64,000 nt of DNA from Candidatus Hydrogenedens sp. (GTDB lineage Bacteria > Hydrogenedentota > Hydrogenedentia > Hydrogenedentales > Hydrogenedentaceae). Shown piece after piece: positions 1-64,000 of the stretch. Below the pieces are notes generated by a model that was given only the letters and a program-made list of their open reading frames with translations, was not told the DNA's origin and searched no databases. The stretch lies in the NCBI GenBank assembly GCA_049968235.1, contig JBMFRC010000012.1, forward strand, positions 32,001 through 96,000. The letters run 5' to 3'. The translations under genes were made by a program, and so were the position numbers. Within the stretch, counting starts at the first letter, position 1. Every line of letters starts with the position of its first letter.

Positions 1-1
1 A

Positions 2-1198
2 TATAAACTTCCTTTCTATGCCAATTTTCCCATAGCCAAAGGAATTATAGAAGCAGATATTAAATTGGGTCTATTTTATATGAATATGGTAAAGGAACTA
101 TTTCCGGGAGAGAACAAACCAACTACAGAAGTAGCATTAGCAAAAATAGAATATACAACATTAATGAACGAGATGCCTCCATTACGATATGTTGCTTTAC
201 ATTGGGATAGTATGTTGTCGAAAGAAGAACAGAATTTAATTTTAACATGGGTGAAATCTACTCGTGCCAAATATTATGCTACGGAGGGTATTCCCGAAAA
301 TCTAAAGGAGGAAGTTGTCCAACCTTTACCCCAAAAAGTAAGTGTTGAAGAGAAGAAAGTAGCACTGGGAAATAAACTGTATCATGATAAAAGATTGTCT
401 AAGGACAATAGTCTTGCTTGTGCAGGTTGTCATGATTTAGGAACGGGAGGCGTTGACCGCAAGAAAACATCAGAAGGCGTTGGAGGAGCCATTGGTCCAA
501 TAAATGCTCCCACAGTTTACAATGCACTATTTAACTTTGTCCAGTTCTGGGATGGCAGAGCAAAAGATTTGCAAGACCAGGCTGATGGTCCCGTTAATAA
601 TCCTATCGAAATGGCTTCCAATTGGGAAGAAGTAACATCGAAACTTAATCAGGATGCGGAATTTACTCAGGCATTTTTGGAAGTCTATCCATCAGGGTAT
701 AACAAAGATAATTTTACAAACGCTATTGCAGAATTTGAAAAGACATTAATAACTCCTAATTCCCGATTCGACCAATTCTTATTAGGTAAAACAGATGCTT
801 TAGATGCCGATGAAAAAGAAGGATATGCTCTTTTTAAGAAATATAGATGTGCTACCTGTCATGTTGGCAAAGCCATGGGTGGACAATCCTTTGAGAAAAT
901 GGGTTTGAAAGCAGATTACTTTAAGGACCGTGGTGGAGAAATAAAAGAAGCCGATTTGGGAAGATATAATGTAACGAAAAGAGAAGAAGATAAACATAAG
1001 TTCAAAGTGCCATTACTTCGCAATATTGCAGTTACACAACCATATCTTCATGATGGTTCTACCGATGACTTACAAAAAGTTGTAAATATCATGCTGAAAT
1101 ATCAGGTAGGTAAACAAGTTCCCAAAGTAGAAGAGGAAAAAATCACAAGGTTCTTAAAAACCCTGACAGGAGAATATCAAGGAAAATTATTACAATAA
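2..1198 (+). CDS. di-haem cytochrome c peroxidase (CCP/MauG family), probably 5'-partial
   Basis: Two CxxCH haem sites (CAGCHD, CATCHV) and the FWDGRA block typical of bacterial di-haem CCP. The frame has no stop from nt 2 to the TTG at 65 (track start). No signal peptide is present in-window although a haem c protein must be exported, so the N-terminus probably lies upstream of the window. Confidence 0.75.
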   Translation, partial: YKLPFYANFPIAKGIIEADIKLGLFYMNMVKELFPGENKPTTEVALAKIEYTTLMNEMPPLRYVALHWDSMLSKEEQNLILTWVKSTRAKYYATEGIPENLKEEVVQPLPQKVSVEEKKVALGNKLYHDKRLSKDNSLACAGCHDLGTGGVDRKKTSEGVGGAIGPINAPTVYNALFNFVQFWDGRAKDLQDQADGPVNNPIEMASNWEEVTSKLNQDAEFTQAFLEVYPSGYNKDNFTNAIAEFEKTLITPNSRFDQFLLGKTDALDADEKEGYALFKKYRCATCHVGKAMGGQSFEKMGLKADYFKDRGGEIKEADLGRYNVTKREEDKHKFKVPLLRNIAVTQPYLHDGSTDDLQKVVNIMLKYQVGKQVPKVEEEKITRFLKTLTGEYQGKLLQ

Positions 1199-1311
1199 AA
1201 ACGCTTTTTATATCGCACCTTGTCAGTATATGAAGGATATATCAGTATATTTGATGACAGAATCAAGTATAGTGGTATTGTATTACAATATAAGTTTATT
1301 CCGATAAGTAG

Positions 1312-1350
1312 TTAGAGGGGCAGATTATATATCGCCCCTCTAATTTTTCT
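1312..1350 (+). terminator. rho-independent terminator after CCP gene
   Basis: 10-bp perfect inverted repeat ttagaggggc(1312-1321)/gcccctctaa(1334-1343) with a 12-nt loop, followed by TTTTTCT (1344-1350). Confidence 0.6.
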
Positions 1351-1400
1351 GTTATCAATGATATATGAGATATTTAACTTATTAAGTAGCATTGTAATTA

Positions 1401-2381
1401 TTAAATAAACATACCTATGACTTCAGCCATGCCTGCATTTACAGGAGGAGTTCCGGCACCAGTTGGGTTTAATGGGTCTTCCGCAACATAACGGATAAAT
1501 TCCACATGCCCATCCATATATAGAACATTGGAACCTCCGGGGATATGATTAAATCCTTCAGGTTTGGTAGAAACATGGTCAAGCATAATCCATACAGAAC
1601 TCTGCGCCTGTGCGGAAGATGCTGGATTATTAATATCTGTAATTAAGAATCTTTCAATACCTTCTCTTAGGCGATATACAGTACTACCACCACCATTACC
1701 ATTACCTGCCGTTACAGTTACATCCTTGTCAACAAGATTAGGCCATTGTGCAGGATTCGCAAAAACAGGAACGAGGGTATTTAGTGCAAGTTCAATAAAT
1801 TGACCGGGTCCGGTTACAGGCTGATTAATTAATGGAGGAACTGCAGGTAGTGTCATCGGATTGTCTGTAGTTTTAGCACGGTCTAAAACCCAGCCGATAT
1901 ATACATAACTTTCGTCTATTGCAGCAGCACCATAGTGTTCGTTAGTGCATAGCCAGCCTGCGGTGTTTTCTCCTGTTGCATCATTAGTAATATCTTTGAT
2001 TGTGCTTTGTGCATCGGATGGACAAAAAATTATTGCCGGATCAGTTAAATATTCCGGATACAAAGTCGTTAAATCGGGACCCATAGCAAGGAATACAGAC
2101 CTTTGAAAAGTGGTGTATGCTGGATTGGCAACATCACAATCTCTATAAATAGGTTGTGAGCCTTCCCTTACGAGAATTCTTGGGAATCTTTCACCTTTTG
2201 ATTCCCCACAATACATTTTGAACACTAATCCCCATTGCTTCAAGTTATTTTGACAACTTGACCTTCTTGCCGCTTCGCGAGCCCTTGCTAACGCAGGCAG
2301 TAAAATAGCAGCAAGAATTCCGATAATAGCAATGACGACTAACAATTCGATTAAAGTAAAACCTTTTTTACTTTTCTTCAT
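1401..2381 (-). CDS. prepilin-type N-terminal cleavage/methylation domain protein, DUF1559 (H-X9-DG) family
   Basis: N-terminus [32 protein letters not shown] is a type IV pilin-like leader plus TM segment. C-terminal [17 protein letters not shown] matches the H-X9-DG motif. This family is massively expanded in PVC bacteria. Confidence 0.8.
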
Positions 2382-2653
2382 ATAGGACCTCCTATCGTTA
2401 GTTTGTTAATTTTTTAATGAAACTATTTAAGATTAAAAATAGAATTATTATAAGAAGAAAAATATGAAAAGTCAAATTTAAATTTTCTTTTCTTTTATAG
2501 TTGTATTGTAGATATTATTATTTGTAAAAGTGAAAATAAGTATCTTTTTTGTTGAAGATTCTTATTTGTTGTATTTTAATAATATTATTATAAATTGATA
2601 AGAATAATGTGTTTTTTGATTATTTTTAATTTAATTAATAGGAAAATTTATTA

Positions 2654-3571
2654 ATGCAAAGAAGAGAACCTATATATTTAAATATTAATAAAGATAAAGA
2701 AGAAGAGTACCTTGAATGGGCAAGAAAATCTCTTCAAAATTGTTATGCATGTCCAAGACACTGTGGTGTTAATAGATATAAAAATCAATCGGGTCATTGT
2801 AAGATAGGTCAGTATGCACGAGTTTCAAGTGCTTTTCCTCACTTTGGGGAGGAATCGTGTTTAGTCGGTTGGCATGGTTCCGGTACAATTTTTTTTAGCG
2901 GATGTAATTTGAATTGTGTTTTTTGTCAAAATTATGAGATTAGCCAGTATCCATCAGGAGCGGAGTGTTCAGCAGAAATTATTGCAGAGATGATGTTAAA
3001 CTTACAGTCTTTAGGTTGCCATAATATCAATCTTGTTACTCCTTCTCATGTAATTCCTCAAATTATCGAAGTGCTGATTATTGCCAAACGAAGTGGATTA
3101 CAAATCCCTATTGTTTATAACACAAATGCTTATGATAATATTGAATCATTAAAAATCCTTGAAAACTGGATTGATATCTATATGCCTGATATAAAATATT
3201 GGGAAGAAGAAACAGCATGTAAATATTCGAATGCTAAAAATTATCCGGATATAGCAAAAGAGTCTATAAAAGAGATGCATCGTCAGGTAGGAGATTTAAT
3301 TATAAATTCTGATGGAATTGCTCAACGGGGATTATTGGTGAGGCATCTTGTGATGCCCGGATTAATTCATGAAACGAAAGAGATTCTGAAATGGATAGCA
3401 TCCGATATTTCTAAAAATACATATATTAATATCATGGGACAATACCGTCCCACATATAAAGTTCCTCATAATCCCTGTTATCTTAAAATTTCTCGAAGAC
3501 CAATGCGTGAGGAAATTGAAGAAGTTATTCATTTTTCCAAATTATGTGGATTAACGAGAATTGCAGAATAA
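2654..3571 (+). CDS. radical SAM protein, PflX-like (putative pyruvate formate-lyase activating enzyme family)
   Basis: CNLNCVFC radical-SAM CxxxCxxC cluster plus an extra N-terminal Cys cluster (CYACPRHCG...HC), as in the COG1313/PflX family; about 305 aa. Confidence 0.65.
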   Translation: MQRREPIYLNINKDKEEEYLEWARKSLQNCYACPRHCGVNRYKNQSGHCKIGQYARVSSAFPHFGEESCLVGWHGSGTIFFSGCNLNCVFCQNYEISQYPSGAECSAEIIAEMMLNLQSLGCHNINLVTPSHVIPQIIEVLIIAKRSGLQIPIVYNTNAYDNIESLKILENWIDIYMPDIKYWEEETACKYSNAKNYPDIAKESIKEMHRQVGDLIINSDGIAQRGLLVRHLVMPGLIHETKEILKWIASDISKNTYINIMGQYRPTYKVPHNPCYLKISRRPMREEIEEVIHFSKLCGLTRIAE

Positions 3572-3574
3572 AAA

Positions 3575-3612
3575 CCCCTTAAACACAAAGTATATTTAAG
3601 GGGTTTTTTTTT
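3575..3612. terminator. bidirectional rho-independent terminator between convergent genes
   Basis: Perfect 9-bp inverted repeat ccccttaaa(3575-3583)/tttaagggg(3595-3603), 11-nt loop, flanked by AAAA upstream and T9 downstream (3604-3612). It lies between the convergent radical-SAM gene (+) and the SGNH hydrolase gene (-). Confidence 0.7.
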
Positions 3613-3620
3613 CTGATTTT

Positions 3621-5843
3621 TTATCTTACATATTGTTTTCTGATATGTAATGCAGAACAGAAAGTCATTACACATACAATTAATACAATTGTTAATGTTG
3701 AACTAACAGGAACTTCATCTGAAATGATAACATGAAATTCATAAGTAGCATTGGTTTTCTGTCCATCATCATATTCACAAATGTATATTCCTGTATCCTC
3801 AATTTGTGCGTTGGGAATCCAGAGGGAACGGCAATGAGTATTTAATCCTCTTTCTTCTAAACTACCATTTAGTTTGGACCAATTAAATGAAGAATTCATA
3901 GATACAGGTTCCGGAACACGCAAGCATATATCAGACCCTGCTTTGAAAATTCCGCCCAATGTTGAAGAAGAATGGCATTCTTCACAATCCGAACCGGGAT
4001 ATACAACAGGATTTAATGCAGAATTAATATATGCCTGTTTTTTCTCTTCATAACTCATATGTGAACGGACAAAATATTCATATTCCTGTTTATTTGTCCA
4101 GCCATCCCCATCCGCATCACCATCAGGACCGAAAAATTGAGGTAGAAGTTGATAGAAGGTAGGAACAATGATATTTACATGTATATTGAAACTGGGGTCT
4201 ATAGCCTGTGCTGCTATAGAAATTACAGTCGGTATCATCGTGGATTCTTGATTACCTAAGGTCATGTATCCTGCTAACATTTGTGGCAAACCATAAAATA
4301 TGGTATTTACGATACTTCCTTCACCACCACAGTCTGTAATCATTCGTTGCATGTTTTGGTTGAAAGCATTCACAGCAATTTGATGACTTATACCGCCATT
4401 GGCAGTAAAATCAATAGATGTATTGTTATAACATTCCGTGATAAGTGAAAATTCTAACGAATCTAACATGCCATTTCCGGAAATAACAATAGGGTCTATA
4501 GATATTTGTCCACCATTCAAATCACATTCTTCAGGACTAAACGAAAGTCCTTCTGCTCCCTGGTCTCCTAATAAAACATAATATGCACTTAAATTTTCAT
4601 GTAAATATTGCATACCTGCTACAATTTCATGGTCAGGTTGCCTTATAAAATCATGATACTCCCAAACGCCGTTATAACAAAAATCTCCATTGCCTTCTGT
4701 ATTTCCCGTGCCGGGTCCTCCTAATGGTTTTGAAGTGCTATCTACAATAGTATCATCATCAATTACACAAAGTGTAACATTTCCTACTGCCCCTGCAGTA
4801 TCTACAACCACATTGTAAACTTGATTACCCTGAACATTATTGACAGATAAGATAGAAAGGGGAGAGGATAAACTATCCTTTGCATTAAAATCAGATGTAT
4901 CAACATTAGAAACAGGTTCACTAAAAGTTACAGAAAAAGTCATTGTATTTCCGTTAGAAGAAATACTATTAATTAAATAAACTTTTGGATAATCCAACCA
5001 TTGACTAATGAATTCCGACATGCATCTCTGGGCTAATATTTTATAACCTGCTTGAGATAAATGTATATCCCCATCAAACAGTCCATCAGGATGAACTAAT
5101 GAACATGGGTCTCCTCCGGGAAAAGGTGTATAGGTGGGATAATTACCTGGATAAGGGACAGAATGAGGGGGCAAATTTGTGGGAGTTGATGTCCCAAAAT
5201 GATATTGCATTAACCCAAGATTATGAACATAATAAACTCGTGGCTTGCTATCTGCCAGAGCCTTTTTGGCTTGTTCAAATCTTACAAAAGCATTTTGCTG
5301 GTCACATATTGAACAACCACCACGGTCTCTGCCTGCAAAAGTATATCCACAAAGAGCAACGCGAATATCGGGACGAACTGAAAGAATTTCATCAATAATA
5401 CCACTCATATAATTTACAATCGTATTAATAATGTATTCTTCCTGGGATGGATTAGAAAGCATATCACAATTCCAACGAGATGTTTGTGGAGTTCCTCGAA
5501 GGAAATCATTTCCTCCTAATGTTATCAATACAATATCAATTGTAGGATATTTTGCTAATTCTTCCTTTACATTTTGAATATAATTATATTCTTCAGGGTA
5601 AAATTCAAATGCTCGTGCTCCCATAATAGCAGTACGACTACCTATCTCTCTTAAATGTTCCATTCCAGGTGTTTCGTTAAAAATTTCTTTAAAGGTTCTA
5701 AATGCCCACATAAAACCAGTCCAACTATCACCGACTAATAGAACCCGTGGAATTTCCTCTTGAGAAAATGCAACAGAACTATCTATGAGAATAAGTAAAG
5801 ATAAGAAACAAATCAAGAATAAACTTAAAATACTATGTTTCAT
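3621..5843 (-). CDS. secreted multidomain SGNH/GDSL-family hydrolase with Ca-binding repeat, Ig-like domain and C-terminal TM anchor
   Basis: Signal peptide. SGNH blocks VLLVGDSWTG (I), LGGNDF (III) and DGDIHLS (V). A DGDADGDGWTNKQE thrombospondin-type-3-like Ca-binding repeat. A C-terminal Ig-like segment (GIYICEY...YEFHV) followed by a hydrophobic stretch LTIVLIVCVMTFCSAL. Confidence 0.65.
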   Translation of the reverse strand: MKHSILSLFLICFLSLLILIDSSVAFSQEEIPRVLLVGDSWTGFMWAFRTFKEIFNETPGMEHLREIGSRTAIMGARAFEFYPEEYNYIQNVKEELAKYPTIDIVLITLGGNDFLRGTPQTSRWNCDMLSNPSQEEYIINTIVNYMSGIIDEILSVRPDIRVALCGYTFAGRDRGGCSICDQQNAFVRFEQAKKALADSKPRVYYVHNLGLMQYHFGTSTPTNLPPHSVPYPGNYPTYTPFPGGDPCSLVHPDGLFDGDIHLSQAGYKILAQRCMSEFISQWLDYPKVYLINSISSNGNTMTFSVTFSEPVSNVDTSDFNAKDSLSSPLSILSVNNVQGNQVYNVVVDTAGAVGNVTLCVIDDDTIVDSTSKPLGGPGTGNTEGNGDFCYNGVWEYHDFIRQPDHEIVAGMQYLHENLSAYYVLLGDQGAEGLSFSPEECDLNGGQISIDPIVISGNGMLDSLEFSLITECYNNTSIDFTANGGISHQIAVNAFNQNMQRMITDCGGEGSIVNTIFYGLPQMLAGYMTLGNQESTMIPTVISIAAQAIDPSFNIHVNIIVPTFYQLLPQFFGPDGDADGDGWTNKQEYEYFVRSHMSYEEKKQAYINSALNPVVYPGSDCEECHSSSTLGGIFKAGSDICLRVPEPVSMNSSFNWSKLNGSLEERGLNTHCRSLWIPNAQIEDTGIYICEYDDGQKTNATYEFHVIISDEVPVSSTLTIVLIVCVMTFCSALHIRKQYVR

Positions 5844-5993
5844 TTTTGTCTCCTTTTTATTTATGTTATGTAATAAAAAACAATAATTAAACTAAATAAA
5901 TTATAGCAATAAAAAAAGAAAAAAATCAATAAAATATACTTAAGAGATATTTTTTTAATAAAAGAAAAAATTTTAATGAAAAGTATTTTAAAT

Positions 5994-6022
5994 TTGACAA
6001 GGAGTAAACAGTGTGCTATAAT
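5994..6022 (+). promoter_or_regulatory. sigma70-type promoter of the rex/hnd operon
   Basis: TTGACA (5994-5999), 17-bp spacer, extended -10 TGcTATAAT (6014-6022). This sits in an AT-rich divergent intergenic region about 80 bp upstream of the rex start. Confidence 0.5.
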
Positions 6023-6040
6023 TTGTTCATAAATTCACAA
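6023..6040 (+). promoter_or_regulatory. putative Rex operator 1 (TTGTTCATAAATTCACAA)
   Basis: 18-bp imperfect palindrome resembling the Rex box TTGTGAA-N4-TTCACAA (right half perfect, outer TTGT/ACAA conserved). It abuts the -10 box. Confidence 0.5.
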
Positions 6041-6066
6041 TTATACTTACAGGTAAGTATATAAAT

Positions 6067-6084
6067 TTGTTTGTAAATTCACAA
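6067..6084 (+). promoter_or_regulatory. putative Rex operator 2 (TTGTTTGTAAATTCACAA)
   Basis: Second copy of the same 22-nt direct repeat (20/22 identical to 6022-6043), 44 bp downstream of operator 1, between the promoter and the rex start. Confidence 0.45.
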
Positions 6085-6101
6085 TTAAAAGTATAAAGTA
6101 T

Positions 6102-6797
6102 ATGGTATCTGAGAAAACAGTAGAAAGATTAAGTTTATACCGCCGAATACTTCAACAATTGAGGGTCGAGAGTAAAGAAACTATAATGTCCCATGAACTT
6201 GCGAATATGTTACACATAAAGCCAGCACAGGTACGCAGGGATATTATGCAATTAGGTTATTCAGGAATACCTAATAGTGGTTATAGAATTCGACCTCTTT
6301 TAGAGAGTATTGCAAATTTTTTAGATTCCCCGTTGCCTCAGAGTGCTGTTTTAGTAGGTGTTGGACATTTAGGACTTGCGTTATTGGCTAACTTTGCAGG
6401 ACGATGGAGGCAATTAGCTATTCGTGCCTCTTTTGATAAAGACCCTGCAAAAGTAGGACAGACTTTTCATGGTTGTCGTTGTTATGCTATGTGTGATTTG
6501 CAAAAAGTAATTGCGGAGACAAAAAGTGTAGTAGGCATCCTGGCAATACCGGGTGAAAGTGCCCAATCTGTTTGTGACCTTCTTGTTCAGTCAGGTATTA
6601 GTGGCGTATTAAATTTTTCCCCATTGCGAATTAAAGTGCCTGATAATGTCTTTATAGAACATGTTGACCTTTCCGCTACGTTTGAAAAAGTTTCGTTCTT
6701 TGCAAGAAGAATGAAACATTATGCAGAAGAAGAAAAACGGAAAGTAGAAAATGAAATTACTGAGGGTGAATACGAAACATTAACAACCAATCAATAA
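6102..6797 (+). CDS. rex: redox-sensing transcriptional repressor Rex
   Basis: N-terminal wHTH (KTVERLSLYRRIL) and Rossmann GxGxxG (LVGVGHLGLAL), typical Rex architecture, with an acidic C-terminal tail. It sits at the head of an NADH-linked hydrogenase operon. Confidence 0.85.
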   Translation: MVSEKTVERLSLYRRILQQLRVESKETIMSHELANMLHIKPAQVRRDIMQLGYSGIPNSGYRIRPLLESIANFLDSPLPQSAVLVGVGHLGLALLANFAGRWRQLAIRASFDKDPAKVGQTFHGCRCYAMCDLQKVIAETKSVVGILAIPGESAQSVCDLLVQSGISGVLNFSPLRIKVPDNVFIEHVDLSATFEKVSFFARRMKHYAEEEKRKVENEITEGEYETLTTNQ

Positions 6798-6823
6798 ATA
6801 AAAAATTTTGTAGGAGATAGAAT

Positions 6824-7348
6824 ATGAATGAAGAATCAAAGCATGCGTGTATGGAAGAAGCAAGTGAAGAAGAACTGCTTGCTCGGCTTGATGAAGTAAT
6901 TGCAGAATATAAGGACAAGCCCGGTGCTCTTATTCCTGTTCTGCAGATTGCTCAGGCTATGTTTGGTTATCTACCCGAAAGTGCATTAAAAAAGATTAGT
7001 TTGGGACTGAACAAACCGTATAGTGAAGTTGCAGGTGTGGTAACATTTTACTCATTCTTTTCAACCCAGCCTCGTGGAAAACATATGATTCGTGTCTGTT
7101 TAGGAACTGCTTGTTATGTCCGTGGTGGCAAACAGGTTCTTTCTGCAATTAAGGATAAACTCCATATTGATGTTGGAGAGACCACGAAAGACCGTATGTT
7201 CTCTTTAGAGGTGGCTCGTTGTTTTGGTGCTTGTGGGCTTGCTCCTGCCATTATGGTGGATAACGATGTGCATCAACGGGTAAAACCTGCCCGAATTCAG
7301 GCTATTTTAGACCAGTATTTAGACAAAAACACAGAAAAAAATAAATAA
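6824..7348 (+). CDS. hndA: NuoE-like [2Fe-2S] thioredoxin-fold subunit of bifurcating hydrogenase (HndA)
   Basis: CLGTAC...CFGAC Cys pattern of NuoE/HoxE/HndA; AGGAGA RBS 8 nt upstream; order hndA-hndB-hndC-hydA. Confidence 0.85.
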   Translation: MNEESKHACMEEASEEELLARLDEVIAEYKDKPGALIPVLQIAQAMFGYLPESALKKISLGLNKPYSEVAGVVTFYSFFSTQPRGKHMIRVCLGTACYVRGGKQVLSAIKDKLHIDVGETTKDRMFSLEVARCFGACGLAPAIMVDNDVHQRVKPARIQAILDQYLDKNTEKNK

Positions 7349-7370
7349 GAAATAAATAAGGAGAAAAGCC

Positions 7371-7742
7371 ATGTCAAATATTATTCATTCTCCAGAAGAC
7401 CTTAATGCTTTACGAGAAAAGGCAATTAAGGACATTGAGATTCGTAATTCACATAAAGATTTGGTGATTACTGTTCACATGGGAACATGTGGTATTGCTG
7501 CGGGTGCCAGAGAAGTATTAAAAAATATCATCTCTGAAATTTCTGCTATAGGTATAACCAATGTTACAGTCCGTCAATCTGGATGTGCAGGTCTCTGCGA
7601 CCGTGAACCCATGATTACGGTTACTCATAAATCCTCCGGTTCTGAATATCGTTATGGAAAATTAAACACGGAAAAGATACGAGAAATTGTGAAACAGCAT
7701 ATTGCAGAAGGTAAACCTGTGATGGAATATTTAATTTCCTGA
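7371..7742 (+). CDS. hndB: small [2Fe-2S] ferredoxin-like subunit (HndB-like)
   Basis: 123 aa; HMGTCGIAAGA...CAGLCDREP thioredoxin-like [2Fe-2S] fold; size and position match HndB of tetrameric Hnd hydrogenases. Confidence 0.7.
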   Translation: MSNIIHSPEDLNALREKAIKDIEIRNSHKDLVITVHMGTCGIAAGAREVLKNIISEISAIGITNVTVRQSGCAGLCDREPMITVTHKSSGSEYRYGKLNTEKIREIVKQHIAEGKPVMEYLIS

Positions 7743-7825
7743 TGAAGAAATACAGGGTAAATTCGGATTCCCATAAAGTGGTTGAGATGAACATGTATAG
7801 CAAAATAAGAAAGAATGATATAGAA

Positions 7826-9271
7826 ATGAAAATGAACATATTACATCTATTTCTTATTTTATTTTTATGTTCATCCGCAACCTTTACTGAAATATCTGAT
7901 TGGGAAACCATCTCACTTTCGGATACAGGAGAAGCATTACAAAATCCCGGCATGGGATGGGTATTACATTTTTACGATAATGTTCCTGAAAATTATGGTT
8001 CTAAATTAGCCCCTTCAGATACTGTTGATGAATTCCCTGCCCTTTCAGTTATTTATTTGCGAATAGCATGGTCGTTTTTAGAACCTGAAGAAGGAAAGTA
8101 TAACTGGTCTATATTGGATACTCCTTCTCAACGATGGATTTCTAAAGGGAAACAAATTGCTTTGCGCATTACCTGTAGTGAAACTCCTATTCCATGGGCG
8201 ACACCAAAATGGGTTTATGAAGCAGGAGCCAAAGGTAATTTCTTCATTCCTACCCAGGGGATAAAAGAAAATGGGACACATTGGGAACCCGAATTTGATG
8301 ACCCTGTTTTCTTGGATAAGTTGGATAATTTTTTAGCAGTGTTAGCAAAGAGATATGATGAAAATCCGGAAATAGCCTTCATAGATATGGGTTCATTAGG
8401 AGTGTGGGGAGAAGGTCATGTATGGCATTCCACACAAAAACATATTTCGACGGAAACCATAAAAAAACACATTGATTTGCACATAAAGCACTTTAAAAAC
8501 ACAATAATTGCTCTAAATGATGACCTTATCACAAATGGGCAAAAATTGGATGTAATTCCCGAAGAGAAAAAAGAACTCCTCAATTATGCTATCAAAAATG
8601 GGTTAACACTTCGCGATGATAGTATTCTTGTTCAGGGTGGAGATAATGTATATTTTAGTGCAAGCCTTGCGGAATACTTCTGGCGAAATAGACCTATCAT
8701 TTTAGAATCTGAACATTATGGACCATCAAAGGCTGAAAGGCATTGGGGGGACGGAAGTAAATATTTACAGGCTGTAGAAGATTACCATGCAAGTTATACT
8801 TCTATTCATTGGTGGCCAAGGGAGTTTTTACAAGAAAACAAAGATTTGATAGATAAAATCAATCTTCGTTTGGGGTATCGTATTGTCCCTACCGAAGTTA
8901 AATGGCAAAAGACAGTAAAAATATCCGAGAAAAAATGGGATATATCCTACCGTTGGGCAAATAAAGGAGTGGCACCTTGTTATCGGGATGTATATCCCAT
9001 TATTACATGGAAAGATGAGAAAGGAGGAATTGTTGCTGTTTTTACAGATGAGACATTTAATCTCAAACAATTACCAATAGGGAAGCAGGATGAATTAAAA
9101 GAAATTGAGGTAAAAAAATCTTTTTTTATTCCTTTTTTATTGAAAGAAGGAAATTATACAGTATTCATTTCAGCGGGTTCTATTACGGGCACGCCTGAAA
9201 TTCAATTACCGTTAAACAACACAGACCATGAAAAAAGATATGTTATAGGTAAAGTTAATGTTGTTTTGTGA
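7826..9271 (+). CDS. secreted glycoside-hydrolase-like TIM-barrel protein (DUF4874/DUF4832, GH42-related)
   Basis: Motifs QNPGMGW and WSFLEPEEGKYNW (the W-x-LEP-x-EG-x-Y block of GH42-like/DUF4874 proteins). The track ORF starts at 7742 (overlapping the hndB stop), but a signal peptide MKMNILHLFLILFLCSSA begins at 7826, so that is taken as the start. The gene looks AT-richer than flanking hnd genes. Confidence 0.6.
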   Translation: MKMNILHLFLILFLCSSATFTEISDWETISLSDTGEALQNPGMGWVLHFYDNVPENYGSKLAPSDTVDEFPALSVIYLRIAWSFLEPEEGKYNWSILDTPSQRWISKGKQIALRITCSETPIPWATPKWVYEAGAKGNFFIPTQGIKENGTHWEPEFDDPVFLDKLDNFLAVLAKRYDENPEIAFIDMGSLGVWGEGHVWHSTQKHISTETIKKHIDLHIKHFKNTIIALNDDLITNGQKLDVIPEEKKELLNYAIKNGLTLRDDSILVQGGDNVYFSASLAEYFWRNRPIILESEHYGPSKAERHWGDGSKYLQAVEDYHASYTSIHWWPREFLQENKDLIDKINLRLGYRIVPTEVKWQKTVKISEKKWDISYRWANKGVAPCYRDVYPIITWKDEKGGIVAVFTDETFNLKQLPIGKQDELKEIEVKKSFFIPFLLKEGNYTVFISAGSITGTPEIQLPLNNTDHEKRYVIGKVNVVL

Positions 9272-9342
9272 AAAAAAATATAAAGATATAAATAAAAACT
9301 TCAGAAATGAAGCATACACAAGTTATGGAAAGGAGAAAAAAA

Positions 9343-12300
9343 ATGAGTCCATTTCGAAGTCATGTATTAATCTGTGCAGGTGCAGGATGCGTGGCATCAG
9401 GTTCGATGGAAGTAAGTTCCGCCTTTTCGGAGGCACTTGCCAAACATGGGCTAAATGAAGAAATTCAAGTAGTCCATACAGGATGTTTAGGACCCTGTGC
9501 TATTGGTCCCGTGGTCGTGATTTATCCAGATGCTATTTTTTATCAAGGTGTTAAAACAACAGATGTTGAAGATATTGTTGTTGAGCATCTGTTAAAAGGT
9601 CGGCCTGTTAGTCGCTTGAATTTCAAATCTACTACCACATCACAAATTATTCCTGCACTGCAGGAGATTGGTTTTTTCAAGCAACAGACAAAGATAGTTT
9701 TAAGGAACTGTGGTATTATAGACCCTACAAAAATTGAGGAGTATATTGCGAGAGATGGGTATCAGGCTTTAGCAAAAGTACTGACAAAAATGACTCCACA
9801 GCAGGTAGTAGAAGAAGTGAAAAAATCTGGACTTCGGGGAAGAGGTGGTGCAGGATTCCCAACAGGTATAAAGTGGGAGTTAACTCAAAAAGCCCACGGA
9901 GATAAGAAATATGTTCTTTGTAATGCTGATGAAGGTGACCCGGGCGCATTTATGGACAGAAGTGTTTTGGAAGGTGACCCCCATAGTGTTATTGAAGCTA
10001 TGATTATAGCAGGATATGCCATTGGTTCTGACCAGGGATATATTTATGTTCGAGCAGAATATCCTTTAGCGGTAGAGAGATTAAATATAGCGATAAAGCA
10101 AGCCAGAGAATATGGTTTGTTAGGTAAGAATATTATGGGAACGAATTTTAATTTCGACCTTGAAATACGAATGGGTTCAGGTGCTTTTGTGTGTGGAGAA
10201 GAAACCGCATTGATGCGTTCTATCGAAGGGAAACGCGGAGAACCCAGACCCCGTCCACCGTTCCCTGCATATAAAGGTTTATGGGAAAAACCCAGTTTAT
10301 TAAATAATGTAGAAACCTATGCAAACATCCCTGTAATTATATTAAAAGGTGCTGATTGGTTTGCTTCCATAGGAACAGGTAAAAGTAAAGGAACAAAAGT
10401 GTTTGCCTTAGCAGGTGCTGTAAACAACACAGGATTGGTCGAAATTCCGATTGGTACACCATTAGGTGAAATTATTTATGATATTGGCGGTGGAATTCCG
10501 CGAGGCAAACAATTTAAGGCAGCGCAAATTGGAGGTCCTTCCGGCGGTTGTATTCCAAAACAACATCTGAATGTGCCGGTAGATTACGAGTCATTACAGG
10601 AATTAGGAGCGATTATGGGTTCCGGTGGATTAATTGTTATGGATGAAGACACATGTATGGTCGATATGGCTCGTTTCTTCCTTGACTTTGTTCAGGATGA
10701 GTCATGTGGAAAATGTGTCCCATGCCGGGTCGGAACGAAAAGAATGTTGGAAATTGTGACAAGGATTTGTGAGGGTCGGGGAGAAGAAGGCGATATTGAA
10801 AAACTTATTGAATTAGGACAACAGATTAAAGATGCATCGTTATGTGGATTAGGGCAGACAGCTCCAAACCCTGTTCTTTCTGCAATACGGCACTTCCGTG
10901 ATGAATTTGAAATTCATATTCGTGAACATAAATGTCCGGCGGGTGTCTGTCCATCTCTTGTTCGTGCTCCTTGTATGAGTGCTTGCCCGGCAAATGTTTA
11001 CATTCCGGGTTTTGTCTCATTAATATCTGAAAAACGATATGCGGAAGCACTTCGTGTGCATCGTGACCAGAACCCCTTTGCATCTGTATGTGCCCGTGTG
11101 TGTTTCCATACTTGTGAGGACAAATGTAGAAGAGCTACTCTGGATGAAGCGGTATCCATACGCGGATTGAAGCGATTTATGGTAGAGCAAGAAGTTACAA
11201 TACAACTACCTGAAATTCGTGAAAATGAACAAAATCTTCGCAAAAAGGTGGCTATTATAGGAGCAGGTCCTGCAGGTCTAACCTGTGCTTATTTCCTTGC
11301 ACGATTAGGCTATCAACCCCGTGTTTTTGAATCTGCACCCAGGCCCGGCGGTATGTTAGTTCAAACAATTCCCGCTTATCGGTTACCCCGAGAAGAATTG
11401 GCTCGAGAAATTCGTATGATAGAAAGAATGGGCGTTGTCATAGAAACTGAAAAAGCCTTAGGTCGTGATTTTACATTACAAAGCCTTCGTGATGATGGAT
11501 ATGAGGCTATTTTTCTCGGAATAGGTGCTCCATCAGGTCAAAAATTGAGAATTCCAGGCGAAGATGCGGATGGCGTTGTCGAAGCCATAGACTTCCTTCG
11601 TGAATACAATCTCCGTGGTTCTGTTCCTGTAGGGAAAAATGTTGTTATTATAGGAGGTGGTAATGCAGCTATTGATGCGGCAAGAACTGCCATTCGTTTA
11701 GGAGCAAAAAAAGCAACGATTCTTTACCGCAGAACAAGAGAAGAGATGCCTGCGTATAAAGAAGAGATCGAAGAAGCAGTTAATGAAGGTGTTATTTTAA
11801 AAATGTTAGTAACTCCACTGGAGATTTTGACAGAAAACGGAAAAGTTGTTGGTGTAAAATGTCAACACATGTGGTTAGGAGAATATGACCGTTCCGGTAG
11901 AAGAAGACCTGAAGCCAAAAAGGGTGAAGAACCCTTTGTTGAAGAAGCAGACCAGGTTATTGCAGCAATAGGGCAAACTGTTGATTTAAAACGTTACCTG
12001 GATGGATTAAATGTTAAGTTAACACCTTCTGGTTTCTTGTGGGTAGACCAATTATATGGTCAGACCTCTATTGAATGGTTATTTGCAGGTGGTGATATTA
12101 GTTCAGGTCCTTCTTCCGTAGCAGAAGCAATCGGTGCTGGTGAAAGAGCTGCAGTTGGAATTGATAAGTATCTTACTGGAGAAGAACATGCTTTCTGGCG
12201 CGAACCCTATATGGTAGATACAGAATTTGACCCAGATTCCGACCCGGTAGATTTCCCAAGAGCAAAAATGAAACTTTTACCTGTTGAAAAGAGGGTACAC

Positions 12301-12414
12301 AACTTTAATGAAGTTGAAATCCCGTTTACGGAAACATTAGCGGTAAGAGAGGCACGCCGTTGCTTACGTTGTGATTATCGTGAAACAAAAATAAGTTTAA
12401 ATACACAACAATAA
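9343..12414 (+). CDS. hndC: NuoF-like flavoprotein subunit (HndC) fused to a GltD/NfnB-like NAD(P)H:FAD oxidoreductase domain
   Basis: N-terminal Trx-like [2Fe-2S] (CAGAGC...CLGPC). NuoF core GRGGAGFPTGIKW (FMN) and ESCGKCVPCRVG ([4Fe-4S]). From about 10930: GltD-type Cys clusters (CPAGVCP...CMSACP, CARVCFHTCEDKC) and FAD/NAD(P) fingerprints VAIIGAGPAGL, VVIIGGGNAAID. The track ORF starts at 9307, but AGGAGA sits 8 nt before the ATG at 9343. Confidence 0.8.
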   Translation: MSPFRSHVLICAGAGCVASGSMEVSSAFSEALAKHGLNEEIQVVHTGCLGPCAIGPVVVIYPDAIFYQGVKTTDVEDIVVEHLLKGRPVSRLNFKSTTTSQIIPALQEIGFFKQQTKIVLRNCGIIDPTKIEEYIARDGYQALAKVLTKMTPQQVVEEVKKSGLRGRGGAGFPTGIKWELTQKAHGDKKYVLCNADEGDPGAFMDRSVLEGDPHSVIEAMIIAGYAIGSDQGYIYVRAEYPLAVERLNIAIKQAREYGLLGKNIMGTNFNFDLEIRMGSGAFVCGEETALMRSIEGKRGEPRPRPPFPAYKGLWEKPSLLNNVETYANIPVIILKGADWFASIGTGKSKGTKVFALAGAVNNTGLVEIPIGTPLGEIIYDIGGGIPRGKQFKAAQIGGPSGGCIPKQHLNVPVDYESLQELGAIMGSGGLIVMDEDTCMVDMARFFLDFVQDESCGKCVPCRVGTKRMLEIVTRICEGRGEEGDIEKLIELGQQIKDASLCGLGQTAPNPVLSAIRHFRDEFEIHIREHKCPAGVCPSLVRAPCMSACPANVYIPGFVSLISEKRYAEALRVHRDQNPFASVCARVCFHTCEDKCRRATLDEAVSIRGLKRFMVEQEVTIQLPEIRENEQNLRKKVAIIGAGPAGLTCAYFLARLGYQPRVFESAPRPGGMLVQTIPAYRLPREELAREIRMIERMGVVIETEKALGRDFTLQSLRDDGYEAIFLGIGAPSGQKLRIPGEDADGVVEAIDFLREYNLRGSVPVGKNVVIIGGGNAAIDAARTAIRLGAKKATILYRRTREEMPAYKEEIEEAVNEGVILKMLVTPLEILTENGKVVGVKCQHMWLGEYDRSGRRRPEAKKGEEPFVEEADQVIAAIGQTVDLKRYLDGLNVKLTPSGFLWVDQLYGQTSIEWLFAGGDISSGPSSVAEAIGAGERAAVGIDKYLTGEEHAFWREPYMVDTEFDPDSDPVDFPRAKMKLLPVEKRVHNFNEVEIPFTETLAVREARRCLRCDYRETKISLNTQQ

Positions 12415-12431
12415 TAAAAGGAGAATAAGCC

Positions 12432-14204
12432 ATGCCAAAATTAACTATAGATGGAATTCCCGTAGAAGTTCCGGAAGGAACAACAATACTTCAAGCGGCA
12501 AAGCAAATAGGATTAAAAATACCGACACTTTGTTATCTTGAAGAAGTTCAAGCCATCGGTGCCTGTCGTGTTTGCGTTGTTGAAGTTGAAGGAGCACGAA
12601 CTTTGGTCGCTTCTTGTGTTGCTCCTGTTGCGGAAGGAATGAAAGTCCATACAAATTCAAAAAGAGCCCGTGAGGCACGAAAAACAGTTGTAGAATTGTT
12701 ACTATCCGACCATGATGGCGATTGCCAGATTTGTGTTCGAAATGAAGATTGTGAACTTCAGGAATTGGCACGAACACTTGGGATAAAGGAAATTCGCTAT
12801 CAAGGTGAGAAGAGAAAACGGATTGTGGATGAAAGCACTCCCGCTGTTGTTCGTGATACATCGAAATGTGTCTTATGTAGAAGATGTATAACGGTTTGCA
12901 ATGAGGTTCAGGGTGTTGGCGGACTGTTCCCACAAAATCGTGGCTTTGAAACGGTAATAGGTCCCGCATTTTGTAGTGATTTGGATGATGTCGTATGTGT
13001 TCAGTGTGGTCAATGTAGTGCGGTTTGTCCTGTGGGTGCTATTGTAGAAAGAGACCAGATTGCGGATGTCTTTTCTGCATTAGATGACCCGACAAAAACA
13101 GTCGTTGTCCAGACAGCCCCTGCAATTCGTGCCGCATTGGGAGAATGTTTTGGTTTACCACCCGGAACTTTAGTAACAGGGAAGATGGTTACCGCACTTC
13201 GTAGACTGGGTTTCCATGCCGTTTTTGATACTAACTTTGCCGCTGACCTTTGTATTATGGAAGAAGGTACAGAACTGCTAACTCGATTGAAGAAAAAACT
13301 GGTAGATGGGGAGAATATTGCTCTTCCTATGTTTACCAGTTGTTCTCCGGGGTGGATTAAGTTTTTAGAACATTTCTACCCGGATATGATTCCAAATGTA
13401 TCTACATGCAAATCCCCACAGCAAATGTTTGGTGCTATAGCAAAGACCTATTATTCCAAGAAAATTGGTAAGAAACCCGAAGATATTGTTGTTGTTTCTA
13501 TTATGCCCTGTACAGCGAAGAAATATGAACATCAGCGTCCCGAGATGAACAGTTCCGGTGTTCGTGATGTGGACTATGTGCTTACAACGCGTGAATTGGG
13601 TCGGATGATAAAACAGGCAGGCATTGATTTTGTAAATCTACCCGATGACAAGCAAGACTCACCATTAGGACTATCCTCTGGTGCTGCGGATATTTTTGCG
13701 AATACCGGGGGTGTTATGGAAGCGGCAATTCGAACTGTTTATGAAATAGTAACAGGACGCGAATTACCATTCGATGGACTTCATGTTGCTCCTATCGAAG
13801 GATTAGAAGGAATCAAGGAAGCCTCCTTGAAGATAGAAAAATGTGTGCCTGAATGGTCTTTCTTAGAAGGGGCTACCGTAAATGTTGCTGTGGCTCATGG
13901 ATTGGGTAATGCCAGAGCATTAATAGAGCGAGTTCGCTCAGGTGAAAAGGCGTATCACTTTATAGAAATTATGACCTGTCCCGGTGGATGTATTGGTGGA
14001 GGAGGACAACCTCGCTTTACAGATAATTCAGTTCGTCTTGCTCGTATTCAGGCCATATACAAAGAGGATGAAGGGAAACAACTTCGTAAGTCCCATGTAA
14101 ATCCTGACATACAAAAATTGTATAAGGAATTTTTAGGACATCCGAATAGTGAAGTTTCACATCATCTATTACATACGCATTACAATCCGAGAACAAAAGT
14201 ATAA
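12432..14204 (+). CDS. hydA: [FeFe]-hydrogenase catalytic subunit, M3-type (HndD/HydA)
   Basis: N-terminal plant-type [2Fe-2S]; His-ligated [4Fe-4S] (HDGDCQICVRNEDC); two ferredoxin-like CxxCxxCxxxCP motifs; H-cluster motifs L2 MPCTAKKYE and L3 EIMTCPGGCIGGGGQP; L1 is present as FTSCSPGW, which is non-canonical. Confidence 0.9.
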   Translation: MPKLTIDGIPVEVPEGTTILQAAKQIGLKIPTLCYLEEVQAIGACRVCVVEVEGARTLVASCVAPVAEGMKVHTNSKRAREARKTVVELLLSDHDGDCQICVRNEDCELQELARTLGIKEIRYQGEKRKRIVDESTPAVVRDTSKCVLCRRCITVCNEVQGVGGLFPQNRGFETVIGPAFCSDLDDVVCVQCGQCSAVCPVGAIVERDQIADVFSALDDPTKTVVVQTAPAIRAALGECFGLPPGTLVTGKMVTALRRLGFHAVFDTNFAADLCIMEEGTELLTRLKKKLVDGENIALPMFTSCSPGWIKFLEHFYPDMIPNVSTCKSPQQMFGAIAKTYYSKKIGKKPEDIVVVSIMPCTAKKYEHQRPEMNSSGVRDVDYVLTTRELGRMIKQAGIDFVNLPDDKQDSPLGLSSGAADIFANTGGVMEAAIRTVYEIVTGRELPFDGLHVAPIEGLEGIKEASLKIEKCVPEWSFLEGATVNVAVAHGLGNARALIERVRSGEKAYHFIEIMTCPGGCIGGGGQPRFTDNSVRLARIQAIYKEDEGKQLRKSHVNPDIQKLYKEFLGHPNSEVSHHLLHTHYNPRTKV

Positions 14205-14223
14205 GATAAGATTTAATAATAAA

Positions 14224-14247
14224 GGGGAGTGTGAGTGAGCACTCCCC
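14224..14247 (+). terminator. weak hairpin after hydA (possible attenuating terminator)
   Basis: GGGGAGTG/CACTCCCC 8-bp stem with an 8-nt loop, but no downstream U-tract. Confidence 0.3.
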
Positions 14248-14329
14248 ATACAATCCTATGAAGTTGTATAATAGGAATATAGGTAGGAGTAAGTAGGTTT
14301 ATGAGTGTCTAATATTTAGGAAAGAAAAA

Positions 14330-14725
14330 ATGGAAAATAAAATTATAATGGTCGTTGATGATGATATTGATGTTCAGGATTTCTGTAAAATTGTATTAGG
14401 AAGAGAGGATTATCAGGTTATAACATTTTCCAACTCAGAGAGTGCACTCGAATATTTATCGTCGAACACTCCCTCTGTAATTATTACCGATTTAATGATG
14501 GGTGGAATTGATGAGGGTGTCCAATTTGTTAATAAGATTAGAGGATTCGATAATGAGAAGGCAAAAATTCCAATTATAATGATTACAGGCATAAATTCAA
14601 AATTAGGATATGACATCACTCCCCGTTCCGATGAAGAAAAAAAACAAATGAAAATCGATGAATTTATATCAAAACCTTTAAATCCAAAACAGTTAATAAC
14701 AGCACTAAAAAAAGTAATCAAATAG
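14330..14725 (+). CDS. single-domain response regulator (CheY-like receiver)
   Basis: VVDDD acidic pocket, phospho-acceptor Asp in ITDLMMGG, conserved Lys in ISKPL; 131 aa, no output domain. Confidence 0.75.
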   Translation: MENKIIMVVDDDIDVQDFCKIVLGREDYQVITFSNSESALEYLSSNTPSVIITDLMMGGIDEGVQFVNKIRGFDNEKAKIPIIMITGINSKLGYDITPRSDEEKKQMKIDEFISKPLNPKQLITALKKVIK

Positions 14726-14777
14726 AAATTTGTTTCGTATAGATACTGTTTAATTTATAAATATAAGGAAATGAGTT

Positions 14778-16175
14778 ATGAGTTCAAATGTAGAAACTGT
14801 TCCTATTAATGAGGAATTTATTTTTGATACTTTAAAAAATAGTGTCAAGAAAGATGCGGTTTACATCAAAGAAATTCTTGCAAAAGCCCTTGAATTAAAG
14901 GGATTAGATGCGACAGAAGTAGCCACGCTTGCAACAATAAGTGACCCTGACCTGTTAAAAGAACTTTTCGATACAGCCCGAAAAGTCAAAGAGGAGATTT
15001 ACGGTAAACGATTAGTTCTTTTTGCCCCACTTTATGTATCAAATCTTTGCAAGAATGAATGCTTATATTGTGCTTTCCGTAAAAGTAACAAGATGGTTCG
15101 TAGAAAAGCATTGACACAAGAAGAAGTCCGTAGAGAGGTTGAAACATTGGTTGACCAGGGGCATAAACGCATTCTATTAGTGGCAGGCGAGTCCTATCCT
15201 TCCGAAGGATTTGATTATGTTATTCATTGTATCGAAACAATATATAGTGTAAAGCGGGATAGGGGAGAGATACGACGCGTAAATGTGAATATAGCACCCT
15301 TATCGTTAGAGGAATTTAAAAGGCTGAAATCAGCAAAAATTGGGACATATCAGTTATTTCAAGAAACATACCACAGAGAAACATACCAAAAAGTCCATGT
15401 AGGTGGACTTAAAAAGGATTTTGACTGGAGAATTACCGCTATGGACCGTGCTATGAAAGCTGGCATTGATGATGTGGGTGTTGGCGTTCTTTTTGGCTTA
15501 TTTGATTGGAGATTTGAAATACTTGCTTTAATGCAACATATTAAACATTTAGAAGATACCTTCGGTGTAGGATGTCACACGATAAGTGTACCTCGCCTTG
15601 AACCTGCTATAGGTTCAGACCTGGCTTCACATCCCCCTTATCCGGTATCAGACCTTGATTTCAGAAAAATTGTAGCTATACTAAGACTTGCTGTGCCCTA
15701 TACAGGAATAATAATGTCCACTCGTGAAACTCCCAATATACGAAGAGAAACCTTTGCACTGGGTGTATCACAAATATCAGCAGGCAGTAGAACGAATCCA
15801 GGTGGGTATACAGGCAGTGAAGAAGAGGATATGAGCCAATTCTCATTAGGTGACCATCGCAGTCTGGATGAGGTTATTCGTGATGTTACAAAATTAGGTT
15901 ATATCCCATCCTTCTGCACGGCTTGTTATCGTTTAGGCAGAACAGGTGCTGACTTTATGGACCTTGCCAAGCCGGGTCTTATCAAGAACCATTGTGAAGT
16001 TAATGCTTTAAGCACTTTTGCTGAATATCTGGAAGATTATGCATCCTCCGAAACAAAACAAATAGGTTGGGCAAAGATTGAGGAAATTTTAAATACAATG
16101 CCTGAAGTTCGGAAAAAACGTACCGAAGGGATGTTGGCTCGTGTAAAAGCCGGTGAACGGGATGTATATGTGTAA
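14778..16175 (+). CDS. hydG: [FeFe]-hydrogenase H-cluster radical SAM maturase HydG
   Basis: CKNECLYCAF radical-SAM motif (ThiH-like) plus C-terminal CTACYR...NHC (Cx2Cx22C) auxiliary cluster motif; 465 aa. Confidence 0.9.
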   Translation: MSSNVETVPINEEFIFDTLKNSVKKDAVYIKEILAKALELKGLDATEVATLATISDPDLLKELFDTARKVKEEIYGKRLVLFAPLYVSNLCKNECLYCAFRKSNKMVRRKALTQEEVRREVETLVDQGHKRILLVAGESYPSEGFDYVIHCIETIYSVKRDRGEIRRVNVNIAPLSLEEFKRLKSAKIGTYQLFQETYHRETYQKVHVGGLKKDFDWRITAMDRAMKAGIDDVGVGVLFGLFDWRFEILALMQHIKHLEDTFGVGCHTISVPRLEPAIGSDLASHPPYPVSDLDFRKIVAILRLAVPYTGIIMSTRETPNIRRETFALGVSQISAGSRTNPGGYTGSEEEDMSQFSLGDHRSLDEVIRDVTKLGYIPSFCTACYRLGRTGADFMDLAKPGLIKNHCEVNALSTFAEYLEDYASSETKQIGWAKIEEILNTMPEVRKKRTEGMLARVKAGERDVYV

Positions 16176-16180
16176 ATCTT

Positions 16181-17602
16181 ATGTCAGACTACCGAATTGA
16201 AACCGACTTATTGGGTGAAAAAAAGATACCTGCGGATGTCTATTGGGGTATACATACTGCTCGTGCAGTAGAAAATTTTCCTGTTTCCCGACTCTCGGTT
16301 CATTCAGAATTAATCCAATCTTATGGAATTGTAAAACTTGCATGTGCAAAAATAAATTATTCGTTAGGATACTTATTACATCCTCCTGATAAATCATCTG
16401 CCATATTTAACGCTTGCGAAGAAGTAGCAATTGGTAAATGGAATGACCATATTATCGTGGATGCTCTACAGGGTGGAGCAGGAACCAGCACAAATATGAA
16501 TATTAATGAGGTTATTGCCAACCGTGCCCTAGAAATATTGGGCTTACCACGGGCAAAATATGACATTATTTCCCCATTAGATGATATAAATCTTCACCAA
16601 TCGACTAACGATACTTATCCTACCGCCCTGAAACTTGCTACGATAAGGATGTTAAGAAAATTAGAATCAGAAATTATTCTTCTTTTAGAGACATTTCAAA
16701 CACTTGAAAAACAATTTTCGGACATAGTAAAAATTGGAAGGACAGAACTTCAAGATGCAACGCCTATTACATTAGGTAGGGAGATGGGTGCTTATGCAGA
16801 TGCCCTAGTAAGAGACCGTTGGCGTATCTATAAGTGTGAAGAAAGATTGCGAGTAGTTAATTTAGGAGGCACCGCAATAGGAACAGGTTTAGGAGCACCA
16901 AGGGATTATATTTTCCGTGTTGTAGATAATCTGCGAGAGTTATCAAATATCGGTTTTTCGCGAGCAGAAAATTTAGTAGATGCAACTCAAAATCTCGATG
17001 TATTTGGGGAAGTATCAGGTATCATTCGTTCCTATGCCATAACGCTTAATAAAATAGCCAATGATTTGAGACTAATGTCATCCGGACCCGAAGCAGGTCT
17101 CCGTGAAATTCAACTTCCACAATTACAAGCGGGTTCATCTATTATGCCAGGGAAAGTGAACCCTGTTTTGCCTGAAGCGGTATGCCAGGTTGCAATGCTA
17201 ACATTTGGATTCGACCAGATTATCACATATGGCTGTTCTTCCGGAAACCTTGAACTAAATCCTTTTGTCCCTTTGATTGCTCATTGTTTGTTAAATATGA
17301 TTGAAATGTTAACAAATGTAACAAAATTATTTACGGAAAAATGTATTAAAGGAATTTCGCCGAACCGAGAGGTTTGTGTTTCCTATGTGAATAATTCTAC
17401 AGCAACTCTAACCGCACTTATACAGAAGATAGGATATGAAAAAGCATGTATGATTGCTAAAAAAACAAGTAATTTGAAAAAGAGTATTCGAGAAATTGTA
17501 TTGGAAGAAGGAGTTTTGACTCCTGAAGAATTTGATACTCTTTTAAGTCCTGAGTCCGTTTGTAAATTAGGATTTGTTGACACCAGTAATGAGATAGATT
17601 AG
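16181..17602 (+). CDS. aspartate ammonia-lyase / class-II fumarase family lyase
   Basis: Fumarate-lyase signature GSSIMPGKVNPV; N-terminus similar to AspA (DLLGEKKIPADVYWGIHTARA); 473 aa. Confidence 0.8.
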   Translation: MSDYRIETDLLGEKKIPADVYWGIHTARAVENFPVSRLSVHSELIQSYGIVKLACAKINYSLGYLLHPPDKSSAIFNACEEVAIGKWNDHIIVDALQGGAGTSTNMNINEVIANRALEILGLPRAKYDIISPLDDINLHQSTNDTYPTALKLATIRMLRKLESEIILLLETFQTLEKQFSDIVKIGRTELQDATPITLGREMGAYADALVRDRWRIYKCEERLRVVNLGGTAIGTGLGAPRDYIFRVVDNLRELSNIGFSRAENLVDATQNLDVFGEVSGIIRSYAITLNKIANDLRLMSSGPEAGLREIQLPQLQAGSSIMPGKVNPVLPEAVCQVAMLTFGFDQIITYGCSSGNLELNPFVPLIAHCLLNMIEMLTNVTKLFTEKCIKGISPNREVCVSYVNNSTATLTALIQKIGYEKACMIAKKTSNLKKSIREIVLEEGVLTPEEFDTLLSPESVCKLGFVDTSNEID

Positions 17603-17611
17603 GAAGGAAAT

Positions 17612-18865
17612 ATGCTTAGAGCATCACCAAAATCATTTCGACTGCATATTGGTTTTTTTGGTAGAAGGAATGTTGGAAAATCCAGTTTACTTAATGCAAT
17701 TACACGACAAAATGTCTCAATTGTTTCTGAATCCGCAGGAACCACAACAGACCCCGTGGAAAAACCTATGGAACTACTACCTTTAGGTCCTGTTCTATTC
17801 ATTGATACTGCGGGCATTGATGATATAGGTGCTTTAGGAGAATTACGGATACAAAAAACAAGACAAATTTTTGACCGAACCGATGTTGCGGTTGTTGTTA
17901 CAGAAGCCGGTATATGGGGAGAATTTGAGGAAGGCTTGTGTAATGAGTTTAAGTCAAGAAATGTTCCTATCGTAGTTGTGTTTAACAAAGTGGACCTGCA
18001 TGAACCTGATGAAACATTGTGTAATAGGTTGAAAAATGAGAAAATTCTATATGTAAAGACTATTGCATCAAAGCAGGATGGTATTAGTGAACTCAAAAAT
18101 GCACTTATTTCTTCAGCCCCCGATGATTTTATAAATAGTCCAACGATTTTAGGAGATTTGGTAGCTCCTGGTGAATTGGCTGTGCTTGTCGTGCCTATAG
18201 ATAAAGAAGCACCTAAAGGAAGACTTATTATGCCTCAGGTTCAATCCATCCGTGATTTGTTAGATAACGATGCTATGTGTGTTGTCGTAAAAGAAAGAGA
18301 ACTCCGGCGAATTTTAGAACAATTAAAAATTCTTCCAAAGATTGTTGTTACTGATTCCCAGGCATTCTTAAAAGTCGTCGCAGATACTCCTTCCAATGTA
18401 TGGGTTACAAGTTTTTCAATATTATTTTCAAGATTCCGCGGAGATTTAATTACACAGGTGGAAGGAACACTTGCTATCGAATCATTGAAACCCGGAGATA
18501 AAATACTTATTGCAGAATCATGCTCGCATCACCCTATTGCCGATGATATAGGAAGGGTTAAAATACCAAGATGGTTAATGCAATATATCGGTGGAAAATT
18601 AGAATTTGATACTGTTCAGGGAAATGATTTTTTTTCAGATTTAACAAAATATAAAATGGTTATACACTGTGGAGCATGCACACTCAATCGCCGTGCTATG
18701 TTAAATCGTATTATGCATTGCAAAAAACAAGGGATACCAATAAGTAATTACGGGTTAACTATAGCCTATTCTTTAGGTATCCTCGAAAGGGCATTAGAAC
18801 CATTCCCATCCGCATTGGAAATATATAAACAGAAAACAACAAAAAAGTTGCAAAACATTAAATAA
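17612..18865 (+). CDS. hydF: [FeFe]-hydrogenase maturation GTPase HydF
   Basis: G1 GRRNVGKSS; C-terminal CSHHP...HCGAC Fe-S binding motif characteristic of HydF; 417 aa. Confidence 0.85.
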   Translation: MLRASPKSFRLHIGFFGRRNVGKSSLLNAITRQNVSIVSESAGTTTDPVEKPMELLPLGPVLFIDTAGIDDIGALGELRIQKTRQIFDRTDVAVVVTEAGIWGEFEEGLCNEFKSRNVPIVVVFNKVDLHEPDETLCNRLKNEKILYVKTIASKQDGISELKNALISSAPDDFINSPTILGDLVAPGELAVLVVPIDKEAPKGRLIMPQVQSIRDLLDNDAMCVVVKERELRRILEQLKILPKIVVTDSQAFLKVVADTPSNVWVTSFSILFSRFRGDLITQVEGTLAIESLKPGDKILIAESCSHHPIADDIGRVKIPRWLMQYIGGKLEFDTVQGNDFFSDLTKYKMVIHCGACTLNRRAMLNRIMHCKKQGIPISNYGLTIAYSLGILERALEPFPSALEIYKQKTTKKLQNIK

Positions 18866-18873
18866 AATAAAAC

Positions 18874-19926
18874 ATGGATAAAAAAAATATTATTAATTGG
18901 CTTCGTGAAAAAAACGAAGATAAATTAAACGAACTATGGGAATTGGCGGATTCTATCCGCAGTAAATATGTAGGAGAAGAGGTGCATCTTCGAGGTTTGA
19001 TAGAAATATCAAACTATTGCAAAAAAAACTGTCTATACTGTGGAATACGAATTTCTAATAGAAAATTAACCCGATATAGAATGGAAGACAGCGAGATTTT
19101 GGAATGTGTGGAATTTGCCAAAAGAAATGGCTATGGAACAATAGTCCTTCAATCCGGCGAAGACCCCGATTTTACAAAAGAAAAAATCGCCGAATTAATT
19201 AGAAAAATAAAAGAAAATGCAAATGTGGCTATTACATTAAGTTTAGGAGAGCAGGAAAAACACACATTAGAATTATGGAAATCTGCCGGAGCCAATCGTT
19301 ATCTTCTTCGTTTTGAAACCTCAGATGAAATCCTATTTAAAAGAATCCATTCGTCAGAACAAGCAAAAAGTTTAGAGAATAGAATTAAACAACTAAAAAT
19401 ACTTAAACAATTAGGCTACGAAGCAGGAAGTGGGATAATGATTGGAATACCCTATCAAACTTATGAAAGCATCGCTAATGATATCCTACTTTTCAAACAA
19501 TTAGACCTTGATATGATAGGAATAGGACCATACATTCCTCATCCCGATACACCTTTAGGACAGGAATATCTTAATAAATATAAAAAAGATGATGAAAAAT
19601 TTGTCCCAAACACAGAATTAATGACATATAAAGTCCTTGCATTAACCCGAATTATATGTCCAACCGTAAACATTCCTGCCACCACTGCCCTTGCAACTGT
19701 GAATACACGAGAAGGTCGCATTTTAGCCCTGAAGAGGGGAGCCAATGTTATCATGCCGAATCTCACTCCACCAAAATATAAAAAATTGTATGAAATTTAT
19801 CCAGGTAAATCGTCTGCTGATGAACCTCCAGAAATTATTCATCAAAGTATAATGAAGATTATAGAAAAGGCAGGAAGAAAAGTAGGAACAGGGATGGGAA
19901 ATCGCAAAAAAATCATAGATATTTAA
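18874..19926 (+). CDS. hydE: [FeFe]-hydrogenase radical SAM maturase HydE
   Basis: CKKNCLYCGI CxxxCxxC; BioB-like length (350 aa); sits in the hydG-hydF-hydE cluster. Confidence 0.9.
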   Translation: MDKKNIINWLREKNEDKLNELWELADSIRSKYVGEEVHLRGLIEISNYCKKNCLYCGIRISNRKLTRYRMEDSEILECVEFAKRNGYGTIVLQSGEDPDFTKEKIAELIRKIKENANVAITLSLGEQEKHTLELWKSAGANRYLLRFETSDEILFKRIHSSEQAKSLENRIKQLKILKQLGYEAGSGIMIGIPYQTYESIANDILLFKQLDLDMIGIGPYIPHPDTPLGQEYLNKYKKDDEKFVPNTELMTYKVLALTRIICPTVNIPATTALATVNTREGRILALKRGANVIMPNLTPPKYKKLYEIYPGKSSADEPPEIIHQSIMKIIEKAGRKVGTGMGNRKKIIDI

Positions 19927-20553
19927 TATAAACATATATTGATTAATCAGCAAAAAATAATTGCTAACATTCAATAGAATATCTTTCTACGTAACACAAA
20001 CGCCCTACCTGTTTTTTTTAATGTTCAATTCTTTCCTCCATATCCTCTGTGATTCATTTATTTTCCAAATGTAAGTGTAGTGGGAGCATCCCTGCTCCCT
20101 TAAAAAAATAAACATTGATATGCAATCTATCCATTTGGTAGCAAGGATAAGTCTGTTACATACATTCACTCTTCAGGGCAGACGCATGGGTCTGCTACTA
20201 CAAATAATTCCTCACGGGCAGGAGTGCCTATGGTAATTTATAAGACATAATTTTTTTTAAGTTGTTAGGAATATCTGTGTTCTTTTTAAGATTAAATTGT
20301 CTCAAAACTTTATTCTTCATCTTTTATACATCTACATCCTCCACATAAAGAATTATGCCAAGAAATACGCAAATTGTAATATATGAATTACAGAAGAGCT
20401 TTGGACATAAAGGATAAAGAGAATTTATGGATAGATAACAAGGTAATTTATAAAAGGAAAGATATGATTAAAGTTTGTTATAATATTACCCCTTCTTGAT
20501 GAAATAAAATTGTAAAGAGTAAGATTATATTTATAAATAAGAAAGGAAATGCA

Positions 20554-21966
20554 ATGCCAAAAAACATTTATGAAAAGATATGGGATGCACATTTGGTTCA
20601 TACACCTGATGACCAGGACCCTATTATCTATATCGACAGGCACTATATCCATGAAGTAACATCACCGCAAGCATTTGAAGGACTAAGAATTACTGGTAGA
20701 AAAGTGCGTCGTCCTGATTTGACTTTTGCTACGATGGACCATAATATACCGACAACGAATCGTGATAAACCGATTGCAGACCCGATGTCTGCGTTACAGG
20801 TAGAGACATTAAAAAATAATTGCAAGGAATTTGGTATCCAGTGTTTTGATATGTATGACCCACGAAATGGGATAGTTCATGTTGTGGGTCCGGAGTTAGG
20901 ATTAACACAACCAGGGATGACGATTGTTTGTGGAGATTCTCATACTTCAACACACGGTGCTTTTGGTGCACTTGCGTTTGGTATTGGAACAAGTGAAGTG
21001 GAGCATGTCCTTGCTACGCAAACATTATTGCAAAGAAAATCTAAGACAATGGAAATTCGTATCACAGGCAAACTACCTATAGGTGTTACTGCAAAAGACC
21101 TTATTATGCATATTATCGGGAAAATAGGAACAGATGGTGGCACGGGTTATGTAATTGAATACACAGGAGAAGTTGTTAGAAACCTTTCTATGGAAGGTCG
21201 TATGACTTTGTGCAATATGACCATAGAGGCAGGTGCACGAGCAGGGCTAATTTCTCCTGATGAGACGACTGTGAAATATTTATTAGGAAGACCTTATATT
21301 CCAAAACATATCCCCGAAGAAGAACTGATAAAACTCTGGTTGTCATGGGCATCTGACTCTGGCTGTTCTTATGATAAAACAATAATTATTAATGCTAAGG
21401 ATGTAGAACCGCAAGTAACATGGGGAACATCTCCCGAAATGGTTGCTCCTATTTCAGGCAGAGTTCCTGTGTTAAATGAGATACAGGATACAAACCGCAG
21501 AAATGCGGTTAACAAAGCCCTCCAATATATGGGTCTTGAAGAAGGAACTCCTATCGAAGCCATCGAAGTCGATAAGATATTTATTGGTTCCTGTACAAAT
21601 GGAAGAATTGAAGATTTACGAGAAGTGGCAAAAGTTGTGAAGGGTTATAAAGTTAACCAAAGAATAAAGCAGGCAATAATTGTTCCAGGTTCGATGTTAG
21701 TAAAGGGACAAGCAGAACAGGAAGGATTACACAATATTTTTATAGAAGCAGGTTTTGAATGGAGAGAACCAGGTTGCTCCATGTGCCTCGCAATGAACGA
21801 TGACCGATTAAATCCGGGGGAACGTTGTGCCTCCACTTCAAATCGTAACTTTGAAGGTCGTCAAGGTAAAGGAGGACGCACACACCTTGTTAGTCCAGCC
21901 ATGGCTGGAGCCTGTGCTATTACTGGACATTTCGTTGATATTCGCAAATGGAAATTTAATGAATAA
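20554..21966 (+). CDS. leuC: 3-isopropylmalate dehydratase large subunit
   Basis: Aconitase-family motifs ([27 protein letters not shown]); followed by leuD. Confidence 0.9.
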
Positions 21967-21980
21967 AAGGAGATAGAACA

Positions 21981-22580
21981 GTGGAGAAATTTACTGTATT
22001 AAAAGGAATTGTCGCACCTTTAGATGCGAGAAATGTGGATACAGACCAGATAGTTCCGAAACAATTTTTGAAACGAATACAGAGAACAGGTTATGAAGAT
22101 GTCCTTTTTTATGATTGGCGTTATCTCAATGATGGGAAAACACTCAATCCGCAATTTGAGATGAACGCACTACGTTATAAAGGTGCTACTATTTTATTGA
22201 CACGTGACAATTTCGGTTGTGGTTCATCACGCGAGCATGCACCATGGGCATTAAAAGATTATGGTTTCCGTTGTATTCTGGCTATTTCATTTGCTGATAT
22301 TTTTTACAATAATTGTTTTAACAATGGAATTTTACCCATTACTCTTTCTCTGGAAGTTATTGAACAACTTTTTATAGAAGTTCGTTCGCAAGAAAATTAT
22401 ATGTTAGAAATAGATTTAGTAAATCAATTAATTACAAAACCGGATGGAAAACAGATTCATTTTGACATCCATTCGTTTCTTAAAGAGCGTTTATTAAATG
22501 GATGGGACCAGATAGGTCTTACATTACGATATGAACAATTAATAAGCGAATTTGAACAAAAGCATCCACTGAAATTGTGA
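21981..22580 (+). CDS. leuD: 3-isopropylmalate dehydratase small subunit
   Basis: Aconitase swivel-domain protein about 200 aa ([18 protein letters not shown]) immediately downstream of leuC. Confidence 0.9.
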
Positions 22581-22610
22581 AAAACATGATTTAAGAAAGG
22601 AGAAAGGAAC

Positions 22611-22910
22611 ATGCCTTTATACACATATCAGGTAATTCACAAAGATGGTAGCGAAGGTGAGATTATCGAGGTGTTTCAAAAGGCAGGTGAGCCTCCTTTA
22701 CAATTTCATCCACAAACAGGCGAAAAAGTAATTCGGATATTTAAGCCTGCACATATTGCAGGTTGGGCTAATGAACGGATGGCAAAACAAATGTTAAGTG
22801 ACAAAAACCTTGCTGAAAAAGGTTTTGCAAAGTATGTTCGCTCAGGTAAAGGTTATTATGAAAAGACAACAGGAAAAGAAGGACCCCCAACAATCAATAT
22901 AAATGACTGA
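22611..22910 (+). CDS. hypothetical small protein, Cys-less FmdB-like N-terminus
   Basis: Starts MPLYTYQV like FmdB-family zinc ribbons (MPxYxY) but has no Cys residues; strong RBS GGAGAAAGGAAC. Confidence 0.4.
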   Translation: MPLYTYQVIHKDGSEGEIIEVFQKAGEPPLQFHPQTGEKVIRIFKPAHIAGWANERMAKQMLSDKNLAEKGFAKYVRSGKGYYEKTTGKEGPPTININD

Positions 22911-22989
22911 TACTGAGTTTGATTATACACATATTACTTTTATATGCTTTATTAAAATCTACATGAATACCAATTTAGGAGGATAAAGA

Positions 22990-23493
22990 ATGAAAAGTAT
23001 AAAAAGATATTTTTCAACAGTAGTAATTATAATGTTGCTTTCTACTTTACTAATGTCTTTGGGATGTGGTTCTATGCCATGGAAAAAGAAAAATGAGCAA
23101 CCTCCTCCTGTCGAATTATTAGATGAAACAAAAACGGAAAACACAAACACATTACCGGGAGAAGGTACTACTCTTGTTCCGGGACCACAACGATTTAAAG
23201 ATGTTCCATTACCGGATAAAGTAAAAGAAGATTTTGACCGCTCTTATGTCTATGAATCAAGCACATTACAGGTAGGCAGGATGGTGTATTCTATTCGTGC
23301 CGATGCCAATGATGTAGCACAATTTTATGTAAAAGAATGTCCCAAATATGGTTGGAAATTAGATAATGTAATACAAGGTGATGGAGTGCAGTTAAATTAT
23401 TCTAAAGAAGGTAAAAAATTACAGGTAAATGTTCGACCTCAGGGAATTGGAAGACCCAAACAGTTAGTTTTAATTTTAACACCGTCAGAATAA
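22990..23493 (+). CDS. hypothetical lipoprotein
   Basis: Signal peptide ending in a lipobox-like LMSLGCGS; Pro-rich linker then a globular domain; RBS GGAGGA. Confidence 0.5.
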   Translation: MKSIKRYFSTVVIIMLLSTLLMSLGCGSMPWKKKNEQPPPVELLDETKTENTNTLPGEGTTLVPGPQRFKDVPLPDKVKEDFDRSYVYESSTLQVGRMVYSIRADANDVAQFYVKECPKYGWKLDNVIQGDGVQLNYSKEGKKLQVNVRPQGIGRPKQLVLILTPSE

Positions 23494-23503
23494 AATTACT
23501 TCG

Positions 23504-24013
23504 ATGAAAATAATAAGAAATAGAAAATTAAGAGAATCATATTTTAAAGGTGTTCTATTTGTTTTTTCTTTACAATTATCTCTTTTTCTTTTCTCCTGTG
23601 GAACCATAAAAAAAATAGATATTCCTCTTATAAATAGAAATTCTTCTACGGAGCAGGAAAAAATCGCTACCATTTTAGATACAGTAGAAAAACTAATAGA
23701 GCGGAAACAGGTAAAAAAAATAATGGTTTATGTTTCTCTTGAATATCGAGATGAACAAAATCGAAAATATAATGATATTAGAGAATATCTTCAAAGTATA
23801 GTTAGAGATTACAGAGTAATTCGAATTACAAGAGCAACTCCGGATATAAAAATAGACGGGAACACTGCAACGGTTATAGATACCTTTGGAACAGTTGCAG
23901 AACCTTATGACCCGGTTCAAGGCGTTCCTGTGAATGTGCAGGGTAAAGTTATTATTTCCCTGCAAAAAGAGCCTGATGGCTGGAAAATTAAATCGTGGAG
24001 TCCACTTTTGTAA
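23504..24013 (+). CDS. hypothetical secreted/lipoprotein, NTF2/SnoaL-like fold suspected
   Basis: Hydrophobic N-terminus with FLFSCGT lipobox-like Cys; C-terminal ...ISLQKEPDGWKIKSWSP resembles NTF2-like domains. Confidence 0.4.
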   Translation: MKIIRNRKLRESYFKGVLFVFSLQLSLFLFSCGTIKKIDIPLINRNSSTEQEKIATILDTVEKLIERKQVKKIMVYVSLEYRDEQNRKYNDIREYLQSIVRDYRVIRITRATPDIKIDGNTATVIDTFGTVAEPYDPVQGVPVNVQGKVIISLQKEPDGWKIKSWSPLL

Positions 24014-24084
24014 TTTTATTCTGACCACTCTTAATTATTATAATCCATAACCTTAGAAACAATAAAAGAAGGGAATTTGTATCT

Positions 24085-24906
24085 ATGCCTATTCGCAGAC
24101 AGAAAAAAAGAAAAACGGAAGTAAAAGACATTATACCCAACATTGATGAACCCAAGAATCAACTACTTCTTTGGTGGTCACACATTAGAGAAAACTTATA
24201 TTTATATATCTTTTCAACATTGTTTATCCTTTTATGTGTTGTAATAGGGCTAATTTATGGTTCATACAATAATTGGAAAAGTAAGGACATTATGACCCGC
24301 TATGCCAGTGCTGTCCTTAAAGAAGATTTACAGGAAAAATTAGATGCTCTAAAACCTCTTGTGGATACAAATTCATCGTTAACCCCAGAAATTCTTTATG
24401 TTTACGCAGAGACTGCTTTTACATTGGGAAAAATTGATGAAGCGGAGACTATATGGAAAAAACTTTGTGATAAATACCCTCAGTCCGAATGGGTTCCCAA
24501 TGCAAAAGAAGGACTGGGCTATTTAGAAGAATTAAGAAAGAATTATGATAATGCTATAAATATTTACAGAGAAATAAAAGAAAAATGGGGTAATTCGTTT
24601 ATAGCAAAAAGACAATCTTTTAATATTGGACGGGTGTTAGAAGCAAAACAAGATTTACAAGGTGCTATAGAAGCATATAAAAAACAAGAAGAGGAATTCC
24701 CTGAATCATCAATTGGAAACAAGGCAAAATCGGCTCTTGAAAAAATAAAAAGTGAACACCCGGAACTATTTCCTGAGGAAAAGAAAGAAGAAACCCCACA
24801 AGATACAACAAAGAAAGAGTTAAAAGAAAATACTGCCAGTTTACCAGCAGATACTACTACAAAAGAACAAGAAAATACTCCACCTCCACAACAAAATCAG
24901 CAATAA
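24085..24906 (+). CDS. membrane-anchored TPR-like protein with low-complexity C-terminal tail
   Basis: N-terminal basic region plus one TM helix; TPR-like helical repeats (YAETAFTLGKIDEAETIWKKL...); C-terminus rich in K/E/T/P/Q. Confidence 0.5.
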   Translation: MPIRRQKKRKTEVKDIIPNIDEPKNQLLLWWSHIRENLYLYIFSTLFILLCVVIGLIYGSYNNWKSKDIMTRYASAVLKEDLQEKLDALKPLVDTNSSLTPEILYVYAETAFTLGKIDEAETIWKKLCDKYPQSEWVPNAKEGLGYLEELRKNYDNAINIYREIKEKWGNSFIAKRQSFNIGRVLEAKQDLQGAIEAYKKQEEEFPESSIGNKAKSALEKIKSEHPELFPEEKKEETPQDTTKKELKENTASLPADTTTKEQENTPPPQQNQQ

Positions 24907-24967
24907 AATTAATTTTTCAATATAATCTACATTAAATAAAAACATATCATCAGGGGTCTTTACGATT

Positions 24968-27769
24968 ATGAATCAAGAGAAAAAAACTATTCATGTAGTT
25001 GTCAACACACATTGGGATAGAGAATGGGTTTATCCATTTGAAGAAACGCGATTATTATTGGTTGAGTTTATGGACCAATTAATCCAAATTTTAAAAAATG
25101 ACTCGGATTTCCATTCTTTTACATTGGATTCACAAACGGTGTGTCTTGAAGATTATCTCGAATTGAGACCTGAGAAAAGAGAAGATATTGTAACCTTGGT
25201 TAAATCTGGAAAACTTATAATCGGTCCGTGGTATTCTCTGCCAGAAGAATTTATTGTTAATGGCGAATCATTAGTTCGTAATCTATTAATTGGGCATCGT
25301 GTCGCTCAATCTTTCGGAAAAGTTTCAAAAATTGGATATACTCCTTTCAGTTATGGGCAAACTTCTCAAATGCCACAAATTTATAACGGGTTTGGTATAG
25401 ATACCATTATTTTTTATCGCGGGATTAATACCCCTAAAAGCGAATTTATTTTTGAAGGAGCCGATGGTTCAAGATTATTAGGGATGCGCTTTGGGTGTTT
25501 GAGTCGTTTTAGTTATTACATTTATGTTTATAGAGTGTTGCGATACGGTTCAGACGATGTTTATGCTTTTTATAATTGGGATAGGGGGGCTGGTCCTTTC
25601 CGTCTTGCCTCATCTAACAGACCTCGGGCTCATTATTATATTACAGACCCTTCCAACAAAATGTGGAATGTAGAACCCATTCGGGAACAACTACAGAAAT
25701 TAATTAAAGATGAGTCCCAACATTTCACTACGCCTCATATATGTTGTATGGAAGGGTTTGATAGTTCAGCACCGGATGAAAAAGAGTCCGAAATTATTAA
25801 ATTATGTCAAAAACTTCTAACAGACCATGAAATTCGTCTATCAAATTTAGAAGAATTTATGAACGCAATGCGTAAATATGTAAAAAATCCCCCAGTAATT
25901 TATGGGGAAAGTAGAGACCCGGGAGCAACAGGGAAATGGACACACCTTATGGGAGATGTTATTAGTGCCCGATTCCGTGTTAAAAAGGCAAACCACCAAT
26001 CGGAGATGATTTTACAAAGGGGAGCGGAACCTTGGTGTGCCATATCAAATATATTAGGTAAAGAATATTTTAGAAGTGCATTGACAAGAGCATGGAAACT
26101 TTTACTACAAAATCATCCCCACGACACAATCACAGGTGGTGGTATAGACCAGATGGAAAAAGATGCTATATCAAGAGCAGAGCAAGTGTCTATTATAAGT
26201 GATGGACTAATGCGTCGAGCACTTCAGCATGTTTATTCCCGTATTAATTTATCTGATATATCACCTAAAGAAAGTGTTCTGGTTGTTTTTAACTCAAGTC
26301 CTTTTGAGCGACAACAAGTCATATCCACATATATTGATATACCAGATAATATGGGTTATGAATCATTCCAGATTATAAATCCAGATACTAACACACCATG
26401 TAAGTTACAAATACAACAACAATTTGAAACAGGGACACTTGTAAGAAATCTTCAGGATATTTCTATTGAATTGAGGTCAAAACGATTCTTAACTTATATA
26501 GATGTGGGAAATATACCAGCATTAGGTTATAAAACTTTCTATATTAAGCCTGCTGAAGATACGCCCGTTACGGAGGACAACAATATCTATAAATCTCCAT
26601 TTATACTTGAAAATGAATACCTTTTAGTTTCTTTTAATAATGATGGAACTTTTGACCTTCTAAACAAAGAAACAAATGATAAGTTTTATAATTTGCATTA
26701 TTTTGAGGATACCGGAGAAACAGGACATTCTTGGATACACATGGAACCTGATGAAAATGAAACGATATATTCTCATGGAAGCCCTGCTAAATTTGTTGTA
26801 GAAGTTACGGGTCCCTTATTATCTCGTGTTAGAGTTGATTATGTGTTAATGATACCATCCGGTCTTGAAAGAGATATAACCGAATTGGACAGAGAAGCAG
26901 AGAAAAATCATACGCAAAGAAAAAAAGAAAAAGTAGCATTAGAAATTTCAAGTTATTTTACTTTAAGAAAAGGTAGTCGTCAATTAGAAATTATCACAAA
27001 AGTAAAAAATAATGCTAAAAACCACCGATTAAGAGTTATATTCCCTACAGGTATAAAAAAAGCGACACATAGTTTTGCAGAAGTTGCGTATGATGTCGTT
27101 AAAAGACCTATTCATATTTCTCCGGAGAATCCCTATTACGGTAAGCCAAATCCCCAATACCCGATGCATCGTTTTGTAGATGTATCAGACGAAAGGATGG
27201 GGCTTGCAATATTAAATAACTCGGGGTTAAGAGAATATGAAGTTATGGATGAACCTATACATCCAGTTGCCATAACACTTTTCCGTGCATTTACATTCAG
27301 AAATGCACCTATTTTCGGAAGGTGGGATGTCTATCCGGAAATGGAATTATCTCAGTGTTTAGGAGAACTTGAGTTTTCTTACGCTGTTTACCCACACAAA
27401 GGAAACTGGGAAAATGGTGTTATTAAGGAAGCGGAAAAACTAAATGTAAACTTAGAACCTGTTCAGGCAGGTCCAATAAAAGGAGGTTCATTGCCTCTAT
27501 CCTATAGTTTTATAGAGATAGAAGGAAGTAATTTACAGGTTAATGCCATAAAAATAGCAGAAGATAAAGAGAAAACTTTGATTGTAAGATTCTTTAATCC
27601 TTCGGATAAAGAAGTGATAAGCACTATAAAATTCGGTTTTCCTGTGCAAAGTATATGGATGACAAATTTGAATGAAGAAGCAATCAAAAAAATCTCAGAA
27701 AAGGAACAAACAGTAGAAATAAAAATTAAAGCGAAAAAGATAATTACTTTAGCGATTGAATTTATTTAA
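24968..27769 (+). CDS. glycoside hydrolase family 38 alpha-mannosidase
   Basis: N-terminal HVVVNTHWDREW and GPWY...EF blocks of GH38; 933 aa; no signal peptide, so cytoplasmic. Confidence 0.8.
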   Translation: MNQEKKTIHVVVNTHWDREWVYPFEETRLLLVEFMDQLIQILKNDSDFHSFTLDSQTVCLEDYLELRPEKREDIVTLVKSGKLIIGPWYSLPEEFIVNGESLVRNLLIGHRVAQSFGKVSKIGYTPFSYGQTSQMPQIYNGFGIDTIIFYRGINTPKSEFIFEGADGSRLLGMRFGCLSRFSYYIYVYRVLRYGSDDVYAFYNWDRGAGPFRLASSNRPRAHYYITDPSNKMWNVEPIREQLQKLIKDESQHFTTPHICCMEGFDSSAPDEKESEIIKLCQKLLTDHEIRLSNLEEFMNAMRKYVKNPPVIYGESRDPGATGKWTHLMGDVISARFRVKKANHQSEMILQRGAEPWCAISNILGKEYFRSALTRAWKLLLQNHPHDTITGGGIDQMEKDAISRAEQVSIISDGLMRRALQHVYSRINLSDISPKESVLVVFNSSPFERQQVISTYIDIPDNMGYESFQIINPDTNTPCKLQIQQQFETGTLVRNLQDISIELRSKRFLTYIDVGNIPALGYKTFYIKPAEDTPVTEDNNIYKSPFILENEYLLVSFNNDGTFDLLNKETNDKFYNLHYFEDTGETGHSWIHMEPDENETIYSHGSPAKFVVEVTGPLLSRVRVDYVLMIPSGLERDITELDREAEKNHTQRKKEKVALEISSYFTLRKGSRQLEIITKVKNNAKNHRLRVIFPTGIKKATHSFAEVAYDVVKRPIHISPENPYYGKPNPQYPMHRFVDVSDERMGLAILNNSGLREYEVMDEPIHPVAITLFRAFTFRNAPIFGRWDVYPEMELSQCLGELEFSYAVYPHKGNWENGVIKEAEKLNVNLEPVQAGPIKGGSLPLSYSFIEIEGSNLQVNAIKIAEDKEKTLIVRFFNPSDKEVISTIKFGFPVQSIWMTNLNEEAIKKISEKEQTVEIKIKAKKIITLAIEFI

Positions 27770-27780
27770 TAAAGATATTA

Positions 27781-28881
27781 TTATCCAACTTCTACCTTTT
27801 CGGTGATATTCAAACAGTTTAATATTTCCTTTTCATTCGGTTCTACGGTAATGGGCTGTTCAGCCACAGCAACGGCATTATCTGGGTCTTTCAACCCATG
27901 TCCAGTTAATATACAAACAATTTGCAGTTTCTCGGAGGCAAAAGGTTTCTGATTATCAAAATATCCATTTTCTGCAAGTTTAATAACTCCTGCAATACTT
28001 GCAGCACTTGCAGGTTCTACAAAAACGCCCTCAGTTCGCGCTAATAATTTATAAGCATTGCGAATTTGCTGGTCGGTAACCATTCCAATAACGCCACCCG
28101 ACTCATCCCTTGCGTTTTCTGCACCTTTCCAACTTGCGGGATTCCCTATACGAATAGCCGTTGCAAATGTTTGAGGATTTTCAACAGGATGTCCGAGGAC
28201 AATGGGTGCAGAACCTGAAGCTTGAAATCCTAACATTTTAGGTAAGTTTTTTGACCTTCCTGCTTGATAATATTCTTTATATCCTTTCCAATATGCCGTT
28301 ATATTCCCTGCATTACCTACGGGCATACATTGAAAATCAGGAGCAAAACCATTAAAAGAGTCAACTATTTCAAAAGCACCTGTTTTTTGTCCTTCAATAC
28401 GGTAGGGATTTACAGAATTTACAAGTGCTATGGGGTGGTCATTACATATTTTACGTACCAATCGTAACGCATCATCAAAGTTCCCTTTTATCTGTATAAC
28501 TTTTGCTCCATGTATCATGGCTTGTGATAATTTACCCAGAGCAATTTTCCCTTCAGGTATTAGAACTGCACATTGAAGTCCTGCCCGTGCTGAATATGCT
28601 GCTGCAGAAGCAGATGTATTTCCGGTGGACGCACACATAACTACTTTGTACCCCTCCTCTCTGGCTTTTGTAACTGCAACCGTCATACCTCTATCTTTAA
28701 ATGAGCCTGTTGGGTTCATGCCTTCATATTTTAACCAGATATTTATATGAGGGTGTATCGCAGAACTTAATGCAGGAGCCTGGATTAAAGGAGTTCCACC
28801 TTCATTTAAGGTAACAATGGGTGTGTTAATTCCTACGGGTAGAAATTCACGATAGCGTTCAATGATACCGATGTTTTGCAT
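27781..28881 (-). CDS. thrC: threonine synthase
   Basis: PLP-lysine motif GSFKDRG; 366 aa; downstream of hom in the same orientation. Confidence 0.9.
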
Positions 28882-28901
28882 AAAATTACTCCATTATATA
28901 T

Positions 28902-30185
28902 TTATTGTAATACTCTTATTACATGTGTCGGTTCAACAATACAATCTAATTGGTCTATATCTGTTACAGCACTTTGAAGACTTGATTCAATCGATTCATG
29001 AGTCATAATAATCACATGAACAGGAAGTTCTTTATGGTATGATAAAGTCTCTTTTTGGTGACATGAAGAAATACTGACTTGATGTTTTCCAAGAATCGTG
29101 CATATTTGCCCTAATACACCGGGATAGTCCTTAGTTGTGAAACGGAGATAATAGCGACTCCGAAGCAATCCCATATCACGAACATTGAGATTATGATAAT
29201 AAATAAAAGGCGGAAGGGAAGGGGATTCTTTACGATAAGCAAGGTCTAACAAATTGCTAATTACCGCCGTTGCTGTAGGGAATCTTCCTGCTCCTTTGCC
29301 ATAATATAATGTGGGTCCAGCAGAATCACTTTCAACATAAACTGCGTTAAACTCATTTCGAACCGATGCTAATAAATGGTTTTGTGGAACAAGAGTGGGA
29401 TGGACACGTGCTTCAATTTCCCCATTTACTTTACGGATAATTGCAAGTAGTTTAATGACATATCCCATTTCGTTGGCATAATCAACATCATTATGGGTAA
29501 TCTTTGTAATTCCTTCTACATAAATTTTATCAAAGGGTACAGGAGTACCAAAGCATAAACTTGCAAGAATCTGGCATTTGTGTGCGGTATCAAATCCTTC
29601 TATATCCAAATCAGGTGGTGTTTCTGCATACCCATTTGCTTGTGCTTCTTTTAACACAGGTTCAAAATCCAATCCCTCGTAGGTCATTCGGCTGAGGATA
29701 TAATTACATGTCCCGTTAACGATTCCATATATAGATTCTATATGAGTAGTGGATAAAACTTCTTTTAGTGTTTTAATAATTGGAATAACACCGGCTACTG
29801 CCGCTTCATATTTCAACTCTTTTCCTGATTCCTGTGCTATTTTACATAATTCATCACCATATTTAGCCAGAAGCATCTTATTGGCGGTTACTACATGTTT
29901 TCCTGATTTTAATGCTTTGATAATAAAAGTTTTTGCAGGTTCCAATCCTCCTATAAGTTCACAAACGACATCAATATCCGGGTTGTTTATAAGTGTATCA
30001 ATATCGGAGGAGACAGTAACATTGCTTAAATCAAAAGGCTTTAACAAATTGGGTTTTATTTCAACGATATGTTTTAATTCTAATTCTACCCCTGTTTGAT
30101 TTTTTATATGTTCATAATGATTCAAAAGAAGGTGGATTACCCCACCTCCTACAGTACCTGCACCAATAACACCAATTTTCAGTTT
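28902..30185 (-). CDS. hom: homoserine dehydrogenase with C-terminal ACT domain
   Basis: NAD-binding KIGVIGAGTVGGGV; ACT domain at the C-terminus. The track ORF extends to 30203, but the Met of MKLKIGVIG at 30185 is preferred. Confidence 0.85.
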   Translation of the reverse strand, partial: KLKIGVIGAGTVGGGVIHLLLNHYEHIKNQTGVELELKHIVEIKPNLLKPFDLSNVTVSSDIDTLINNPDIDVVCELIGGLEPAKTFIIKALKSGKHVVTANKMLLAKYGDELCKIAQESGKELKYEAAVAGVIPIIKTLKEVLSTTHIESIYGIVNGTCNYILSRMTYEGLDFEPVLKEAQANGYAETPPDLDIEGFDTAHKCQILASLCFGTPVPFDKIYVEGITKITHNDVDYANEMGYVIKLLAIIRKVNGEIEARVHPTLVPQNHLLASVRNEFNAVYVESDSAGPTLYYGKGAGRFPTATAVISNLLDLAYRKESPSLPPFIYYHNLNVRDMGLLRSRYYLRFTTKDYPGVLGQICTILGKHQVSISSCHQKETLSYHKELPVHVIIMTHESIESSLQSAVTDIDQLDCIVEPTHVIRVLQ

Positions 30186-30229
30186 CATTAAACAACTCCT
30201 CATTCATAAAGCAATTATTAAAGGCAAAG

Positions 30230-30484
30230 TTATTCTTCTTTAATATTTATTATACATATAGGATTATCAGGACTAAAAAACTGCCCCTCCTCAATAAAAA
30301 CCTTTTTCAGTATTCCGGATACCGGTGCTGTGATAACATATACTGCTTTATCCGTGCATATTTCTACAAGTTCCATACCTTTTTCCACAGATTCTCCTAC
30401 TTTGAACAACCATTGGGATATTTGAACTTGTAAATCATTTTCTTCAGGTTTGGCTTCTTCTGGAATATAAACCTTATAATCCAT
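30230..30484 (-). CDS. stand-alone lipoyl-domain (biotin/lipoyl attachment) protein
   Basis: 84 aa; lipoyl-lysine context CTDKAVYVITAPVSG (ETDKA-like) in a hybrid barrel; directly downstream of lipA. Confidence 0.6.
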   Translation of the reverse strand: MDYKVYIPEEAKPEENDLQVQISQWLFKVGESVEKGMELVEICTDKAVYVITAPVSGILKKVFIEEGQFFSPDNPICIINIKEE

Positions 30485-30489
30485 GATTG

Positions 30490-31371
30490 CTATTCCTCTT
30501 GTTCTTTACACCAAAAATCGGCATGATACGAACTTCTAACTTCGGGACCTGCAATAACTTTTAATGATAGATTCTTTCCTGCCCACTCTTCATAAAAACG
30601 AAATTCATCAGGGGATATAAAATTAGATACAGGCAATTGTCGGGGTGTAGGTTGTAGATATTGTCCAATAGTAACTATTGAACAACCAACACTGTCAAGG
30701 TCTTTTAATGTTTGTAAAACTTCATCCTGAGTTTCAGATAAACCTACCATAATACCGGATTTTGTCTTTGTTACCCGCGATATTTCTTTAACTTTATTCA
30801 GGACAGATAAAGAAACCTGATAGGAACATTTTTTATCTCTTACAATAGGGTGTAATCGTTCAACAGTTTCGAGATTATGAGAAAAAACATCGGGATTTGC
30901 TTTAAGAATCGTTTCTAATGAAGACATATTCCCTTGAAAATCAGATACAAGAACTTCAACTTTTCTTTTGGGGAATACTTTTTTGAGAGATGAGACAATC
31001 TCAAAAATATGATTAGCTCCACCATCTAACAAGTCATCTCGAGTTACCATTGTTAAAATAATATATTGTAACCCCATTACCTCGACAGCCTTTAATATTT
31101 TATCTTTTTCAAAAGGGTCCGGTGATAACGGTTGTCCTTTTTTCACTGCACAAAATGAACATCTGCGAGAACATATATCACCAAGAAGTAGAAAAGTGGC
31201 TGTTTTACGCGACCAGCATTCTGCTCGATTAGGACATAAAGCACTTTTACAAACGGTAGATATTCCTAACTCTTCTAATAAAGAAGAAACCTGCTTTATT
31301 CCATTTGTATCAGGAACTCTAAAACGTATCCATTTAGGAAATGATTTCTTTGTATATGTTTTGCAGTCCAT
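30490..31371 (-). CDS. lipA: lipoyl synthase
   Basis: N-terminal CPNRAECW auxiliary cluster motif plus radical-SAM CSRRCSFCAV; 293 aa. Confidence 0.9.
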   Translation of the reverse strand: MDCKTYTKKSFPKWIRFRVPDTNGIKQVSSLLEELGISTVCKSALCPNRAECWSRKTATFLLLGDICSRRCSFCAVKKGQPLSPDPFEKDKILKAVEVMGLQYIILTMVTRDDLLDGGANHIFEIVSSLKKVFPKRKVEVLVSDFQGNMSSLETILKANPDVFSHNLETVERLHPIVRDKKCSYQVSLSVLNKVKEISRVTKTKSGIMVGLSETQDEVLQTLKDLDSVGCSIVTIGQYLQPTPRQLPVSNFISPDEFRFYEEWAGKNLSLKVIAGPEVRSSYHADFWCKEQEE

Positions 31372-31497
31372 AGGTATGTCTCGTGAGTTGAATTGAAAAG
31401 GAATTATATCATGAATATGTAAAGATGATAAAATGTTTCATATTTGATATAATTAATATCCATAATACAAAATAAATTTAAACTCGTCTAAAAGGAT

Positions 31498-32247
31498 TTG
31501 ATAATGAGCAAGGACGAGGAAAAAAAAGAATCAAAAAGTTTATTTGGGAAACTACGGTTTGGGAATTTAAATGAGGTCTGGTCTGCAAATCGCAAACCTC
31601 AAGAAGAGATTGTAAAACCACAGGAAAAAGTAGAAGAGAAAAAGACCGTAGTTCCACAAGAGCCTACTCGTCAGATAGTTAAAGAAAATGAATCTATAAC
31701 AATCTCAAAACCCCAAAAAACAGGACTTAAAATTATGGTTATTCCCGAGAATGTTTATATTGAAGGTTCCATTAGAGGTGAATGTGATTCGGAAATATAT
31801 GGAAAAATAAATGGAAATATCCAAATAAAAGGAAATCTCGTGTTGGGGAAAACAGCAGAGGTAAAGGGAAGTATTAAATCGATGTCCGCTTCTATTGATG
31901 GTATTGTCGAAGGAAAAATTGAAACTACCAACGATGTAGAAATTGGTCCTAATAGTAAAATTCAAGCAGAATTAATATCAGGACAGAAGATAATTGTATC
32001 CGGACAGGTCAATGGAAGTATTTGTGCAGAAGTTGGAGTAAAACTTCAACAATCTGCAAAATTAAATGGTGATATAATAGCGTTAAAGTGGTTTAGCATT
32101 CAGGAAGGGGCTGTTTTTAATGGAAATTGTTCTATGAAGCGAACAGAACAGACCCCAAAACCTCAACCAACAGAACAACCTAAAAATATTCAACAATCCA
32201 GTCCTTCTGTTCATGTCAATCTACAAAATCAACAAATAAAAAAGTGA
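31498..32247 (+). CDS. bactofilin-family cytoskeletal protein
   Basis: Repetitive beta-helical bactofilin (DUF583) pattern (IEGSIRGECDSEIYGKINGNIQIKGNLVLGKTAEVKGSI...) with disordered N- and C-terminal tails. Confidence 0.7.
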   Translation: MIMSKDEEKKESKSLFGKLRFGNLNEVWSANRKPQEEIVKPQEKVEEKKTVVPQEPTRQIVKENESITISKPQKTGLKIMVIPENVYIEGSIRGECDSEIYGKINGNIQIKGNLVLGKTAEVKGSIKSMSASIDGIVEGKIETTNDVEIGPNSKIQAELISGQKIIVSGQVNGSICAEVGVKLQQSAKLNGDIIALKWFSIQEGAVFNGNCSMKRTEQTPKPQPTEQPKNIQQSSPSVHVNLQNQQIKK

Positions 32248-32325
32248 AATTAGGGGTTACTATTAACTTTTTCTATATCTTAATCGTATCTATAATAAAA
32301 TATAGAAAAAAGAAAGGAGAGAAAT

Positions 32326-33027
32326 ATGCCAATATATATGTTTCATCCTGCTGATTTGTTGATTATTCCCGCTGCATTATTTGCAATCTGGGCACAACTA
32401 AAAGTAAAAAGTACCTACCAGAAATATGCTTCTATGCCTACACAACGAAAAATAACAGGTCTAGATGTAGCACGATGGATACTTCAAAGAGAAAATATCC
32501 ATGATGTTGATGTCGAAATTACAGAAGGAGAATTAACAGACCATTTTGACCCAATAAGCAAAAAGGTCCGTTTATCTGAACCTGTATATTATGGTGATAG
32601 TATTGCTTCAGTAGGAATTTCTGCCCATGAATTAGGACATGTTATACAGCATGCAAGGAATTATGCTCCTATGCAGGTTCGACAATTTATTTATCCAGTA
32701 AGTTCATTAGGTTCAAACCTCGCTTTCCCGTTAATTATATTTGGTATTCTTTTAACTTATCTAGGTATTCATGCACAATGGCTAATTAGCGCAGGAATCT
32801 ATATGTTTTCTTTAGCAGTTTTGTTTACAGTTATTACCTTACCTGTTGAATTCAATGCGAGCAAAAGAGCCATAAAAATACTATCCGATGGAAGATTACT
32901 TACAGAAGAAGAGTTAGATGGAGTTCGTGCAGTATTAAGTGCAGCCGCATTAACTTATGTCGCTGCAGCCGCAACTGCAATATTACAATTAATTCGACTA
33001 TTAATAATTTTTAGAGGCCGTGAATGA
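32326..33027 (+). CDS. YugP-type membrane zinc metallopeptidase
   Basis: HELGHVIQH zinc motif; about 230 aa with flanking TM helices, as in the COG2738/YugP family. Confidence 0.7.
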   Translation: MPIYMFHPADLLIIPAALFAIWAQLKVKSTYQKYASMPTQRKITGLDVARWILQRENIHDVDVEITEGELTDHFDPISKKVRLSEPVYYGDSIASVGISAHELGHVIQHARNYAPMQVRQFIYPVSSLGSNLAFPLIIFGILLTYLGIHAQWLISAGIYMFSLAVLFTVITLPVEFNASKRAIKILSDGRLLTEEELDGVRAVLSAAALTYVAAAATAILQLIRLLIIFRGRE

Positions 33028-34178
33028 TATTCCTGCAAAAATGCAGAGAAAAAATAATAATTCTTCTTACGATTTTAATTTTAACTGCTATTTTTATTCC
33101 TGTAATAGGCGAAGAAGTATCCGAAGCTATCCGTATTCGTGCTGAAGGTTATGCAGAAGGTCCTTCGTATCTGGTTCGACAGATGGCATTAGGGGAAGCA
33201 CAAAAAAACGCTATAGAAAAGTATCTCCTTTCAATCTTATCTGAAGAGCATCTAAAATATTTAAATCCCTTACTTAATAAATCATCTCTTTATATAATAT
33301 CGTTTAAAATCTTAAACGAAAATACAACAAATGATAAATCTGTTGTCGAATTAGATGTTGAGATAAATGATGAATTAATAAACAAAGATATTACAACACT
33401 ATTAATCCCTTACAGAACTGACCTACCCACAATTTCAATGTACATACTTGATTTATATACACAAGATAAGAATTCAAATTTTTTAGAGTGTATAAATGCC
33501 TATGAAGTTATAGAAAAGAAACTAACTAACCTTAAATTTTCAGTTAAAAAAACAAATATTGAGAACAATTATAGTAAAAGTGACATTTTTCAATTAATAG
33601 AAGATGGACTGGCAGGGAAAAAAAAGATTGCTATGAGTCAGGATTCTGATGTTTTTGTTCTGGGAGTAAATCAATACGAAATCATTGGAGATATTTATAA
33701 TACCCAGATGCAAAAAGTTCGATGTAATCTTACCTTAGAATTATTTAGAGTATCTGATGGGAAACTATTGGATGCTTTTACCGTATCTGCCTCTGTTCAA
33801 GGTAAAAATTCTTCAGATGCACAGAAACAATCTGCGGAAGATTGTGCCTTAAAATCAATTCAAAAAATAATTACCTGCTCTTTTTTATCAACACTGAATT
33901 GTCCAAAAAACATAAAAGATGTCTTTCTTTATTTTGATAATTTTAACGACAAAAATCTAATAAAGAAGATTATAGATTATCTGGAAGTAGTTACCTATGG
34001 AGGTAAAACAGAACTGATTTTTGAGACACCTAAAAGAACAAAGTATTTATTAATGTTTGATGGTCCTATAGTTCATATAGTTGATTCCATTTATAATAAC
34101 AACCAACTAAAGAACAAGATTATTATAAAAAAAGTAGTAGACCGTGATATTTATTTGATAAATTCTAATAGCAATTAA
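33024..34178 (+). CDS. hypothetical secreted/membrane-anchored protein
   Basis: ATGA overlap with the upstream yugP-like gene; N-terminal hydrophobic segment; no recognisable catalytic motif; Asn/Lys-rich. Confidence 0.4.
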   Translation: MIFLQKCREKIIILLTILILTAIFIPVIGEEVSEAIRIRAEGYAEGPSYLVRQMALGEAQKNAIEKYLLSILSEEHLKYLNPLLNKSSLYIISFKILNENTTNDKSVVELDVEINDELINKDITTLLIPYRTDLPTISMYILDLYTQDKNSNFLECINAYEVIEKKLTNLKFSVKKTNIENNYSKSDIFQLIEDGLAGKKKIAMSQDSDVFVLGVNQYEIIGDIYNTQMQKVRCNLTLELFRVSDGKLLDAFTVSASVQGKNSSDAQKQSAEDCALKSIQKIITCSFLSTLNCPKNIKDVFLYFDNFNDKNLIKKIIDYLEVVTYGGKTELIFETPKRTKYLLMFDGPIVHIVDSIYNNNQLKNKIIIKKVVDRDIYLINSNSN

Positions 34179-34768
34179 TTTCTATCAAGTTCACTTTCTA
34201 TGGTTTCAATAACTTTGGAATCGTCAGGCTTTACTTTGGGTTCAAAACGGGCTACTGTTTTACCATCTTTGCCAATGAGAAATTTTGTAAAATTCCATTT
34301 GATACTTCCGTCAAAAGGAGCATTATCTTTAGATGTAAGAAATTTGTACAGAGGACAAATATCGGAACCGTCAACAGAAACTTTTTCAAATAAAGGAAAT
34401 GATATTTTATAGTTAATGTCACAAAACTTTTTAATCTCTTCATTACTTCCAGGTTCTTGATTCATAAAATTATTTGCAGGAAATCCAAGAATAACAAAAC
34501 CACGGTCTTTATATTTCTGATATAGACTTTCTAATTGTTGATATTGCGGTGTAAAACCACACCGCGACGCAGTATTAACAATCATGACAACTTTCCCTTT
34601 ATATTGTTGCAAATCTACCTCTTGACCCTCTATGGACTTAACCTTAAATTTAAGAGGTGTGTCTTGAGACCTTTGTTCTGCAGTTATATTCTTTTGTGGT
34701 AGGAAACTAAACACAAAAGAAACTAACAAACTGAATATAAATCTGTAAAGTAAATAAATATTTTTCAT
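34175..34768 (-). CDS. glutathione peroxidase (Cys-type), secreted
   Basis: NTASRCGFT (catalytic Cys encoded by TGT, not TGA), FPANNF and WNFTKFL GPx blocks. The signal peptide starts at MKNIYLL (34768); the track ORF extends to 34810. Confidence 0.85.
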   Translation of the reverse strand: MKNIYLLYRFIFSLLVSFVFSFLPQKNITAEQRSQDTPLKFKVKSIEGQEVDLQQYKGKVVMIVNTASRCGFTPQYQQLESLYQKYKDRGFVILGFPANNFMNQEPGSNEEIKKFCDINYKISFPLFEKVSVDGSDICPLYKFLTSKDNAPFDGSIKWNFTKFLIGKDGKTVARFEPKVKPDDSKVIETIESELDRN

Positions 34769-34873
34769 TATTTTTTCTCCTAAAATATTTGACTTCTCAT
34801 ATAGTAACAAAAAACTTATAACTACTATTTCACAATAAATAGAAAGTTACAAATAACATCAACACAAATATAA

Positions 34874-37396
34874 ATGATAAAATTAGATATAAAAAAAGAA
34901 GGGAAGAATATGACAGTTAATAAGAAGACAATACATTTAATTGGACATGCCCATATAGACCCGGTATGGTTATGGAGATGGACAGAAGGTTATACTGAAG
35001 TCCGAAGTACTTTTCAGAGTGTAATTAACTTAATGAAAGAATACCCCGAATTTAAGTTTACTTCAAGCAGTTCCTGTTTTTATGAATGGATTGAAGCATC
35101 AGAACCAGAATTATTACAAGAAATTAAGAAAAGGGTTGAAGAAAGAAGATGGGAAATTACAGGAGCTTTTTATGTAGAACCCGATTGTAATATTCCTTCC
35201 GGAGAATCATTTGTTCGACATGGTTTATATTCCCAACGATTGTTCCAAAGATTATTTAATAAAAAACCAAAAGTTGCATTTGCTCCAGATAGTTTTGGAC
35301 ATGCAGGAACATTGCCCCAAATATTGAGTAAATTAGGAATAAAATACTATATTTATATGAGACCTTCACCTGGTAAAGAAAAAGAGTATCCTGATGGGAC
35401 CACATTTAAATGGGTTTCCCCTGATGGCACACATATAATTACATCAGTAATCCCTGAGAGTTATGGTGGTGAGTATGAAGAAGTATTCCAAAAAATTGAA
35501 AATATAGAAAAATATCCGTATTGGAATAAAAACCAACAAGAATTCTTATGCTTTTTTGGAGTTTGTAATCACGGAGGAGGTCCTACACGAATAACATTAG
35601 AAAACATTCAAAACAAACAAAAGAAAATAAAAAAATACAAATCACAATTTTCTACACTTGAAGAATATTTCAATCAAATAATAAAAAAACAAAAAAATAT
35701 ACCTGTTATAAAAGATGAACTACAACATCACGCAAGAGGATGTTATAGTGTCCTATCAGATATAAAAAAATTAAACAGACAATTAGAACATAAAATACTT
35801 ATGGCAGAAAGATGTGCCACAGCAGGATGGTTATTGAAAGAGACAAAATACCCGGAAACAGTATTTGAAGCAATCTGGAAAGATTTGTTATTTAATCAAT
35901 TCCACGATATTTTAGCAGGAACAAGTATTATAGAAGCCTATCAAGATACAAGAGACCAGTTAGGTGCGGGAAGGCATAGAGCAGATATAATTATCAATCT
36001 AACAATACAGAAGATTGCGAAGAGCATCAATACACAAGGTGAAGGAAACGCTATTGTTGTTATAAATCCTCTTGCCTGGCCTGTTAAACAACCCGTAATT
36101 GTTTCTGAAATAATATCTCGCAATATATGCACCCGGGAGGGAGATATAGAATTGATAAATGATGAACAAATCTGCTGTTCTATTCAAACTATACAATCAA
36201 GTAGACCTGGTTCAAAGAAGTATGTATTTATCGCAGAAGTTCCTTCTTTGGGGTATAGGGTGTATTATGCCCGACAGGAGTGTGAAGAACATAAGAAAAT
36301 TCACAAATTAAAAATTAAGCCCCATACTATTCCATGTCCACCAATAATAGATAAGAACCGTTTAGAAAATAATTTTTGGAATATAGAGTTTGATTTTGTT
36401 CGTGGAGGTATTTCTCGTTTATATGATAAAACACATAAAATTGATGTAATTAAACATTTAGGAATGCCTATTTCTTTAGTAGATGCTTCAGATACATGGA
36501 GCCATGATGTATCAGAATATCGTGTAGAAACGGGGAAATTTACTCTTACGGATATGGTAATAAAAGAAAGAGGTGAGGTCCTTGCCAGTATGGTTCAGGA
36601 ATTTCAATACAATCAATCAAAGGTTATACAAGAAGTTATATTATATAAAGACATAGAAGATATAGATATTCATTTGACTATACTCTGGTTAGAAAAATAT
36701 AAAGTATTGAAATGGCTTGCGGATACAAATATTCTCAATGGAATAGCTACTTATGAAGTTCCTTATGGTATTCAAATTCGTCCTTGTAATGGGGAAGAGG
36801 AGGTAGGGCAACAATGGATAGACCTATCTGGAGATATTGATGGGAAATCCTATGGGCTATCAGTTATTACCGATAGCAACTATGGTTACGATATTAAAGA
36901 AGGTATTATCCGAATAACACTTTTACGTAGTCCTGCTTATGCGCATCATGACCCAGAAAGATATCACGTTTCGAGTAATTACCCTATTATAGACCAGGGA
37001 TGGAAAGAAATGAGACTTAGGCTTATTCCACATACTGGTAGTTGGAAAGATACGAGAGTTATAAAATCTGCATGGGAACTTAATGTTCCTCTAATAGCAC
37101 AATATGAGCATTCCCATCCGGGGAGAAGAGGTCTTCAAGCCACATTATTAGGAACAGAAGCAGAGAACATTCTTATTTCTGTTGTTAAGAAAAGTGAAGA
37201 TGGCAATGACTTAATCATAAGGGCTTATGAAACTCATGGTAAAGAAACATTTACAAACTTACACCTTACCTTTGCACAATTTGTTCATCCGCTCAAATTC
37301 AGCCCTTTTGAAATTAAAACAGTGAGGATTAATCTCAGCAAGAAAGAAGTAATAGAAACAAACCTTTTGGAAGAGATAAACAATGGAGAAGATTGA
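34874..37396 (+). CDS. glycoside hydrolase family 38 alpha-mannosidase (second copy)
   Basis: HLIGHAHIDPVWLW GH38 N-terminal block; 840 aa. Alternative start at 34910 (MTVNKK), which is preceded by GAAGGGAAG. Confidence 0.8.
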   Translation: MIKLDIKKEGKNMTVNKKTIHLIGHAHIDPVWLWRWTEGYTEVRSTFQSVINLMKEYPEFKFTSSSSCFYEWIEASEPELLQEIKKRVEERRWEITGAFYVEPDCNIPSGESFVRHGLYSQRLFQRLFNKKPKVAFAPDSFGHAGTLPQILSKLGIKYYIYMRPSPGKEKEYPDGTTFKWVSPDGTHIITSVIPESYGGEYEEVFQKIENIEKYPYWNKNQQEFLCFFGVCNHGGGPTRITLENIQNKQKKIKKYKSQFSTLEEYFNQIIKKQKNIPVIKDELQHHARGCYSVLSDIKKLNRQLEHKILMAERCATAGWLLKETKYPETVFEAIWKDLLFNQFHDILAGTSIIEAYQDTRDQLGAGRHRADIIINLTIQKIAKSINTQGEGNAIVVINPLAWPVKQPVIVSEIISRNICTREGDIELINDEQICCSIQTIQSSRPGSKKYVFIAEVPSLGYRVYYARQECEEHKKIHKLKIKPHTIPCPPIIDKNRLENNFWNIEFDFVRGGISRLYDKTHKIDVIKHLGMPISLVDASDTWSHDVSEYRVETGKFTLTDMVIKERGEVLASMVQEFQYNQSKVIQEVILYKDIEDIDIHLTILWLEKYKVLKWLADTNILNGIATYEVPYGIQIRPCNGEEEVGQQWIDLSGDIDGKSYGLSVITDSNYGYDIKEGIIRITLLRSPAYAHHDPERYHVSSNYPIIDQGWKEMRLRLIPHTGSWKDTRVIKSAWELNVPLIAQYEHSHPGRRGLQATLLGTEAENILISVVKKSEDGNDLIIRAYETHGKETFTNLHLTFAQFVHPLKFSPFEIKTVRINLSKKEVIETNLLEEINNGED

Positions 37397-37835
37397 AAGA
37401 ATTGAAGAAATATGCTTATCTGTTCTTAAAGAAAGCCAGGACCCCTGGGTTCCCTTAGATATATTGATTCAGAAATGTAAGGAAATGATAGGAGAAGATA
37501 GAGTTGATGAATCGATAATTGTTTCATTTCTAAAAAATCATCCTGAAGTAAAGATATTTGCCCCGCTTTTTCCGGATATTCAAGAAATGAAAAGTGTATT
37601 GGTAGAGAAGGGATTAAAAATACAACCCATAGTTATCTTAAAAAGGCGATTACCTGACGAAAAAGATATTTTTTTATGGATGTATAAACATTTAGAAAAT
37701 TTATTGGTTATGCTTGGGAATATGGAAAAAGAAGCAAGAACAGAAACAAAAAAACAACAAATCGGTATAGTTATAGATAAAACAAAAAAATTATTAGAAA
37801 AACTGAAAAATTTAGCCAGTAGAAAAAATACATAG
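37383..37835 (+). CDS. hypothetical protein
   Basis: 150-aa ORF overlapping the mannosidase stop by 14 nt; K/E-rich C-terminus; no identifiable motif. Confidence 0.4.
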   Translation: MEKIERIEEICLSVLKESQDPWVPLDILIQKCKEMIGEDRVDESIIVSFLKNHPEVKIFAPLFPDIQEMKSVLVEKGLKIQPIVILKRRLPDEKDIFLWMYKHLENLLVMLGNMEKEARTETKKQQIGIVIDKTKKLLEKLKNLASRKNT

Positions 37836-37838
37836 AAT

Positions 37839-39194
37839 ATGTTATTAATGGGTTTTTTATATACATTTATTTTCATGGAACCGGAAGTAATAACCTTGAA
37901 TTTGTCTCCAGTAATTCGTGATATTATTGTAGAAGATATAAATGGGGATGATAAGAAAGATTTGATTGTCTTTTCTTCAGAAGAAGATGGATACGAAAAG
38001 AAATTAACAATTTATTATCAGCGAACAGAGACGCCCAAATTTGATAAAAACTATTCATTCAGTTCCCGGATAAATGTGCCATGTTCTGTGATATTTCCAA
38101 CAAAAATAAAAAACAATCATAATTTTCTCGTTATTGCAAATAGTGAAAATCTTCATGTTTACAAGTTTGAAAAAGATGTAATGTCGTTGGAGGACACAGT
38201 ACAGTATCTCAATGCCTTTTCATATAACGCAAAAGAGCCTGTAGTTATGCGTGATATATCGTTTGATTTAGATAATGATGGTACTGATGAATGGTTTATT
38301 CCAACTTCAAAAGGGGTTACAATATTTAAAGATTTATCACCAATTTCAGAAATAGATTTCCATATATTCCATGAAATCTATTCAGGTAATAACATGACAC
38401 TTTTTTATCAATTTCCTGTAATATATCCACTAAAAAAGAGTAAAGAAAATCCAAAACCGGTCAGTTTTTTAGGTGATAAAGAAATAACGTTTGCATACGG
38501 AGAAAATTGGAAGTTAACAAAAAAAATAAAGATAGAAAGAAAAAATCCAGAAAAGTGGGATTCAACATATAGATTGGGAGATATAAATAATGATGGGTTC
38601 CCCGATATTTTATTTACCGAAACACAAGGTACAATAAATTTAAAGACAATACTTTACATATATATATCAGAGGGAGCGTATAAATATCCAGCAAATCCAC
38701 AATTTGAATATAAAATAAAAGGTGCAGTTTCTTTGCCTATTATAAAAGATATAAATAATGACGGTAAAGATGATTTAATACTTTTCAATATTCCTTTAGG
38801 TTTGACAAATTTCATAAACTTCTTTTTGAGAGGTAAAATGTCTGTTGAGACAAAGGTATTTTTAGCAAATACTAATTATCTCTCTTCAAAACCTGATTAC
38901 CAGACAACGATGACTATGGATGCTCCGGACGGAAAAGACCAGATTGCTTACGCAATAGATGACTTTTCAGGTGATGGTATTCTTGATATTGCCTATGGAC
39001 AATCTCAAAATACAATACAAATCAACATAGGTCTGCAAGAGGGAAATTTGAAAACGAAACAATGGACAAAAGTGAGTGTTCCTGCATTCGGTATTATAAG
39101 AACAAGTTATATAAATGATAATAAGAGTAAAGATATAATTATATACCGTCCAACAGGTAAAAATAAGGAACGAGTAGATATTATCCTTTTTTAA
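37839..39194 (+). CDS. FG-GAP/VCBS-like repeat (beta-propeller) protein
   Basis: Repeated Ca-binding loop-like motifs DINGDDKKDLIVF, DLDNDGTDEWFI, DINNDGFPDILF, DINNDGKDDLILF, FSGDGILDIAYG spaced about 50-60 aa apart. Confidence 0.55.
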   Translation: MLLMGFLYTFIFMEPEVITLNLSPVIRDIIVEDINGDDKKDLIVFSSEEDGYEKKLTIYYQRTETPKFDKNYSFSSRINVPCSVIFPTKIKNNHNFLVIANSENLHVYKFEKDVMSLEDTVQYLNAFSYNAKEPVVMRDISFDLDNDGTDEWFIPTSKGVTIFKDLSPISEIDFHIFHEIYSGNNMTLFYQFPVIYPLKKSKENPKPVSFLGDKEITFAYGENWKLTKKIKIERKNPEKWDSTYRLGDINNDGFPDILFTETQGTINLKTILYIYISEGAYKYPANPQFEYKIKGAVSLPIIKDINNDGKDDLILFNIPLGLTNFINFFLRGKMSVETKVFLANTNYLSSKPDYQTTMTMDAPDGKDQIAYAIDDFSGDGILDIAYGQSQNTIQINIGLQEGNLKTKQWTKVSVPAFGIIRTSYINDNKSKDIIIYRPTGKNKERVDIILF

Positions 39195-39217
39195 AGCTCG
39201 TAATAAACCATAGTTAG

Positions 39218-42345
<3,128 letters not shown>

Positions 42346-42357
42346 AAGGAAAAGACG

Positions 42358-43125
42358 GTGTCAAAAGAAGTTATTCTTAAAGTAGAGTCACTGCAGGTAC
42401 AATACGGAGATAGAGTAATCTTAAAAGATGTATCCTTTGAAGTCTACTCAGGAGAAATATTTTTAATCGTAGGGGGTAGTGGTTGCGGGAAAACAACATT
42501 ACTAAAAGCAATATGTGGCTTACTGAAACCAACAAATGGTAATGTCTATATCCAGGGACAAAATATAACTTTGCTGGACGAAGAAGAATTACAAAAAATA
42601 CAGCAGAATATTGGTATCGCCTTTCAATCAAGTGGTTTAATTAATTCTATTACTATAGGTGATAATGTAGCATTACCGCTTAGAGAATATGGTATGGTTG
42701 ACCCACATATTCTTAATGAAGTAGTCCGCATTAAGTTAAGTTTAGTTGGATTGGCAGGAATTGAAGATAGGATGCCCGAAGAATTATCAGGTGGAATGAA
42801 AAAACGAGCAGGATTAGCACGTGCATTAGCATTAGACCCCCCCTTGGTGTTTTTCGATGAACCTTCGGCAGGTTTAGACCCTATTATTGCCTGCGAATTA
42901 GATGAATTGATTATAAATTTAAGAAATCTTTTAGGAATAACCTTTATTATTGTAAGTCATGAACTTGAGTCCATTAAGAAAATTGCTGATCGTATTCTAA
43001 TGCTTGATGAAGGACATGCAATTTTTTGTGGTACTATGGAAGAAGTAAAATATACTTCTATACCAAAAGTTAAACAGTTTTTTGAAAGAAAACCTAATGA
43101 ACAAAAATATGTATTTATACACTAA
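42358..43125 (+). CDS. mlaF: ABC transporter ATP-binding protein (MlaF-like)
   Basis: Walker A GGSGCGKTT, signature LSGGMKKRAGLARAL, Walker B LVFFDEPSAGLD. Confidence 0.85.
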   Translation: MSKEVILKVESLQVQYGDRVILKDVSFEVYSGEIFLIVGGSGCGKTTLLKAICGLLKPTNGNVYIQGQNITLLDEEELQKIQQNIGIAFQSSGLINSITIGDNVALPLREYGMVDPHILNEVVRIKLSLVGLAGIEDRMPEELSGGMKKRAGLARALALDPPLVFFDEPSAGLDPIIACELDELIINLRNLLGITFIIVSHELESIKKIADRILMLDEGHAIFCGTMEEVKYTSIPKVKQFFERKPNEQKYVFIH

Positions 43126-43160
43126 TTATTATTCATATAAAAAATCACAAGGATAAAACA

Positions 43161-44150
43161 GTGGCTACCCGTAAACAAAAATTTCAGGTATTTATATTTC
43201 TCTTTGTTTGTTTGTTAATAACTCTTATGATTATTTATTTCGTCTCAGGTATGTACAGTAATTATGGCATTCAATACTGGATTGAATTTGACGAGTCGGT
43301 ATTAGGGGTGTATGAGGGTGGAGTTGTTGAATATTTAGGTGTGCCTGTCGGTAAAGTGGAAGAAATTAGAGTAAGTTCTGAAGGCAAACCAATTGTTGTA
43401 GTTAACATAGACAGCAAAAAAGTAACGCTTCATGAGGGAGTTGAAGCCAATATCGTGATTTATAGTCTTGCAGCAGGAACAATGGCAATTTCACTCAGTG
43501 GAGGAAATCCTCAATCCCCAATCCTTCCGCCGGGGAGCAAAATACCTGCACGCCGTTCTACAATTTCAGCAGTGAGTTCGAGAATTGAAGAACTTATGGA
43601 TGACATGAAAAATATATTGTCACCATTAAAAACAGGCCTTGAAGGGATAAAATCAGGGGATATAACAGAGATAGCAAAAAAGGTAGATAAAGTATTAGAA
43701 AAAGGAGAAACTCTTTTAGATGATTTACAAAAGACAGTGAAAAATATTAATGCAACGATAGAAAAAATAGAACCCCAAATAAGTCAAACGATGAATAGCG
43801 GAGAACAGACTGTCCATAAAATCAAACAACTTTCTGAAAAGGCAGATAAACTTGTTACCGTTATTACAGAAAAAACGGAACAATTAGATATCCAAAAGAT
43901 GCAGAATAATCTGAACTCAACAATTGAGAGAATAAAAAATCTTTCCGATAATGTCGATGGATTAGTCTCTGAATTAAAGGATATTACAAATACAGCCTCT
44001 TATAAGGCAGATAACATAGAATTTTCTTTCCAAAAAACCTTGCAGGAGATTAACTATACATTAGAATCGCTTAGAAATTTACTCGAATCAATTCGCAAAA
44101 ATCCTTCTTCTCTCGTTAGAGGTAAGGTAGTAGATAAGGAGGGAAAATAA
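43161..44150 (+). CDS. mlaD: MCE-domain substrate-binding protein (MlaD-like) with coiled-coil C-terminus
   Basis: N-terminal TM helix then MCE domain (VYEGGVVEYLGVPVGKVEEI); long heptad-like C-terminal region. Confidence 0.75.
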   Translation: MATRKQKFQVFIFLFVCLLITLMIIYFVSGMYSNYGIQYWIEFDESVLGVYEGGVVEYLGVPVGKVEEIRVSSEGKPIVVVNIDSKKVTLHEGVEANIVIYSLAAGTMAISLSGGNPQSPILPPGSKIPARRSTISAVSSRIEELMDDMKNILSPLKTGLEGIKSGDITEIAKKVDKVLEKGETLLDDLQKTVKNINATIEKIEPQISQTMNSGEQTVHKIKQLSEKADKLVTVITEKTEQLDIQKMQNNLNSTIERIKNLSDNVDGLVSELKDITNTASYKADNIEFSFQKTLQEINYTLESLRNLLESIRKNPSSLVRGKVVDKEGK

Positions 44151-44152
44151 TC

Positions 44153-44758
44153 ATGAAAAAGAAAATACCTTATAATTTTATTTTAGTGACCCTTTTTTCT
44201 ATAGGGTTTAGTGGATGTTTAACACCCGTAAAAACAGAATATTCTATTAAATATTATATCAATCCTAATATAGGTGAAATGAAAGGGGAGTATACAGGGC
44301 TAATTCTTGCAATTCGAGGATTAGGATATACAAGGTCGATTACAAATTATGTGACATTTTTAGAACAAGGAAAATTATATTATAGAGAAGGATTGGAATG
44401 GGCAGAACACCCTGTTGAAGTTATTGAAAGACTTTTAATTAAAACTATCGAAAAAACAGGTAGATTTCAAGATGTATCCAACAGTATAGAAATTAAAAAT
44501 CCAGACCTAATTTTAACAGGAGAGATAGAACAGTTTTACTGTGTGAGAGAAAATAATTCAGAAAAAGTTCTTGTATCCTTAAATATAAGAATAAGGGATA
44601 GAAAAACAAATAAGATTGCATTTAGCAAAGAATTTGTAGTCGAAAGACTATTTGATAGCAAAAATGAGTATATTAATGATGCAATAAACAATGCTCTTGC
44701 GGAATTGTCCCAAAAGATACAGGAAGAAATTAATAAGGCAGAATTTGAAAGAATATAA
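44153..44758 (+). CDS. ABC-type transport auxiliary lipoprotein (DUF330/PqiC-like)
   Basis: Lipobox GFSGC; about 200 aa; overlaps the mlaD stop (ATGA arrangement), consistent with the Mla/Pqi accessory lipoprotein. Confidence 0.6.
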   Translation: MKKKIPYNFILVTLFSIGFSGCLTPVKTEYSIKYYINPNIGEMKGEYTGLILAIRGLGYTRSITNYVTFLEQGKLYYREGLEWAEHPVEVIERLLIKTIEKTGRFQDVSNSIEIKNPDLILTGEIEQFYCVRENNSEKVLVSLNIRIRDRKTNKIAFSKEFVVERLFDSKNEYINDAINNALAELSQKIQEEINKAEFERI

Positions 44759-44814
44759 TCGGATAATTATTTGTTTAATTATAAAAGTTAATAATTGTTT
44801 GAGAAAGAATAGTA

Positions 44815-46125
44815 ATGTTATTTGTTTATAATTTTATATATATTATTAGTGAAATGGCTCCTTACCTGCTATTTGGATTTTTAGTAGCCGGCGTTCTGTC
44901 TCAAATTATCCCAACTTCATGGGTCCAACAACATCTGGCAGGTAGAGGATATTCACCTATAATAAAAAGTGCAATGATAGGAATCCCTTTACCACTCTGT
45001 TCCTGTGGAGTAATCCCTGTAATGGCTTCATTACGAAAGCAAGGTGCTAATATTCCCGCAATGCTATCCTTTATCTTATCCACACCCCAGACAGGTGTGG
45101 ATTCCATACTGGCTACCTATGCTTTATTAGGTTTACCTATGGCGATATACCGACCCTTTATAGCATTAATAACAGCCCTTTTAGGTGGTTCTATTTACTA
45201 CTGGACAAGCAAAAAAGAAATAGAACAAGAAACAGAAAAATTAGAGATGGAAAAAGAAACAATCCGTAAAGATACATATATAAAATACAAAGCCAATATA
45301 ATTCATATCCTATCTGAAAGTATCCATTATGGCTTTATCACCTTACCCCATGAAATTTCTCGGACGCTTCTCTTTGGTATTTTTATAGCAGGTATAATAA
45401 CTACCTTTATTCCACCCGGCATTATTACTAATTTTTTGAATATTGGAGTATTGCAAATATTTATAGCAATATTAGTAGGTATTCCTATTTATGTTTGTGC
45501 AACAGCATCCATTCCAGTTGCACTTAGTCTCATTTATTTAGGGGCTTCTCCCGGTTCGGCACTTGCTTTTCTTATCGCAGGACCTGCAACAAATATTGCA
45601 ACCATCTCCGTAGTTAAACAGTTTTTAGGTAATAAAGCAGTAGTAATATATATACTTACTATGGTTTTTTCTGCCCTATTTTTTGGTATTACATTTGATT
45701 ATTTAGTTGATTTATTCCCATTTTTTAATATTTCACATATACAACATATTCAACATTCGAGTGAAATATTTCATCATCCATTAAAAATATCATCATTGAT
45801 ATTGTTTGTTCTTATACTCATATTAAGTCTTCTCAACATAGACCCATGGGTCTATATAAAAAAAGCAACAAAGGAAAATTCACAGACAAACGGTTATATA
45901 AAAGTAAAAATCAACGGAATGACATGTAACCATTGTGTTCAAAGAATTTCTACATTAATAAAAAATATTTCTAATGTTGTGGATATAAATATATCTCTTG
46001 AGGATAAAACAGCAATTATTTATGGAAATCCATCATTAGAAGAGGTTAATCGCGTTCTTAATCTAGAAGGGTATTCCGCCGAAATAGATGAAAATAAAAT
46101 AGCATGTGATTGCAATTGCCACTAA
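44815..46125 (+). CDS. SO_0444/DUF318-type permease fused to C-terminal heavy-metal-associated (HMA) domain
   Basis: Multi-TM permease with CSCG motif; C-terminal GMTCNHC HMA fold and terminal CDCNCH Cys/His cluster. Confidence 0.65.
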   Translation: MLFVYNFIYIISEMAPYLLFGFLVAGVLSQIIPTSWVQQHLAGRGYSPIIKSAMIGIPLPLCSCGVIPVMASLRKQGANIPAMLSFILSTPQTGVDSILATYALLGLPMAIYRPFIALITALLGGSIYYWTSKKEIEQETEKLEMEKETIRKDTYIKYKANIIHILSESIHYGFITLPHEISRTLLFGIFIAGIITTFIPPGIITNFLNIGVLQIFIAILVGIPIYVCATASIPVALSLIYLGASPGSALAFLIAGPATNIATISVVKQFLGNKAVVIYILTMVFSALFFGITFDYLVDLFPFFNISHIQHIQHSSEIFHHPLKISSLILFVLILILSLLNIDPWVYIKKATKENSQTNGYIKVKINGMTCNHCVQRISTLIKNISNVVDINISLEDKTAIIYGNPSLEEVNRVLNLEGYSAEIDENKIACDCNCH

Positions 46126-46136
46126 ATATAAAATTC

Positions 46137-47609
46137 TTATTTCACTTCTAAGATATTCGGAGGAAGTTCCTGCAATATAGATTTAACGCCACTTTGAAAA
46201 CTATTGTTTATAGTTTCTTTAATAAGAATATTTGAAATTTCATTATTTATCTGATTTAATGAATTTAATAAATCAAAATTAGGGTACTTTCCGGAAAAAT
46301 TCTTTGCACTCTCCAGTAATTGCCCTTTCAGTTCTTGAATTCTTGCATTAACAATACGAATTCCCTTATTTTTTTGCTGATTTTCTAAAGGAAATTCATC
46401 AGATACTTCATCATAAGTAGCTAAAGCTTGCCTTAGAAGAACGATAGATTCAGCAATTCTTCCAGTTAATGCCTCTTGTTCTGCTGTGCTTTGTAGTTTT
46501 TCTGCTCTTTCCAGTGCATCTTTTGTTTGTGCTAATCGTGCATCTCGTTCTTTTATACTATGTTCTGCTTCCAGTCGTAGTCTTTCTGCTTCAGGATGTA
46601 ATGGGTCTGCAGAAATAGCATTATTAAATAATTCTAAAGCCTCTTCTAATTTTTTGGTTTCCAACGCTTTATTCCCCCGCTCCACATAGAAATCCGCTAT
46701 TTTCCTTGAAATATCTTTCCGATTTGGATTTAAAGCCAGAGCATTTTTGTATAGTTCAATAGCAAGTTCATTAATATCCATTCCAATAAGAACATCCGCT
46801 ATCTGGATATACATATCTTCTGTAAAAGGCACTAAATCATTCAATTTTTGCATATTTGCTTTTATCTCTTCCTCATTTCCCCTTTTAGCATAAAACAGTC
46901 CACCCTGTAAGGCATAATCCCTGAGGGTTACCTCACTTACATTACTTACTACCTGCCCCGGAATTAATATAGTAAACCATACATCCGCTACAGCATTTAA
47001 TGATATACTAACGCATTCAGAAAGGGTAGTAGATGCTGTTCCCTTAAATCCAATATTGGATTTATATTCCTGTTCAAATATCTTATCTCTTGATAGAATT
47101 TGCCGTTTAAGCTGGGAAAAATATACAGGAGGGTTTACTTTTTGTCGGGCAGTTGTACGTAATGAAACATTTTCTATCATTTTTTCGACATCAGAATTGT
47201 AAAGGATTCTAATGGTTGGGTCTGCATCTTGTAGAGGAGATGTAGCCTGTACTATCAGTTTCCCCAAAACACCAAGGCGGAATGCATAATAGGGGTCAAT
47301 TCTTTTCGGTTTAACTGCAATTAATAAATTCATTTCTGATTCAATGGCTTGAATAAGGTTTGTTTTTGCAGTTGGGACAATCATATAAAAAGTCTCATCT
47401 GTAATAGCCGCTCCATTTTTTATTTCATTTTCCAATTTTTTTAACGACGCATTTAACTCTTTATCAATTAAATGTATTGCATTACTGACTATTGATATTT
47501 GAGAAGTGGGACCCCATGAATAACATGTAAAAGAAATAAGAAAGAAAATAAAGAAAAAATTATATTTTATTTTTTTCATAATTCTACAATCCTTATTGTG
47601 TTGTAGCAT
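46137..47609 (-). CDS. secreted TPR-repeat protein
   Basis: Signal peptide; TPR-like helical repeats (ELYKNALALNPNRKD..., LELFNNAISADPLHPEAE...); coiled-coil C-terminus. Confidence 0.45.
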   Translation of the reverse strand: MLQHNKDCRIMKKIKYNFFFIFFLISFTCYSWGPTSQISIVSNAIHLIDKELNASLKKLENEIKNGAAITDETFYMIVPTAKTNLIQAIESEMNLLIAVKPKRIDPYYAFRLGVLGKLIVQATSPLQDADPTIRILYNSDVEKMIENVSLRTTARQKVNPPVYFSQLKRQILSRDKIFEQEYKSNIGFKGTASTTLSECVSISLNAVADVWFTILIPGQVVSNVSEVTLRDYALQGGLFYAKRGNEEEIKANMQKLNDLVPFTEDMYIQIADVLIGMDINELAIELYKNALALNPNRKDISRKIADFYVERGNKALETKKLEEALELFNNAISADPLHPEAERLRLEAEHSIKERDARLAQTKDALERAEKLQSTAEQEALTGRIAESIVLLRQALATYDEVSDEFPLENQQKNKGIRIVNARIQELKGQLLESAKNFSGKYPNFDLLNSLNQINNEISNILIKETINNSFQSGVKSILQELPPNILEVK

Positions 47610-49131
47610 TTGTTTGAGATGGAGTGGGATTATTTACAAGGGTTTGTTCTATTTGTTCAATTAAAACTTCGATTTCTGCAGTTGAATAATTGGGAACTGT
47701 ATTTTTAACAATCTGAATATATGTCTTTAAGTGTTTTAATCCTTCTGAAAGAACACCCTTTTGGATATAAAGCAAACCATTTTCTAAATAAGCCGGTGCA
47801 TAGTTGGGGTCTTTTTGAATTGCATTCGCAAAACATTGTTGAGCAAAGGTGGAGTCGTTATTTACCAATGCAATTCTACCCTCAATAAGATAACACCGGG
47901 GAGTTTGTTGTCCCTTATTCTTTATACTTTGTATCAATTCAGTCGCTTTACTTATATTATCCTGCTGGAAATATATTAACGCCAGGTCTAAAGAGGCATC
48001 ATTGGAATAATTTCCTTCCGAATTTTTTATTTTTTCTAATTCTATAATAGCTTCCGTTGTAAGTCCTGAATTAAGCAATGTTAAAGCATATAAATAATTG
48101 AGTACGGATGGAAGTTTTTCCCTATTTTTTAATGACTGTAATATTTGTAAGGTTTTATTGTTATCACCCGATTTTAATACCTGACACGCAAGAAGAGCCT
48201 TTTCCGTATCACTTAATTCCTGAATATTTTTTTCAATTGTTACAAGATATTCTTGTCTATTCTGTTCATTTTTCATTTTTTCAGATAAAATCAAAAGAAG
48301 TAATGCAGTTCTGGGAGATATGTCCTTATCCCTGATTAAATTTAATACTTCACTATAGTTACCTTGAGAAAGTAATAAAGCAATAATACCACTTTTGTTT
48401 ATTTCTGAACCAGCGGATAACGAAAATAATTGTTCAAAATTAGTGATATTTGAGATATTTCCTTCTCCGAGAAGATTTAGAAGTTTTAAATCATTTCTTT
48501 CCGGATATTTCTCAATTAATTTTTTTATATATTTTAATTGTTGTTCCTTATCATTCTTCTTTGTTGAAGCAAGCAAAGCGAGCCAGATAACATCATTGTC
48601 TTTATCATTTATAGTTATAACCTTATCAAATTCTGTCAATGCCTCATCTATTTGATTGTTATTCAGATAAAGTTTTCCTAAAACCAGATGTGCACGAAGA
48701 CTTTGAGGATTTTTAGCAATGTATTTCTGCAAAATATCAATAGCACCTAATACATTTGTTTGACTGAGGTTTATCGCACTTGCGATAGGGTCGTAAGTAA
48801 TGTAGATAATCCCAAAACCTACGATTAGTAATAAAAAAATAACAACAAGTCCATATAAGAAATATTTTTTGTTGATAGATGGTAAGATATTCTTTTTATC
48901 CTTAGGCGGTTCTGCTAATATTTTTGTTCCTGTAAGAAGGTTTGTCCCGCAGTAGATACAAATTATATCTGTTTTATTAACGGGTGATTTACAATTGGGG
49001 CAGATACCCTGCAACTTAGGTTCGGTATTGGTTTGAATAGGTATTGTAGATGCTTTGATAGGTGCTCCACAGTGGGGGCATTGTGTTGTGTTTTCATTTA
49101 TTGGTTTTTCGCAAAACGGACATTGGGACAT
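47593..49131 (-). CDS. double zinc-ribbon, single-pass membrane TPR protein
   Basis: N-terminal CPFC...CPHC and CPNC...CIYC ribbons, one TM helix (LYGLVVIFLLLIVGFGIIYI), then a long TPR-like periplasmic region. Confidence 0.5.
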   Translation of the reverse strand: MSQCPFCEKPINENTTQCPHCGAPIKASTIPIQTNTEPKLQGICPNCKSPVNKTDIICIYCGTNLLTGTKILAEPPKDKKNILPSINKKYFLYGLVVIFLLLIVGFGIIYITYDPIASAINLSQTNVLGAIDILQKYIAKNPQSLRAHLVLGKLYLNNNQIDEALTEFDKVITINDKDNDVIWLALLASTKKNDKEQQLKYIKKLIEKYPERNDLKLLNLLGEGNISNITNFEQLFSLSAGSEINKSGIIALLLSQGNYSEVLNLIRDKDISPRTALLLLILSEKMKNEQNRQEYLVTIEKNIQELSDTEKALLACQVLKSGDNNKTLQILQSLKNREKLPSVLNYLYALTLLNSGLTTEAIIELEKIKNSEGNYSNDASLDLALIYFQQDNISKATELIQSIKNKGQQTPRCYLIEGRIALVNNDSTFAQQCFANAIQKDPNYAPAYLENGLLYIQKGVLSEGLKHLKTYIQIVKNTVPNYSTAEIEVLIEQIEQTLVNNPTPSQTNATTQ

Positions 49132-49134
49132 AAG

Positions 49135-49347
49135 TTATTCCTTTAAATCTTTGTGAGAATGTTCTGTTTGATGAAGCATAGAAGTATAATCTTGTTCAAT
49201 CCTTTTATCACAGTGTTTACAATATGTCCTGCTAATAACATTACGCTTTCCACAAAACTTGCACTTAGGGAAGAAAAGAGAAGGTACAGTTATAAAGGTA
49301 ATGAATAAAGTAATGCTAACCATTATAAACAAGTAACCTAAACGCAT
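49135..49347 (-). CDS. small membrane protein with C-terminal zinc ribbon
   Basis: 70 aa: TM helix plus CKFCGK...CKHCDK; 3 nt upstream of the next gene in an apparent three-gene operon. Confidence 0.4.
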   Translation of the reverse strand: MRLGYLFIMVSITLFITFITVPSLFFPKCKFCGKRNVISRTYCKHCDKRIEQDYTSMLHQTEHSHKDLKE

Positions 49348-49429
49348 TTCTACATTTATTCTCCTTTTATATTCTATAAAATCTCTTTACAGAATTATAA
49401 CTCTATATGTATATATCAAATATAAATAT

Positions 49430-50209
49430 TCAGGGAATTATTTCCTCAACAGAATTAACAATTCGTGTTGGGAGATATGGATATTTCTCTACATCTTCGA
49501 TTTTTGTTACCCCTGTAAGAACAAGTATTGTCTCTACACCTGTTTGAATACCAGCAACAATATCCGTATCCATGCGGTCTCCGATAATTACTGTATTTTC
49601 TGAATGCACCCCCAGGTAATTCATAGCACTTCTCATCATAAATGGATTGGGTTTACCTATGTAAAAAGGCGCCCTACCCGATGCTTTTTCTATAAGTGCG
49701 GCCATAGCCCCACAAGCAGGAACAATCCCCGATTCCGTCGGACCTAAAGGGTCGGGATTGGTCGCTATAAACTTTGCTCCATTGCGTATCAATCGGACAG
49801 CCCATGTAATTTGGTCAAAATTAAAGTTGGAGGATTCACCCAGAATTACATAATCGGGATTATATTCCGTAATAACATATCCTGCCTGGTGTATCGCAGT
49901 AGTAAGTCCACTTTCACCCAATACATAAGCAGTTCCATTGGGTTTCTGCATTTTTAAAAACATACCTACCGCCATAGCGGATGTAAAAATGTTGGTAGAA
50001 GGTATTTCAAGTTTATGAACTTTTAACCGGTGAGATAAGTCCTCAGGTGTAAATTTAGGATTGTTTGTGAGAACCAAAAATTTACATTTATTTTCAATTA
50101 ATCGTTCTATAAATTGATTGGCACCTGGTATAATTGTATTTCCCTTTACTAAAACACCATCCATATCAATAAGATAGTTTTTTGTAACTTTATTTGTGAT
50201 ATTACTCAT
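49430..50209 (-). CDS. HAD-IIA family sugar-phosphatase (NagD-like)
   Basis: Motif I LIDMDGVL; HAD-IIA length (259 aa); catalytic GDRMDTD motif IV. Confidence 0.8.
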
Positions 50210-50323
50210 TTATGAACTCCAGTTATATTTTAATAAGACATTTGATATAATCAATAAAAAAAGATGATGATATATTACCAAATTTTCACTATAACACCAA
50301 AAGTTTTTGTGGGAGATAGAAAA

Positions 50324-50761
50324 ATGAAAGTAATAAATATATCAGCTTTGATAAGTATAGGAATAATCCTACTTTTATGCTGTTCTGCTTGTAGAACTAT
50401 CGCAGGACAACCCTCTATAAAAACTGCTGAGATTATCCCAGTGGAAATATCTCCTGGAGAGAATGCAATCATACAGACAGTTATAAAAGATAAGCATCAT
50501 TTAATACAAAAAGTAGAAGCAGTAATAAAAGAAGACCCCAGAATAAAACTTAAACTTAGAGATGATGGCGTTGAACCAGATAAAAAAGCAAATGATGGAA
50601 TATGGGTTTTGAAAGTAGATGTTCCTCAAGAAGCACCGTTAGGAAATTATAAATTAGAAATTATGACCTATACGAAAGATGGTTCACCAGTTAAAATAAA
50701 AAATAAAAATGGAGAAGTAGTAAATTTAGCGACAGAAATACCTGTAATCATAAAAAAATGA
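50324..50761 (+). CDS. hypothetical lipoprotein with Ig-like/DUF11-like beta domain
   Basis: Signal peptide MKVINISALISIGIILLLCCSAC preceded by GGGAGA RBS (the track ORF starts at 50264); small beta-rich domain. Confidence 0.45.
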   Translation: MKVINISALISIGIILLLCCSACRTIAGQPSIKTAEIIPVEISPGENAIIQTVIKDKHHLIQKVEAVIKEDPRIKLKLRDDGVEPDKKANDGIWVLKVDVPQEAPLGNYKLEIMTYTKDGSPVKIKNKNGEVVNLATEIPVIIKK

Positions 50762-50779
50762 AGAATATAAACATATCGG

Positions 50780-52069
50780 ATGTATATTAGTCTTATTATA
50801 TACTTTTGTGTATTTGCTCAAAATGCAGGGAATACTACTTGTTGCCCAAACATATTAATCATATCTGTAGATACCCTTAGGGCAAACCACTTATCTTGTT
50901 ATGGTTATGAATATCTCACTTCACCCAATATAGACAAACTTGCCCAGGAAGGAGTTGTATTCGATAATTGCATTACTGAAGTTCCTCTTACATGTCCTTC
51001 TTTTTCTGCAATGTTTACCTCTAAATTCCCCAGAACAATCGGTGTAACAAGGAATGGATTAGGCATTTCAAAGGGTGAAATAACCATCACAGAACTATTT
51101 AAAGAAAAAGGGTATTTCACTTTTTGTGTGCAGAGTAATTGGACATTAAAAGCAAAGTTAAGCGGATTAAATAAAGGTTTTGATGTTTATGATGATGATT
51201 TCCATGTAAAAAGGTGGGGAATTTTTTCACCGGAACGAATCGCTGACGAAGTAACTCGGAAATCTATTGATATTCTAAACAAACTTCCTGAAAATAAACC
51301 CTTTTTCGGTTGGGTCCATTATAGTGACCCTCATGCTCCGTATCATTTCCATAAGGAGTATAATGTCCACCGTGAGAAAAAGGAAAAAATAAGTGATAAG
51401 AAATATAATAAAGTAAAATCTTATGATTCAGAAATAAGGTTTACAGATGAACAAATCGGCGTTTTACTTAAACACATTCCTGAAAATACAACAATTGTCT
51501 TTGTTGCAGACCATGGTGAAAGTTTATACGAACATAATTATCTGGGACATGGGAGAAAACTGTATCAGAACGAAGTAAGAATACCTTTTATAATCGTTTC
51601 TTCGAAGATTAAAGCAAGACGGACAGATATACCTGTAAGAGGAATTGATATAGGTCCTACAATTTTAGGTATAGCAGGTATACACAAAACTAAAAGTATG
51701 TTAGGAAAGGATGTGCTTAATGAAAATATAAATAAAGAAAGAGTTAGGGTAATTGAGACTTATGGTGGTGCAGTTCCCAAGATACCTATTTTAAGGTCTT
51801 TAATGAAAAAATCCGGTCCAATTATGCAATCGGTTATAGTTGAAAATTGGAAGTTAATCGTAAAAAATGACAGAAAAGAACTCTATAATATTGCAGAAGA
51901 CCCCGAAGAACTCAACAATATAGGGAAAAAATATCCAGAAAAAGTTTTGGAACTTCAAAAAGTAATTAAAAAATGGACAGAAAACACACCTATAAATACA
52001 AGAAAAGATGAACAAAAGTTATCAGAGGAAGATTTAGAAGTTCTTCGTTCTATGGGTTATTTACAATAA
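50780..52069 (+). CDS. sulfatase-family (alkaline-phosphatase superfamily) hydrolase with non-canonical active-site motif
   Basis: N-terminal ISVDTLRANHLSCYGY and metal-binding blocks of sulfatases. The expected C-x-P-S-R formylglycine motif reads T-C-P-S-F (50990-51004). Confidence 0.7.
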   Translation: MYISLIIYFCVFAQNAGNTTCCPNILIISVDTLRANHLSCYGYEYLTSPNIDKLAQEGVVFDNCITEVPLTCPSFSAMFTSKFPRTIGVTRNGLGISKGEITITELFKEKGYFTFCVQSNWTLKAKLSGLNKGFDVYDDDFHVKRWGIFSPERIADEVTRKSIDILNKLPENKPFFGWVHYSDPHAPYHFHKEYNVHREKKEKISDKKYNKVKSYDSEIRFTDEQIGVLLKHIPENTTIVFVADHGESLYEHNYLGHGRKLYQNEVRIPFIIVSSKIKARRTDIPVRGIDIGPTILGIAGIHKTKSMLGKDVLNENINKERVRVIETYGGAVPKIPILRSLMKKSGPIMQSVIVENWKLIVKNDRKELYNIAEDPEELNNIGKKYPEKVLELQKVIKKWTENTPINTRKDEQKLSEEDLEVLRSMGYLQ

Positions 52070-52077
52070 AAGACTCT

Positions 52078-55000
52078 TTATTTGCCTCGCCACCCTTTAT
52101 CCGGGATACTACAAGCAGACCATTTGTTCACATATGTCCCTTCTTTCTCTCTTGCACGAATCCAGTAATAGTAAACGACAGGGATTATTTTACTCCCTGA
52201 GCAGGAAAAGCCTTTTTTAATCACAGGGATTTCTGCTGTATAGTCACAATAATAGGGGAGAGAGGATATTCCAAGGGAGATAGCGGTATTACAATTATCT
52301 TCCTTGTTTCTTAAAACTTCAAACTCATATTTACTTTTATCATTATCTATTTCCCACTCTATTAATACATATTCAGAGTATTTGCCATCGGATGCAGTAA
52401 CATGATACGGAACAGGAATAACAGAAGGGACTTCCCCTTCTTTTTCCCCTTCTGAAATTCCTTCCAACTCACCTTCTTTAAGAATAGTTCCTTCACCTGA
52501 ACTATCTCCTTCCATAACTCCTTCATTTATCCCTTCATATATCCCTTCACCTATACCTTCAAATACACCTTCGGTTATTCCCTCATGCGTTCCTTCCCAT
52601 ATCCCTTCTCCCTCGTTTATTCCTTCATTTATTCCTTCTATTACTCCTTCTTCGGGACCTTCGGTTATACCTTCATATCCACCTTCCACTGAACCTTCTC
52701 CATCTGGATTCCCTTCTTCAATTACAGGCTCTGGGTCAATATAATCCGGAATACCATTGTTATTTTTATCTTCGGTCCCTTCTATATAATCCGGAATACC
52801 ATCATTATCACTATCGATATCGAGAAGATTAGGTATGTTATCACCATCGGTGTCGTCAATTCCCTCTACAATGTCAGGAATTCCATCTTTATCTGTGTCT
52901 TCAGATGTAATAATAGGTATAAATTGTAATCTATTATTTTTAGGATTATGCGTGATAAAAGAAAGTAAACCATAAGTATTGTATTTAAAATAATTTTCAT
53001 TAATGATGGATATATAAGCAAATAGGTTATTATGTGCGAAGGAAAATACATTTGATATATATTCTGATTTAATTTGAAAAGACTTTTCTTTTAGGTTATA
53101 TATAAATCTCTTTTTAGGTTGGCTGGGTATTTGCTCCGGTACCTGGTCAATATTTACAGGTATATCTTTAATAAATCTTGATTCACAAAAAAATCCGATA
53201 GTGCTATTATCGTTATCTAATTTTAAATCGCTTGCTTTAACACCGAGAACCATTACATTAGATTTAAATAAATTAACATCAAATTCGGAAGCATTAAAAA
53301 TATTTAATGGATATTGGACTTTAGCATCATCTTTTAAATTGGAAAGGACAGAAACAAACACATCAGAAGAAAGGGGAGGACTATCCCCGGAATAGGTTGT
53401 GGAATTATAAAGAGAATAGTCTGTTTTTCCGTCATTGTCGGCATCAATATAAATTATAAAATGAACCTGATTCGGAGAACTCCATGATGAATAAGTAGAA
53501 ACTAAAAAGTAAATTGAGGCATCTTCAATATTTCTCCCCTCAGGTAAATAAAATAAATTATCAGTAACTCCTAAATATTGAATATCTGCACAGGACATAT
53601 ATACAGGAAGATAATTTTGTCTTTTACTTATACCTTTTGATTCAAAAAAAGATATAAATGCACTTAAATCATAAGGGAAATTTTCACCTGTATATAATTC
53701 TCTACCCTCAACAGATAAGGATGCTGTATTTGATGTAGATAAATCTAAATAGGATGGATATAAATTCAGGTTGGCAGTAGGTTGAATTTGAGCATATAGC
53801 GGAAGATATAAGATATTGTTGTTGGTTGTATCTTTTAAAGAAAGTATTCCACTCAATTCACTAATCCACGAGCGATTGGGTTCATTATAACGGAAATCCA
53901 GAGAAGGGTCTCTATCATGTTTTAGCAACGATATATTTATATTTAGTAGAACCGGTAGGTCGGCAAACGAACCTGGACTTATAGTTGAGGAGATATTTTG
54001 GGGTAAAACAATATCTACACCTGAGATTGTTGTTCTTGGTAAATAAGATAATTCAAAACTTTTAGGTTGCATTGAACGATTTTCAATACGAATCCATCTC
54101 TCTTCCGACATTGACTCATAGACCTCCTGAGTATCAAATGTAAGAGAGACTAAATAAGGATTATCTTTGTCATAAAATAAAAAATCTGTGATTATACCAT
54201 TAGAAAAATTGTTTCTACCTGCTCCTCCTATTTGTGGAGGAGCATAAATAGTCTCTCCTGTTTTATATAAATAAGTATCATATGTCGCATTATTTATCAA
54301 TATCGTTTTTATATTCTGGGCAGTTAATTCAGGTTTAATTTCCATTAACAAAGCGGAAAGTCCCGAGATATGTGGGGCAGACATGGATGTTCCCGAACTT
54401 AAACGATTAATAGGGTTAGAACCTAAATTTGCCGAATAAATATGTAACCCGGGAGCAGATATATCCGGTTTTAATACGATTTTCCCTGTGGAATACATAG
54501 CAGGTCCGCGTGAAGAAAAATAGGCAATTCGCGAAGGGATATTTCCTGTTAAACTTGTATCAGCATCTTCACATGCGGAAACTGCAATAACACTTTCTGC
54601 CGAAGCGGGTGTCCCGAGTGAAAAGAAAGCATCCCCTCGATTTCCTGCAGAGACAACAATTAAAATGCCTACTTTTGACGCATTATTACAAGCAACTGCC
54701 TCAGGAGTATCCGAAAAACCGAAGTCTTCACCTAAAGATAAATTTAATACATCTAAATGGTCTGAGAAATCATTATCCTGATTAGGGTCAATAGCCCATT
54801 CAATAGCAGGTATCAATATTTCGCTTTTAGGTGCATTAGAGAATATTTTTAAAGCATAGAGTTCTGTTTGGGGTGCAACACCGGGATAGACAGAAAAAGG
54901 ACAATTGATAACTTGTTGTGTGTATCCTGATGTATAAGTTATACCATTCAATACGCCGTAACCACCAATGATGCCAGCGACATGTGTCCCATGTCCATGT

Positions 55001-55695
55001 TGGTCAAAAGGGTCAGGGTCGGGAATAGGTATATTTTTCCCATATACTTCAGGGTCATAATCTTCCCCTACAAAATCGTATCCACCTGCTATTTTCTTTG
55101 TAGGAAATGGCACATCCCCTATGATAGTTGGGTCGTTGTTCCTATAATCTTGCTGTATCCCAGAGCCTCCAAAATCTTTATGTATATAATCAATTCCCGT
55201 GTCAATAATACCGACCTTTATCCCTTTTCCTGTGGCTCTATAATTACTCCATACCGTAGGTGCCCCTGTAAAAGGCAAACTCTTTGATAAACTAATACTT
55301 ACACGGGATAAAGGATAAATTGCTTTTATATCGTTATCTGATTGCAATTTTTGAACATGGTCTAATTCCAGATATGCACCAATTCCGTTAAATACTTTTT
55401 GAACAGTAAAAAGTATATTTTCTTCAACACTTTTCTTTTTTGTAATTTTGTTTATAAATGCCTTTTGTTCGTCTTCGATTTTTTTTATATATTCTTTAAT
55501 CTGTATAGAATTTTCAGTTGATAATGTTTTGTCCATTTTTAATTGAGAAAAATATTCGACGCCACATGGAGTATTTAACTCAATAATAACGGGGATACGA
55601 TCTGTAGATGAAGCGTTATATATACTAAAAAAAAGTACTAATATAAAAGCAATAATTAAGATTTTTGCTTTTGAGAATAAGCAGTGGTTTTTCAT
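52078..55695 (-). CDS. giant secreted subtilisin-like (S8) serine protease with I9 propeptide, thrombospondin-type-3 Ca-binding repeats, acidic EGxx tandem repeats and C-terminal Ig/FN3-like domain
   Basis: Catalytic triad blocks [31 protein letters not shown]. The signal peptide is at MKNHCLF...; the track ORF extends to 55770 but would overlap the divergent CDF gene. DxDxDGxxD repeats. Confidence 0.8.
52440..52720 (-). repeat. in-frame tandem EG(x)(x) coding repeat (about 20 units) inside subtilase gene
   Basis: Protein [56 protein letters not shown]...; the DNA shows degenerate ccttc-rich 12/18-nt periodicity. Confidence 0.6.
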
Positions 55696-55755
55696 GCTAT
55701 AATAAAAAATTCTATTTATTGTAATTATATAAACAATAACTATCACTTCTACATT

Positions 55756-56658
55756 ATGCCACAAATTCACTATGATAAGAATTATAAAAAACAGTTAACA
55801 CAAGTTACATTATTAGGTTTAATACTTAATATAACACTGGTTGCTTTCAAGGTTTGTGTAGGTTATATTACACGAAGTCAAGCCCTTATTGCGGATGGTA
55901 TACACAGTCTTTCCGACGCAATAACAGACCTCGCTGTGATACTGGGAGAACCTTTTTGGACAGCACCTGCTGATATGGACCATCCCCATGGACATGGAAG
56001 AATAGAGATGATAATCACAATACTCATTGGCCTTTTACTTGGGGCAGTTGGTCTATTATTGGGTTTTCAGGCTATAAAATCTATTATTTCGTTTGAAAAA
56101 GAAAAAATTATATACTCTTTACCTATGACGATTGTTGCATTTATATCTGTAGTTACAAAAGAAGCATTATATCAGTATACCGTCTTTGTAGGTAAAAGGA
56201 TACATTCTTCGGCGGTTATAGCAAATGCATGGCATCATCGTTCTGATAGTCTGAGTTCAATCCCTGTGGTAATTGCAGGGATTGCAATTATGGTTAATCC
56301 TGCATATAGTATTTTAGACTCCATAGGTGCTTTAATAGTCTGTGTTCTAATTATATACTCTGCATATCGGATAATTATTCCCATGTTGAATATTTTGGTG
56401 GATAGCGGTATTACAGAGGAAGAAATGTCACGATTAAACGATATTGCTTCATCTATAGATGGAGTAAAAAGTATCCATGCAATAAGAAGTCGTAATATCG
56501 GCGGGGGATTTGCTATAGATTTGCATGTATTGGTTGACCCCCAGATGTCAGTCTTTGATGGGCATATCATAGCAGGAAAGGTAAAACATGCACTTTTAGA
56601 AAAAGGTCAAGATATTGTAGATGTTCTTATTCATATTGAACCTTATGAAAAAAAATAA
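55756..56658 (+). CDS. cation diffusion facilitator (CDF) family metal efflux transporter
   Basis: Six TM helices with HSLSDAITD and HHRSDSLSS motifs; cytoplasmic C-terminal domain. The start is taken at MPQIHYD (55756); the track ORF from 55684 overlaps the subtilase gene. Confidence 0.8.
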
Positions 56659-56679
56659 CAATATATTGATAAGTAAAGA

Positions 56680-57815
56680 TTAAAATACTTGAAAAATAGC
56701 ACATTTAAGATATGATAATTCAGGCATGATTAAAATTTCGGGATGGTCCGGTGAAGCACCATGCTGTTCTAATAACCGTATATCTCTCGACTCATTTCTC
56801 GATGCCCTTTTAATAATCTCACGAAAATCGGAAAATGAAATAAAATGAGAACAAGAACAAGTAATAAGAAACCCTCCCTTTTTTATATGTTTCATTGCTA
56901 TAGAATTAATTCTCTGATATTTCAAGAATGCTTTTTTAAAATCGTTTTTTTTCTTTGCATAAGCAGGTGGGTCTAATATAATTACATCAAAATCTTCTTT
57001 CAAATTTTGTTGGAAATATTCCTCAACATCAATATTATAAAAATCTGCATAATGGATATATTTGTTAATTTCTAAATTTTTTTTTGCTATATCAATGGCT
57101 TCTTTAGAAGAATCTACTCCTATAACATATTTTGCGCCCGCCTGAATACTATGACATGTCCACAATCCCACATAACAAAAACAATCAAGAATTTTTGCTT
57201 CTTTTGTATATTTTTGTGAATAGAGGTAATTAAGTCTCTGGTCAAGAAAAAGCCCCGTTTTTTGTGCCTTTTTGATAGGAACAATAATATTGAGTTTATT
57301 TATATTGCATACAATCTCATTGGGGATATCTGGGAATAAGTCTTCTTGTAGTTTGTTGTATACATGTTGGATACCCTCGAATTTTTTTATTGCTTCTAAT
57401 AAATAATGACTATAGACATTGTAAAACTTACATTGAGAATTTATAATGACTATCGATTGGTATCTATCAACAATAAGCCCTGGCAGTTTGTCACTTTCTG
57501 CATGTATCCAGCGATAAATATCGGAATTACTGAATAATTTGTTTCTAAGGTGTAGAGCGGTAGATAATCGCTTTAAGAAAAAATGGGTATTTATTTCTTC
57601 TTGATGATAGGTTAATACGCGGGCAAAAATATTTCCTTCTGCCTGGTAAAACCCTCTACAAATGAAACGACCCTTCAAATTATATATATCAACAATATCT
57701 CCGTCATTAACAGGTTCATATTTTAATATTTCATTTTTATATACCCATAAATGTCCGCGCAATATTCTTTTTTCTTCATTTTCTTTTATACAAGCAGTTG
57801 GTATATGTTTATTCA

Positions 57816-57816
<1 letters not shown>
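56680..57816 (-). CDS. class I SAM-dependent rRNA methyltransferase (RlmI/RlmK-like, PUA + MTase)
   Basis: N-terminal PUA-like region; MTase motifs ILDCFCYVGLW and VIILDPPAYAKKK; its start overlaps the atpC stop by 1 nt. Confidence 0.75.
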
Positions 57817-59635
<1,819 letters not shown>

Positions 59636-59642
59636 TTAAATC

Positions 59643-60518
59643 CTATTCCATTGATTCTGTCCCACTTATTACTTCCAACATCTCTTTCGTGATAAGTTCT
59701 TGCCTGGTTTTATTAAAAACTACTCTCAGATTTTGTAAAGTTTCCTCTGCATTTTTAGTTGCAACTTCCATGGCTTGCCTTCGGGCTAATTGCTCGCAGG
59801 CTAATGATTCATGAAAAATACGATGCATCTCGGAAATCAAAAATAATTCACAAGTTCGCGTTACGACATCATCGATATGGGGTTCTATAAGCCAATTATA
59901 TTGCTTTATATTTTCAGGATTATCCTGATTTCCCTTAATAGTGAGAGGTAGTAATTGCTCCATTTCTATTTTTGTAGTATAAGAAAGACCTAATTTTGTA
60001 TAAATAATAAATACAGAATCGGTAACACCATTTATAACATACCTTGATAATTCATGAACCAAAGATGAGACTTTATCCAGAGAATAATCTTCAAAAAAAT
60101 TACGATATGATTTCTTTACGGATATATGGTGGTATTTAAATGCGTCATTACCTTTATTACCTAAAGAAATTAAATCTATATTTTTACCGTGAAACATATT
60201 TTTTAATATATCTTTTGTCTTTTGGACAATAGCAGTATTAAAACCACCGCATAAACCGTGGTCACTTGTGATTACCAGAATGGATATATTTTGAATTGTT
60301 TTTCGGGGCGAAATTAGAGGATGATTGGGTTGAAAGTCAGATAAAGTATTAAGATATTGCCATAATTTATTTAATTCATCAGGAAGAATCCGACTTACAA
60401 TAAGGGCGTTTTGGGCTCGTTTGAGCCGAACCGTCGCAACCATTTTAATTGCTTTTGTTATTTTCTGGGTGTTTTCGATTGTATTTATTTTGTTCCGTAA
60501 CTCTTGGATGCTACTCAT
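59643..60518 (-). CDS. atpG: F1Fo ATP synthase gamma subunit
   Basis: N-terminus [28 protein letters not shown] is a typical gamma subunit; the start is taken at 60518 (the track ORF begins 21 nt upstream and would overlap atpA). Confidence 0.9.
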
Positions 60519-62044
60519 AAATGTGCACCTTCTTTCCATTTCTCAGAAAGGAAACGATGAATAAGGTTATCCATCTGATTTTGAATTTCATCTGTCCATT
60601 TGTTATTTGTTCCGAGATATTCATAAAGAGAGGGATTTTCTGTTTTTATATAGGCAATTAATTCCTTTTCAAATCGAGGTAATGCATTCACTGATATATT
60701 ATCAAGCATTCCGGAAATACCAGCATGAATAATAATAATTTCATCGGCTAATGGAAGGGTTTCAAAACGATTTTGAACCAAAATTTTTGTAAGCCTTTTA
60801 CCCCTTTCCAATTGAGCCTTTGAGGATTCATCAAGTTCACTTCCAAATTGAGCAAATACCTCTAATTCACGGTACTGTGCCATTAAAACACGCAATGTTC
60901 CCGCAATCTTTTTCATAATAGGGGTTTGTGCAGAACCACCTACACGGGATACACTAATTCCAGGATTTATCGCTGGTCGTATCCCTGAATGAAATAGAGA
61001 TGATTCCAAGTATATTTGTCCATCTGTTATCGAAATCACATTTGTTGGAATGTAGGCAGAAACATCTCCTTCCTGGGTTTCAATAATAGGAAGAGCAGTT
61101 AAAGTTCCCCCCCCTAAAGAAGGGTGAAGACAAGCAGATCTTTCCAGTAAACGGCTGTGTAAATAGAAAATATCACCCGGGTAAGCTTCCCTTCCCGGTG
61201 GTCTCCTTAGTAATAGAGATATTTGACGATAAGCACTTGCATGTTTTGATAAATCATCATAAACAATAAGAACATGCTTACCTTTATCACGAAAATACTC
61301 TCCAATCGCACAACCTGAAAAAGGAGCCAAATATTGCATTGGGGCAGGTTCTGAAGCCGTTGCGGAAACAACAACTGTATATTTCATTGCACCGTAGTTT
61401 ATAAGGTCACTTACAATTTGTGCCACTGTTGAACGCTTTTGTCCTATAGCCACATAGATACAAATAATATCTTTATCTTTTTGATGTATGATAGTATCGA
61501 TGGCTATGGATGTTTTACCTGTTTGTCTATCTCCAATTATTAATTCACGTTGTCCTCTACCGATAGGTACCATAGAATCAATGGCTTTTATACCTGTATG
61601 TAGGGGTACAGTTACGGGTGTTCTATCAATAATGCCCGGGGCAATTCTTTCAACTGGATAATGTTCTTCCGCTTGAATAGGTCCTCCAGTATCAACAGGC
61701 TCACCAATGGCATTAACTACACGACCCAAAATGGATTCTCCAACAGGAACAGAGGATATTCTCCATGTTCTTTTAGCAACATCACCTTCTTTTATTAGTT
61801 CGTAATCGCCGAGAAGTATAATCCCTACATGGTCTTCTTCTAAACTAAAAACAATTCCTTTCACTCCATGGGGCAAAACAATTAATTCCCCTATAAAAGC
61901 ATTTTCTAATCCAAATACACGAGCAATCCCATCACCGCTTTGAATAACTGTTCCTGTTTCTGAAACATCAATAGCACTCGAATATAGACTTATTTGTTGT
62001 TTGATAAGGTTGGTAATCTCATCAATTCGCGGATTATATGACAT
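60515..62044 (-). CDS. atpA: F1Fo ATP synthase alpha subunit
   Basis: Walker [10 protein letters not shown]; 509 aa. Confidence 0.95.
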
Positions 62045-62606
62045 GGATAGAAATTTCCTTTTTCATAATTTCTTCTTTTAACTTTTCCAATTGCGTCCTA
62101 TAACTAAAATCGAAAGAAAAACCATAGAAATGGATAATAATTCCTCCTAATATACCCGGATTAATATGCTTTATCAGTCGCACTTTTTTTTCAGTAAATC
62201 GTTCCAGTGTTTTAATAAGCGATTTTTCAGATTCTTCAGGTAAATGTGTTGCAGTTGTAACTTCAACTTCAATTCTATTTAACCAGGGGTCAATTTTATC
62301 TGAAAATACTTTTGATATTTCTCTTATTATTCCGACACGATTATGTTTTACAAGAAAGTTAGCAAAATTTCTAAAATATTCAGGAGAATCAGTAATGTCA
62401 AGAATTTGATTTAGTACCTTCTTTTTTAGTTCAAAAGGAATAACTGGATTAGTTAGAAAAGTAAGGAGTTTCGGTTCTCTTTTTAATAAATATGTAAGTA
62501 GCTGATAAGTTTTATTCACTTTAATGAGGTCTTTTTCGTCTTTTATAAAAGACTTCAGAGCCTCTGCATATCTTTGGGCTAATCTATTTCGTACTGTAAA
62601 GTTCAT
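62034..62606 (-). CDS. atpH: F1Fo ATP synthase delta (OSCP) subunit
   Basis: 190-aa helical protein between atpF and atpA; OSCP-like N-terminal helices. Confidence 0.75.
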
Positions 62607-62621
62607 TTCCTTTTCCCAAAT

Positions 62622-63407
62622 TTATGAAATCATAGTTATCAAAAAATTGAATTTTTCAACGGTCTGTGCCAATCGTTCTGGTGTCTCTGTTGCCATTAAT
62701 TCTTGTTCAGCCTTTTTTATTGATTCTTCTATGAGTTGCTTTTTTACTTCATTAATACAATGCAAGATTGCTTCTCGTTTTCTTGTTTCCAATAAAAATT
62801 TAATTTGTTCTAAAGCCTGTTGGTTTTGAGTTTCAATTTCAGATAGTCGTTGAGCCAGAAAGGATTCTTTGTAATACTCCTTTTCTTTTATTACTGATGG
62901 TAGCGTTTGGTAAACATTCTTTGCCTCTTCCATTTCTTTACTACTTTGTCGTATACGATTATCAATTTCATTTTGTTTGTCTAATATATGCCTCTGGTAG
63001 GTATGTATGTAATCCAGTAAAGGTTTCCAGCCAAAGTGAAAAACAATAAAAATAATAATAAAAAAATCTAATGTTTTGAACCACAATGTGTAATAAAAAA
63101 TTCTGTTTTTCTCTTTAAGAAAATCAGGACTTTTTTCATAGTTTAATGCAAAATGAAATTTATCCAATTCTTCAGGTGTCCCTTTATATAAATGGGGTCT
63201 CTGTAAAAATTTGTAATAATTAGCATTTTTACGAATTTCTTTATAAATACCATGTTCCTTTTCATATTTTTGCAAATAATTTTTTGATAAATTAGGTGAA
63301 TGAAAAAAATAAATTCCCCCTATTATACCTATAAGGTAAAATATTAAAATCCTTATAAAGAATTTCTTATGTTGACCTAAAAAATTCGTTTTTGTTGTAA
63401 CAGGCAT
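62622..63407 (-). CDS. atpF: F1Fo ATP synthase b subunit with extended N-terminus
   Basis: TM helix FFIIIFIVFHFGWKPLL followed by a long coiled coil, but preceded by about 95 extra residues that include another hydrophobic segment. Confidence 0.65.
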   Translation of the reverse strand: MPVTTKTNFLGQHKKFFIRILIFYLIGIIGGIYFFHSPNLSKNYLQKYEKEHGIYKEIRKNANYYKFLQRPHLYKGTPEELDKFHFALNYEKSPDFLKEKNRIFYYTLWFKTLDFFIIIFIVFHFGWKPLLDYIHTYQRHILDKQNEIDNRIRQSSKEMEEAKNVYQTLPSVIKEKEYYKESFLAQRLSEIETQNQQALEQIKFLLETRKREAILHCINEVKKQLIEESIKKAEQELMATETPERLAQTVEKFNFLITMIS

Positions 63408-63808
63408 TGGATTATCTTCTCTGATAACATTTCTGCATGTGTTTTAATCTCTATATTATTCATACAAAATTGTTTTTCTAATTCATTTCGGAAAAGGATT
63501 AGTTGCTCATGTGCTTTTTTTTGTTCCTTTTCAATTAATGCTCTTTGTTGAATGTAGGCATCATGTATCGTATTATCTATTTTGAGATCAAGTGCTTTTT
63601 GAACCTGTTCTATTTTTCTTTTGTAATCTTCCCTAAACTCTTTTGTCTTCTGATTTATACTTTCAATTTCAGTTTCTTTTTTTTGGAAATAATCTTCTCG
63701 TTCTTTAATTGTTCGCAAAAGGGGCTTCCAGATATATTTCCTTGCAACAATAAAAAATAGAAGGAATAAAATAAATTCAATGAATAATGTTAAGTTTATA
63801 CTAATCAT
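63377..63808 (-). CDS. atpF2: F1Fo ATP synthase b' subunit
   Basis: 143 aa: TM helix (LFIEFILFLLFFIVARKYIWKPLL) then coiled coil; overlaps the atpF start. Confidence 0.7.
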   Translation of the reverse strand: MISINLTLFIEFILFLLFFIVARKYIWKPLLRTIKEREDYFQKKETEIESINQKTKEFREDYKRKIEQVQKALDLKIDNTIHDAYIQQRALIEKEQKKAHEQLILFRNELEKQFCMNNIEIKTHAEMLSEKIIQCLLQQKRIF

Positions 63809-63819
63809 ATATCACAGAT

Positions 63820-64000
63820 TTACACCATAAAGAAAAGGATAATAATTGCTATTACCAATGCATATATAACAACCGATTCTGTAACGGCTTGACCTATTAT
63901 CATTGTTCGTGTTACAAGTCCCGTTGCTTCAGGATTCCGTGCTACTCCTTCACACGCCTTTCCTGCTGCATAGCCTTCGGAAAGAGCTGCTCCTAAACCT
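63820..64000 (-). CDS. atpE: F1Fo ATP synthase c subunit (3' part; gene continues beyond window)
   Basis: Minus-strand translation ends ...[33 protein letters not shown], a c-subunit helix 2 with the conserved acidic residue context; the ORF is open to the window edge. Confidence 0.8.

What the first reader, a model, noticed from the sequence alone, without database searches (positions are those of the whole stretch)
5994..6101. Near-consensus promoter abutted by two Rex-box-like operators upstream of rex and the hydrogenase operon
Seen directly: TTGACA-N17-TGcTATAAT (5994-6022) is immediately followed by TTGTTCATAAATTCACAA (6023-6040) and, 44 bp later, TTGTTTGTAAATTCACAA (6067-6084). The two are 20/22-identical direct copies of a 22-mer. 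The right half-sites are perfect TTCACAA, as in the Rex operator TTGTGAA-N4-TTCACAA; the left half-sites are degenerate. An operator overlapping the transcription start and a second one in the 5'-UTR is the classic Rex auto-repression layout. It would place rex-hndAB(C)-hydA, and possibly the maturases, under NADH/NAD+ control.
Basis: partly seen in the sequence, partly recalled or inferred. Interest (0 to 1): 0.5.

Follow-up and report, generated by a model that had tools for sequence, protein, structure and literature searches.

The report
Rex-controlled hydrogenase promoter with extra operator
A strong promoter in front of a redox-sensor gene (rex) and an [FeFe]-hydrogenase operon carries two conserved binding sites for that sensor, which is an ordinary layout, plus a previously unnoticed third site between them that looks like the target of a second, TetR-type repressor.

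Summary
TTGACA-N17-TGcTATAAT (5994-6022) is the only 12/12 promoter match in the window. It is followed by TTGTTCATAAATTCACAA (6023-6040) and TTGTTTGTAAATTCACAA (6067-6084), which lie inside a 24-nt direct repeat found nowhere else in the 64 kb.

The downstream ORF is a genuine Rex. After it come hndA, hndB, a DUF4832-like ORF, a NuoF::GltD fusion and hydA. The organism is a close relative of Ca. Hydrogenedens terephthalaticus.

- **Rex reading supported.** The promoter and boxes are conserved in 17 related Hydrogenedentota-type loci. In other phyla, rex-hydABC loci carry canonical TTGTGAA-N4-TTCACAA boxes at the same place. A matrix built only from those foreign boxes ranks box 1 first in the window and box 2 fourth. 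This is an ordinary layout, known from Caldicellulosiruptor and others.
A perfect palindrome, TATACTTACAGGTAAGTATA (6042-6061), sits between the boxes and is as conserved as they are. It fits the ATAC-N10-GTAT operator of the TetR repressor MbdR. GC-rich orthologues differ by 1 nt from validated Thermus PfmR sites. In metagenomes, 33 of 120 loci with this motif have a TetR gene directly beside it.
- **Inference.** The operon is under dual control by Rex and an unlinked, unidentified TetR-type repressor. Nothing has been tested by binding assays.

The parts
5994..5999 (+). -35 hexamer TTGACA
   Evidence: Part of the 12/12 promoter match. TGACA is invariant in L001-L007. GC-rich relatives have TTGCA at the same place.
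6014..6022 (+). Extended -10, TGcTATAAT
   Evidence: TG-N-TA-AAT is conserved in L001-L007, and TGnTATAGT in GC-rich relatives. This is the only perfect TTGACA-N17-TATAAT in the window. A transcription start near 6029-6031 is inferred, not mapped.
6023..6040 (+). Rex box 1, TTGTTCATAAATTCACAA, abutting the -10 and covering the inferred transcription start
   Evidence: 2 mismatches to TTGTGAANNNNTTCACAA. Rank 1 of 127,966 positions with a matrix built from 34 canonical boxes of other phyla. Orthologous sites are present in the related loci L001-L011, L015, L021, L026, L029, L050 and L069, with one extra base in the L008 spacer.
6042..6061 (.). Perfect palindrome TATACTTAC-AG-GTAAGTATA, core 6044-6059. 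The stretch 6043-6060 reads ATAC-N10-GTAT. Candidate TetR-family operator.
   Evidence: Single copy in the window. The core is conserved in 17 related loci although the flanks vary. It fits the MbdR operator ATAC-N10-GTAT (PMC4424350). Orthologues in L050 and L069 differ by 1 nt from validated PfmR/TTHB023 sites (PMC7022988). In metagenomes, 33 of 120 loci with this motif have an adjacent TetR gene.
6067..6084 (+). Rex box 2, TTGTTTGTAAATTCACAA, in the 5' leader, ending 17 nt before the rex ATG
   Evidence: 3 mismatches to the consensus. Fourth distinct site in the window with the foreign matrix, and second with the clade matrix at 23.6 against 11.3 for the next site. Present in L001-L003 and L005-L008, degenerate in L004, absent in the more distant relatives.
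6020..6043 (+). Copy 1 of the 24-nt direct repeat that contains box 1
6064..6087 (+). Copy 2 of the 24-nt direct repeat that contains box 2, 22/24 identical to copy 1
   Evidence: In L003 the two 18-mers are identical, which suggests that box 2 arose by duplication of box 1.
6102..6797 (+). rex, redox-sensing repressor, 231 aa
   Evidence: Pfam Put_DNA-bind_N + CoA_binding. Full-length matches to Rex structures 2VT2, 1XCB and 3IKT. 94% identical to the Rex of Ca. Hydrogenedens terephthalaticus.
6824..14204 (+). Hydrogenase genes downstream of rex: hndA-like (6824-7348), hndB-like (7371-7742), DUF4832/GH42-like ORF (7742-9271), NuoF::GltD fusion (9307-12414) and [FeFe]-hydrogenase HydA (12432-14204)
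   Evidence: Pfam. Gaps between genes are at most 35 nt. The gene order is conserved in related loci.
14224..14247 (+). Strong hairpin 20 nt after the hydA stop codon; probable 3' boundary or partial terminator of the rex-hydA unit
   Evidence: dG -18.2 kcal/mol, z = -4.4. There is no U-tract on the + strand.

Best explanation
**Shown by sequence and comparison**
- A strong sigma-70-type promoter (5994-6022) drives rex and the hndA-hndB-ORF-hndC::gltD-hydA genes.
- Two Rex-type operators follow it. Box 1 abuts the -10 and covers the predicted transcription start. Box 2 lies in the leader just before the rex start codon.
- A conserved ATAC-N10-GTAT palindrome (6042-6061) sits between the boxes. 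Its centre is 20 bp from the centre of box 1 and 24 bp from that of box 2.

**Inferred mechanism**
- At a low NADH/NAD+ ratio, the Rex dimer occupies box 1 and blocks RNA polymerase. It also occupies box 2, where it acts as a roadblock.
- When NADH rises, Rex is released, and the operon for the NADH-linked [FeFe] hydrogenase and rex itself is switched on. This is negative autoregulation.
- The palindrome is most likely the operator of a TetR-family repressor of the MbdR/PfmR operator class, encoded elsewhere in the genome. Full expression would then need both a reduced NAD pool and that repressor's unknown ligand.
For: **Promoter**
- It is a 12/12 match with a TG extension and is unique in the window. 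It is conserved in relatives.

**Rex**
- rex is present in cis.
- The boxes are unique in the window and far above background with a clade matrix: 26.0 and 23.6 against 11.3 for the next site.
- They rank first and fourth with a matrix built only from canonical boxes of other phyla.
- Box 1 is conserved across the whole clade. Many rex loci of other phyla have canonical boxes at the equivalent place.
- There is experimental precedent for Rex repressing [FeFe]-hydrogenase genes, hydG and itself (PMC6391272). A Rex site is also predicted at the hnd operon of Solidesulfovibrio fructosivorans (PMC10084766).

**Palindrome**
- The 16-nt core is conserved in 17 loci, down to about 50% Rex identity and across GC contents, while the spacers around it vary.
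- It fits the footprinted MbdR operator ATAC-N10-GTAT.
- L050 TACCGACCGTTAGGTA differs by 1 nt from the Thermus TTHA0987 site TACCGACCGTTCGGTA. L069 TTTACCGACCGGTAGG differs by 1 nt from the TTHB023(-153) site TTTACCGACCGGTTGG. Both Thermus sites bind PfmR with nanomolar affinity.
- A metagenome scan for the motif returned 120 loci, of which 33 have a TetR gene next to the site. In 26 the site is just upstream of the tetR start. In 7 it lies about 50 nt after the tetR stop. The same model gave no hit in 651 kb of control DNA.
- The centre of the motif is strongly biased to CCGG or ACGG: 45 of 125 sites, against a chance rate of 1/32 for each.
- Those TetR proteins have MbdR (4UDS) and PfmR (3VPR) among their best solved relatives.
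Against: - No binding data exist for any of the three sites.
- Each box taken alone is no better than a chance match to the symmetric Rex consensus. The left half-sites deviate: TTGTTCA and TTGTTTG against TTGTGAA.
- The same core, TGTGA-N6-TCACA, is also the CRP-type core.
- No TetR gene is found in the 64-kb window or in about 590 kb of rex-flanking DNA from relatives. The proposed second repressor is therefore unidentified.
- The window's own palindrome has the centre CAGG, not the CCGG/ACGG/CTGG/CCAG/CTAG centres seen next to TetR genes. It matches only 9 of 13 specified positions of the PfmR consensus.
- A palindrome in a transcribed leader is also an RNA hairpin, so an RNA-level role is not excluded.
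- The transcription start is predicted, not mapped.
Confidence: 0.6

Rival explanations
1. The palindrome 6042-6061 works as an RNA hairpin in the 5' leader, for mRNA stability, processing or binding of an RNA-binding protein. On this reading it is not a DNA operator, and only Rex regulates the promoter.
For: - It lies inside the predicted transcript, about +13 to +33.
- One stem position switches from C-G to U-A between GC-rich and AT-rich relatives.
- GC-rich relatives have a second, sequence-variable hairpin about 20 nt downstream, which hints at leader structure.
- No cognate TetR gene was found nearby.
Against: - The predicted leader folds no better than shuffled sequence: -7.4 kcal/mol, z = 0.11.
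- No Rfam family matches at or near its threshold; only two weak sRNA matches far below their gathering scores.
- What is conserved is sequence, not pairing. C-A, A.G and G.A oppositions occur at L010, L011, L026, L050 and L069.
- The covariation is not beyond the controls.
- Near-identical versions of this 19-20-mer sit beside TetR genes in unrelated bacteria, with mixed TACC/TACT and GGTA/AGTA halves.
Confidence: 0.2
2. The two boxes are sites for a CRP/FNR-family regulator, whose core is also TGTGA-N6-TCACA, rather than for Rex.
For: The Rex consensus contains the CRP-type core with identical spacing; this rests on my own knowledge of both motifs. The right half-sites here contain TCACA.
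Against: - The boxes accompany a rex gene in loci from several phyla: Hydrogenedentota, Planctomycetota, Latescibacterota and Lentisphaerota. This is the standard signature of an autoregulated factor.
- The flanking T and A of TTGTGAA/TTCACAA are conserved.
- Rex sites at hydrogenase and rex promoters have experimental precedent.
Confidence: 0.05
3. Only box 1 is a working Rex operator. Box 2 is a recent duplicate, one copy of a 24-nt repeat, with little or no regulatory role.
For: - Box 2 exists only in the closest relatives (L001-L003, L005-L008) and is degenerate in L004 (TTGTTCATAATTTTATAA).
- More distant members of the clade manage with one box.
- Box 2 has 3 mismatches and the poorer left half.
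Against: - The right half TTCACAA and the left TTTGTT/ATCGTT of box 2 are retained in L001-L003 and L005-L008, although the spacer between them varies freely. That pattern points to selection.
- Many rex loci in other phyla also carry two boxes.
Confidence: 0.12
4. The boxes and the palindrome are chance AT-rich repeats with no regulatory function.
For: The region is very AT-rich. Single consensus matches with 2-3 mismatches are expected about 9 times per 64 kb.
Against: - The 24-mer pair has a chance expectation of 0.01.
- All three elements are conserved in position and sequence in relatives with GC-rich genomes.
- Neither motif recurs elsewhere in the window.
Confidence: 0.03

Closest known systems
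Rex operator (ROP) and autoregulated rex-hydrogenase operons, for example Caldicellulosiruptor bescii Rex (PMC6391272) and the Rex regulons reconstructed by comparative genomics (Ravcheev et al. 2012, as cited in that paper)
   Same: - An 18-bp box of the TTGTGAA-N4-TTCACAA type overlaps the promoter.
- The rex gene comes first in, or is adjacent to, an NADH-linked [FeFe]-hydrogenase operon.
- Negative autoregulation is inferred.
- The Rex protein has the wHTH + Rossmann architecture.
   Different: - The boxes are asymmetric. The left half T[TC]GTT is conserved in all 22 compiled clade sites, and the right half is the canonical TTCAC[AG]A.
- The two boxes are 44 bp apart with another operator between them.
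- The lineage, Hydrogenedentota, has no experimental Rex data.
- The Rex protein carries a charged C-terminal tail of about 25 aa.
MbdR operator of Azoarcus sp. CIB: TetR family, ATAC-N10-GTAT, inducer 3-methylbenzoyl-CoA (PMC4424350)
   Same: - An 18-bp palindrome with ATAC and GTAT arms 10 bp apart.
- A position at or just after the transcription start, consistent with repression.
- MbdR is among the best solved relatives of the TetR proteins found beside this motif in metagenomes.
   Different: - No TetR gene is linked to the site here.
- The inner 10 bp and the effector are unknown.
- The regulated genes encode a hydrogenase, not an aromatic-degradation pathway.
PfmR (TTHB023) operator of Thermus thermophilus HB8: TetR family, TACCGACCGNTNGGTN (Agari et al. 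2012, as cited in PMC7022988)
   Same: The orthologous palindromes of GC-rich relatives (L050, L069) differ by a single base from PfmR sites validated at nanomolar affinity. They share the TACC...GGTA repeat structure that allows two overlapping registers.
   Different: - The window's own AT-rich version, TACTTACAGGTAAGTA, matches only 9 of 13 specified positions.
- PfmR controls phenylacetate and fatty-acid genes and is autoregulated from an adjacent site. No such gene is seen here.

Membership tests
Rex operator / autoregulated Rex regulon member | 18-bp inverted repeat matching TTGTGAA-N4-TTCACAA | tested here: inconclusive
   - The right halves are perfect. The left halves match 5/7 (box 1) and 4/7 (box 2).
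- Matches with 2-3 mismatches are not above chance on their own.
- With a matrix built from canonical boxes of other phyla, the boxes rank first and fourth in the window.
Rex operator / autoregulated Rex regulon member | A Rex protein (wHTH + NAD(H)-binding Rossmann domain) is encoded by the organism | tested here: met
   - Pfam PF06971 + PF02629.
- Full-length matches to the Rex structures 2VT2, 5ZZ5, 3KEO, 1XCB, 3IKT and 3WG9.
- A GVGHLG glycine motif is present in the sequence.
Rex operator / autoregulated Rex regulon member | The site is positioned so as to repress, overlapping the promoter or transcription start of the target | tested here: met
   - Box 1 starts at the base after the -10.
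- The same arrangement occurs in all clade members.
- The transcription start itself is inferred.
Rex operator / autoregulated Rex regulon member | The site is conserved upstream of orthologous genes in related genomes | tested here: met
   - Box 1 is present in the related loci L001-L011, L015, L021, L026, L029, L050 and L069 (in L008 with one extra base in the spacer).
- Canonical boxes are present in many other rex loci, most of them with hydABC downstream.
Rex operator / autoregulated Rex regulon member | Rex binds the site and NADH releases it | not testable with these tools
   This needs EMSA or footprinting with purified protein, with and without NADH and NAD+.
TetR-family operator of the MbdR/PfmR class | Palindrome ATAC-N10-GTAT (MbdR), or a match to TACCGACCGNTNGGTN (PfmR) | tested here: met
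   - 6043-6060 reads ATAC-TTACAGGTAA-GTAT, an exact fit to the MbdR formula.
- The PfmR consensus is matched 13/13 by the orthologous sites in L050 and L069, but only 9/13 by the window's own site.
TetR-family operator of the MbdR/PfmR class | The same motif is associated with TetR-family genes elsewhere | tested here: met
   - 33 of 120 metagenome loci with the motif have a TetR_N gene immediately adjacent.
- The same model gave no hit in 651 kb of control DNA.
- Pfam confirms TetR_N for the five TetR ORFs submitted, from L138, L151, L101 and L154.
TetR-family operator of the MbdR/PfmR class | A cognate TetR repressor is encoded next to the operator or in the same genome | tested here: not met
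   - No TetR-like ORF was found in the 64-kb window or in L001-L080, even at E<=50.
- The rest of the genome could not be searched, so only linkage is excluded, not presence.
TetR-family operator of the MbdR/PfmR class | The repressor binds the site and a ligand releases it | not testable with these tools
   This needs the repressor to be identified, followed by binding assays.
Structured cis-regulatory leader RNA (riboswitch or attenuator) | A stable, conserved secondary structure with covariation, or a match to a known RNA family | tested here: not met
   - No Rfam match near a family threshold; only two weak sRNA matches far below their gathering scores.
- The leader folds with z = 0.11.
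- Only one stem pair covaries, and non-standard oppositions occur in several relatives.

The most novel reading that the evidence does not exclude
In one Hydrogenedentota clade, the clade whose hydrogenase has HndB and a NuoF::GltD fusion, the hydrogenase operon works as a two-input gate. One input is Rex, reading NADH/NAD+. The other is an unlinked TetR-family repressor of the MbdR/PfmR operator class, whose characterised members respond to, or regulate the metabolism of, acyl- or aryl-CoA thioesters. Its operator lies on the same DNA face between two Rex boxes. Hydrogen production would then be licensed only when a specific substrate-derived metabolite is present and the NAD pool is also reduced. 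Lipid or glycerol catabolism is the lifestyle proposed for these bacteria. The conserved asymmetry of the Rex boxes could reflect interplay between the two repressors.
Probability: 0.3. Interest if true: 0.5.

Novelty: new member of a known kind. Interest (0 to 1): 0.35.

Why it matters
Rex control of NADH-linked [FeFe] hydrogenases is established in Firmicutes and predicted in other groups, so the main finding is ordinary. It extends that logic to the uncultured phylum Hydrogenedentota, described as syntrophic lipid and glycerol degraders of anaerobic digesters. It also supplies a clade-specific Rex matrix that can be used to map the regulon in their genomes.

The added value is the conserved TetR-type operator nested between the Rex boxes. 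If it is real, hydrogen output in these syntrophs would be tied to a second metabolic signal besides redox state. It would also give a handle, a defined 20-bp operator, for fishing out the responsible regulator and its ligand.

The metagenome data further suggest that ATAC-N10-GTAT / TACC(T/G)ACCGGTAGGTA is a widely shared operator class. It is used by several TetR subfamilies in different phyla.

Tried and rejected
1. **Exact-protein look-up of the window's Rex.** It is not on record.
2. **Rfam search of 5850-6250 at a permissive E-value.** It gave only two meaningless sRNA hits far below threshold.
3. **RNA-structure reading of the leader.** The fold is no better than shuffles and covariation is weak. 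I kept this only as a rival.
4. **My first window search for TTGTT-N7-TTCACAA.** It used the wrong spacer, N7 instead of N6, and is uninformative. The matrix scan replaced it.
5. **Search for other copies of either motif in the window.** I found none for the 24-mer or the palindrome. The best extra Rex-like sites (61024, 59262) lie inside ORFs and score no better than expected. No Rex regulon member other than this operon is visible in the 64 kb.
6. **Search for a linked TetR gene.** I used tblastn and an HMM on the window and on 80 rex loci. Both found nothing.
7. **Tracing the Hydrogenedentota repressor through the two TetR subfamilies found beside the motif.** They turned out to be Desulfuromonadaceae/Geobacteraceae proteins and Treponema proteins. 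This shows the breadth of the operator class, not the cognate factor.
8. **Inferring the effector from neighbouring genes.** The targets differ by subfamily: alpha-amylase, an AMP-binding enzyme, a peroxiredoxin-like protein and others. No effector can be inferred.
9. **Ravcheev et al. 2012.** The paper is not held in the library. Its consensus is cited through PMC6391272.
Full report
**1. The observation**

- TTGACA lies at 5994-5999, followed by a 17-nt spacer whose last three bases are TGC, then TATAAT at 6017-6022.
- TTGTTCATAAATTCACAA lies at 6023-6040.
- TTGTTTGTAAATTCACAA lies at 6067-6084.

The promoter scan scores the promoter 12/12 with a TG extension. It is the only perfect TTGACA-N17-TATAAT in the 64 kb.

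The two boxes sit inside a 24-nt direct repeat, 6020-6043 and 6064-6087, that is 22/24 identical with a spacing of 44. That 24-mer occurs nowhere else in the window even with three mismatches, against 0.01 expected.

One caution applies. A match to the symmetric consensus TTGTGAANNNNTTCACAA with 2-3 mismatches is not significant by itself. Six were found against 9.0 +/- 3.1 expected.

**2. Gene context and organism**

The ORF at 6102-6797 is a Rex.
- It has the Pfam domains Put_DNA-bind_N and CoA_binding.
- It gives full-length matches to every solved Rex structure, best E=3e-33 to Bacillus subtilis Rex 2VT2.

The genes that follow, with gaps of at most 35 nt, are:

| Coordinates | Product |
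|---|---|
| 6824-7348 | HndA-type [2Fe-2S] protein |
| 7371-7742 | small HndB-like protein |
| 7742-9271 | 509-aa DUF4832/GH42-like ORF |
| 9307-12414 | 1035-aa NuoF::GltD fusion |
| 12432-14204 | 590-aa [FeFe] hydrogenase |

A strong hairpin without a U-tract follows hydA: 14224-14247, -18.2 kcal/mol, z = -4.4. After it come a receiver-only response regulator, hydG, an aspartase-like gene, hydF and a hydE-like radical-SAM gene.

The closest Rex proteins belong to Candidatus Hydrogenedens. The genome locus L001 is Ca. Hydrogenedens terephthalaticus, at 94% identity. Members of this phylum have been described as lipolytic, syntrophic glycerol degraders in methanogenic reactors (Nobu et al. 2015, as summarised in PMC6121073).

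**3. Comparative test of the Rex reading**

A scan of one genome per species returned 80 rex loci. In about 65 of them rex is followed by hndA/nuoE, nuoF and hydA homologues. These loci come from Hydrogenedentota, Planctomycetota, Latescibacterota, Lentisphaerota and other groups.

Outside the window's clade, many loci carry a canonical symmetric box, [TC]TGTGAA-N4-TTCACA[AG], 50-90 nt upstream of rex. Nine loci have two boxes exactly 17 nt apart start to start.

Inside the window's clade the picture is as follows. The clade is defined by HndB plus the NuoF::GltD fusion and comprises L001-L011, L015, L021, L026, L029, L050 and L069.
- The promoter is conserved: TTGACA/TGnTATAAT in the AT-rich genus and TTGCA/TGnTATAGT in GC-rich members.
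- A box follows it within 0-10 nt.

The boxes of this clade share a fixed asymmetry. The left half is T[TC]GTT and the right half is TTCAC[AG]A, always in the same orientation (one search lists the 22 sites). L069 has a fully canonical TTGTGAGCCGGTTCACAA at the same position.

A weight matrix made only from 34 canonical boxes of other phyla ranks box 1 first and box 2 as the fourth distinct site among 127,966 window positions. A matrix from the clade's orthologous sites, with the window excluded, gives 26.0 and 23.6 against 11.3 for the next best site.

Box 2 is found only in the closest relatives (L001-L003, L005-L008). In L003 it is identical to box 1, so it probably arose by duplication.

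Rex of Caldicellulosiruptor bescii binds upstream of [FeFe]-hydrogenase genes, hydG and rex itself (PMC6391272). A Rex site is also predicted at the hnd operon of Solidesulfovibrio fructosivorans (PMC10084766). Binding and NADH sensitivity remain inferred.

**4.

Between the boxes lies a perfect palindrome, TATACTTAC-AG-GTAAGTATA, at 6042-6061. Its dyad is 20 bp from the centre of box 1 and 24 bp from that of box 2.

It is as conserved as the boxes. The 16-nt core TAC[CT][TG]A[AC]C[GT]GTA[AG]GTA is present once, and only in the rex leader, in all 17 related loci examined. These include GC-rich genomes with about 50% Rex identity: TACCTACCGGTAGGTA, TACCTAACGGTAGGTA and TACCGACCGGTAGGTA. L008 has a shorter variant, TACCGGTCGGTA.

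The distance from box 1 is fixed in the genus but varies in the distant members, at 38-49 bp centre to centre. The elements therefore look like separate modules.

**5. What the palindrome is**

No Rfam family matches near its threshold. The predicted leader folds no better than shuffled sequence, with z = 0.11. Pair counting shows one covarying position, but C-A, A.G and G.A oppositions occur in several relatives. This does not look like a selected RNA stem.

I scanned the metagenome collection for TATACYTAMNNGTARGTAT. The results were these.
- The central bases were far from random. Of 125 sites, 35 had the centre CCGG and 10 had ACGG, against 1/32 expected for each.
- Several contigs carried 2-5 copies just upstream of gene starts. 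L138 has five and L121 has three.
- In L138 two copies precede a TetR-family gene (Pfam TetR_N).
- tblastn and an HMM of the TetR N-terminal domain then found a TetR gene directly beside the motif in 33 of the 120 loci.
  - In 26 the motif is 0-130 nt upstream of the tetR start, the classic autoregulatory position.
  - In 7 it is about 50 nt after the tetR stop. In the three of these where the downstream gene was examined, it encodes an alpha-amylase-family protein.
- The same HMM gives no hit, even at E<=50, in the window plus the 80 rex loci, 651 kb in total.
- These TetR proteins have MbdR (4UDS), PfmR (3VPR) and DarR among their closest solved relatives.

The literature fits this reading.
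- The footprinted operator of MbdR, a 3-methylbenzoyl-CoA-responsive TetR repressor, is ATAC-N10-GTAT (PMC4424350). The stretch 6043-6060 reads ATAC-TTACAGGTAA-GTAT.
- PfmR (TTHB023) of Thermus thermophilus has the predicted consensus TACCGACCGNTNGGTN and validated nanomolar sites (PMC7022988).
  - TTTACCGACCGGTTGG differs by 1 nt from L069 TTTACCGACCGGTAGG.
  - The TTHA0987 double site contains TACCGACCGTTCGGTA, which differs by 1 nt from L050 TACCGACCGTTAGGTA.

I therefore read the palindrome as an operator of the MbdR/PfmR class of TetR-family repressors.

The weak points are these.
- No TetR gene is linked to the operon.
- The two subfamilies I traced belong to Desulfuromonadaceae/Geobacteraceae and to Treponema.
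- The targets differ by subfamily, so the effector cannot be inferred.
- The window's own centre, CAGG, is not among the centres seen next to TetR genes.

**6. Mechanism proposed**

The anatomy and its conservation are shown. The following steps are inferred.
- Transcription starts around 6029-6031, inside box 1.
- Rex bound at box 1 excludes RNA polymerase. Rex bound at box 2 blocks elongation just before the rex start codon.
- NADH releases Rex. This induces the hydrogenase that can dispose of reducing equivalents, and it also induces Rex itself.
- A TetR-type repressor bound at 6042-6061 would add a second, independent lock about +13 to +33 from the start.

Whether the maturase genes are co-regulated depends on read-through of the hairpin after hydA. 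No Rex-like box precedes them.

**7. Verdict**

It is a new member of a well-known kind, not a new kind.

The nested, conserved TetR-type operator is a real addition with modest interest. It points to dual control of a hydrogenase operon in an uncultured syntrophic lineage, but the second regulator is not yet identified.

My confidence in the Rex part is about 0.8, in the TetR-operator part about 0.55, and in the combined explanation 0.6.

Noticed in passing
window 7742-9271: A 509-aa ORF with weak DUF4832 and Glyco_hydro_42 matches sits inside the hydrogenase operon, between hndB and the NuoF::GltD gene. Its start overlaps the hndB stop codon. It is present in the genus-level relatives L001-L007 (64-76% identity) and absent from L008-L011, where hndB is followed directly by nuoF::gltD. 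A glycosidase-like protein inside a hydrogenase operon is odd.
   Followed up: partly
window 9307-12414: The HndC/NuoF-type subunit is fused to a GltD/NfnB-like NAD(P)H-flavin oxidoreductase module (Fer4_20 + Pyr_redox_2), giving 1035 aa in total. The fusion is conserved at 69-97% identity across the clade that also has the palindrome. It suggests a hydrogenase that also talks to NADP(H).
   Followed up: no
L013, L016, L028, L034, L060, L067, L068, L070, L072 (upstream of rex): In nine rex loci of other phyla, two canonical Rex boxes lie exactly 17 nt apart start to start, so they overlap by one base. This layout differs from the 44-nt spacing in the window.
   Followed up: no
L009, L021, L026, L029, L050, L069 (about 10-20 nt downstream of the palindrome): GC-rich relatives share a further leader element, AACTTTTGTT, followed by a hairpin whose sequence varies but whose pairing is kept: GTTCAG-N4-CTGAAC in L050 and L069, and GTTAG..CTAAAC in L009 and L021. 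It occupies the place of box 2 in the AT-rich genus. Its nature is unknown.
   Followed up: partly
window 6085-6101 and 6805-6823: rex has no recognisable Shine-Dalgarno sequence (TTAAAAGTATAAAGTAT before the ATG). The next gene, hndA, has GTAGGAGATAGAAT before its ATG. This may keep Rex translation low relative to the enzyme subunits.
   Followed up: no
window 6711-6797 (Rex residues about 204-231): Rex carries a charged C-terminal tail of about 25 aa (KHYAEEEKRKVENEITEGEYETLTTNQ). It aligns only in the closest relatives L001-L005. More distant Rex proteins in the set mostly align only to about residue 200-215.
   Followed up: no
window 14224-14247: A very stable hairpin, GGGGAGTG-N8-CACTCCCC (-18.2 kcal/mol, z = -4.4), lies 20 nt after the hydA stop with no U-tract on the coding strand. 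On the opposite strand it would look like an intrinsic terminator.
   Followed up: partly
L138 (3762, 3805, 4811, 7102, 7134); L121 (6872, 7953, 7984); L154, L147, L174: Metagenome contigs show small regulons built on the perfect palindrome TATACCTACCGGTAGGTATA. In L138, five copies precede a TetR gene, an alpha-amylase-family gene and a methyltransferase gene. A tetR-operator-alpha-amylase unit recurs in Treponema-type contigs.
   Followed up: partly
window 5900-5929 (- strand): A 10/12 promoter-like site with a TG extension faces the divergent 740-aa GDSL-lipase-like gene (3621-5843, - strand). The 258-bp intergenic region therefore probably holds two back-to-back promoters. The Rex boxes lie downstream of the rex promoter only.
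   Followed up: no
window 61024-61041: CTGTTATCGAAATCACAT scores almost as high as box 1 with the canonical Rex matrix (10.0 against 10.1). It lies inside an ORF (60515-62044, - strand) and scores poorly with the clade matrix, so it is probably a chance match.
   Followed up: partly

What the first reader, a model, noticed from the sequence alone, without database searches (positions are those of the whole stretch)
7742..9271. Secreted glycoside-hydrolase-like gene embedded between hndB and hndC of a cytoplasmic hydrogenase operon
hndA-hndB and hndC-hydA are tightly linked on the same strand, but a 509-aa ORF with a cleavable signal peptide and GH42-like/DUF4874 motifs (NPGMGW, WSFLEPEEGKYNW) sits between them. 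It looks AT-richer than its neighbours by eye and has its own start about 84 nt after the hndB stop. An exported carbohydrate-active enzyme has no obvious role in a soluble NAD(P)H/ferredoxin hydrogenase. It may be a recent insertion splitting the operon, or a deliberately co-regulated pairing (H2 metabolism with glycan foraging).
Basis: partly seen in the sequence, partly recalled or inferred. Interest (0 to 1): 0.6.

Follow-up and report, generated by a model that had tools for sequence, protein, structure and literature searches.

The report
Secreted glycosidase gene inside hydrogenase operon
A gene for an exported sugar-cleaving enzyme of unknown specificity sits inside a cytoplasmic hydrogen-producing enzyme operon in one group of Candidatus Hydrogenedens bacteria, where it is an old, inherited insertion rather than a recent one, so it is a curious but modest operon variant.

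Summary
A signal-peptide-bearing ORF (7826-9271; maximal ORF starts at 7742) lies between hndB and hndC of a rex-hndA-hndB-X-hndC-hydA [FeFe]-hydrogenase operon. It hits Pfam DUF4832 and, partially, GH42. It does not hit DUF4874.

"Recent insertion" is refuted.
- GC (0.358) and GC3 (0.272) match the window background. The hydrogenase genes are GC-richer only at codon positions 1 and 2.
- All 15 distinct loci whose homologue is at least 64% identical carry it at the same position. Synonymous sites are saturated and dN/dS is 0.07-0.11.
- These copies form one clade.

It is still lineage-specific. Three nearest outgroup operons (HndC 75-85% identical), 79 operons from other phyla and 73 more distant DUF4832 loci lack the arrangement.

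Regulatory signals found: one perfect sigma-70 promoter with two Rex boxes upstream of rex, and one strong hairpin after hydA. The spacers flanking the gene hold neither a promoter match nor a terminator-like hairpin. Co-transcription under Rex is therefore inferred, not shown.

The protein models as a (beta/alpha)8 barrel plus beta-sandwich, nearest to GH14 and GH42/GH35 folds, with all family-invariant acidic residues kept. Substrate is unknown. The only characterised protein of this architecture is a streptococcal Pel-dispersing hydrolase. The verdict is a new operon variant of known parts, of modest interest.

The parts
3621..5843 (-). Divergent 740-aa secreted SGNH/GDSL-type hydrolase with a signal peptide and a C-terminal hydrophobic anchor. 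It is syntenic with the operon in the same clade.
   Evidence: Weak GDSL Pfam hits. Present upstream of rex in all clade loci with enough flank and absent from the three outgroup loci.
5994..6022 (+). Sigma-70-type promoter (TTGACA, 17 nt, TATAAT, with TG extension). It is the only 12/12 match in 5800-16400.
6023..6040 (+). Rex operator 1, TTGTTCATAAATTCACAA.
   Evidence: Tandem boxes at the equivalent place in 10 clade loci, and one box in L010/L046.
6067..6084 (+). Rex operator 2, TTGTTTGTAAATTCACAA.
6102..6797 (+). rex (redox-sensing repressor).
   Evidence: Pfam Put_DNA-bind_N plus CoA_binding.
6824..7348 (+). hndA / bfuC (NuoE-like 2Fe-2S subunit).
   Evidence: PF01257, 174 bits. NuoE/HoxE NCBIfam hits.
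7371..7742 (+). hndB / bfuD (small thioredoxin-like 2Fe-2S subunit).
   Evidence: PF01257 at 24.4 bits, just under the cut-off. 2Fe-2S ferredoxin NCBIfam hit. Same position as HndB in other operons.
7743..7825 (+). hndB-to-DUF4832 spacer. The frame is open here and holds alternative in-frame starts at 7742, 7787 and 7793. No promoter match and no stable structure.
   Evidence: (z = +1.3). Relatives have spacers of 11-47 nt (L099 from the coordinates).
7826..9271 (+). DUF4832-family secreted glycoside-hydrolase-like gene (481 aa from the NCBI start).
7826..7885 (+). Signal peptide (MKMNILHLFLILFLCSSATF). The Cys is not conserved in relatives, so a Sec/SPase I type is inferred.
   Evidence: AF2 helix at residues 3-17 followed by low pLDDT at 20-22.
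7901..8875 (+). (beta/alpha)8 barrel, residues 26-350.
8411..8413 (+). E196 (GVWGEGH), on the loop after strand beta-4. Candidate general acid. Invariant in all 59 sequences.
   Evidence: The catalytic role is inferred from its position.
8705..8707 (+). E294 (ILESEH), at the C-terminal end of strand beta-7. Candidate nucleophile or base. Invariant in all 59 sequences.
   Evidence: The catalytic role is inferred from its position.
8180..8194 (+). Residues 119-123 (ETPIP), in the beta3-alpha3 loop on the catalytic face. It carries clade-specific changes: S120T, W121P and R123P. The Arg is 100% conserved in the 45 sequences outside the hnd-linked clade.
   Evidence: Secondary structure.
8882..9265 (+). 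C-terminal beta-sandwich (the Pfam DUF4832 region), residues 353-480.
9272..9342 (+). DUF4832-to-hndC spacer. It holds a strong conserved Shine-Dalgarno sequence (GGAAAGGAGA) for hndC and no terminator-like structure.
   Evidence: z = -1.3.
9343..12414 (+). hndC / bfuB: NuoF-like FMN subunit fused to a DPD_II (2x[4Fe-4S]) domain and a GltD-like FAD/NAD(P) domain.
   Evidence: Matches the 'sub-type I BfuB' of PMC11406978.
12432..14204 (+). hydA / bfuA, the [FeFe]-hydrogenase catalytic subunit. No signal peptide.
   Evidence: PF02906 at 330 bits. NF040763 at 907 bits against a cut-off of 765.
14224..14247 (.). GC-rich hairpin (GGGGAGTG...CACTCCCC). It is the only strong structure among the three spacers folded and the probable end of the transcription unit.
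   Evidence: Fold z = -5.5.

Best explanation
The gene encodes a Sec-exported member of the DUF4832 family. The protein has a glycoside-hydrolase-type (beta/alpha)8 barrel and a C-terminal beta-sandwich.

It was inserted once into the short hndB-hndC spacer of a Rex-controlled [FeFe]-hydrogenase operon of the NuoF-GltD-fusion type. That operon corresponds to 'sub-type I BfuABCD' of Zheng and Huang 2024, and the insertion happened in the ancestor of one Candidatus Hydrogenedens lineage. It has since been inherited vertically under purifying selection.

It is not a hydrogenase subunit. It is most likely transcribed as part of a single mRNA, rex-hndA-hndB-DUF4832-hndC-hydA. That mRNA would start at the one strong promoter upstream of rex, which is overlaid by two Rex operators, and end at the hairpin after hydA. 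Production of the exported enzyme would then rise and fall with the hydrogenase when the NADH/NAD+ ratio releases Rex.

Once exported, the enzyme is expected to cleave an extracellular glycan using the invariant acidic residues E196 and E294. The substrate is unknown. Candidates are a foraged glycan, possibly sulfated, or a matrix exopolysaccharide.

Shown: the gene, its family, fold and signal-like N-terminus; native composition; conserved position; a single clade; purifying selection; absence from sister and distant operons; the promoter, Rex boxes and hairpin.

Inferred: co-transcription, Rex control of this gene, export, catalytic residues, substrate, and whether the coupling is adaptive or a tolerated historical accident.
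For: Family and fold:
- Pfam DUF4832 above cut-off, and a partial GH42 hit.
- 2776 homologues at E <= 0.001 among the 8000 candidates scored; many of the 120 listed are named as DUF4832 proteins by their sources.
- AF2 model with mean pLDDT 92.4.
- 84 invariant columns, including E196 and E294, across 59 sequences.
- Signal-like hydrophobic N-termini in 54 of the 59 sequences.

Old, fixed insertion:
- Same gene order in 8 of 8 looked-up clade members and in 7 of 7 metagenome loci at >= 68% identity.
- The hnd-linked sequences form a single clade in the NJ tree.
- dS > 1 in all pairs; dN/dS is 0.07-0.11, against 0.013-0.035 for hndC/hydA and 0.06-0.15 for hndB.
- GC and GC3 equal the window background.

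Lineage-specific:
- Outgroup operons L094-L096 have hndB followed directly by hndC.
- None of 79 operons from other phyla contains it.
- 73 of 73 homologues at <= 63% identity are not hnd-linked.

One transcription unit:
- The only perfect promoter is at 5994-6022.
- Two Rex boxes lie just downstream of it and recur in relatives; none lies inside the operon.
- Neither flanking spacer has a promoter-like or terminator-like hit; their fold z-scores are +1.3 and -1.3, against -5.5 for the hairpin after hydA.
- In relatives the upstream spacer shrinks to 11-17 nt, too short to hold a promoter (L099 from the coordinates).
Against: - There are no transcript data. A promoter inside the hndB coding sequence or in the 3' end of the DUF4832 gene, weaker than the scan threshold or not of sigma-70 type, is not excluded.
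- The hairpin after hydA lacks a T-tract on the + strand.
- No enzymatic activity is known for this clade, and there is no close solved structure.
- The protein evolves much faster than the hydrogenase subunits (64-84% against 90-98% identity).
- It has lost a Trp and an otherwise invariant Arg in an active-site-face loop, so its substrate may differ from the rest of the family.
- Nothing ties its function to H2 metabolism. The placement could be a neutral accident.
Confidence: 0.7

Rival explanations
1. Recent horizontal insertion that split a formerly intact hydrogenase operon.
For: The gene is 5-7 GC points below hndA, hndC and hydA. Sister and distant operons lack it.
Against: GC 0.358 and GC3 0.272 equal the window background. 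The gene is at the same site in 15 distinct loci, with the protein diverged to 64% identity and dS saturated. The linked copies form one clade. hndC and hydA stay under very strong purifying selection, with dN/dS of 0.013-0.035.
Confidence: 0.02
2. The gene is conserved here but is an independent transcription unit. Undetected promoters inside hndB or at the 3' end of the gene would in effect give rex-hndAB, DUF4832 and hndC-hydA as separate units. Its position would then have no regulatory meaning.
For: The consensus scan covers only sigma-70-type sites. The spacer before hndC is 55-73 nt and AT-rich in all relatives. The DUF4832 start has a much weaker Shine-Dalgarno sequence than hndC.
Against: No promoter-like site on the + strand between 7531 and 9719, and no terminator-like hairpin in either spacer. 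The upstream spacer is only 11-17 nt in four relatives (L099 from the coordinates). Rex boxes occur only upstream of rex. HndA/B would need to be made in step with HndC/HydA, which favours one mRNA.
Confidence: 0.15
3. The protein has been recruited to a role connected to the hydrogenase. Examples are a non-catalytic membrane or periplasmic partner, or a device that tethers the polycistronic mRNA to the membrane during co-translational export.
For: Long-term retention exactly between two subunit genes. Clade-specific loss of W121 and R123 in an active-site-face loop. PMC11406978 proposes that sub-type I BfuABCD works with membrane-bound Rnf in this clade.
Against: All 84 family-invariant residues, including the candidate catalytic Glu pair, are kept. 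The N-terminus is signal-like, whereas the hydrogenase subunits have no export signal. The gene is absent from 82 other operons of the same type, which presumably function without it.
Confidence: 0.03
4. Assembly or binning chimera that joins a glycosidase gene to hydrogenase contigs.
For: All sequences come from metagenome assemblies.
Against: The same junctions appear in independent assemblies from NCBI, JGI, ENA and Logan, on contigs up to 172 kb, at several levels of divergence.
Confidence: 0.005

Closest known systems
Sub-type I BfuABCD / Hnd-type electron-bifurcating [FeFe]-hydrogenase operon of Hydrogenedentota (Zheng and Huang 2024, PMC11406978); HndABCD of Solidesulfovibrio fructosivorans
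   Same: Same subunit set and order: NuoE-like HndA/BfuC, small 2Fe-2S HndB/BfuD, NuoF-like HndC/BfuB carrying DPD_II plus FAD/NAD(P) domains, and HydA/BfuA. The maturases HydG, HydF and HydE lie downstream.
   Different: A 1.45-kb gene for an exported glycosidase-like protein lies between bfuD and bfuB. The text of that paper, as held, never mentions it; figures mark non-Bfu genes only as 'X'. The operon here is also headed by rex and carries Rex boxes.
Streptococcus intermedius SIR_1591, a DUF4832-containing Pel-dispersing glycoside hydrolase (PMC12345266)
   Different: It lies in a pel exopolysaccharide locus, whereas no pel genes are in this window. Its substrate (Pel) cannot be assumed for this protein.
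GH42 / GH35 beta-galactosidases (clan GH-A)
   Different: Only about 100 of 376 GH42 profile positions match. There are no GH42 trimerisation or C-terminal domains. There is no N-E motif at the end of strand beta-4. Identity is 10-16%. This protein is exported, whereas GH42 enzymes are typically cytoplasmic (my own knowledge).
GH14 beta-amylases
   Different: 11-13% identity. No sequence-level hit to GH14 in Pfam or PDB searches.

Membership tests
Pfam DUF4832 (PF16116) family | Score above the Pfam gathering threshold | tested here: met
   39.3 bits against a cut-off of 29.2, E = 7.6e-10. All 120 listed homologues carry PF16116.
Pfam DUF4832 (PF16116) family | TIM-barrel catalytic domain followed by a C-terminal beta-sandwich | tested here: met
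   AF2 model with mean pLDDT 92.4: barrel at residues 26-350, beta-sandwich at 353-480. Same layout as described for SIR_1591.
Pfam DUF4874 | Pfam hit to the DUF4874 model | tested here: not met
   No hit at E <= 0.01.
GH42 beta-galactosidase | Full-length match to the Glyco_hydro_42 catalytic domain | tested here: inconclusive
   33.1 bits against a cut-off of 21, but only profile positions 32-131 of 376 match. PDB GH42 chains hit at E = 0.009-0.09 over the same stretch.
GH42 beta-galactosidase | Glyco_hydro_42M trimerisation domain and Glyco_hydro_42C domain | tested here: not met
   Neither domain was found. The C-terminal domain is DUF4832 instead.
GH42 beta-galactosidase | Acid/base Glu in an N-E motif at the end of strand beta-4, and a nucleophile Glu at the end of strand beta-7 | tested here: inconclusive
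   Strand beta-4 ends in I-D-M-G, with invariant D187; invariant E196 lies 9 residues later. Invariant E294 is at the end of strand beta-7. There is no N-E motif.
GH14 beta-amylase | Sequence membership (Pfam Glyco_hydro_14 or PDB sequence hits) | tested here: not met
Pel-locus DUF4832 hydrolase (SIR_1591 type) | Located in or next to pel biosynthesis genes | tested here: not met
   No pel-type genes among the ORFs of at least 150 aa annotated across the 64-kb window.
Pel-locus DUF4832 hydrolase (SIR_1591 type) | Hydrolysis or dispersal of Pel polysaccharide | not testable with these tools
   This needs purified protein. Activity is reported only for SIR_1591.
Hnd / sub-type I BfuABCD hydrogenase (the operon) | NuoE-like, small 2Fe-2S and NuoF-like (with DPD_II plus FAD/NAD(P) domains) subunits, and a group A [FeFe] HydA | tested here: met
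   Pfam and NCBIfam hits. The domain layout matches PMC11406978.
Hnd / sub-type I BfuABCD hydrogenase (the DUF4832 protein as a subunit) | Present in operons of this type generally | tested here: not met
   Absent from 79 operons of other phyla and from 3 nearest outgroup operons.
Rex regulon | Rex operator (TTGTGAA-N4-TTCACAA-like) in the promoter region | tested here: met
   Two exact matches to TTGTN7TTCACAA at 6023-6040 and 6067-6084, directly after the -10 box. They are conserved in relatives. Binding was not tested.

The most novel reading that the evidence does not exclude
The embedded enzyme is not a foraging glycosidase. It is a redox-gated remodeller of an extracellular matrix polysaccharide, as SIR_1591 is for Pel. 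When NADH builds up, for example because H2 accumulates and the bifurcating hydrogenase stalls, Rex derepression would raise both the hydrogenase and a secreted matrix hydrolase. The hydrolase would loosen or reshape aggregates, changing contact with H2-consuming partners. This would be a direct genetic link between intracellular redox state and aggregate architecture in a syntroph. The clade-specific loss of W121 and R123 on the catalytic face would mark the change of substrate that came with this recruitment.
Probability: 0.08. Interest if true: 0.6.

Novelty: new variant of a known kind. Interest (0 to 1): 0.33.

Why it matters
If co-transcription is confirmed, this would be an evolutionarily stable case of an exported carbohydrate-active enzyme wired into the Rex-controlled operon of a cytoplasmic electron-bifurcating hydrogenase. 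Extracellular polymer breakdown, or matrix remodelling, would then be expressed in step with fermentative H2 production in an uncultured phylum common in anaerobic digesters.

It also gives a natural example of an operon tolerating a 1.45-kb unrelated gene between subunit genes for a long time. And it flags a large, highly conserved secreted protein family: inter-phylum identity to the query is 50-63% among the best hits retrieved, there is no solved structure, and only one distant member has been characterised.

If the placement is only a historical accident, the finding is a footnote to the published catalogue of Hydrogenedentota hydrogenase clusters.

Tried and rejected
- Compositional foreignness: tested and rejected.
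- Internal promoters, terminators or Rex boxes flanking the gene: none found. The one near-match, at 9266-9283 on the minus strand, has a poor second half-site and was not found in the relatives' spacers inspected by eye.
- Sequence search of PDB with the single protein and with a 59-sequence profile: only marginal GH42/GH35 hits over one motif.
- NCBIfam: no model for this protein.
- Foldseek against afdb50: the library was unavailable.
- Literature on DUF4832 and DUF4874: no biochemical data except SIR_1591.
- The Hydrogenedentota hydrogenase paper and its supplements, searched for the embedded gene: not mentioned in any text held.
- Gene-neighbourhood inference of substrate from 73 unlinked homologues: neighbourhoods are heterogeneous. 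Sulfatase is the commonest neighbour, but only 8 of 121, too weak to assign a substrate.
- Lipoprotein reading of the signal peptide (LFLC): rejected because the Cys is not conserved in relatives.
- The 509-aa reading with a start overlapping the hndB stop (ATGA): judged unlikely. The extension is absent or different in relatives, and it would bury the signal peptide.
- Direct comparison with SIR_1591: not possible, because the sequence could not be obtained.
Full report
**1. What is in the sequence**

The + strand between 5990 and 14250 carries, in order:
- a perfect sigma-70-type promoter (5994-6022; TTGACA, 17 nt, TATAAT with a TG extension);
- two Rex operators (6023-6040 and 6067-6084);
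- rex (6102-6797);
- hndA (6824-7348, NuoE-like);
- hndB (7371-7742, small 2Fe-2S protein);
- the ORF in question (7742/7826-9271);
- hndC (9343-12414; NuoF-like, fused to a DPD_II 4Fe-4S domain and a GltD-like FAD/NAD(P) domain);
- hydA (12432-14204; NCBIfam 'NADH-dependent [FeFe] hydrogenase, group A6', 907 bits against a cut-off of 765).

A response regulator, hydG, an aspartase-like lyase, hydF and a radical-SAM gene, probably hydE (Pfam Radical_SAM only), follow. The best database match names the organism Candidatus Hydrogenedens sp..

The operon corresponds to the 'sub-type I BfuABCD' cluster catalogued for Hydrogenedentota by Zheng and Huang 2024 (PMC11406978). Their text does not mention a gene between bfuD and bfuB.

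**2. The observation**

The ORF, its motifs (NPGMGW, WSFLEPEEGKYNW) and its hydrophobic N-terminus are real.
- Pfam gives DUF4832 (39.3 bits against a cut-off of 29.2) over the C-terminal part.
- Pfam gives Glyco_hydro_42 (33.1 bits against a cut-off of 21) over only about 100 of 376 profile positions.

The 509-aa reading starts at an ATG that overlaps the hndB stop. Relatives have only starts 11-47 nt after their hndB stop, which give a charged N-region of 13-17 residues before the hydrophobic core. So 7787/7793 or 7826 (the NCBI call, 481 aa) is the likely start.

The Cys in LFLC is not conserved in relatives. The signal is therefore probably cleaved by signal peptidase I and is not a lipobox. 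Of the 59 aligned family members, 54 have a comparable hydrophobic N-terminal segment by the hydrophobicity test, including all the hnd-linked ones printed.

**3. Composition**

The gene's GC is 0.358. That is below hndA (0.411), hndC (0.417) and hydA (0.425). But it is identical to the background of 35 long ORFs in the window (0.353 +/- 0.035). Its GC3 (0.272) equals that of hndC (0.266) and hydA (0.289). The hydrogenase genes are GC-richer only at codon positions 1 and 2, which reflects their amino-acid composition. There is no compositional sign of recent foreign origin.

**4. Synteny**

Homologues from the clade were looked up one by one. All 8 sit between hndB and hndC, on contigs from independent NCBI, JGI, ENA and Logan assemblies:
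- the window protein itself;
- P0004 (80% identity);
- P0012 (71%);
- P0011 and P0013 (70% each);
- P0015 (68%);
- P0016 and P0031 (64% each).

A scan of metagenome contigs gave a clean split:
- 7 of 7 loci with a homologue at 68% identity or more are hnd-linked;
- 73 of 73 loci at 63% or less are not.

In a neighbour-joining tree the linked proteins form one clade. Its sister is a 463-aa Armatimonadota-type group that is not linked.

Going the other way, I searched with HndC:
- 79 loci from other phyla have the same fused-HndC operon, and none contains a DUF4832 gene. Where HndB exists, it directly abuts HndC.
- The three closest outgroup operons have HndC at 85, 79 and 75% identity, the last from a Candidatus Hydrogenedentes MAG. 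They read rex-hndA-hndB-hndC-hydA (L094, L095) or hndA-hndB-hndC-hydA with no rex called (L096), with 44-70 nt between hndB and hndC.

So the gene was inserted once, in the ancestor of the lineage whose HndC is at least 90% identical to the window's. It has stayed there since.

**5. Selection**

Synonymous divergence between the clade members compared is saturated (dS 0.8 to more than 3, or not computable).

| Gene | dN/dS |
|---|---|
| DUF4832 gene | 0.07-0.11 |
| hndB | 0.06-0.15 |
| rex | 0.04-0.08 |
| hndC, hydA | 0.013-0.047 |

The gene is therefore functional and constrained, though it evolves faster than the hydrogenase subunits (64-84% against 90-98% identity).

**6. Transcription signals**

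In 5800-16400 the only 12/12 promoter match is the one before rex. No promoter-like site lies on the + strand between 7531 and 9719, and no terminator-like site lies in either spacer.

Folding the junctions gives:
- z = +1.3 for hndB/DUF4832;
- z = -1.3 for DUF4832/hndC;
- z = -5.5 for the GC-rich hairpin at 14224-14247 after hydA.

Tandem Rex boxes recur at the equivalent position in ten clade loci, with one box in L010/L046, and never inside the operon. In four relatives the hndB-DUF4832 spacer is only 11-17 nt (L099 from the coordinates).

The hndC ribosome-binding site (GGAAAGGAGA) is conserved and strong. The DUF4832 site is weak.

Together these point to one Rex-controlled mRNA, with lower translation of the embedded gene. 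This is inference; no transcript data were available.

**7. The protein**

An AlphaFold2 model built on 59 homologues has mean pLDDT 92.4. It shows a (beta/alpha)8 barrel (residues 26-350) and a C-terminal beta-sandwich (353-480).

- all at 10-16% identity.

Sequence searches of the PDB find only marginal GH42/GH35 matches over the W..EPeeG.y.W motif. NCBIfam has no model. No member of this family has a solved structure.

Across phyla the homologues retrieved (the best hits to the query) are strongly conserved: mean column identity is 53%, with 84 invariant columns. The invariant columns include D187 at the end of strand beta-4, E196 in GVWGEGH just after it, and E294 in ILESEH at the end of strand beta-7. 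These are the positions where GH-type barrels place their catalytic carboxylates, so I take E196 and E294 as the candidate catalytic pair (inference).

Seven positions are fixed differently in the hnd-linked clade. Three are S120T, W121P and R123P, and the Arg is 100% conserved in the other 45 sequences. They lie in the beta3-alpha3 loop on the catalytic face. This hints at a changed substrate subsite in the linked clade.

**8. Function**

The only experimentally examined protein with this architecture that I found is Streptococcus intermedius SIR_1591. It has an N-terminal helix, a TIM barrel that resembles beta-amylases and beta-galactosidases, and a DUF4832 sandwich. It is encoded in a pel locus, and the purified protein disperses Pel-dependent aggregates (PMC12345266; PMC7112168).

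The window has no pel genes.

Neighbours of the 73 unlinked homologues are heterogeneous. The commonest family is sulfatase (8 of 121 neighbours), and one homologue is a DUF4832-sulfatase fusion. The window itself encodes a sulfatase, two GH38 enzymes and a large subtilase.

I therefore commit only to 'exported glycoside hydrolase acting on an extracellular glycan'. A foraged, possibly sulfated, glycan and a matrix exopolysaccharide are the two candidates.

**9. Verdict**

- 'Recent insertion' is refuted.
- 'Conserved operon member in one lineage' is supported.
- 'Deliberate co-regulation' is plausible but unproven.

The protein is not a hydrogenase subunit, since 82 operons of the same type lack it. 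The arrangement is a new variant of known parts: a known hydrogenase operon type, plus a member of a known but essentially uncharacterised family.

Interest is modest. It would rise if transcript data showed Rex-gated co-expression and the enzyme turned out to act on a matrix polysaccharide.

Noticed in passing
window 9343-12414 (+): HndC is a 1023-aa fusion of a NuoF-like FMN subunit with a DPD_II 2x[4Fe-4S] domain and a GltD-like FAD/NAD(P) domain. PMC11406978 discusses it as 'sub-type I BfuB', with a possible second (FAD) bifurcation centre. Its cofactor specificity (NADH or NADPH) is untested.
   Followed up: partly
window 3621-5843 (-): A 740-aa signal-peptide protein with a GDSW SGNH-esterase motif, Ig-like regions, a DGDADGDGW calcium-binding-like motif and a C-terminal hydrophobic anchor lies divergent from rex. 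It is syntenic in every clade locus that carries the DUF4832 insert and absent from the three outgroup loci. Two exported hydrolase genes are therefore clade-specific additions at this locus.
   Followed up: partly
window 14224-14247: A perfect GC-rich hairpin (GGGGAGTG-loop-CACTCCCC, fold z = -5.5) lies after hydA. It has an A-rich run before it and no T-run after it on the + strand. The scan scores it as a terminator only for the minus strand, although no minus-strand gene ends there.
   Followed up: partly
window 16181-17602 (+): An aspartase/fumarase-class lyase gene (Lyase_1 plus FumaraseC_C) sits between hydG and hydF within the hydrogenase maturase cluster. The same order is seen in relatives L002, L004 and L097.
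   Followed up: no
window 14330-14725 (+): A stand-alone response-regulator receiver gene (131 aa, GC 0.31) lies between hydA and hydG. It is conserved in most clade loci, but in the L007 lineage a GFO_IDH_MocA oxidoreductase takes its place.
   Followed up: no
L107-L115 (metagenome loci), about 75-92 nt downstream of the DUF4832 gene: The Armatimonadota-type 463-aa DUF4832 genes (sister clade) are followed in most of these loci (L107, L108, L110-L112, L114, L115, as in L013) by a conserved gene of about 208 aa on the same strand, with no called Pfam domain in L013. It may be a true functional partner of the family.
   Followed up: no
L176 and L104 (same ENA sample ERZ795060); L177 and L098 (same JGI sample Ga0116167): Samples holding an hnd-linked DUF4832 gene also hold a second, unlinked homologue at 51% identity on another contig. 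Whether that is a paralogue in the same organism or belongs to a different organism was not resolved.
   Followed up: no
window 24968-27769, 34874-37396, 50780-52069 (+), 52078-55770 (-): Two GH38 alpha-mannosidase-like genes, a sulfatase and a 1230-aa subtilase lie in the same 64 kb. This fits a lifestyle of degrading polymers.
   Followed up: no

What the first reader, a model, noticed from the sequence alone, without database searches (positions are those of the whole stretch)
9343..12414. HndC (NuoF-like) subunit fused in-frame to a GltD/NfnB-like NAD(P)H-FAD domain, giving a hybrid of bifurcating and GltD-linked [FeFe] hydrogenase types
One 1024-1035-aa ORF carries Trx-like [2Fe-2S] + NuoF FMN/[4Fe-4S] (to about 10920) and then a complete glutamate-synthase-small-subunit-like module. 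That module has two N-terminal Cys clusters (CPAGVCP...CMSACP; CARVCFHTCEDKC) and two dinucleotide-binding GxGxxG/A fingerprints. Canonical HndC ends with two ferredoxin-like clusters instead. A second flavin/NAD(P)H site on the diaphorase arm could add NADP(H) specificity or a second bifurcation/confurcation site, as in NfnAB or sulfide dehydrogenase.
Basis: partly seen in the sequence, partly recalled or inferred. Interest (0 to 1): 0.55.

Follow-up and report, generated by a model that had tools for sequence, protein, structure and literature searches.

The report
Hydrogenase NADH subunit fused to NADPH module
The fusion is real: the NADH-binding subunit of an iron-only hydrogenase has swapped its ferredoxin-docking end for an NADPH/FAD module, but this layout was already described in 2024 for the same bacterial phylum, occurs in at least 20 phylum-level groups, and has never been tested biochemically.

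Summary
One uninterrupted ORF (probable start ATG 9343, stop 12412-12414, 1023 aa) encodes a BfuB/HndC/HydB-type subunit. It carries a Trx-like [2Fe-2S] domain, an FMN/NADH domain, the [4Fe-4S] cluster B1 and the Zn hinge. In frame, it continues into a complete GltD/NfnL-like module with two [4Fe-4S] clusters, FAD and NADPH sites.

It is not an assembly artefact. More than 120 full-length homologs at 71-98% identity exist, and 50 full-length fusions from at least 20 phylum-level groups keep almost all cofactor ligands.

- The junction lies at about nt 10960-10965, not 10920.
- "CPAGVC" belongs to the BfuB Zn hinge, not to a GltD cluster.
- The GltD module is circularly permuted. Its C-terminal CLRC (C1007, C1010) completes the distal cluster, as in the NADPH module of Nfn-Bfu/Stn transhydrogenases. 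Those modules are its closest solved relatives.
- The cluster next to FAD has the Lys ligand of the non-bifurcating StnC, not the Glu of bifurcating NfnB.

The architecture is published: "sub-type I BfuB" of Hydrogenedentota (Zheng & Huang 2024). I found no biochemistry. The most likely function is a ferredoxin-independent hydrogenase linking H2 to both NAD(H) and NADP(H). Already known; moderate-to-low interest.

The parts
5994..6022 (+). Promoter-like site upstream of rex (TTGACA-17-TATAAT with TG), candidate operon promoter
   Evidence: the only 12/12 consensus match in 5800-20200. A consensus match only; the total number of sites is not above the shuffle expectation.
6102..6797 (+). Rex-type redox-sensing repressor gene
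   Evidence: Put_DNA-bind_N (2.9e-15) + CoA_binding (1.4e-13). The same gene precedes the operon in L033 and L081-L083.
6824..7348 (+). bfuC/hndA/hydC (NuoE-like, [2Fe-2S] cluster C1)
   Evidence: 2Fe-2S_thioredx, 174 bits. HoxE/NuoE models. It lies immediately upstream of the fused BfuB in nearly all related loci.
7371..7742 (+). bfuD/hndB (small Trx-like [2Fe-2S] protein)
   Evidence: 2Fe-2S_thioredx, 24.4 bits (just below the 24.8 cut-off); fdxn_Clost. Present in a subset of related loci, consistent with BfuD being dispensable.
7742..9271 (+). Inserted gene for a GH42/DUF4832-like protein with a hydrophobic N-terminus; not a hydrogenase part
   Evidence: DUF4832 (7.6e-10), Glyco_hydro_42 (5.2e-08). 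The same insertion occurs only in Hydrogenedens-lineage loci L033 and L081-L083.
9343..12414 (+). Fused bfuB::gltD-like gene (1023 aa + stop): the finding
9355..9579 (+). N-terminal Trx-like [2Fe-2S] domain (B5 site; C11, C16, C48, C52)
   Evidence: 2Fe-2S_thioredx; the four Cys are kept in 47-51 of 51 fusions.
9817..10548 (+). FMN/NAD(H) domain plus SLBB domain
   Evidence: Complex1_51K 157.6 bits, SLBB 31 bits; nuoF_fam 515 bits; 838 bits to A. mobile HydB 7t2r_B.
10663..10917 (+). Four-helix bundle with [4Fe-4S] B1 (C455, C458, C461, C501)
   Evidence: NADH_4Fe-4S 120.8 bits; all four Cys in 51/51.
10915..10962 (+). B2/Zn hinge (H525, C531, C536; also C438 and C476 upstream) and the end of BfuB homology
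   Evidence: 'HIRxxKCPAGVC' aligns with solved HydB/StnB/NfnB. Zn ligands in Tsi NfnB are C437, H524, C529, C534, plus C476 in the NiFe enzyme. H525, C531, C536 in 51/51; C476 is C in 29 and T in 16. C438 is invariant among close homologs.
10963..11193 (+). DPD_II/Fer4_20 region of the GltD-like module: C544, C548, C587, C591, C595, K610 (and non-ligand C583)
   Evidence: Fer4_20 77.4 bits; alignment to Csac NfnA 101-170; the FAD-proximal cluster A7 is bound by C108, C147, C151, K170; all are kept in 51/51 except C583 (50/51).
11242..12141 (+). FAD and NADP(H) Rossmann domains (GAGPAG at 640; GGGNAA at 771; YRR 795-797; EMPA 801)
   Evidence: Pyr_redox_2 102 bits. 'lyrrtreempa' is identical to Csac NfnA; motif residues in 50-51/51; this is the best-modelled part (pLDDT about 80-94).
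12142..12411 (+). C-terminal tail, homologous to the N-terminus of NfnB/GltD; C1007 and C1010 (nt 12361-12372) complete the distal [4Fe-4S]
   Evidence: the tail aligns to Csac NfnA to 567, to StnC to 569, and to residues 8-43 of T. maritima NfnB (4ylf_B). C1007 in 49/51 and C1010 in 48/51.
12432..14204 (+). bfuA/hndD/hydA, [FeFe]-hydrogenase catalytic subunit (M3-type; P1 TSCSPGW, P2 MPCTAK, P3 EIMTCPGGCIGGGGQ)
   Evidence: Fe_hyd_lg_C 330 bits, Fe_hyd_SSU, Fer2_4, NADH-G_4Fe-4S_3. FeFe_hydrog_A6 907 bits (cut-off 765); motifs.
14224..14247 (.). G+C-rich hairpin just after hydA (possible end of the structural operon)
   Evidence: 8-bp stem with 6 GC pairs. The scan assigns the T-run to the minus strand, so its role as a plus-strand terminator is uncertain.
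14330..14725 (+). Stand-alone response-regulator receiver gene
   Evidence: Response_reg 68.6 bits. A weak homolog follows hydA in several loci.
14778..19926 (+). H-cluster maturase cluster: hydG (14778-16175), fumarase/aspartase-class lyase (16181-17602), hydF (17612-18865), hydE (18874-19926)
   Evidence: Radical_SAM+BATS; Lyase_1 269 bits; HydF_dimer/HydF_tetramer; Radical_SAM. Homologs cluster in L003 and L029.

Best explanation
**What it is (shown).** The ORF encodes the diaphorase subunit (BfuB/HndC/HydB) of a multimeric group-A3-type [FeFe]-hydrogenase. The operon is rex-bfuC-bfuD-[inserted GH-like gene]-bfuB-bfuA, with the hydGFE maturases downstream.

The canonical mobile C-terminal domain holds two [4Fe-4S] clusters (B3/B4). 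It docks ferredoxin and ends the low-potential branch. Here it has been replaced, exactly at the Zn hinge, by a circularly permuted GltD/NfnL-like module with two [4Fe-4S] clusters, FAD and an NADPH-type Rossmann site. This is the 'sub-type I BfuB' of Zheng & Huang 2024.

**How it works (inferred).**
- H2 is oxidised or formed at the H-cluster of BfuA.
- Electrons pass through the BfuA clusters to the B1-FMN-C1 flavobicluster.
- NAD(H) reacts at the FMN.
- The hinge-attached module takes the place of ferredoxin as the third redox partner: distal cluster (C544, C595, C1007, C1010), then proximal cluster (C548, C587, C591, K610), then FAD, then NADP(H).
- The FAD acts as a simple two-electron/one-electron converter, as in StnC/NfnA of Nfn-Bfu, not as a second bifurcating flavin.

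The net reaction would be ferredoxin-independent: 2 H2 + NAD+ + NADP+ <-> NADH + NADPH + 2 H+. In a fermenter this would let NADPH oxidation help pull NADH-dependent H2 evolution.
For: **Architecture and reality of the fusion**
- establish the ORF and its domains.
- More than 120 full-length homologs at 71-98% identity.
- The gene is called as one 1023-aa product in separate JGI and ENA assemblies (8 contigs read, 3 shown).
- 50 full-length fusions from species-representative genomes of at least 20 phylum-level groups.

**N half is a bifurcation-type BfuB**
- 838 bits to A. mobile HydB and 835 bits to A. woodii HydB.
- B5, B1 and Zn-hinge ligands are conserved. This includes the His that PMC12018979 says marks Bfu B subunits.

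**C half is closest to the Nfn-Bfu NADPH modules**
- 407 bits to Csac NfnA and 366 bits to S. ovata StnC, against 291 bits to T. maritima NfnB and 200 bits to GltD.
- The fold search agrees.
- It shares their permutation and Lys ligand.
- In StnC that FAD was shown by structure and mutagenesis to be non-bifurcating and to feed a cluster chain.

**Attachment and partners**
- The module is attached at the hinge that moves B3/B4 in canonical enzymes.
- In the close clade, HydA always follows the fused gene directly.
- In more distant clades the same fused subunit pairs with FdhA or with a NuoG-N-terminal protein plus a GltB-like protein. It therefore behaves as a general NAD(H)/NADP(H) module.
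- Prior description.
Against: - There is no biochemical or structural work on any member. None turned up in the searchable literature. No PDB chain spans both halves.
- I could not show that the distal cluster comes within electron-transfer distance of C1, B1 or FMN. The AF2 model is only moderate (pLDDT 72, pTM 0.53) and gives no coordinates.
- Sending the low-potential electron of a bifurcation to NADP+ would waste much of its driving force. Tight coupling is therefore not thermodynamically required.
- The module is not identical to StnC. It lacks StnC's C114 and keeps the NfnB-like 'IPGF' motif and C583.
- NAD versus NADP preference at the FMN site cannot be read from sequence.
Confidence: 0.5

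Rival explanations
1. Uncoupled dual-cofactor hydrogenase. The enzymes lacking B3/B4 (S. wolfei-type) are non-bifurcating NADH hydrogenases. Here the added FAD module would simply be a second, independent entry or exit for NADP(H) into the same cluster chain. The enzyme would then use NADH or NADPH alternatively, with no energetic coupling.
For: - Loss of B3/B4 is associated with non-bifurcating activity (citing the S. wolfei work).
- The GltD-like FAD is of the non-bifurcating Stn type.
- NADP(H) and NAD(H) standard potentials are equal, so coupling is not obligatory (general knowledge).
Against: - The N half keeps the features of bifurcating B subunits that the cited literature links to bifurcation: the B5 cluster, the hinge His/Cys and BfuC. 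It is closest to bifurcating HydB, not to complex I NuoF.
- The module sits precisely at the mobile hinge of the low-potential branch rather than near the BfuA chain.
Confidence: 0.25
2. Double bifurcation, or a hydrogenase-Nfn hybrid. The FAD would be a second bifurcating flavin, as in NfnB/NfnL. Ferredoxin would still bind, now at the distal cluster of the GltD-like module. The enzyme would link H2, NAD(H), NADP(H) and ferredoxin.
For: - In NfnAB the homologous two clusters form the low-potential path to ferredoxin, and the homologous FAD bifurcates.
- The module retains some NfnB-like features absent from StnC: 'IPGF' and C583.
- The idea is proposed.
Against: - The proximal-cluster ligand is Lys in 51/51 fusions, as in non-bifurcating StnC. 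Bifurcating NfnB has Glu.
- No NfnA/NfnS-like [2Fe-2S]+FAD partner is encoded in the operon.
- The closest relatives are the Nfn-Bfu modules.
Confidence: 0.12
3. Artificial fusion: an assembly or sequencing error joins two adjacent genes (hndC and a gltD-like gene).
For: None found.
Against: - There is no stop in frame.
- The junction is a seamless continuation of conserved sequence.
- The same single ORF recurs in hundreds of independent assemblies across many phyla, at lengths of about 1005-1060 aa.
Confidence: 0.01

Closest known systems
Sub-type I BfuABC(D) group A3 [FeFe]-hydrogenase of Hydrogenedentota (Zheng & Huang 2024, mSystems, PMC11406978)
   Same: - Same architecture: the B3/B4 domain of BfuB is replaced by DPD_II plus an FAD/NAD(P) domain.
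- Same gene order, C-(D)-B-A.
- Same phylum, judging by the names of the closest homologs.
- Ser in H-cluster motif P1 is also noted there.
   Different: Nothing essential differs; this is an instance of it. The sections of that paper I read do not mention:
- the GH42/DUF4832-like gene inserted between bfuD and bfuB;
- the circular permutation of the module;
- the Lys ligand;
- the pairing of the fused subunit with FdhA or GltB-like partners.
Canonical electron-bifurcating HydABC/HndABCD (T. maritima, A. woodii, T. kivui, S. fructosivorans) and NiFe-HydABCSL (A. mobile)
   Same: - The N-terminal 540 residues align end to end with HydB (838 and 835 bits).
- B5, FMN, B1 and Zn-hinge ligands are present.
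- BfuC and M3-type HydA partners are present.
   Different: The C-terminal ferredoxin-like B3/B4 domain, the ferredoxin site, is absent. A module of about 480 aa binding NADPH and FAD replaces it.
Nfn-Bfu / Stn transhydrogenase NADPH module (S. ovata StnC 8oh5_C, C. saccharolyticus NfnA 9bov_A, T. sibiricus NfnA 9n5u_A)
   Same: - Closest solved relatives of residues 541-1011 (407, 366 and 342 bits).
[quoted passage not shown]
- Same Lys ligand on the FAD-proximal cluster.
- Same NADPH motifs.
   Different: - There the module is inserted in the NuoG-like catalytic subunit. It replaces the hydrogenase as the medium-potential input, and ferredoxin is still used.
- Here it hangs on the B subunit in place of the ferredoxin site, and the H-cluster is retained.
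- StnC's C114 is Ile here; C583 is extra.
NfnAB/NfnSL (T. maritima NfnB 4ylf_B, P. furiosus NfnL 5jca_L), GltD and DPD domain I/II
   Same: Same fold and cofactor set: two [4Fe-4S] clusters, FAD and NADPH (291, 290, 200 and 173 bits; TM-score normalised to the target about 0.8).
   Different: - Non-permuted order: their CxxC segment is N-terminal.
- Glu (NfnB) or Gln (DPD; from my own recollection of the structure, not checked here) sits where this protein has Lys.
- Different partners (NfnA/NfnS, GltB), none of which is encoded here.
HydDB group A2 'glutamate synthase-linked' [FeFe]-hydrogenases
   Same: A GltD-like protein is genetically linked to an [FeFe]-hydrogenase.
   Different: A2 is defined by a GltD-type neighbour without NuoF. 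Here NuoF is present, so the rule gives A3.

Membership tests
Bfu family B subunit (Schut et al. 2022; BfuBC core) | NuoF-like FMN/NAD(H) domain with [4Fe-4S] B1 | tested here: met
   Complex1_51K 157.6 bits and NADH_4Fe-4S 120.8 bits. nuoF_fam 515 bits. C455/C458/C461/C501 in 51/51.
Bfu family B subunit (Schut et al. 2022; BfuBC core) | B2 site (now known to be Zn) with the Bfu-specific His plus Cys, at the hinge | tested here: met
   H525, C531, C536 in 51/51. C476 is C or T, as in the known enzymes. C438 is invariant in close homologs.
Bfu family B subunit (Schut et al. 2022; BfuBC core) | N-terminal Trx-like [2Fe-2S] (B5) | tested here: met
   2Fe-2S_thioredx hit. C11, C16, C48, C52 kept in 47-51 of 51.
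Bfu family B subunit (Schut et al. 2022; BfuBC core) | C-terminal ferredoxin-like domain with two [4Fe-4S] clusters (B3/B4) that binds ferredoxin | tested here: not met
   HydB homology ends at residue 540. No Fer4 dicluster hit. Fer4_20 + Pyr_redox_2 take its place.
Bfu family B subunit (Schut et al. 2022; BfuBC core) | Adjacent BfuC (NuoE-like, C1) and a BfuA catalytic subunit | tested here: met
   bfuC at 6824-7348 (174 bits). hydA at 12432-14204 (FeFe_hydrog_A6, 907 bits).
Bfu family B subunit (Schut et al. 2022; BfuBC core) | Electron-bifurcating activity with NAD and ferredoxin | not testable with these tools
   Requires enzyme assays.
Sub-type I BfuB (Zheng & Huang 2024) | B3/B4 domain replaced by DPD_II plus a C-terminal FAD/NAD(P)-binding domain | tested here: met
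Sub-type I BfuB (Zheng & Huang 2024) | Gene cluster C-(D)-B-A with M3a-type BfuA | tested here: met
   One extra inserted GH-like gene lies between D and B.
HydDB [FeFe] group A3 | Neighbouring protein contains a NuoF domain | tested here: met
   Rule quoted. NuoF hits.
HydDB [FeFe] group A2 | Neighbouring protein has GltA/GltD-type domains but not NuoF | tested here: not met
   NuoF is present in the same protein.
Nfn-Bfu/Stn-type (non-bifurcating) NADPH-FAD module | Lys ligand on the FAD-proximal [4Fe-4S] (StnC/NfnA K170) | tested here: met
   K610 aligns with K170 and is Lys in 51/51. Its significance is given.
Nfn-Bfu/Stn-type (non-bifurcating) NADPH-FAD module | Permuted order: the 'RCLxC' segment follows the FAD domain | tested here: met
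   The tail aligns to NfnA up to 567 and to StnC up to 569, and to the N-terminus (8-43) of T. maritima NfnB.
Nfn-Bfu/Stn-type (non-bifurcating) NADPH-FAD module | Module inserted in the NuoG-like A-type subunit | tested here: not met
   Here it is C-terminal on the B subunit. HydA has no such insertion.
Bifurcating NfnB/NfnL (NfnAB) | Glu ligand on the proximal cluster, and an NfnA/NfnS partner ([2Fe-2S] + FAD) | tested here: not met
   Lys instead of Glu. No NfnA-like gene in the operon at 6102-19926. The rest of the window was not screened.
Glutamate synthase small subunit GltD | Partner GltB large subunit | tested here: not met
   No GltB in the operon. Only 200 bits to GltD, against 407 to NfnA. 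Some distant fused homologs do sit next to a Glu_synthase-domain protein.

The most novel reading that the evidence does not exclude
The ferredoxin site of a Bfu-type bifurcating hydrogenase has been exchanged for an NADP(H) site. The enzyme would then obligatorily couple the two pyridine-nucleotide pools to H2: NADH + NADPH + 2 H+ <-> 2 H2 + NAD+ + NADP+, through the B1-FMN-C1 flavobicluster. That is a ferredoxin-independent 'NADH/NADPH-confurcating' hydrogenase, a reaction not demonstrated for any enzyme in the literature I searched. The same fused subunit would confer this coupling on formate dehydrogenases and GltB-like enzymes in other phyla.
Probability: 0.35. Interest if true: 0.6.

Novelty: already known. 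Interest (0 to 1): 0.3.

Why it matters
This fused subunit is widespread. Full-length fusions come from at least 20 phylum-level groups, including the cultured syntroph Pelotomaculum terephthalicicum. Databases simply label it 'NuoF'.

If NADP(H) really replaces ferredoxin as the third substrate, metabolic reconstructions that score these operons as ferredoxin-dependent bifurcating hydrogenases (group A3) are wrong. They would misstate which redox pools are linked to H2, and the H2 partial pressures at which these fermenters and syntrophs can work.

It also offers a natural experiment for the Bfu mechanism. The bifurcating core is kept, but its low-potential outlet is wired to a two-electron acceptor.

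For this scan, the value is mainly a confirmed and corrected annotation, not a discovery.

Tried and rejected
- **Artefactual fusion.** Rejected.
Rejected. CPAGVC is the BfuB Zn hinge.
- **Start at 9307.** Rejected in favour of 9343, on the SD sequence and homolog lengths.
- **Rex operator search** (TTGTGAAN6TTCACAA, up to 3 mismatches). Six hits against 8.6 expected, and none in the promoter region, so it gives no evidence.
- **Promoter/terminator scan.** Counts are not above the shuffle expectation. Only the single perfect consensus at 5994-6022 is worth noting.
- **AF2 model of the full protein.** Only moderate (pLDDT 72, pTM 0.53) because the permitted alignment was shallow (at least 71% identity). 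It confirms the two halves' folds through Foldseek. No coordinates are returned, so inter-cofactor distances cannot be judged.
- **Literature searches for an earlier or biochemical description.** Searched: NuoF+GltD+fusion; Bfu+HydB+GltD; BfuB+NADPH+FAD; GltD-like+hydrogenase; Pelotomaculum. Only Zheng & Huang 2024 turned up. Losey 2020 and Schut 2022 do not mention the fusion.
- **ORF extraction.** Two of 52 candidate fusions (L023, L042) showed an internal stop in my crude ORF extension. They were dropped without follow-up.

Full report
**1. Observation**

The window has one uninterrupted + strand ORF, 9307..12414 (1035 aa from the first ATG).
- Translation from ATG 9343 gives 1023 aa with a single terminal stop.
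- ATG 9343 has AGGAG about 8 nt upstream. ATG 9307 has nothing comparable.
- The closest database proteins are 1021-1023 aa and the top hits cover 100% of the 9343-start query.

Pfam hits, converted to residue numbers from 9343:

| Domain | Residues | Score |
|---|---|---|
| 2Fe-2S_thioredx | 5-79 | – |
| Complex1_51K | 159-330 | E 2.7e-46 |
| SLBB | 354-402 | – |
| NADH_4Fe-4S | 441-525 | E 2.2e-35 |
| Fer4_20 (DPD domain II) | 535-617 | E 9.3e-22 |
| Pyr_redox_2 | 634-933 | E 3.9e-29 |

NCBIfam gives nuoF_fam (515 bits) on the N half. PRK12771 and PRK12814 ('NADPH-dependent glutamate synthase small subunit'-type) match the C half. The described fusion is therefore really there and far beyond chance.

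**2. Not an artefact**

- A search of 5.8 billion proteins returned more than 120 full-length proteins at 71-98% identity. They are named 'NuoF' by their sources. They come from Candidatus Hydrogenedens/Hydrogenedentota, Phycisphaerae, other Planctomycetota and FCB-group MAGs.
- A 91%-identical protein from 'Candidatus Hydrogenedens sp.' is called as a single 1023-aa gene in separate JGI and ENA assemblies, 8 contigs read and 3 shown.
- From the 80 loci kept, I extracted 50 complete in-frame fusions of 973-1060 aa.
- Their record titles span at least 20 phylum-level groups:
  - Nitrospiraceae, Verrucomicrobiota, TA06, Acidobacteria, Planctomycetota, Actinomycetota
  - Spirochaetes, Lentisphaerae, Pseudomonadota, Bacteroidota, Fibrobacterota, Kiritimatiellia
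  - Thermodesulfobacteriota, Armatimonadota, Atribacteria, Chloroflexota, Bacillota, Gemmatimonadaceae
  - the cultured Pelotomaculum terephthalicicum JT, among others

**3. Anatomy and corrections**

*N half and junction.*
- Against the PDB, residues 2-541 align end to end with the B subunits of solved bifurcating enzymes. These include A. mobile NiFe-HydB 7t2r_B (838 bits), A. woodii HydB 7q4v_B (835 bits), T. kivui, T. maritima, S. ovata StnB and Csac NfnB.
- The alignment runs through '...HIREHKCPAGVCPSLV'.
- That motif is the B2 site, now known to be a Zn hinge. It is ligated in T. sibiricus NfnB by C437, H524, C529 and C534, with C476 as an extra ligand in the NiFe enzyme. It carries the mobile B3/B4 domain.
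- The real junction is between residues 540 and 541 (nt 10960-10965).

*C half.*
- Residues 541-1011 are most similar to the GltD/NfnL-like NADPH module embedded in the large NuoG-like subunit of Nfn-Bfu/Stn transhydrogenases, not to GltD itself:

| Reference | Region | Bits |
|---|---|---|
| Csac NfnA 9bov_A | 101-567 | 407 |
| S. ovata StnC 8oh5_C | 101-569 | 366 |
| T. sibiricus NfnA | – | 342 |
| T. maritima NfnB | – | 291 |
| P. furiosus NfnL | – | 290 |
| GltD | – | 200 |
| DPD | – | 173 |

- Foldseek on the AF2 model gives the same ranking. No solved chain covers both halves.

*Circular permutation.*
- The C-terminal tail (about residues 970-1011, '...NFNEVEIPFTETLAVREARRCLRCD') aligns to the N-terminus of T. 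maritima NfnB (residues 8-43, '...EAQRCLQCP').
- The module is therefore circularly permuted relative to NfnB/GltD, exactly as in StnC/NfnA.

*Ligand map.*
- I used the published ligands of Csac NfnA cluster A7: C108, C147, C151, K170.
- The FAD-proximal cluster here is bound by C548, C587, C591 and K610.
- The distal cluster is bound by C544, C595, C1007 and C1010.
- Across 51 fusions the conservation is:

| Residues | Conservation |
|---|---|
| C544, C548, C587, C591, C595, K610 | 51/51 |
| C1007 / C1010 | 49 / 48 of 51 |
| FAD GxGxxG, NADPH GxGxxA, Y795, R796 | 51/51 |
| R797 | 50/51 |
| B1 cysteines; hinge H525, C531, C536 | 51/51 |
| B5 cysteines | 47-51 of 51 |

**4. Context**

The operon reads as follows:

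| Gene | Coordinates |
|---|---|
| rex | 6102-6797 |
| bfuC/hndA | 6824-7348 |
| bfuD/hndB | 7371-7742 |
| GH42/DUF4832-like gene | 7742-9271 |
| fused bfuB | 9343-12414 |
| hydA (NCBIfam FeFe_hydrog_A6, 907 bits) | 12432-14204 |
| response regulator | 14330-14725 |
| hydG, aspartase/fumarase-class lyase, hydF, hydE | 14778-19926 |

- In the close clade (GltD part 58-74% identical), HydA always follows the fused gene.
- In the distant clade (41-49%), the fused subunit is followed by one of three partners:
  - HydA;
  - a formate dehydrogenase catalytic subunit, split into two ORFs in L032 and L063, probably at a selenocysteine TGA codon (not verified);
  - a NuoG-N-terminal protein plus a Glu_synthase-domain protein.
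- The fused subunit thus behaves as a general pyridine-nucleotide module serving different catalytic partners.

**5. What is already known**

Zheng & Huang (mSystems 2024, PMC11406978) catalogued 195 BfuABC clusters in Hydrogenedentota and defined 'sub-type I'.
- They speculated about a second, FAD-based bifurcation centre.
- They found homologs in Spirochaetota, Pseudomonadota, Planctomycetota, Verrucomicrobiota, Kiritimatiellota and Thermodesulfobacteriota.

This is the object of the finding, in the same phylum. I found no biochemical or structural study of it. Schut 2022 and Losey 2020 do not mention it. Under HydDB rules the hydrogenase is A3, not A2.

**6. Mechanism**

*Shown:* the cofactor-binding inventory, the attachment point and the homologies.

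*Inferred:*
- In canonical Bfu enzymes the B1-FMN-C1 flavobicluster bifurcates. The low-potential electron leaves via C1 to the hinge-mounted B3/B4 domain and then to ferredoxin.
- Here the hinge carries two [4Fe-4S] clusters, FAD and an NADPH site instead.
- The best-supported reading is therefore that NADP(H) takes ferredoxin's place as third substrate.
- The FAD is likely a plain 2e/1e converter. Its proximal cluster has the Lys ligand of StnC. In StnC, structure and mutagenesis showed a non-bifurcating FAD feeding a cluster chain. Bifurcating NfnB has Glu at that position.
- My own estimate from standard and commonly quoted physiological potentials is below; it is an inference.
  - NADH at about -280 mV supports H2 only up to a few Pa.
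  - Averaging with NADPH at about -370 to -380 mV raises the limit to roughly 100 Pa.
  - This would give a fermenter a rationale for coupling.
- I cannot distinguish tight coupling from independent use of the two nucleotides (rival 1). A four-substrate enzyme that still uses ferredoxin (rival 2) is less likely but not excluded.

**7. Verdict**

- The feature is already described in the literature at the bioinformatic level and is very common.

The modest additions here are:
- the exact hinge junction;
- the circular permutation, with C1007/C1010 completing the distal cluster;
- the Stn-type Lys ligand, which argues against a second bifurcating flavin;
- the pairing of the fused subunit with non-hydrogenase partners.

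The open question is biochemical.

Noticed in passing
window 7742-9271 (+); L033 5478-6941; L081-L083 4469-5932: A gene for a GH42/DUF4832-like protein with a hydrophobic, signal-peptide-like N-terminus sits inside the cytoplasmic hydrogenase operon, between bfuD and bfuB. Its longest ORF overlaps the bfuD stop by 1 nt. The insertion is conserved in Hydrogenedens-lineage relatives (64% identity in L033; the same Pfam domains in L081-L083). It is absent from the equivalent operons of all other phyla examined.
   Followed up: partly
window 12432-14204 (HydA residue 302): H-cluster motif P1 reads TSCSPGW: Ser where the proton-relay Cys of the classical TSCCP motif sits. The same Ser occurs in 29 of 33 HydA genes next to fused BfuB and in 19 of 19 other HydA genes in the fetched loci. 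Zheng & Huang note that Ser is common in four of their five sub-types. The consequences for proton transfer were not examined.
   Followed up: partly
window 16181-17602 (+); also L003, L029: A fumarase/aspartase-class lyase gene (Lyase_1, 269 bits) is embedded between hydG and hydF in the H-cluster maturase cluster. The same association occurs in distant phyla (TA06, Armatimonadota loci).
   Followed up: no
proteins P0212, P0221, P0229, P0235, P0251, P0253, P0267: A separate family of about 650-aa proteins consists of only two parts. The first is the C-terminal four-helix/[4Fe-4S] domain of NuoF (CGKCxPC), without the FMN domain. The second is the same permuted GltD-like module, ending in C(L/M)RCYR. 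It probably corresponds to NCBIfam PRK12771 and may be an evolutionary relative or source of the fusion.
   Followed up: partly
L032 13107-15794, L063 13023-15770, L050 12903-15698, L054 12942-16007; L035 13109-15481, L055 13772-15376: In more distant lineages the same fused BfuB::GltD-like subunit is followed not by HydA but by one of two alternatives. One is a formate dehydrogenase catalytic subunit, in two loci split into two ORFs, probably at a selenocysteine TGA. The other is a NuoG-N-terminal protein plus a Glu_synthase (GltB-like) domain protein.
   Followed up: partly
window 5994-6022 (+) and 14224-14247: A perfect extended sigma-70 consensus (TTGACA-17-TATAAT with TG) lies about 80 nt upstream of rex. 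A G+C-rich 8-bp hairpin lies 20 nt after the hydA stop. Together they may delimit the structural operon. No Rex operator consensus was found above chance anywhere in the window.
   Followed up: partly
L002, L013, L022, L027, L030, L031, L041, L044: Many genomes carry a second, canonical bfuC-bfuB-bfuA set (N half 43-65% identical, no GltD part) immediately next to the fused-type operon. In L030, L031 and L044 the fused B subunit has no HydA of its own and directly precedes the canonical set.
   Followed up: no

What the first reader, a model, noticed from the sequence alone, without database searches (positions are those of the whole stretch)
13335..13412. HydA carries a non-canonical H-cluster L1 motif TSCSPGW (second Cys replaced by Ser) and a nearby extra Cys
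Read directly from codons 13335-13355: ACC AGT TGT TCT CCG GGG TGG = T-S-C-S-P-G-W. The canonical [FeFe]-hydrogenase L1 is TSCCPxW, where the first Cys is the proton-relay residue and the second ligates the [4Fe-4S]H subcluster. L2 (MPCTAKKYE) and L3 (EIMTCPGGCIGGGGQP) are canonical, and the alignment around L1 is ungapped (..MFTSCSPGW..KSPQQMFG..). So the [4Fe-4S]-ligating position appears to be Ser. About 20 residues on, a Cys appears (VSTCKSPQQ; TGC at 13407-13409) where prototypical enzymes have small residues near the proton-path Ser. Either the relay Cys has shifted to serve as ligand, or the new Cys compensates. Both cases would alter proton transfer and H-cluster electronics. A sequencing error is the alternative.
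Basis: partly seen in the sequence, partly recalled or inferred. Interest (0 to 1): 0.65.

Follow-up and report, generated by a model that had tools for sequence, protein, structure and literature searches.

The report
Known serine variant of hydrogenase motif
The hydrogen-producing enzyme gene really does carry a serine where textbook enzymes have an iron-binding cysteine. This is a common natural variant, already solved in the active Acetobacterium woodii enzyme, and the "extra" cysteine nearby is an ordinary residue found in standard enzymes too.

Summary
The reading is correct. Window 13335-13355 encodes TSCSPGW in a 590-aa [FeFe]-hydrogenase HydA (12432-14204, +), and TGC at 13407-13409 is a Cys 22 residues after the relay Cys. 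It is not an error. 113 of the 120 closest database homologues and 70 of 82 hydA genes in 80 species-level genomes have Ser there, using all six Ser codons.

It is not new either. The best PDB match, A. woodii HydA1 (7Q4V), has the same TSCSPGW...SSCKSPQ. Its authors report Ser301 replacing a Cys ligand of the H-cluster cubane in an active enzyme with normal FTIR signatures. An earlier paper cites Ser at this position in about 20% of sequences; I find 27 of 123 (22%) among diverse representatives.

The "extra" Cys is not compensatory:
- It is the commonest residue at that position in canonical TSCCP enzymes (53 of 94).
- It is present in C. reinhardtii HydA1 and in HDCR HydA2.
- It is Ala in 6 of 25 TSCSP representatives.

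The proton-pathway residues, L2, L3 and the maturase genes hydG, hydF and hydE are all intact.

Context: a conserved hydC / hydB::gltD / hydA operon, probably from Hydrogenedentota. This complex type has been annotated but, in what I read, not characterised biochemically.

Verdict: observation confirmed, interpretation only partly supported, already known, low interest.

The parts
12432..14204 (+). hydA: 590-aa M3-type [FeFe]-hydrogenase catalytic subunit (2Fe-2S, His-ligated 4Fe-4S and 2x4Fe-4S domains, H-domain, C-terminal small-subunit-like tail)
   Evidence: Pfam Fer2_4, NADH-G_4Fe-4S_3, Fer4, Fe_hyd_lg_C (1e-98) and Fe_hyd_SSU. NCBIfam NF040763 scores 907 bits against a cut-off of 765; TIGR02512 scores 533 against 406. 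PDB 7q4v_A matches at E = 2.5e-194.
13335..13355 (+). L1 motif TSCSPGW (T302-W308)
13341..13343 (+). Cys304 (TGT): proton-relay Cys, equivalent to CpI C299, A. woodii C300 and CrHydA1 C169 (C114 in mature numbering)
   Evidence: Ungapped alignments. This column is Cys in 153 of 157 aligned sequences.
13344..13346 (+). Ser305 (TCT): at the [4Fe-4S]H ligand position, equivalent to CpI C300, T. kivui C299 and A. woodii Ser301
   Evidence: The closest relatives use TCT or TCC for Ser here.
13401..13403 (+). Ser324: proton-pathway Ser (CpI S319 equivalent), 20 residues after the relay Cys
   Evidence: Alignment to CpI and position count. The role is assigned from established knowledge of the CpI pathway.
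13407..13409 (+). Cys326 (TGC): the 'extra' Cys at +22, equivalent to CpI A321, A. woodii C322 and CrHydA1 C191 (C136 in mature numbering). A common residue that is not needed as a ligand.
13257..13286 (+). MEEGTELLTR: carries the equivalents of CpI E279, E282 and R286 of the proton-transfer pathway, all conserved
   Evidence: Alignment to CpI; coordinates
13503..13529 (+). L2 motif MPCTAKKYE (Cys360 ligand; Lys363 is the CpI K358 equivalent)
13965..14012 (+). L3 motif EIMTCPGGCIGGGGQP (Cys516 and Cys520 ligands)
9307..12414 (+). hydB::gltD: 1035-aa fusion. N-terminal thioredoxin-like 2Fe-2S domain, NuoF-like FMN/NADH module, then a GltD/NfnB-like module (Fer4_20, FAD site GAGPAG, second dinucleotide site GGGNAA) where the usual HydB C-terminal ferredoxin domain would be.
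   Evidence: Pfam, NCBIfam, motifs. The fusion lies directly upstream of hydA in about 60 related loci.
6824..7348 (+). hydC: NuoE-like thioredoxin-like [2Fe-2S] subunit
   Evidence: Pfam 2Fe-2S_thioredx at 1.9e-51. A hydC homologue is found in 69 related loci, in nearly all of them just upstream of hydB::gltD.
6102..6797 (+). rex-like redox-sensing regulator gene upstream of hydC
   Evidence: Pfam Put_DNA-bind_N plus CoA_binding; found in 17 related loci
14330..14725 (+). Receiver-only response regulator between hydA and hydG
   Evidence: Pfam Response_reg; also present in L006 and L066
14778..16175 (+). hydG maturase
   Evidence: TIGR03955, 540 bits against a cut-off of 312
17612..18865 (+). 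hydF maturase GTPase
   Evidence: TIGR03918, 557 bits against a cut-off of 326
18874..19926 (+). hydE maturase
   Evidence: TIGR03956, 331 bits against a cut-off of 255

Best explanation
The gene encodes a functional group-A [FeFe]-hydrogenase catalytic subunit of the multimeric HydABC kind. It belongs to the natural subclass in which the second Cys of the L1 motif, one of the four ligands of the H-cluster [4Fe-4S] subcluster, is Ser (TSCSPGW). By homology with A. woodii HydA1, which has the same motif and a solved structure, Ser305 sits in the ligand position and takes the place of the thiolate, most simply as a serinate O-ligand. Cys360, Cys516 and Cys520 supply the other three ligands. Cys304 keeps its role as the last proton-relay residue next to the diiron site. 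Cys326 is a bystander that many canonical enzymes also have. Shown here: the motif, its conservation, its recurrence, its independence from the +22 Cys, and the intact proton pathway and maturase genes. Taken from the literature: Ser at the ligand position in an active enzyme with ordinary H-cluster infrared signatures. Inferred: that the same holds for this protein, and that Ser may shift the cubane potential.
For: - The best PDB match, 7q4v_A (A. woodii HydA1, E = 2.5e-194), shows TSCSPGWIKF...SSCKSPQ aligned without gaps to the window's TSCSPGWIKF...STCKSPQ.
- Katsyv et al. 2023 (PMC10021017) state that a Cys ligand of the A1 cubane (Cys299 in T. kivui) is replaced by Ser301 in A. woodii. 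[quoted passage not shown]
- Ser is conserved in 113 of 120 closest homologues, 70 of 82 hydA genes in 80 genomes, and 58 of 61 hydA genes with a hydB::gltD neighbour.
- All six Ser codons are used. AGY codons are confined to one clade and TCN codons to another. A TSCCP clade (L024, L025, L028) sits nested inside the Ser clade. Together these indicate an old, recurrent Cys/Ser exchange.
- No other Cys column is enriched in Ser-type sequences.
- The relay Cys, the E/E/R/S proton-pathway residues, L2 and L3 are intact. hydG, hydF and hydE are adjacent.
Against: - No structure or spectroscopy exists for this protein. The Ser-O-Fe bond in A. woodii rests on a cryo-EM model that I could not inspect, because no coordinates or supplement were available.
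- The engineered equivalent in C. reinhardtii HydA1 (C115S) nearly abolishes cubane binding and activity. Ser is therefore not tolerated in every scaffold, and the features that make it work here are not identified. The only local correlate I found is Gly at motif position 6.
Confidence: 0.8

Rival explanations
1. Three-Cys cubane: the fourth Fe is bound by water or hydroxide, or is left open, and Ser305 only hydrogen-bonds to it. Ser marks the position but is not a true ligand.
For: Kertess et al. point out that solvent coordination may explain cluster stability in Ala variants at other ligand positions. They also note that protonation and dissociation of a serinate is a known complication. 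The A. woodii model is a cryo-EM model whose coordinates and supplement I could not inspect, so the Fe-O bond is unverified here.
Against: The authors of the A. woodii structure describe Ser301 as the ligand. Strict conservation of Ser, with no Ala, Gly or Thr at this column in the genomic loci (S 86, C 71, nothing else), argues that the hydroxyl is needed.
Confidence: 0.12
2. Cys326 (+22) has taken over as the fourth thiolate ligand of the cubane.
For: Cys326 co-occurs with TSCSP in this protein, in A. woodii HydA1 and in most close relatives.
Against: - The same Cys is present together with canonical TSCCP in C. reinhardtii HydA1 and T. kivui HDCR HydA2 and in 53 of 94 TSCCP representatives.
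- TSCSP occurs with Ala at +22 in 6 of 25 representatives. It also does so in intact genes of three Synergistaceae genomes and one more locus, all with normal L2 and L3.
- The association is not significant (p = 0.11).
- The A. woodii authors assign Ser, not Cys322, as the replacement.
Confidence: 0.04
3. The relay Cys304 has shifted to ligate the cubane. The canonical proton relay is then lost and the enzyme is slow or sensory.
For: Kertess et al. suggest the neighbouring Cys could substitute as a ligand in a C115A mutant.
Against: - The whole proton pathway (equivalents of E279, E282, R286 and S319) is conserved with Cys304.
- Sensory-type enzymes in related loci look different: TACPA in place of TSCCP, plus a histidine-kinase fusion.
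Confidence: 0.03
4. Sequencing or assembly error (TCT in place of TGT), or a decaying pseudogene.
For: TCT and TGT differ by a single transversion.
Against: - Independent assemblies at 96, 94, 91 and 91% protein identity all encode Ser here, with TCT or TCC.
- 70 of 82 related genes use six different Ser codons.
- The ORF is intact and full length, with all other motifs present.
Confidence: 0.01

Closest known systems
Acetobacterium woodii HydA1 of the electron-bifurcating HydABC(D) hydrogenase (PDB 7Q4V, 7Q4W, 8A5E; Katsyv et al. 2023, PMC10021017)
   Same: Same M3 domain architecture over residues 6-589 (E = 2.5e-194). Same TSCSPGW L1 motif with Ser at the cubane-ligand position. Same Cys at +22 (SSCKSPQ against STCKSPQ). 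Canonical L2 and L3. Partnered with NuoF-like HydB and NuoE-like HydC.
   Different: The partner HydB here carries a C-terminal GltD/NfnB-like FAD/NAD(P)H module, where HydB is described as carrying two C-terminal [4Fe-4S] clusters. The organism is an uncultured, probably Hydrogenedentota, bacterium. No biochemistry exists for this protein.
Thermoanaerobacter kivui HydA1 (PDB 8A6T) and Clostridium pasteurianum CpI (e.g. 4XDC)
   Same: Same fold and cluster complement. Ungapped alignment through L1 and KSPQQ. Same proton-pathway residues.
   Different: Both have TSCCP (Cys ligand) and Ala at +22.
Chlamydomonas reinhardtii HydA1 (PDB 3LX4, 2N0S) and its C115S mutant (Kertess et al. 2017, PMC5855289)
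   Same: The H-domain has the same +22 Cys (VSSCKSPQ). The C115S mutant is the engineered version of the substitution seen here.
   Different: The wild type has TSCCPGW. The engineered Ser variant loses most of the cubane and all measurable activity, whereas natural TSCSP enzymes are active. The scaffold must therefore differ in ways not yet identified.
Trimeric [FeFe]-hydrogenase with an enlarged GltD-containing beta subunit, noted in the Vallitalea guaymasensis L81 genome (PMC6163223); HydDB groups A2/A3 (PMC5037454)
   Same: Same gene organisation: HydC, then HydB with a GltD domain after the FMN/NADH domain, then HydA. The authors suggest a second NAD(P)H site.
   Different: Known only from annotation, with no enzymology found in the library searched. 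HydDB would file it under A3 because NuoF is present.
Sporomusa-type Nfn transhydrogenase StnABC (PMC7483475, PMC10482914)
   Same: Combines NuoE-like, NuoF-like and GltD-like modules from the same toolkit. A GxGxxA site in the GltD-like part is proposed there to bind NADP(H); the window has GGGNAA.
   Different: In Stn the GltD module is fused to a NuoG-like subunit, and no hydrogenase activity was detected with methyl viologen as acceptor. Here GltD is fused to HydB, and HydA has a complete H-cluster site.

Membership tests
[FeFe]-hydrogenase, group A (catalytic H-domain) | H-domain profile matches above curated cut-offs (Pfam Fe_hyd_lg_C; TIGR02512 FeFe_hydrog_A) | tested here: met
   PF02906 at 1.1e-98. 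TIGR02512 scores 532.6 bits against a cut-off of 405.95.
[FeFe]-hydrogenase, group A (catalytic H-domain) | L1 motif TSCCPxW with relay Cys and ligand Cys | tested here: inconclusive
   The relay Cys is present and the ligand Cys is Ser (TSCSPGW). This departs from the textbook motif. The same variant occurs in about 22% of representatives and in an active, solved enzyme, so it does not exclude membership.
[FeFe]-hydrogenase, group A (catalytic H-domain) | L2 (MPCxxKxxE) and L3 (ExMxCxxGCxxGGGQP) motifs supplying the other three cubane ligands | tested here: met
   MPCTAKKYE and EIMTCPGGCIGGGGQP
[FeFe]-hydrogenase, group A (catalytic H-domain) | Conserved proton-transfer pathway (CpI E279, E282, R286, S319, C299) | tested here: met
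   All five equivalents are present in the alignment to CpI (coordinates).
[FeFe]-hydrogenase, group A (catalytic H-domain) | H-cluster maturases HydE, HydF and HydG encoded in the genome | tested here: met
   TIGR03955, TIGR03918 and TIGR03956 are all above cut-off, 0.6-5.7 kb downstream of hydA.
[FeFe]-hydrogenase, group A (catalytic H-domain) | H2 oxidation or evolution activity with an assembled H-cluster | not testable with these tools
   Requires purified protein.
NCBIfam NF040763, 'NADH-dependent [FeFe] hydrogenase, group A6' | Full-length score above the curated cut-off | tested here: met
   907.2 bits against a cut-off of 765, covering profile positions 2-571 of 571. Close homologues carry this name in NCBI records.
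HydABC-type (NuoEF-linked, potentially electron-bifurcating) multimeric hydrogenase | Adjacent NuoF-like HydB with FMN/NADH and N-terminal 2Fe-2S domains | tested here: met
   Complex1_51K, SLBB, NADH_4Fe-4S and 2Fe-2S_thioredx in the gene ending 17 bp upstream of hydA.
HydABC-type (NuoEF-linked, potentially electron-bifurcating) multimeric hydrogenase | NuoE-like HydC subunit | tested here: met
   6824-7348, PF01257 at 1.9e-51. It is separated from hydB by one inserted gene in this lineage but adjacent in most related loci.
HydABC-type (NuoEF-linked, potentially electron-bifurcating) multimeric hydrogenase | HydB C-terminal [4Fe-4S] clusters, discussed in the Stn paper as the candidate ferredoxin-binding region | tested here: not met
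   After the NuoF core comes a GltD-like module (Fer4_20 plus Pyr_redox_2) rather than the C-terminal [4Fe-4S] clusters described for HydB. This is therefore a variant of HydABC, not the A. woodii or T. maritima type.
HydABC-type (NuoEF-linked, potentially electron-bifurcating) multimeric hydrogenase | Electron bifurcation (H2 to NAD+ plus ferredoxin) | not testable with these tools
   Requires enzymology.
Natural Ser-ligand (TSCSPGW) subclass exemplified by A. woodii HydA1 | Ser at the L1 ligand column in an otherwise complete H-cluster site | tested here: met
Natural Ser-ligand (TSCSPGW) subclass exemplified by A. woodii HydA1 | Ser Ogamma actually bound to a cubane Fe | not testable with these tools
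   The tools return no coordinates, and the supplement of PMC10021017 is not held.
Putative sensory [FeFe]-hydrogenase (HydS, groups C/D) | Relay Cys replaced, plus PAS or kinase signalling domains | tested here: not met
   The relay Cys304 is present and no signalling domain is found. True sensory-type genes in related loci have TACPA and a histidine-kinase fusion.

The most novel reading that the evidence does not exclude
The Ser ligand may be an adaptive tuning device rather than a neutral curiosity. It is fixed in 58 of 61 hydA genes that sit next to a hydB::gltD fusion, in genomes labelled with many different phyla. It arose or toggled more than once (TCN and AGY codon clades, nested Cys revertants). 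It is coupled to Gly at motif position 6. Yet the same substitution destroys the cubane in C. reinhardtii HydA1. On this reading a co-adapted pocket uses an O-ligand to shift the [4Fe-4S]H potential, and hence catalytic bias, to match a flavin/NAD(P)H-linked electron chain. The hydC / hydB::gltD / hydA complex would then be an uncharacterised hydrogenase type with two pyridine-nucleotide sites: NADH at the FMN and NADPH at the GltD FAD.
Probability: 0.25. Interest if true: 0.45.

Novelty: already known. Interest (0 to 1): 0.18.

Why it matters
For the scan, this entry can be closed. The motif is a documented natural variant, not an error and not a new active-site chemistry.

Two points remain open. 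First, nobody has explained why Ser works at this ligand position in natural enzymes when the engineered C115S in the algal enzyme fails, or whether it shifts the cubane potential or catalytic bias. Second, the widespread hydC / hydB::gltD / hydA complex, almost always of the Ser type, has been annotated but, in the papers I could search, never characterised. It could link H2 to both NADH and NADPH pools in many uncultured anaerobes.

Tried and rejected
- Sequencing error: rejected on conservation and codon diversity.
- Compensating +22 Cys: rejected from a survey of 150 representatives below 50% identity, 80 genomic loci and the PDB sequences.
- A hidden alternative Cys specific to Ser-type enzymes: I scanned every alignment column for residues enriched in TSCSP sequences. 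No Cys column emerged. Only Gly307 (motif position 6) and a few probably phylogenetic positions such as Ala390 stood out. These statistics are not corrected for phylogeny.
- Sensory hydrogenase reading: rejected.
- Structure modelling: not run. Structure prediction returns no coordinates and AlphaFold places no cofactors, so it cannot say which residue reaches the cubane. An experimental structure with the same motif already exists.
- The supplement of Katsyv et al. (Fig. S4i) is not held.
- Literature searches for 'TSCSP' found only the 2013 Melainabacteria paper as a hydrogenase mention. The key statements came from searches on HydABC and on ligand mutants.
- The NJ tree is a rough distance tree. 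I use it only for the nesting of the three TSCCP loci and for the codon clades.
Full report
OBSERVATION. The window reads ACC AGT TGT TCT CCG GGG TGG at 13335-13355. In the frame of the 590-aa ORF 12432-14204(+) this is T302-S303-C304-S305-P306-G307-W308. TGC at 13407-13409 is Cys326, inside STCKSPQ. The ORF is a complete M3-type [FeFe]-hydrogenase. It carries Fer2_4, NADH-G_4Fe-4S_3, ferredoxin-like 4Fe-4S domains, Fe_hyd_lg_C (1e-98) and Fe_hyd_SSU. It scores above the curated cut-offs of TIGR02512 ([FeFe] hydrogenase group A) and NF040763 ('NADH-dependent [FeFe] hydrogenase, group A6', 907 bits against 765). L2 (MPCTAKKYE) and L3 (EIMTCPGGCIGGGGQP) are canonical. The alignments to CpI, T. 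kivui HydA1 and A. woodii HydA1 are ungapped from L1 through KSPQQ. Ser305 therefore falls on CpI Cys300 and Cys304 on CpI Cys299.

NOT AN ERROR.
- Of the 120 closest database homologues (76-94% identity), 113 have Ser at this position and 111 have exactly TSCSPGW.
- In 80 species-representative genomes fetched with the protein, 70 of 82 hydA genes have Ser there. The codons are TCG 39, TCT 9, AGC 8, TCC 6, TCA 6 and AGT 2.
- The four closest independent assemblies (96, 94, 91 and 91% identity) encode Ser with TCT or TCC.
- AGY codons are confined to one clade (L057, L059, L061-L065, plus L068 and L069) and TCN codons to the large clade that contains the window.
- TCN and AGY are two substitutions apart, and Cys (TGY) is one of the two single-step intermediates. 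A small TSCCP clade (L024, L025, L028) is nested within the Ser clade in a rough NJ tree. The Cys/Ser exchange at this column is therefore old and has happened more than once.

ALREADY KNOWN. The best match among solved structures is A. woodii HydA1 of the electron-bifurcating HydABC complex (7q4v_A, E = 2.5e-194). Its sequence reads TSCSPGWIKF...SSCKSPQ, the same motif and the same downstream Cys. The paper describing that structure (Katsyv et al. 2023, PMC10021017) makes three relevant statements. One of the Cys ligands of the A1 cubane (Cys299 in T. kivui) 'is replaced by a serine residue (Ser301Aw)'. [quoted passage not shown] Kertess et al. 2017 (PMC5855289), citing Winkler et al. 2013, note that Ser is present at this position in about 20% of analysed putative hydrogenase sequences. 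My own count among the 150 best representatives of clusters below 50% identity is 27 of 123 motifs, or 22%. TSCSPGW was also remarked on in Melainabacteria hydrogenases in 2013.

THE 'EXTRA' CYS. The residue 22 positions after the relay Cys (CpI Ala321) is Cys in most of this part of the family, whatever the L1 motif.
- Among representatives with TSCCP it is C 53, A 20, T 11, S 7 and V 3. Among those with TSCSP it is C 19 and A 6. The association is not significant (Fisher p = 0.11).
- C. reinhardtii HydA1, a prototype with a four-Cys cubane, has TSCCPGW...VSSCKSPQ. T. kivui HDCR HydA2 has TSCCPAW...ISTCKSPQ.
- Conversely, intact genes with TSCSPGW and Ala at +22, with normal L2 and L3, occur in three Synergistaceae genomes and in a second gene of L068.
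- A column-by-column scan found no Cys enriched in Ser-type sequences.
So Cys326 is neither new nor needed to replace the missing thiolate.

RELAY FUNCTION. The equivalents of CpI E279, E282, R286 and S319 are all present together with Cys304. The relay column is Cys in 153 of 157 aligned sequences. [quoted passage not shown] It is therefore unlikely that the relay Cys has been diverted to bind the cubane.

MOST LIKELY MECHANISM. Ser305 occupies the fourth ligand position of [4Fe-4S]H, most simply as a serinate. The other ligands are Cys360 (L2) and Cys516 and Cys520 (L3), one of the L3 Cys bridging to the diiron site as in all family members. Protons arrive through the R/E/S/E/Cys304 pathway. 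I put this at about 0.8. The main rival, at about 0.12, is a three-Cys cubane with solvent on the fourth Fe and Ser only hydrogen-bonding. Sequence cannot separate these two. I could not inspect the cryo-EM model: no coordinates are available through these tools and the supplement is not held.

One genuine puzzle remains. The engineered equivalent in C. reinhardtii HydA1 (C115S in mature numbering; C114 is the neighbouring relay Cys) loses most of the cubane and has no measurable activity. Natural Ser-type scaffolds must therefore differ in some way. The only local correlate I found is Gly at motif position 6: 24 of 27 TSCSP against 37 of 96 TSCCP representatives (p = 2e-6, uncorrected for phylogeny). 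All seven TSCCP sequences among the 120 closest homologues have Ala there (TSCCPAW). A smaller residue may let the backbone move closer to the cluster to accommodate the shorter C-O and Fe-O bonds. That last step is inference only.

CONTEXT. hydA is preceded, 17 bp upstream, by a 1035-aa gene (9307-12414). This gene fuses a HydB-like unit (thioredoxin-like 2Fe-2S domain, NuoF FMN/NADH module, NADH_4Fe-4S) to a GltD/NfnB-like module (Fer4_20 and Pyr_redox_2). The GltD part has a GAGPAG FAD site and a GGGNAA second site. A GxGxxA site of this kind is proposed to prefer NADP(H) in the Stn paper.

A NuoE-like hydC (6824-7348) and a rex-like gene (6102-6797) lie further upstream. The hydC / hydB::gltD / hydA order is conserved in about 60 of the 80 related loci. 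The record titles of those loci name many phyla: Hydrogenedentota, Planctomycetota, Verrucomicrobiota, Lentisphaerota, Spirochaetota, Bacteroidota, Bacillota and others. 58 of the 61 GltD-linked hydA genes are of the Ser type. Downstream come a receiver-only response regulator, hydG, an aspartate-ammonia-lyase-like gene, hydF and hydE.

The closest genomes (91-96% identity) are unnamed MAGs, one labelled Nitrospirales and one labelled Candidatus Hydrogenedens, and many close homologues are labelled Hydrogenedentes. The window is therefore probably from Hydrogenedentota.

A HydB with a GltD domain in a trimeric hydrogenase has been noted in a genome paper, with the suggestion of a second NAD(P)H site (PMC6163223). 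I found no enzymology for it in the library searched. HydDB rules would call it group A3 because NuoF is present.

COMPARISON AND MEMBERSHIP. The protein is a member of group-A [FeFe]-hydrogenases and of NF040763. It belongs to the natural Ser-ligand subclass exemplified by A. woodii HydA1. Its complex works like a HydABC enzyme but differs from the A. woodii and T. maritima type in one feature I tested: a GltD-like module follows the NuoF core where HydB is described as carrying C-terminal [4Fe-4S] clusters. It is not a sensory hydrogenase. Real sensory-type genes occur next to hydA in seven related loci. In the one I read in full (L008) the L1 equivalent is TACPA and a histidine kinase is fused to the C-terminus.

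VERDICT. Ser is at the ligand position. It is not novel, the nearby Cys does not compensate for it, and it is not an error. The feature is already known. Interest is low (0.18). The residual value lies in the unexplained tolerance of Ser in natural scaffolds and in the uncharacterised GltD-fused complex.

Noticed in passing
window 9307-12414 (+), with 6824-7348 and 12432-14204: hydB is fused to a GltD/NfnB-like FAD/NAD(P)H module (second dinucleotide site GGGNAA at 11653) where HydB is described as carrying C-terminal [4Fe-4S] clusters. The hydC / hydB::gltD / hydA operon is conserved in about 60 related loci whose record titles name many phyla. It appears to be annotated but not characterised biochemically.
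   Followed up: partly
window 7742-9271 (+): A 509-aa gene with weak Glyco_hydro_42 and DUF4832 matches sits between hydC and hydB::gltD. It is found there only in the window and its four closest relatives (L006, L044, L047, L066). In the other loci hydC lies a short distance upstream of hydB::gltD, with no room for such a gene. It looks like a lineage-specific insertion into the operon.
   Followed up: partly
window 16181-17602 (+): An aspartate-ammonia-lyase-like gene (NF008909, 629 bits against a cut-off of 510) is wedged between hydG and hydF. The same placement next to maturase genes recurs in L006, L044, L066, L068 and L079. A role in H-cluster maturation, for example supplying nitrogen, is a lead I did not test.
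   Followed up: no
window 14330-14725 (+); L008 7953-9971 and 10050-10469: A receiver-only response regulator follows hydA. In seven related loci (L008, L009, L012, L016, L019, L023, L067) a sensory-type H-domain protein sits between hydA and a similar regulator; the L008 copy has TACPA in place of TSCCP and a C-terminal histidine kinase. The window has the regulator but no such sensor gene anywhere in its 64 kb.
   Followed up: partly
window 6102-6797 (+): A Rex-like redox-sensing repressor gene (Put_DNA-bind_N plus CoA_binding) lies directly upstream of hydC and recurs in 17 related loci. This suggests NADH/NAD+-responsive control of the hydrogenase operon.
   Followed up: no
related loci L024, L025, L028 (Verrucomicrobiota and Kiritimatiellaeota MAGs), hydA at 6001-7746: These GltD-linked hydA genes have TSCCP(G/A)W and sit nested inside the otherwise all-Ser clade in a rough NJ tree. 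They look like natural Ser-to-Cys revertants and would be useful for comparison.
   Followed up: partly
window 65-1198 (+) and 1401-2381 (-): A di-haem cytochrome c peroxidase gene, and a gene with an N-terminal methylation motif plus DUF1559, lie at the left end of the window. Not examined further.
   Followed up: no
representative protein P0121 (4122 aa): The top hit of the representative search is a 4122-aa protein with seven matched stretches to HydA. It could be a multi-copy fusion or an assembly or gene-calling artefact. Not examined.
   Followed up: no
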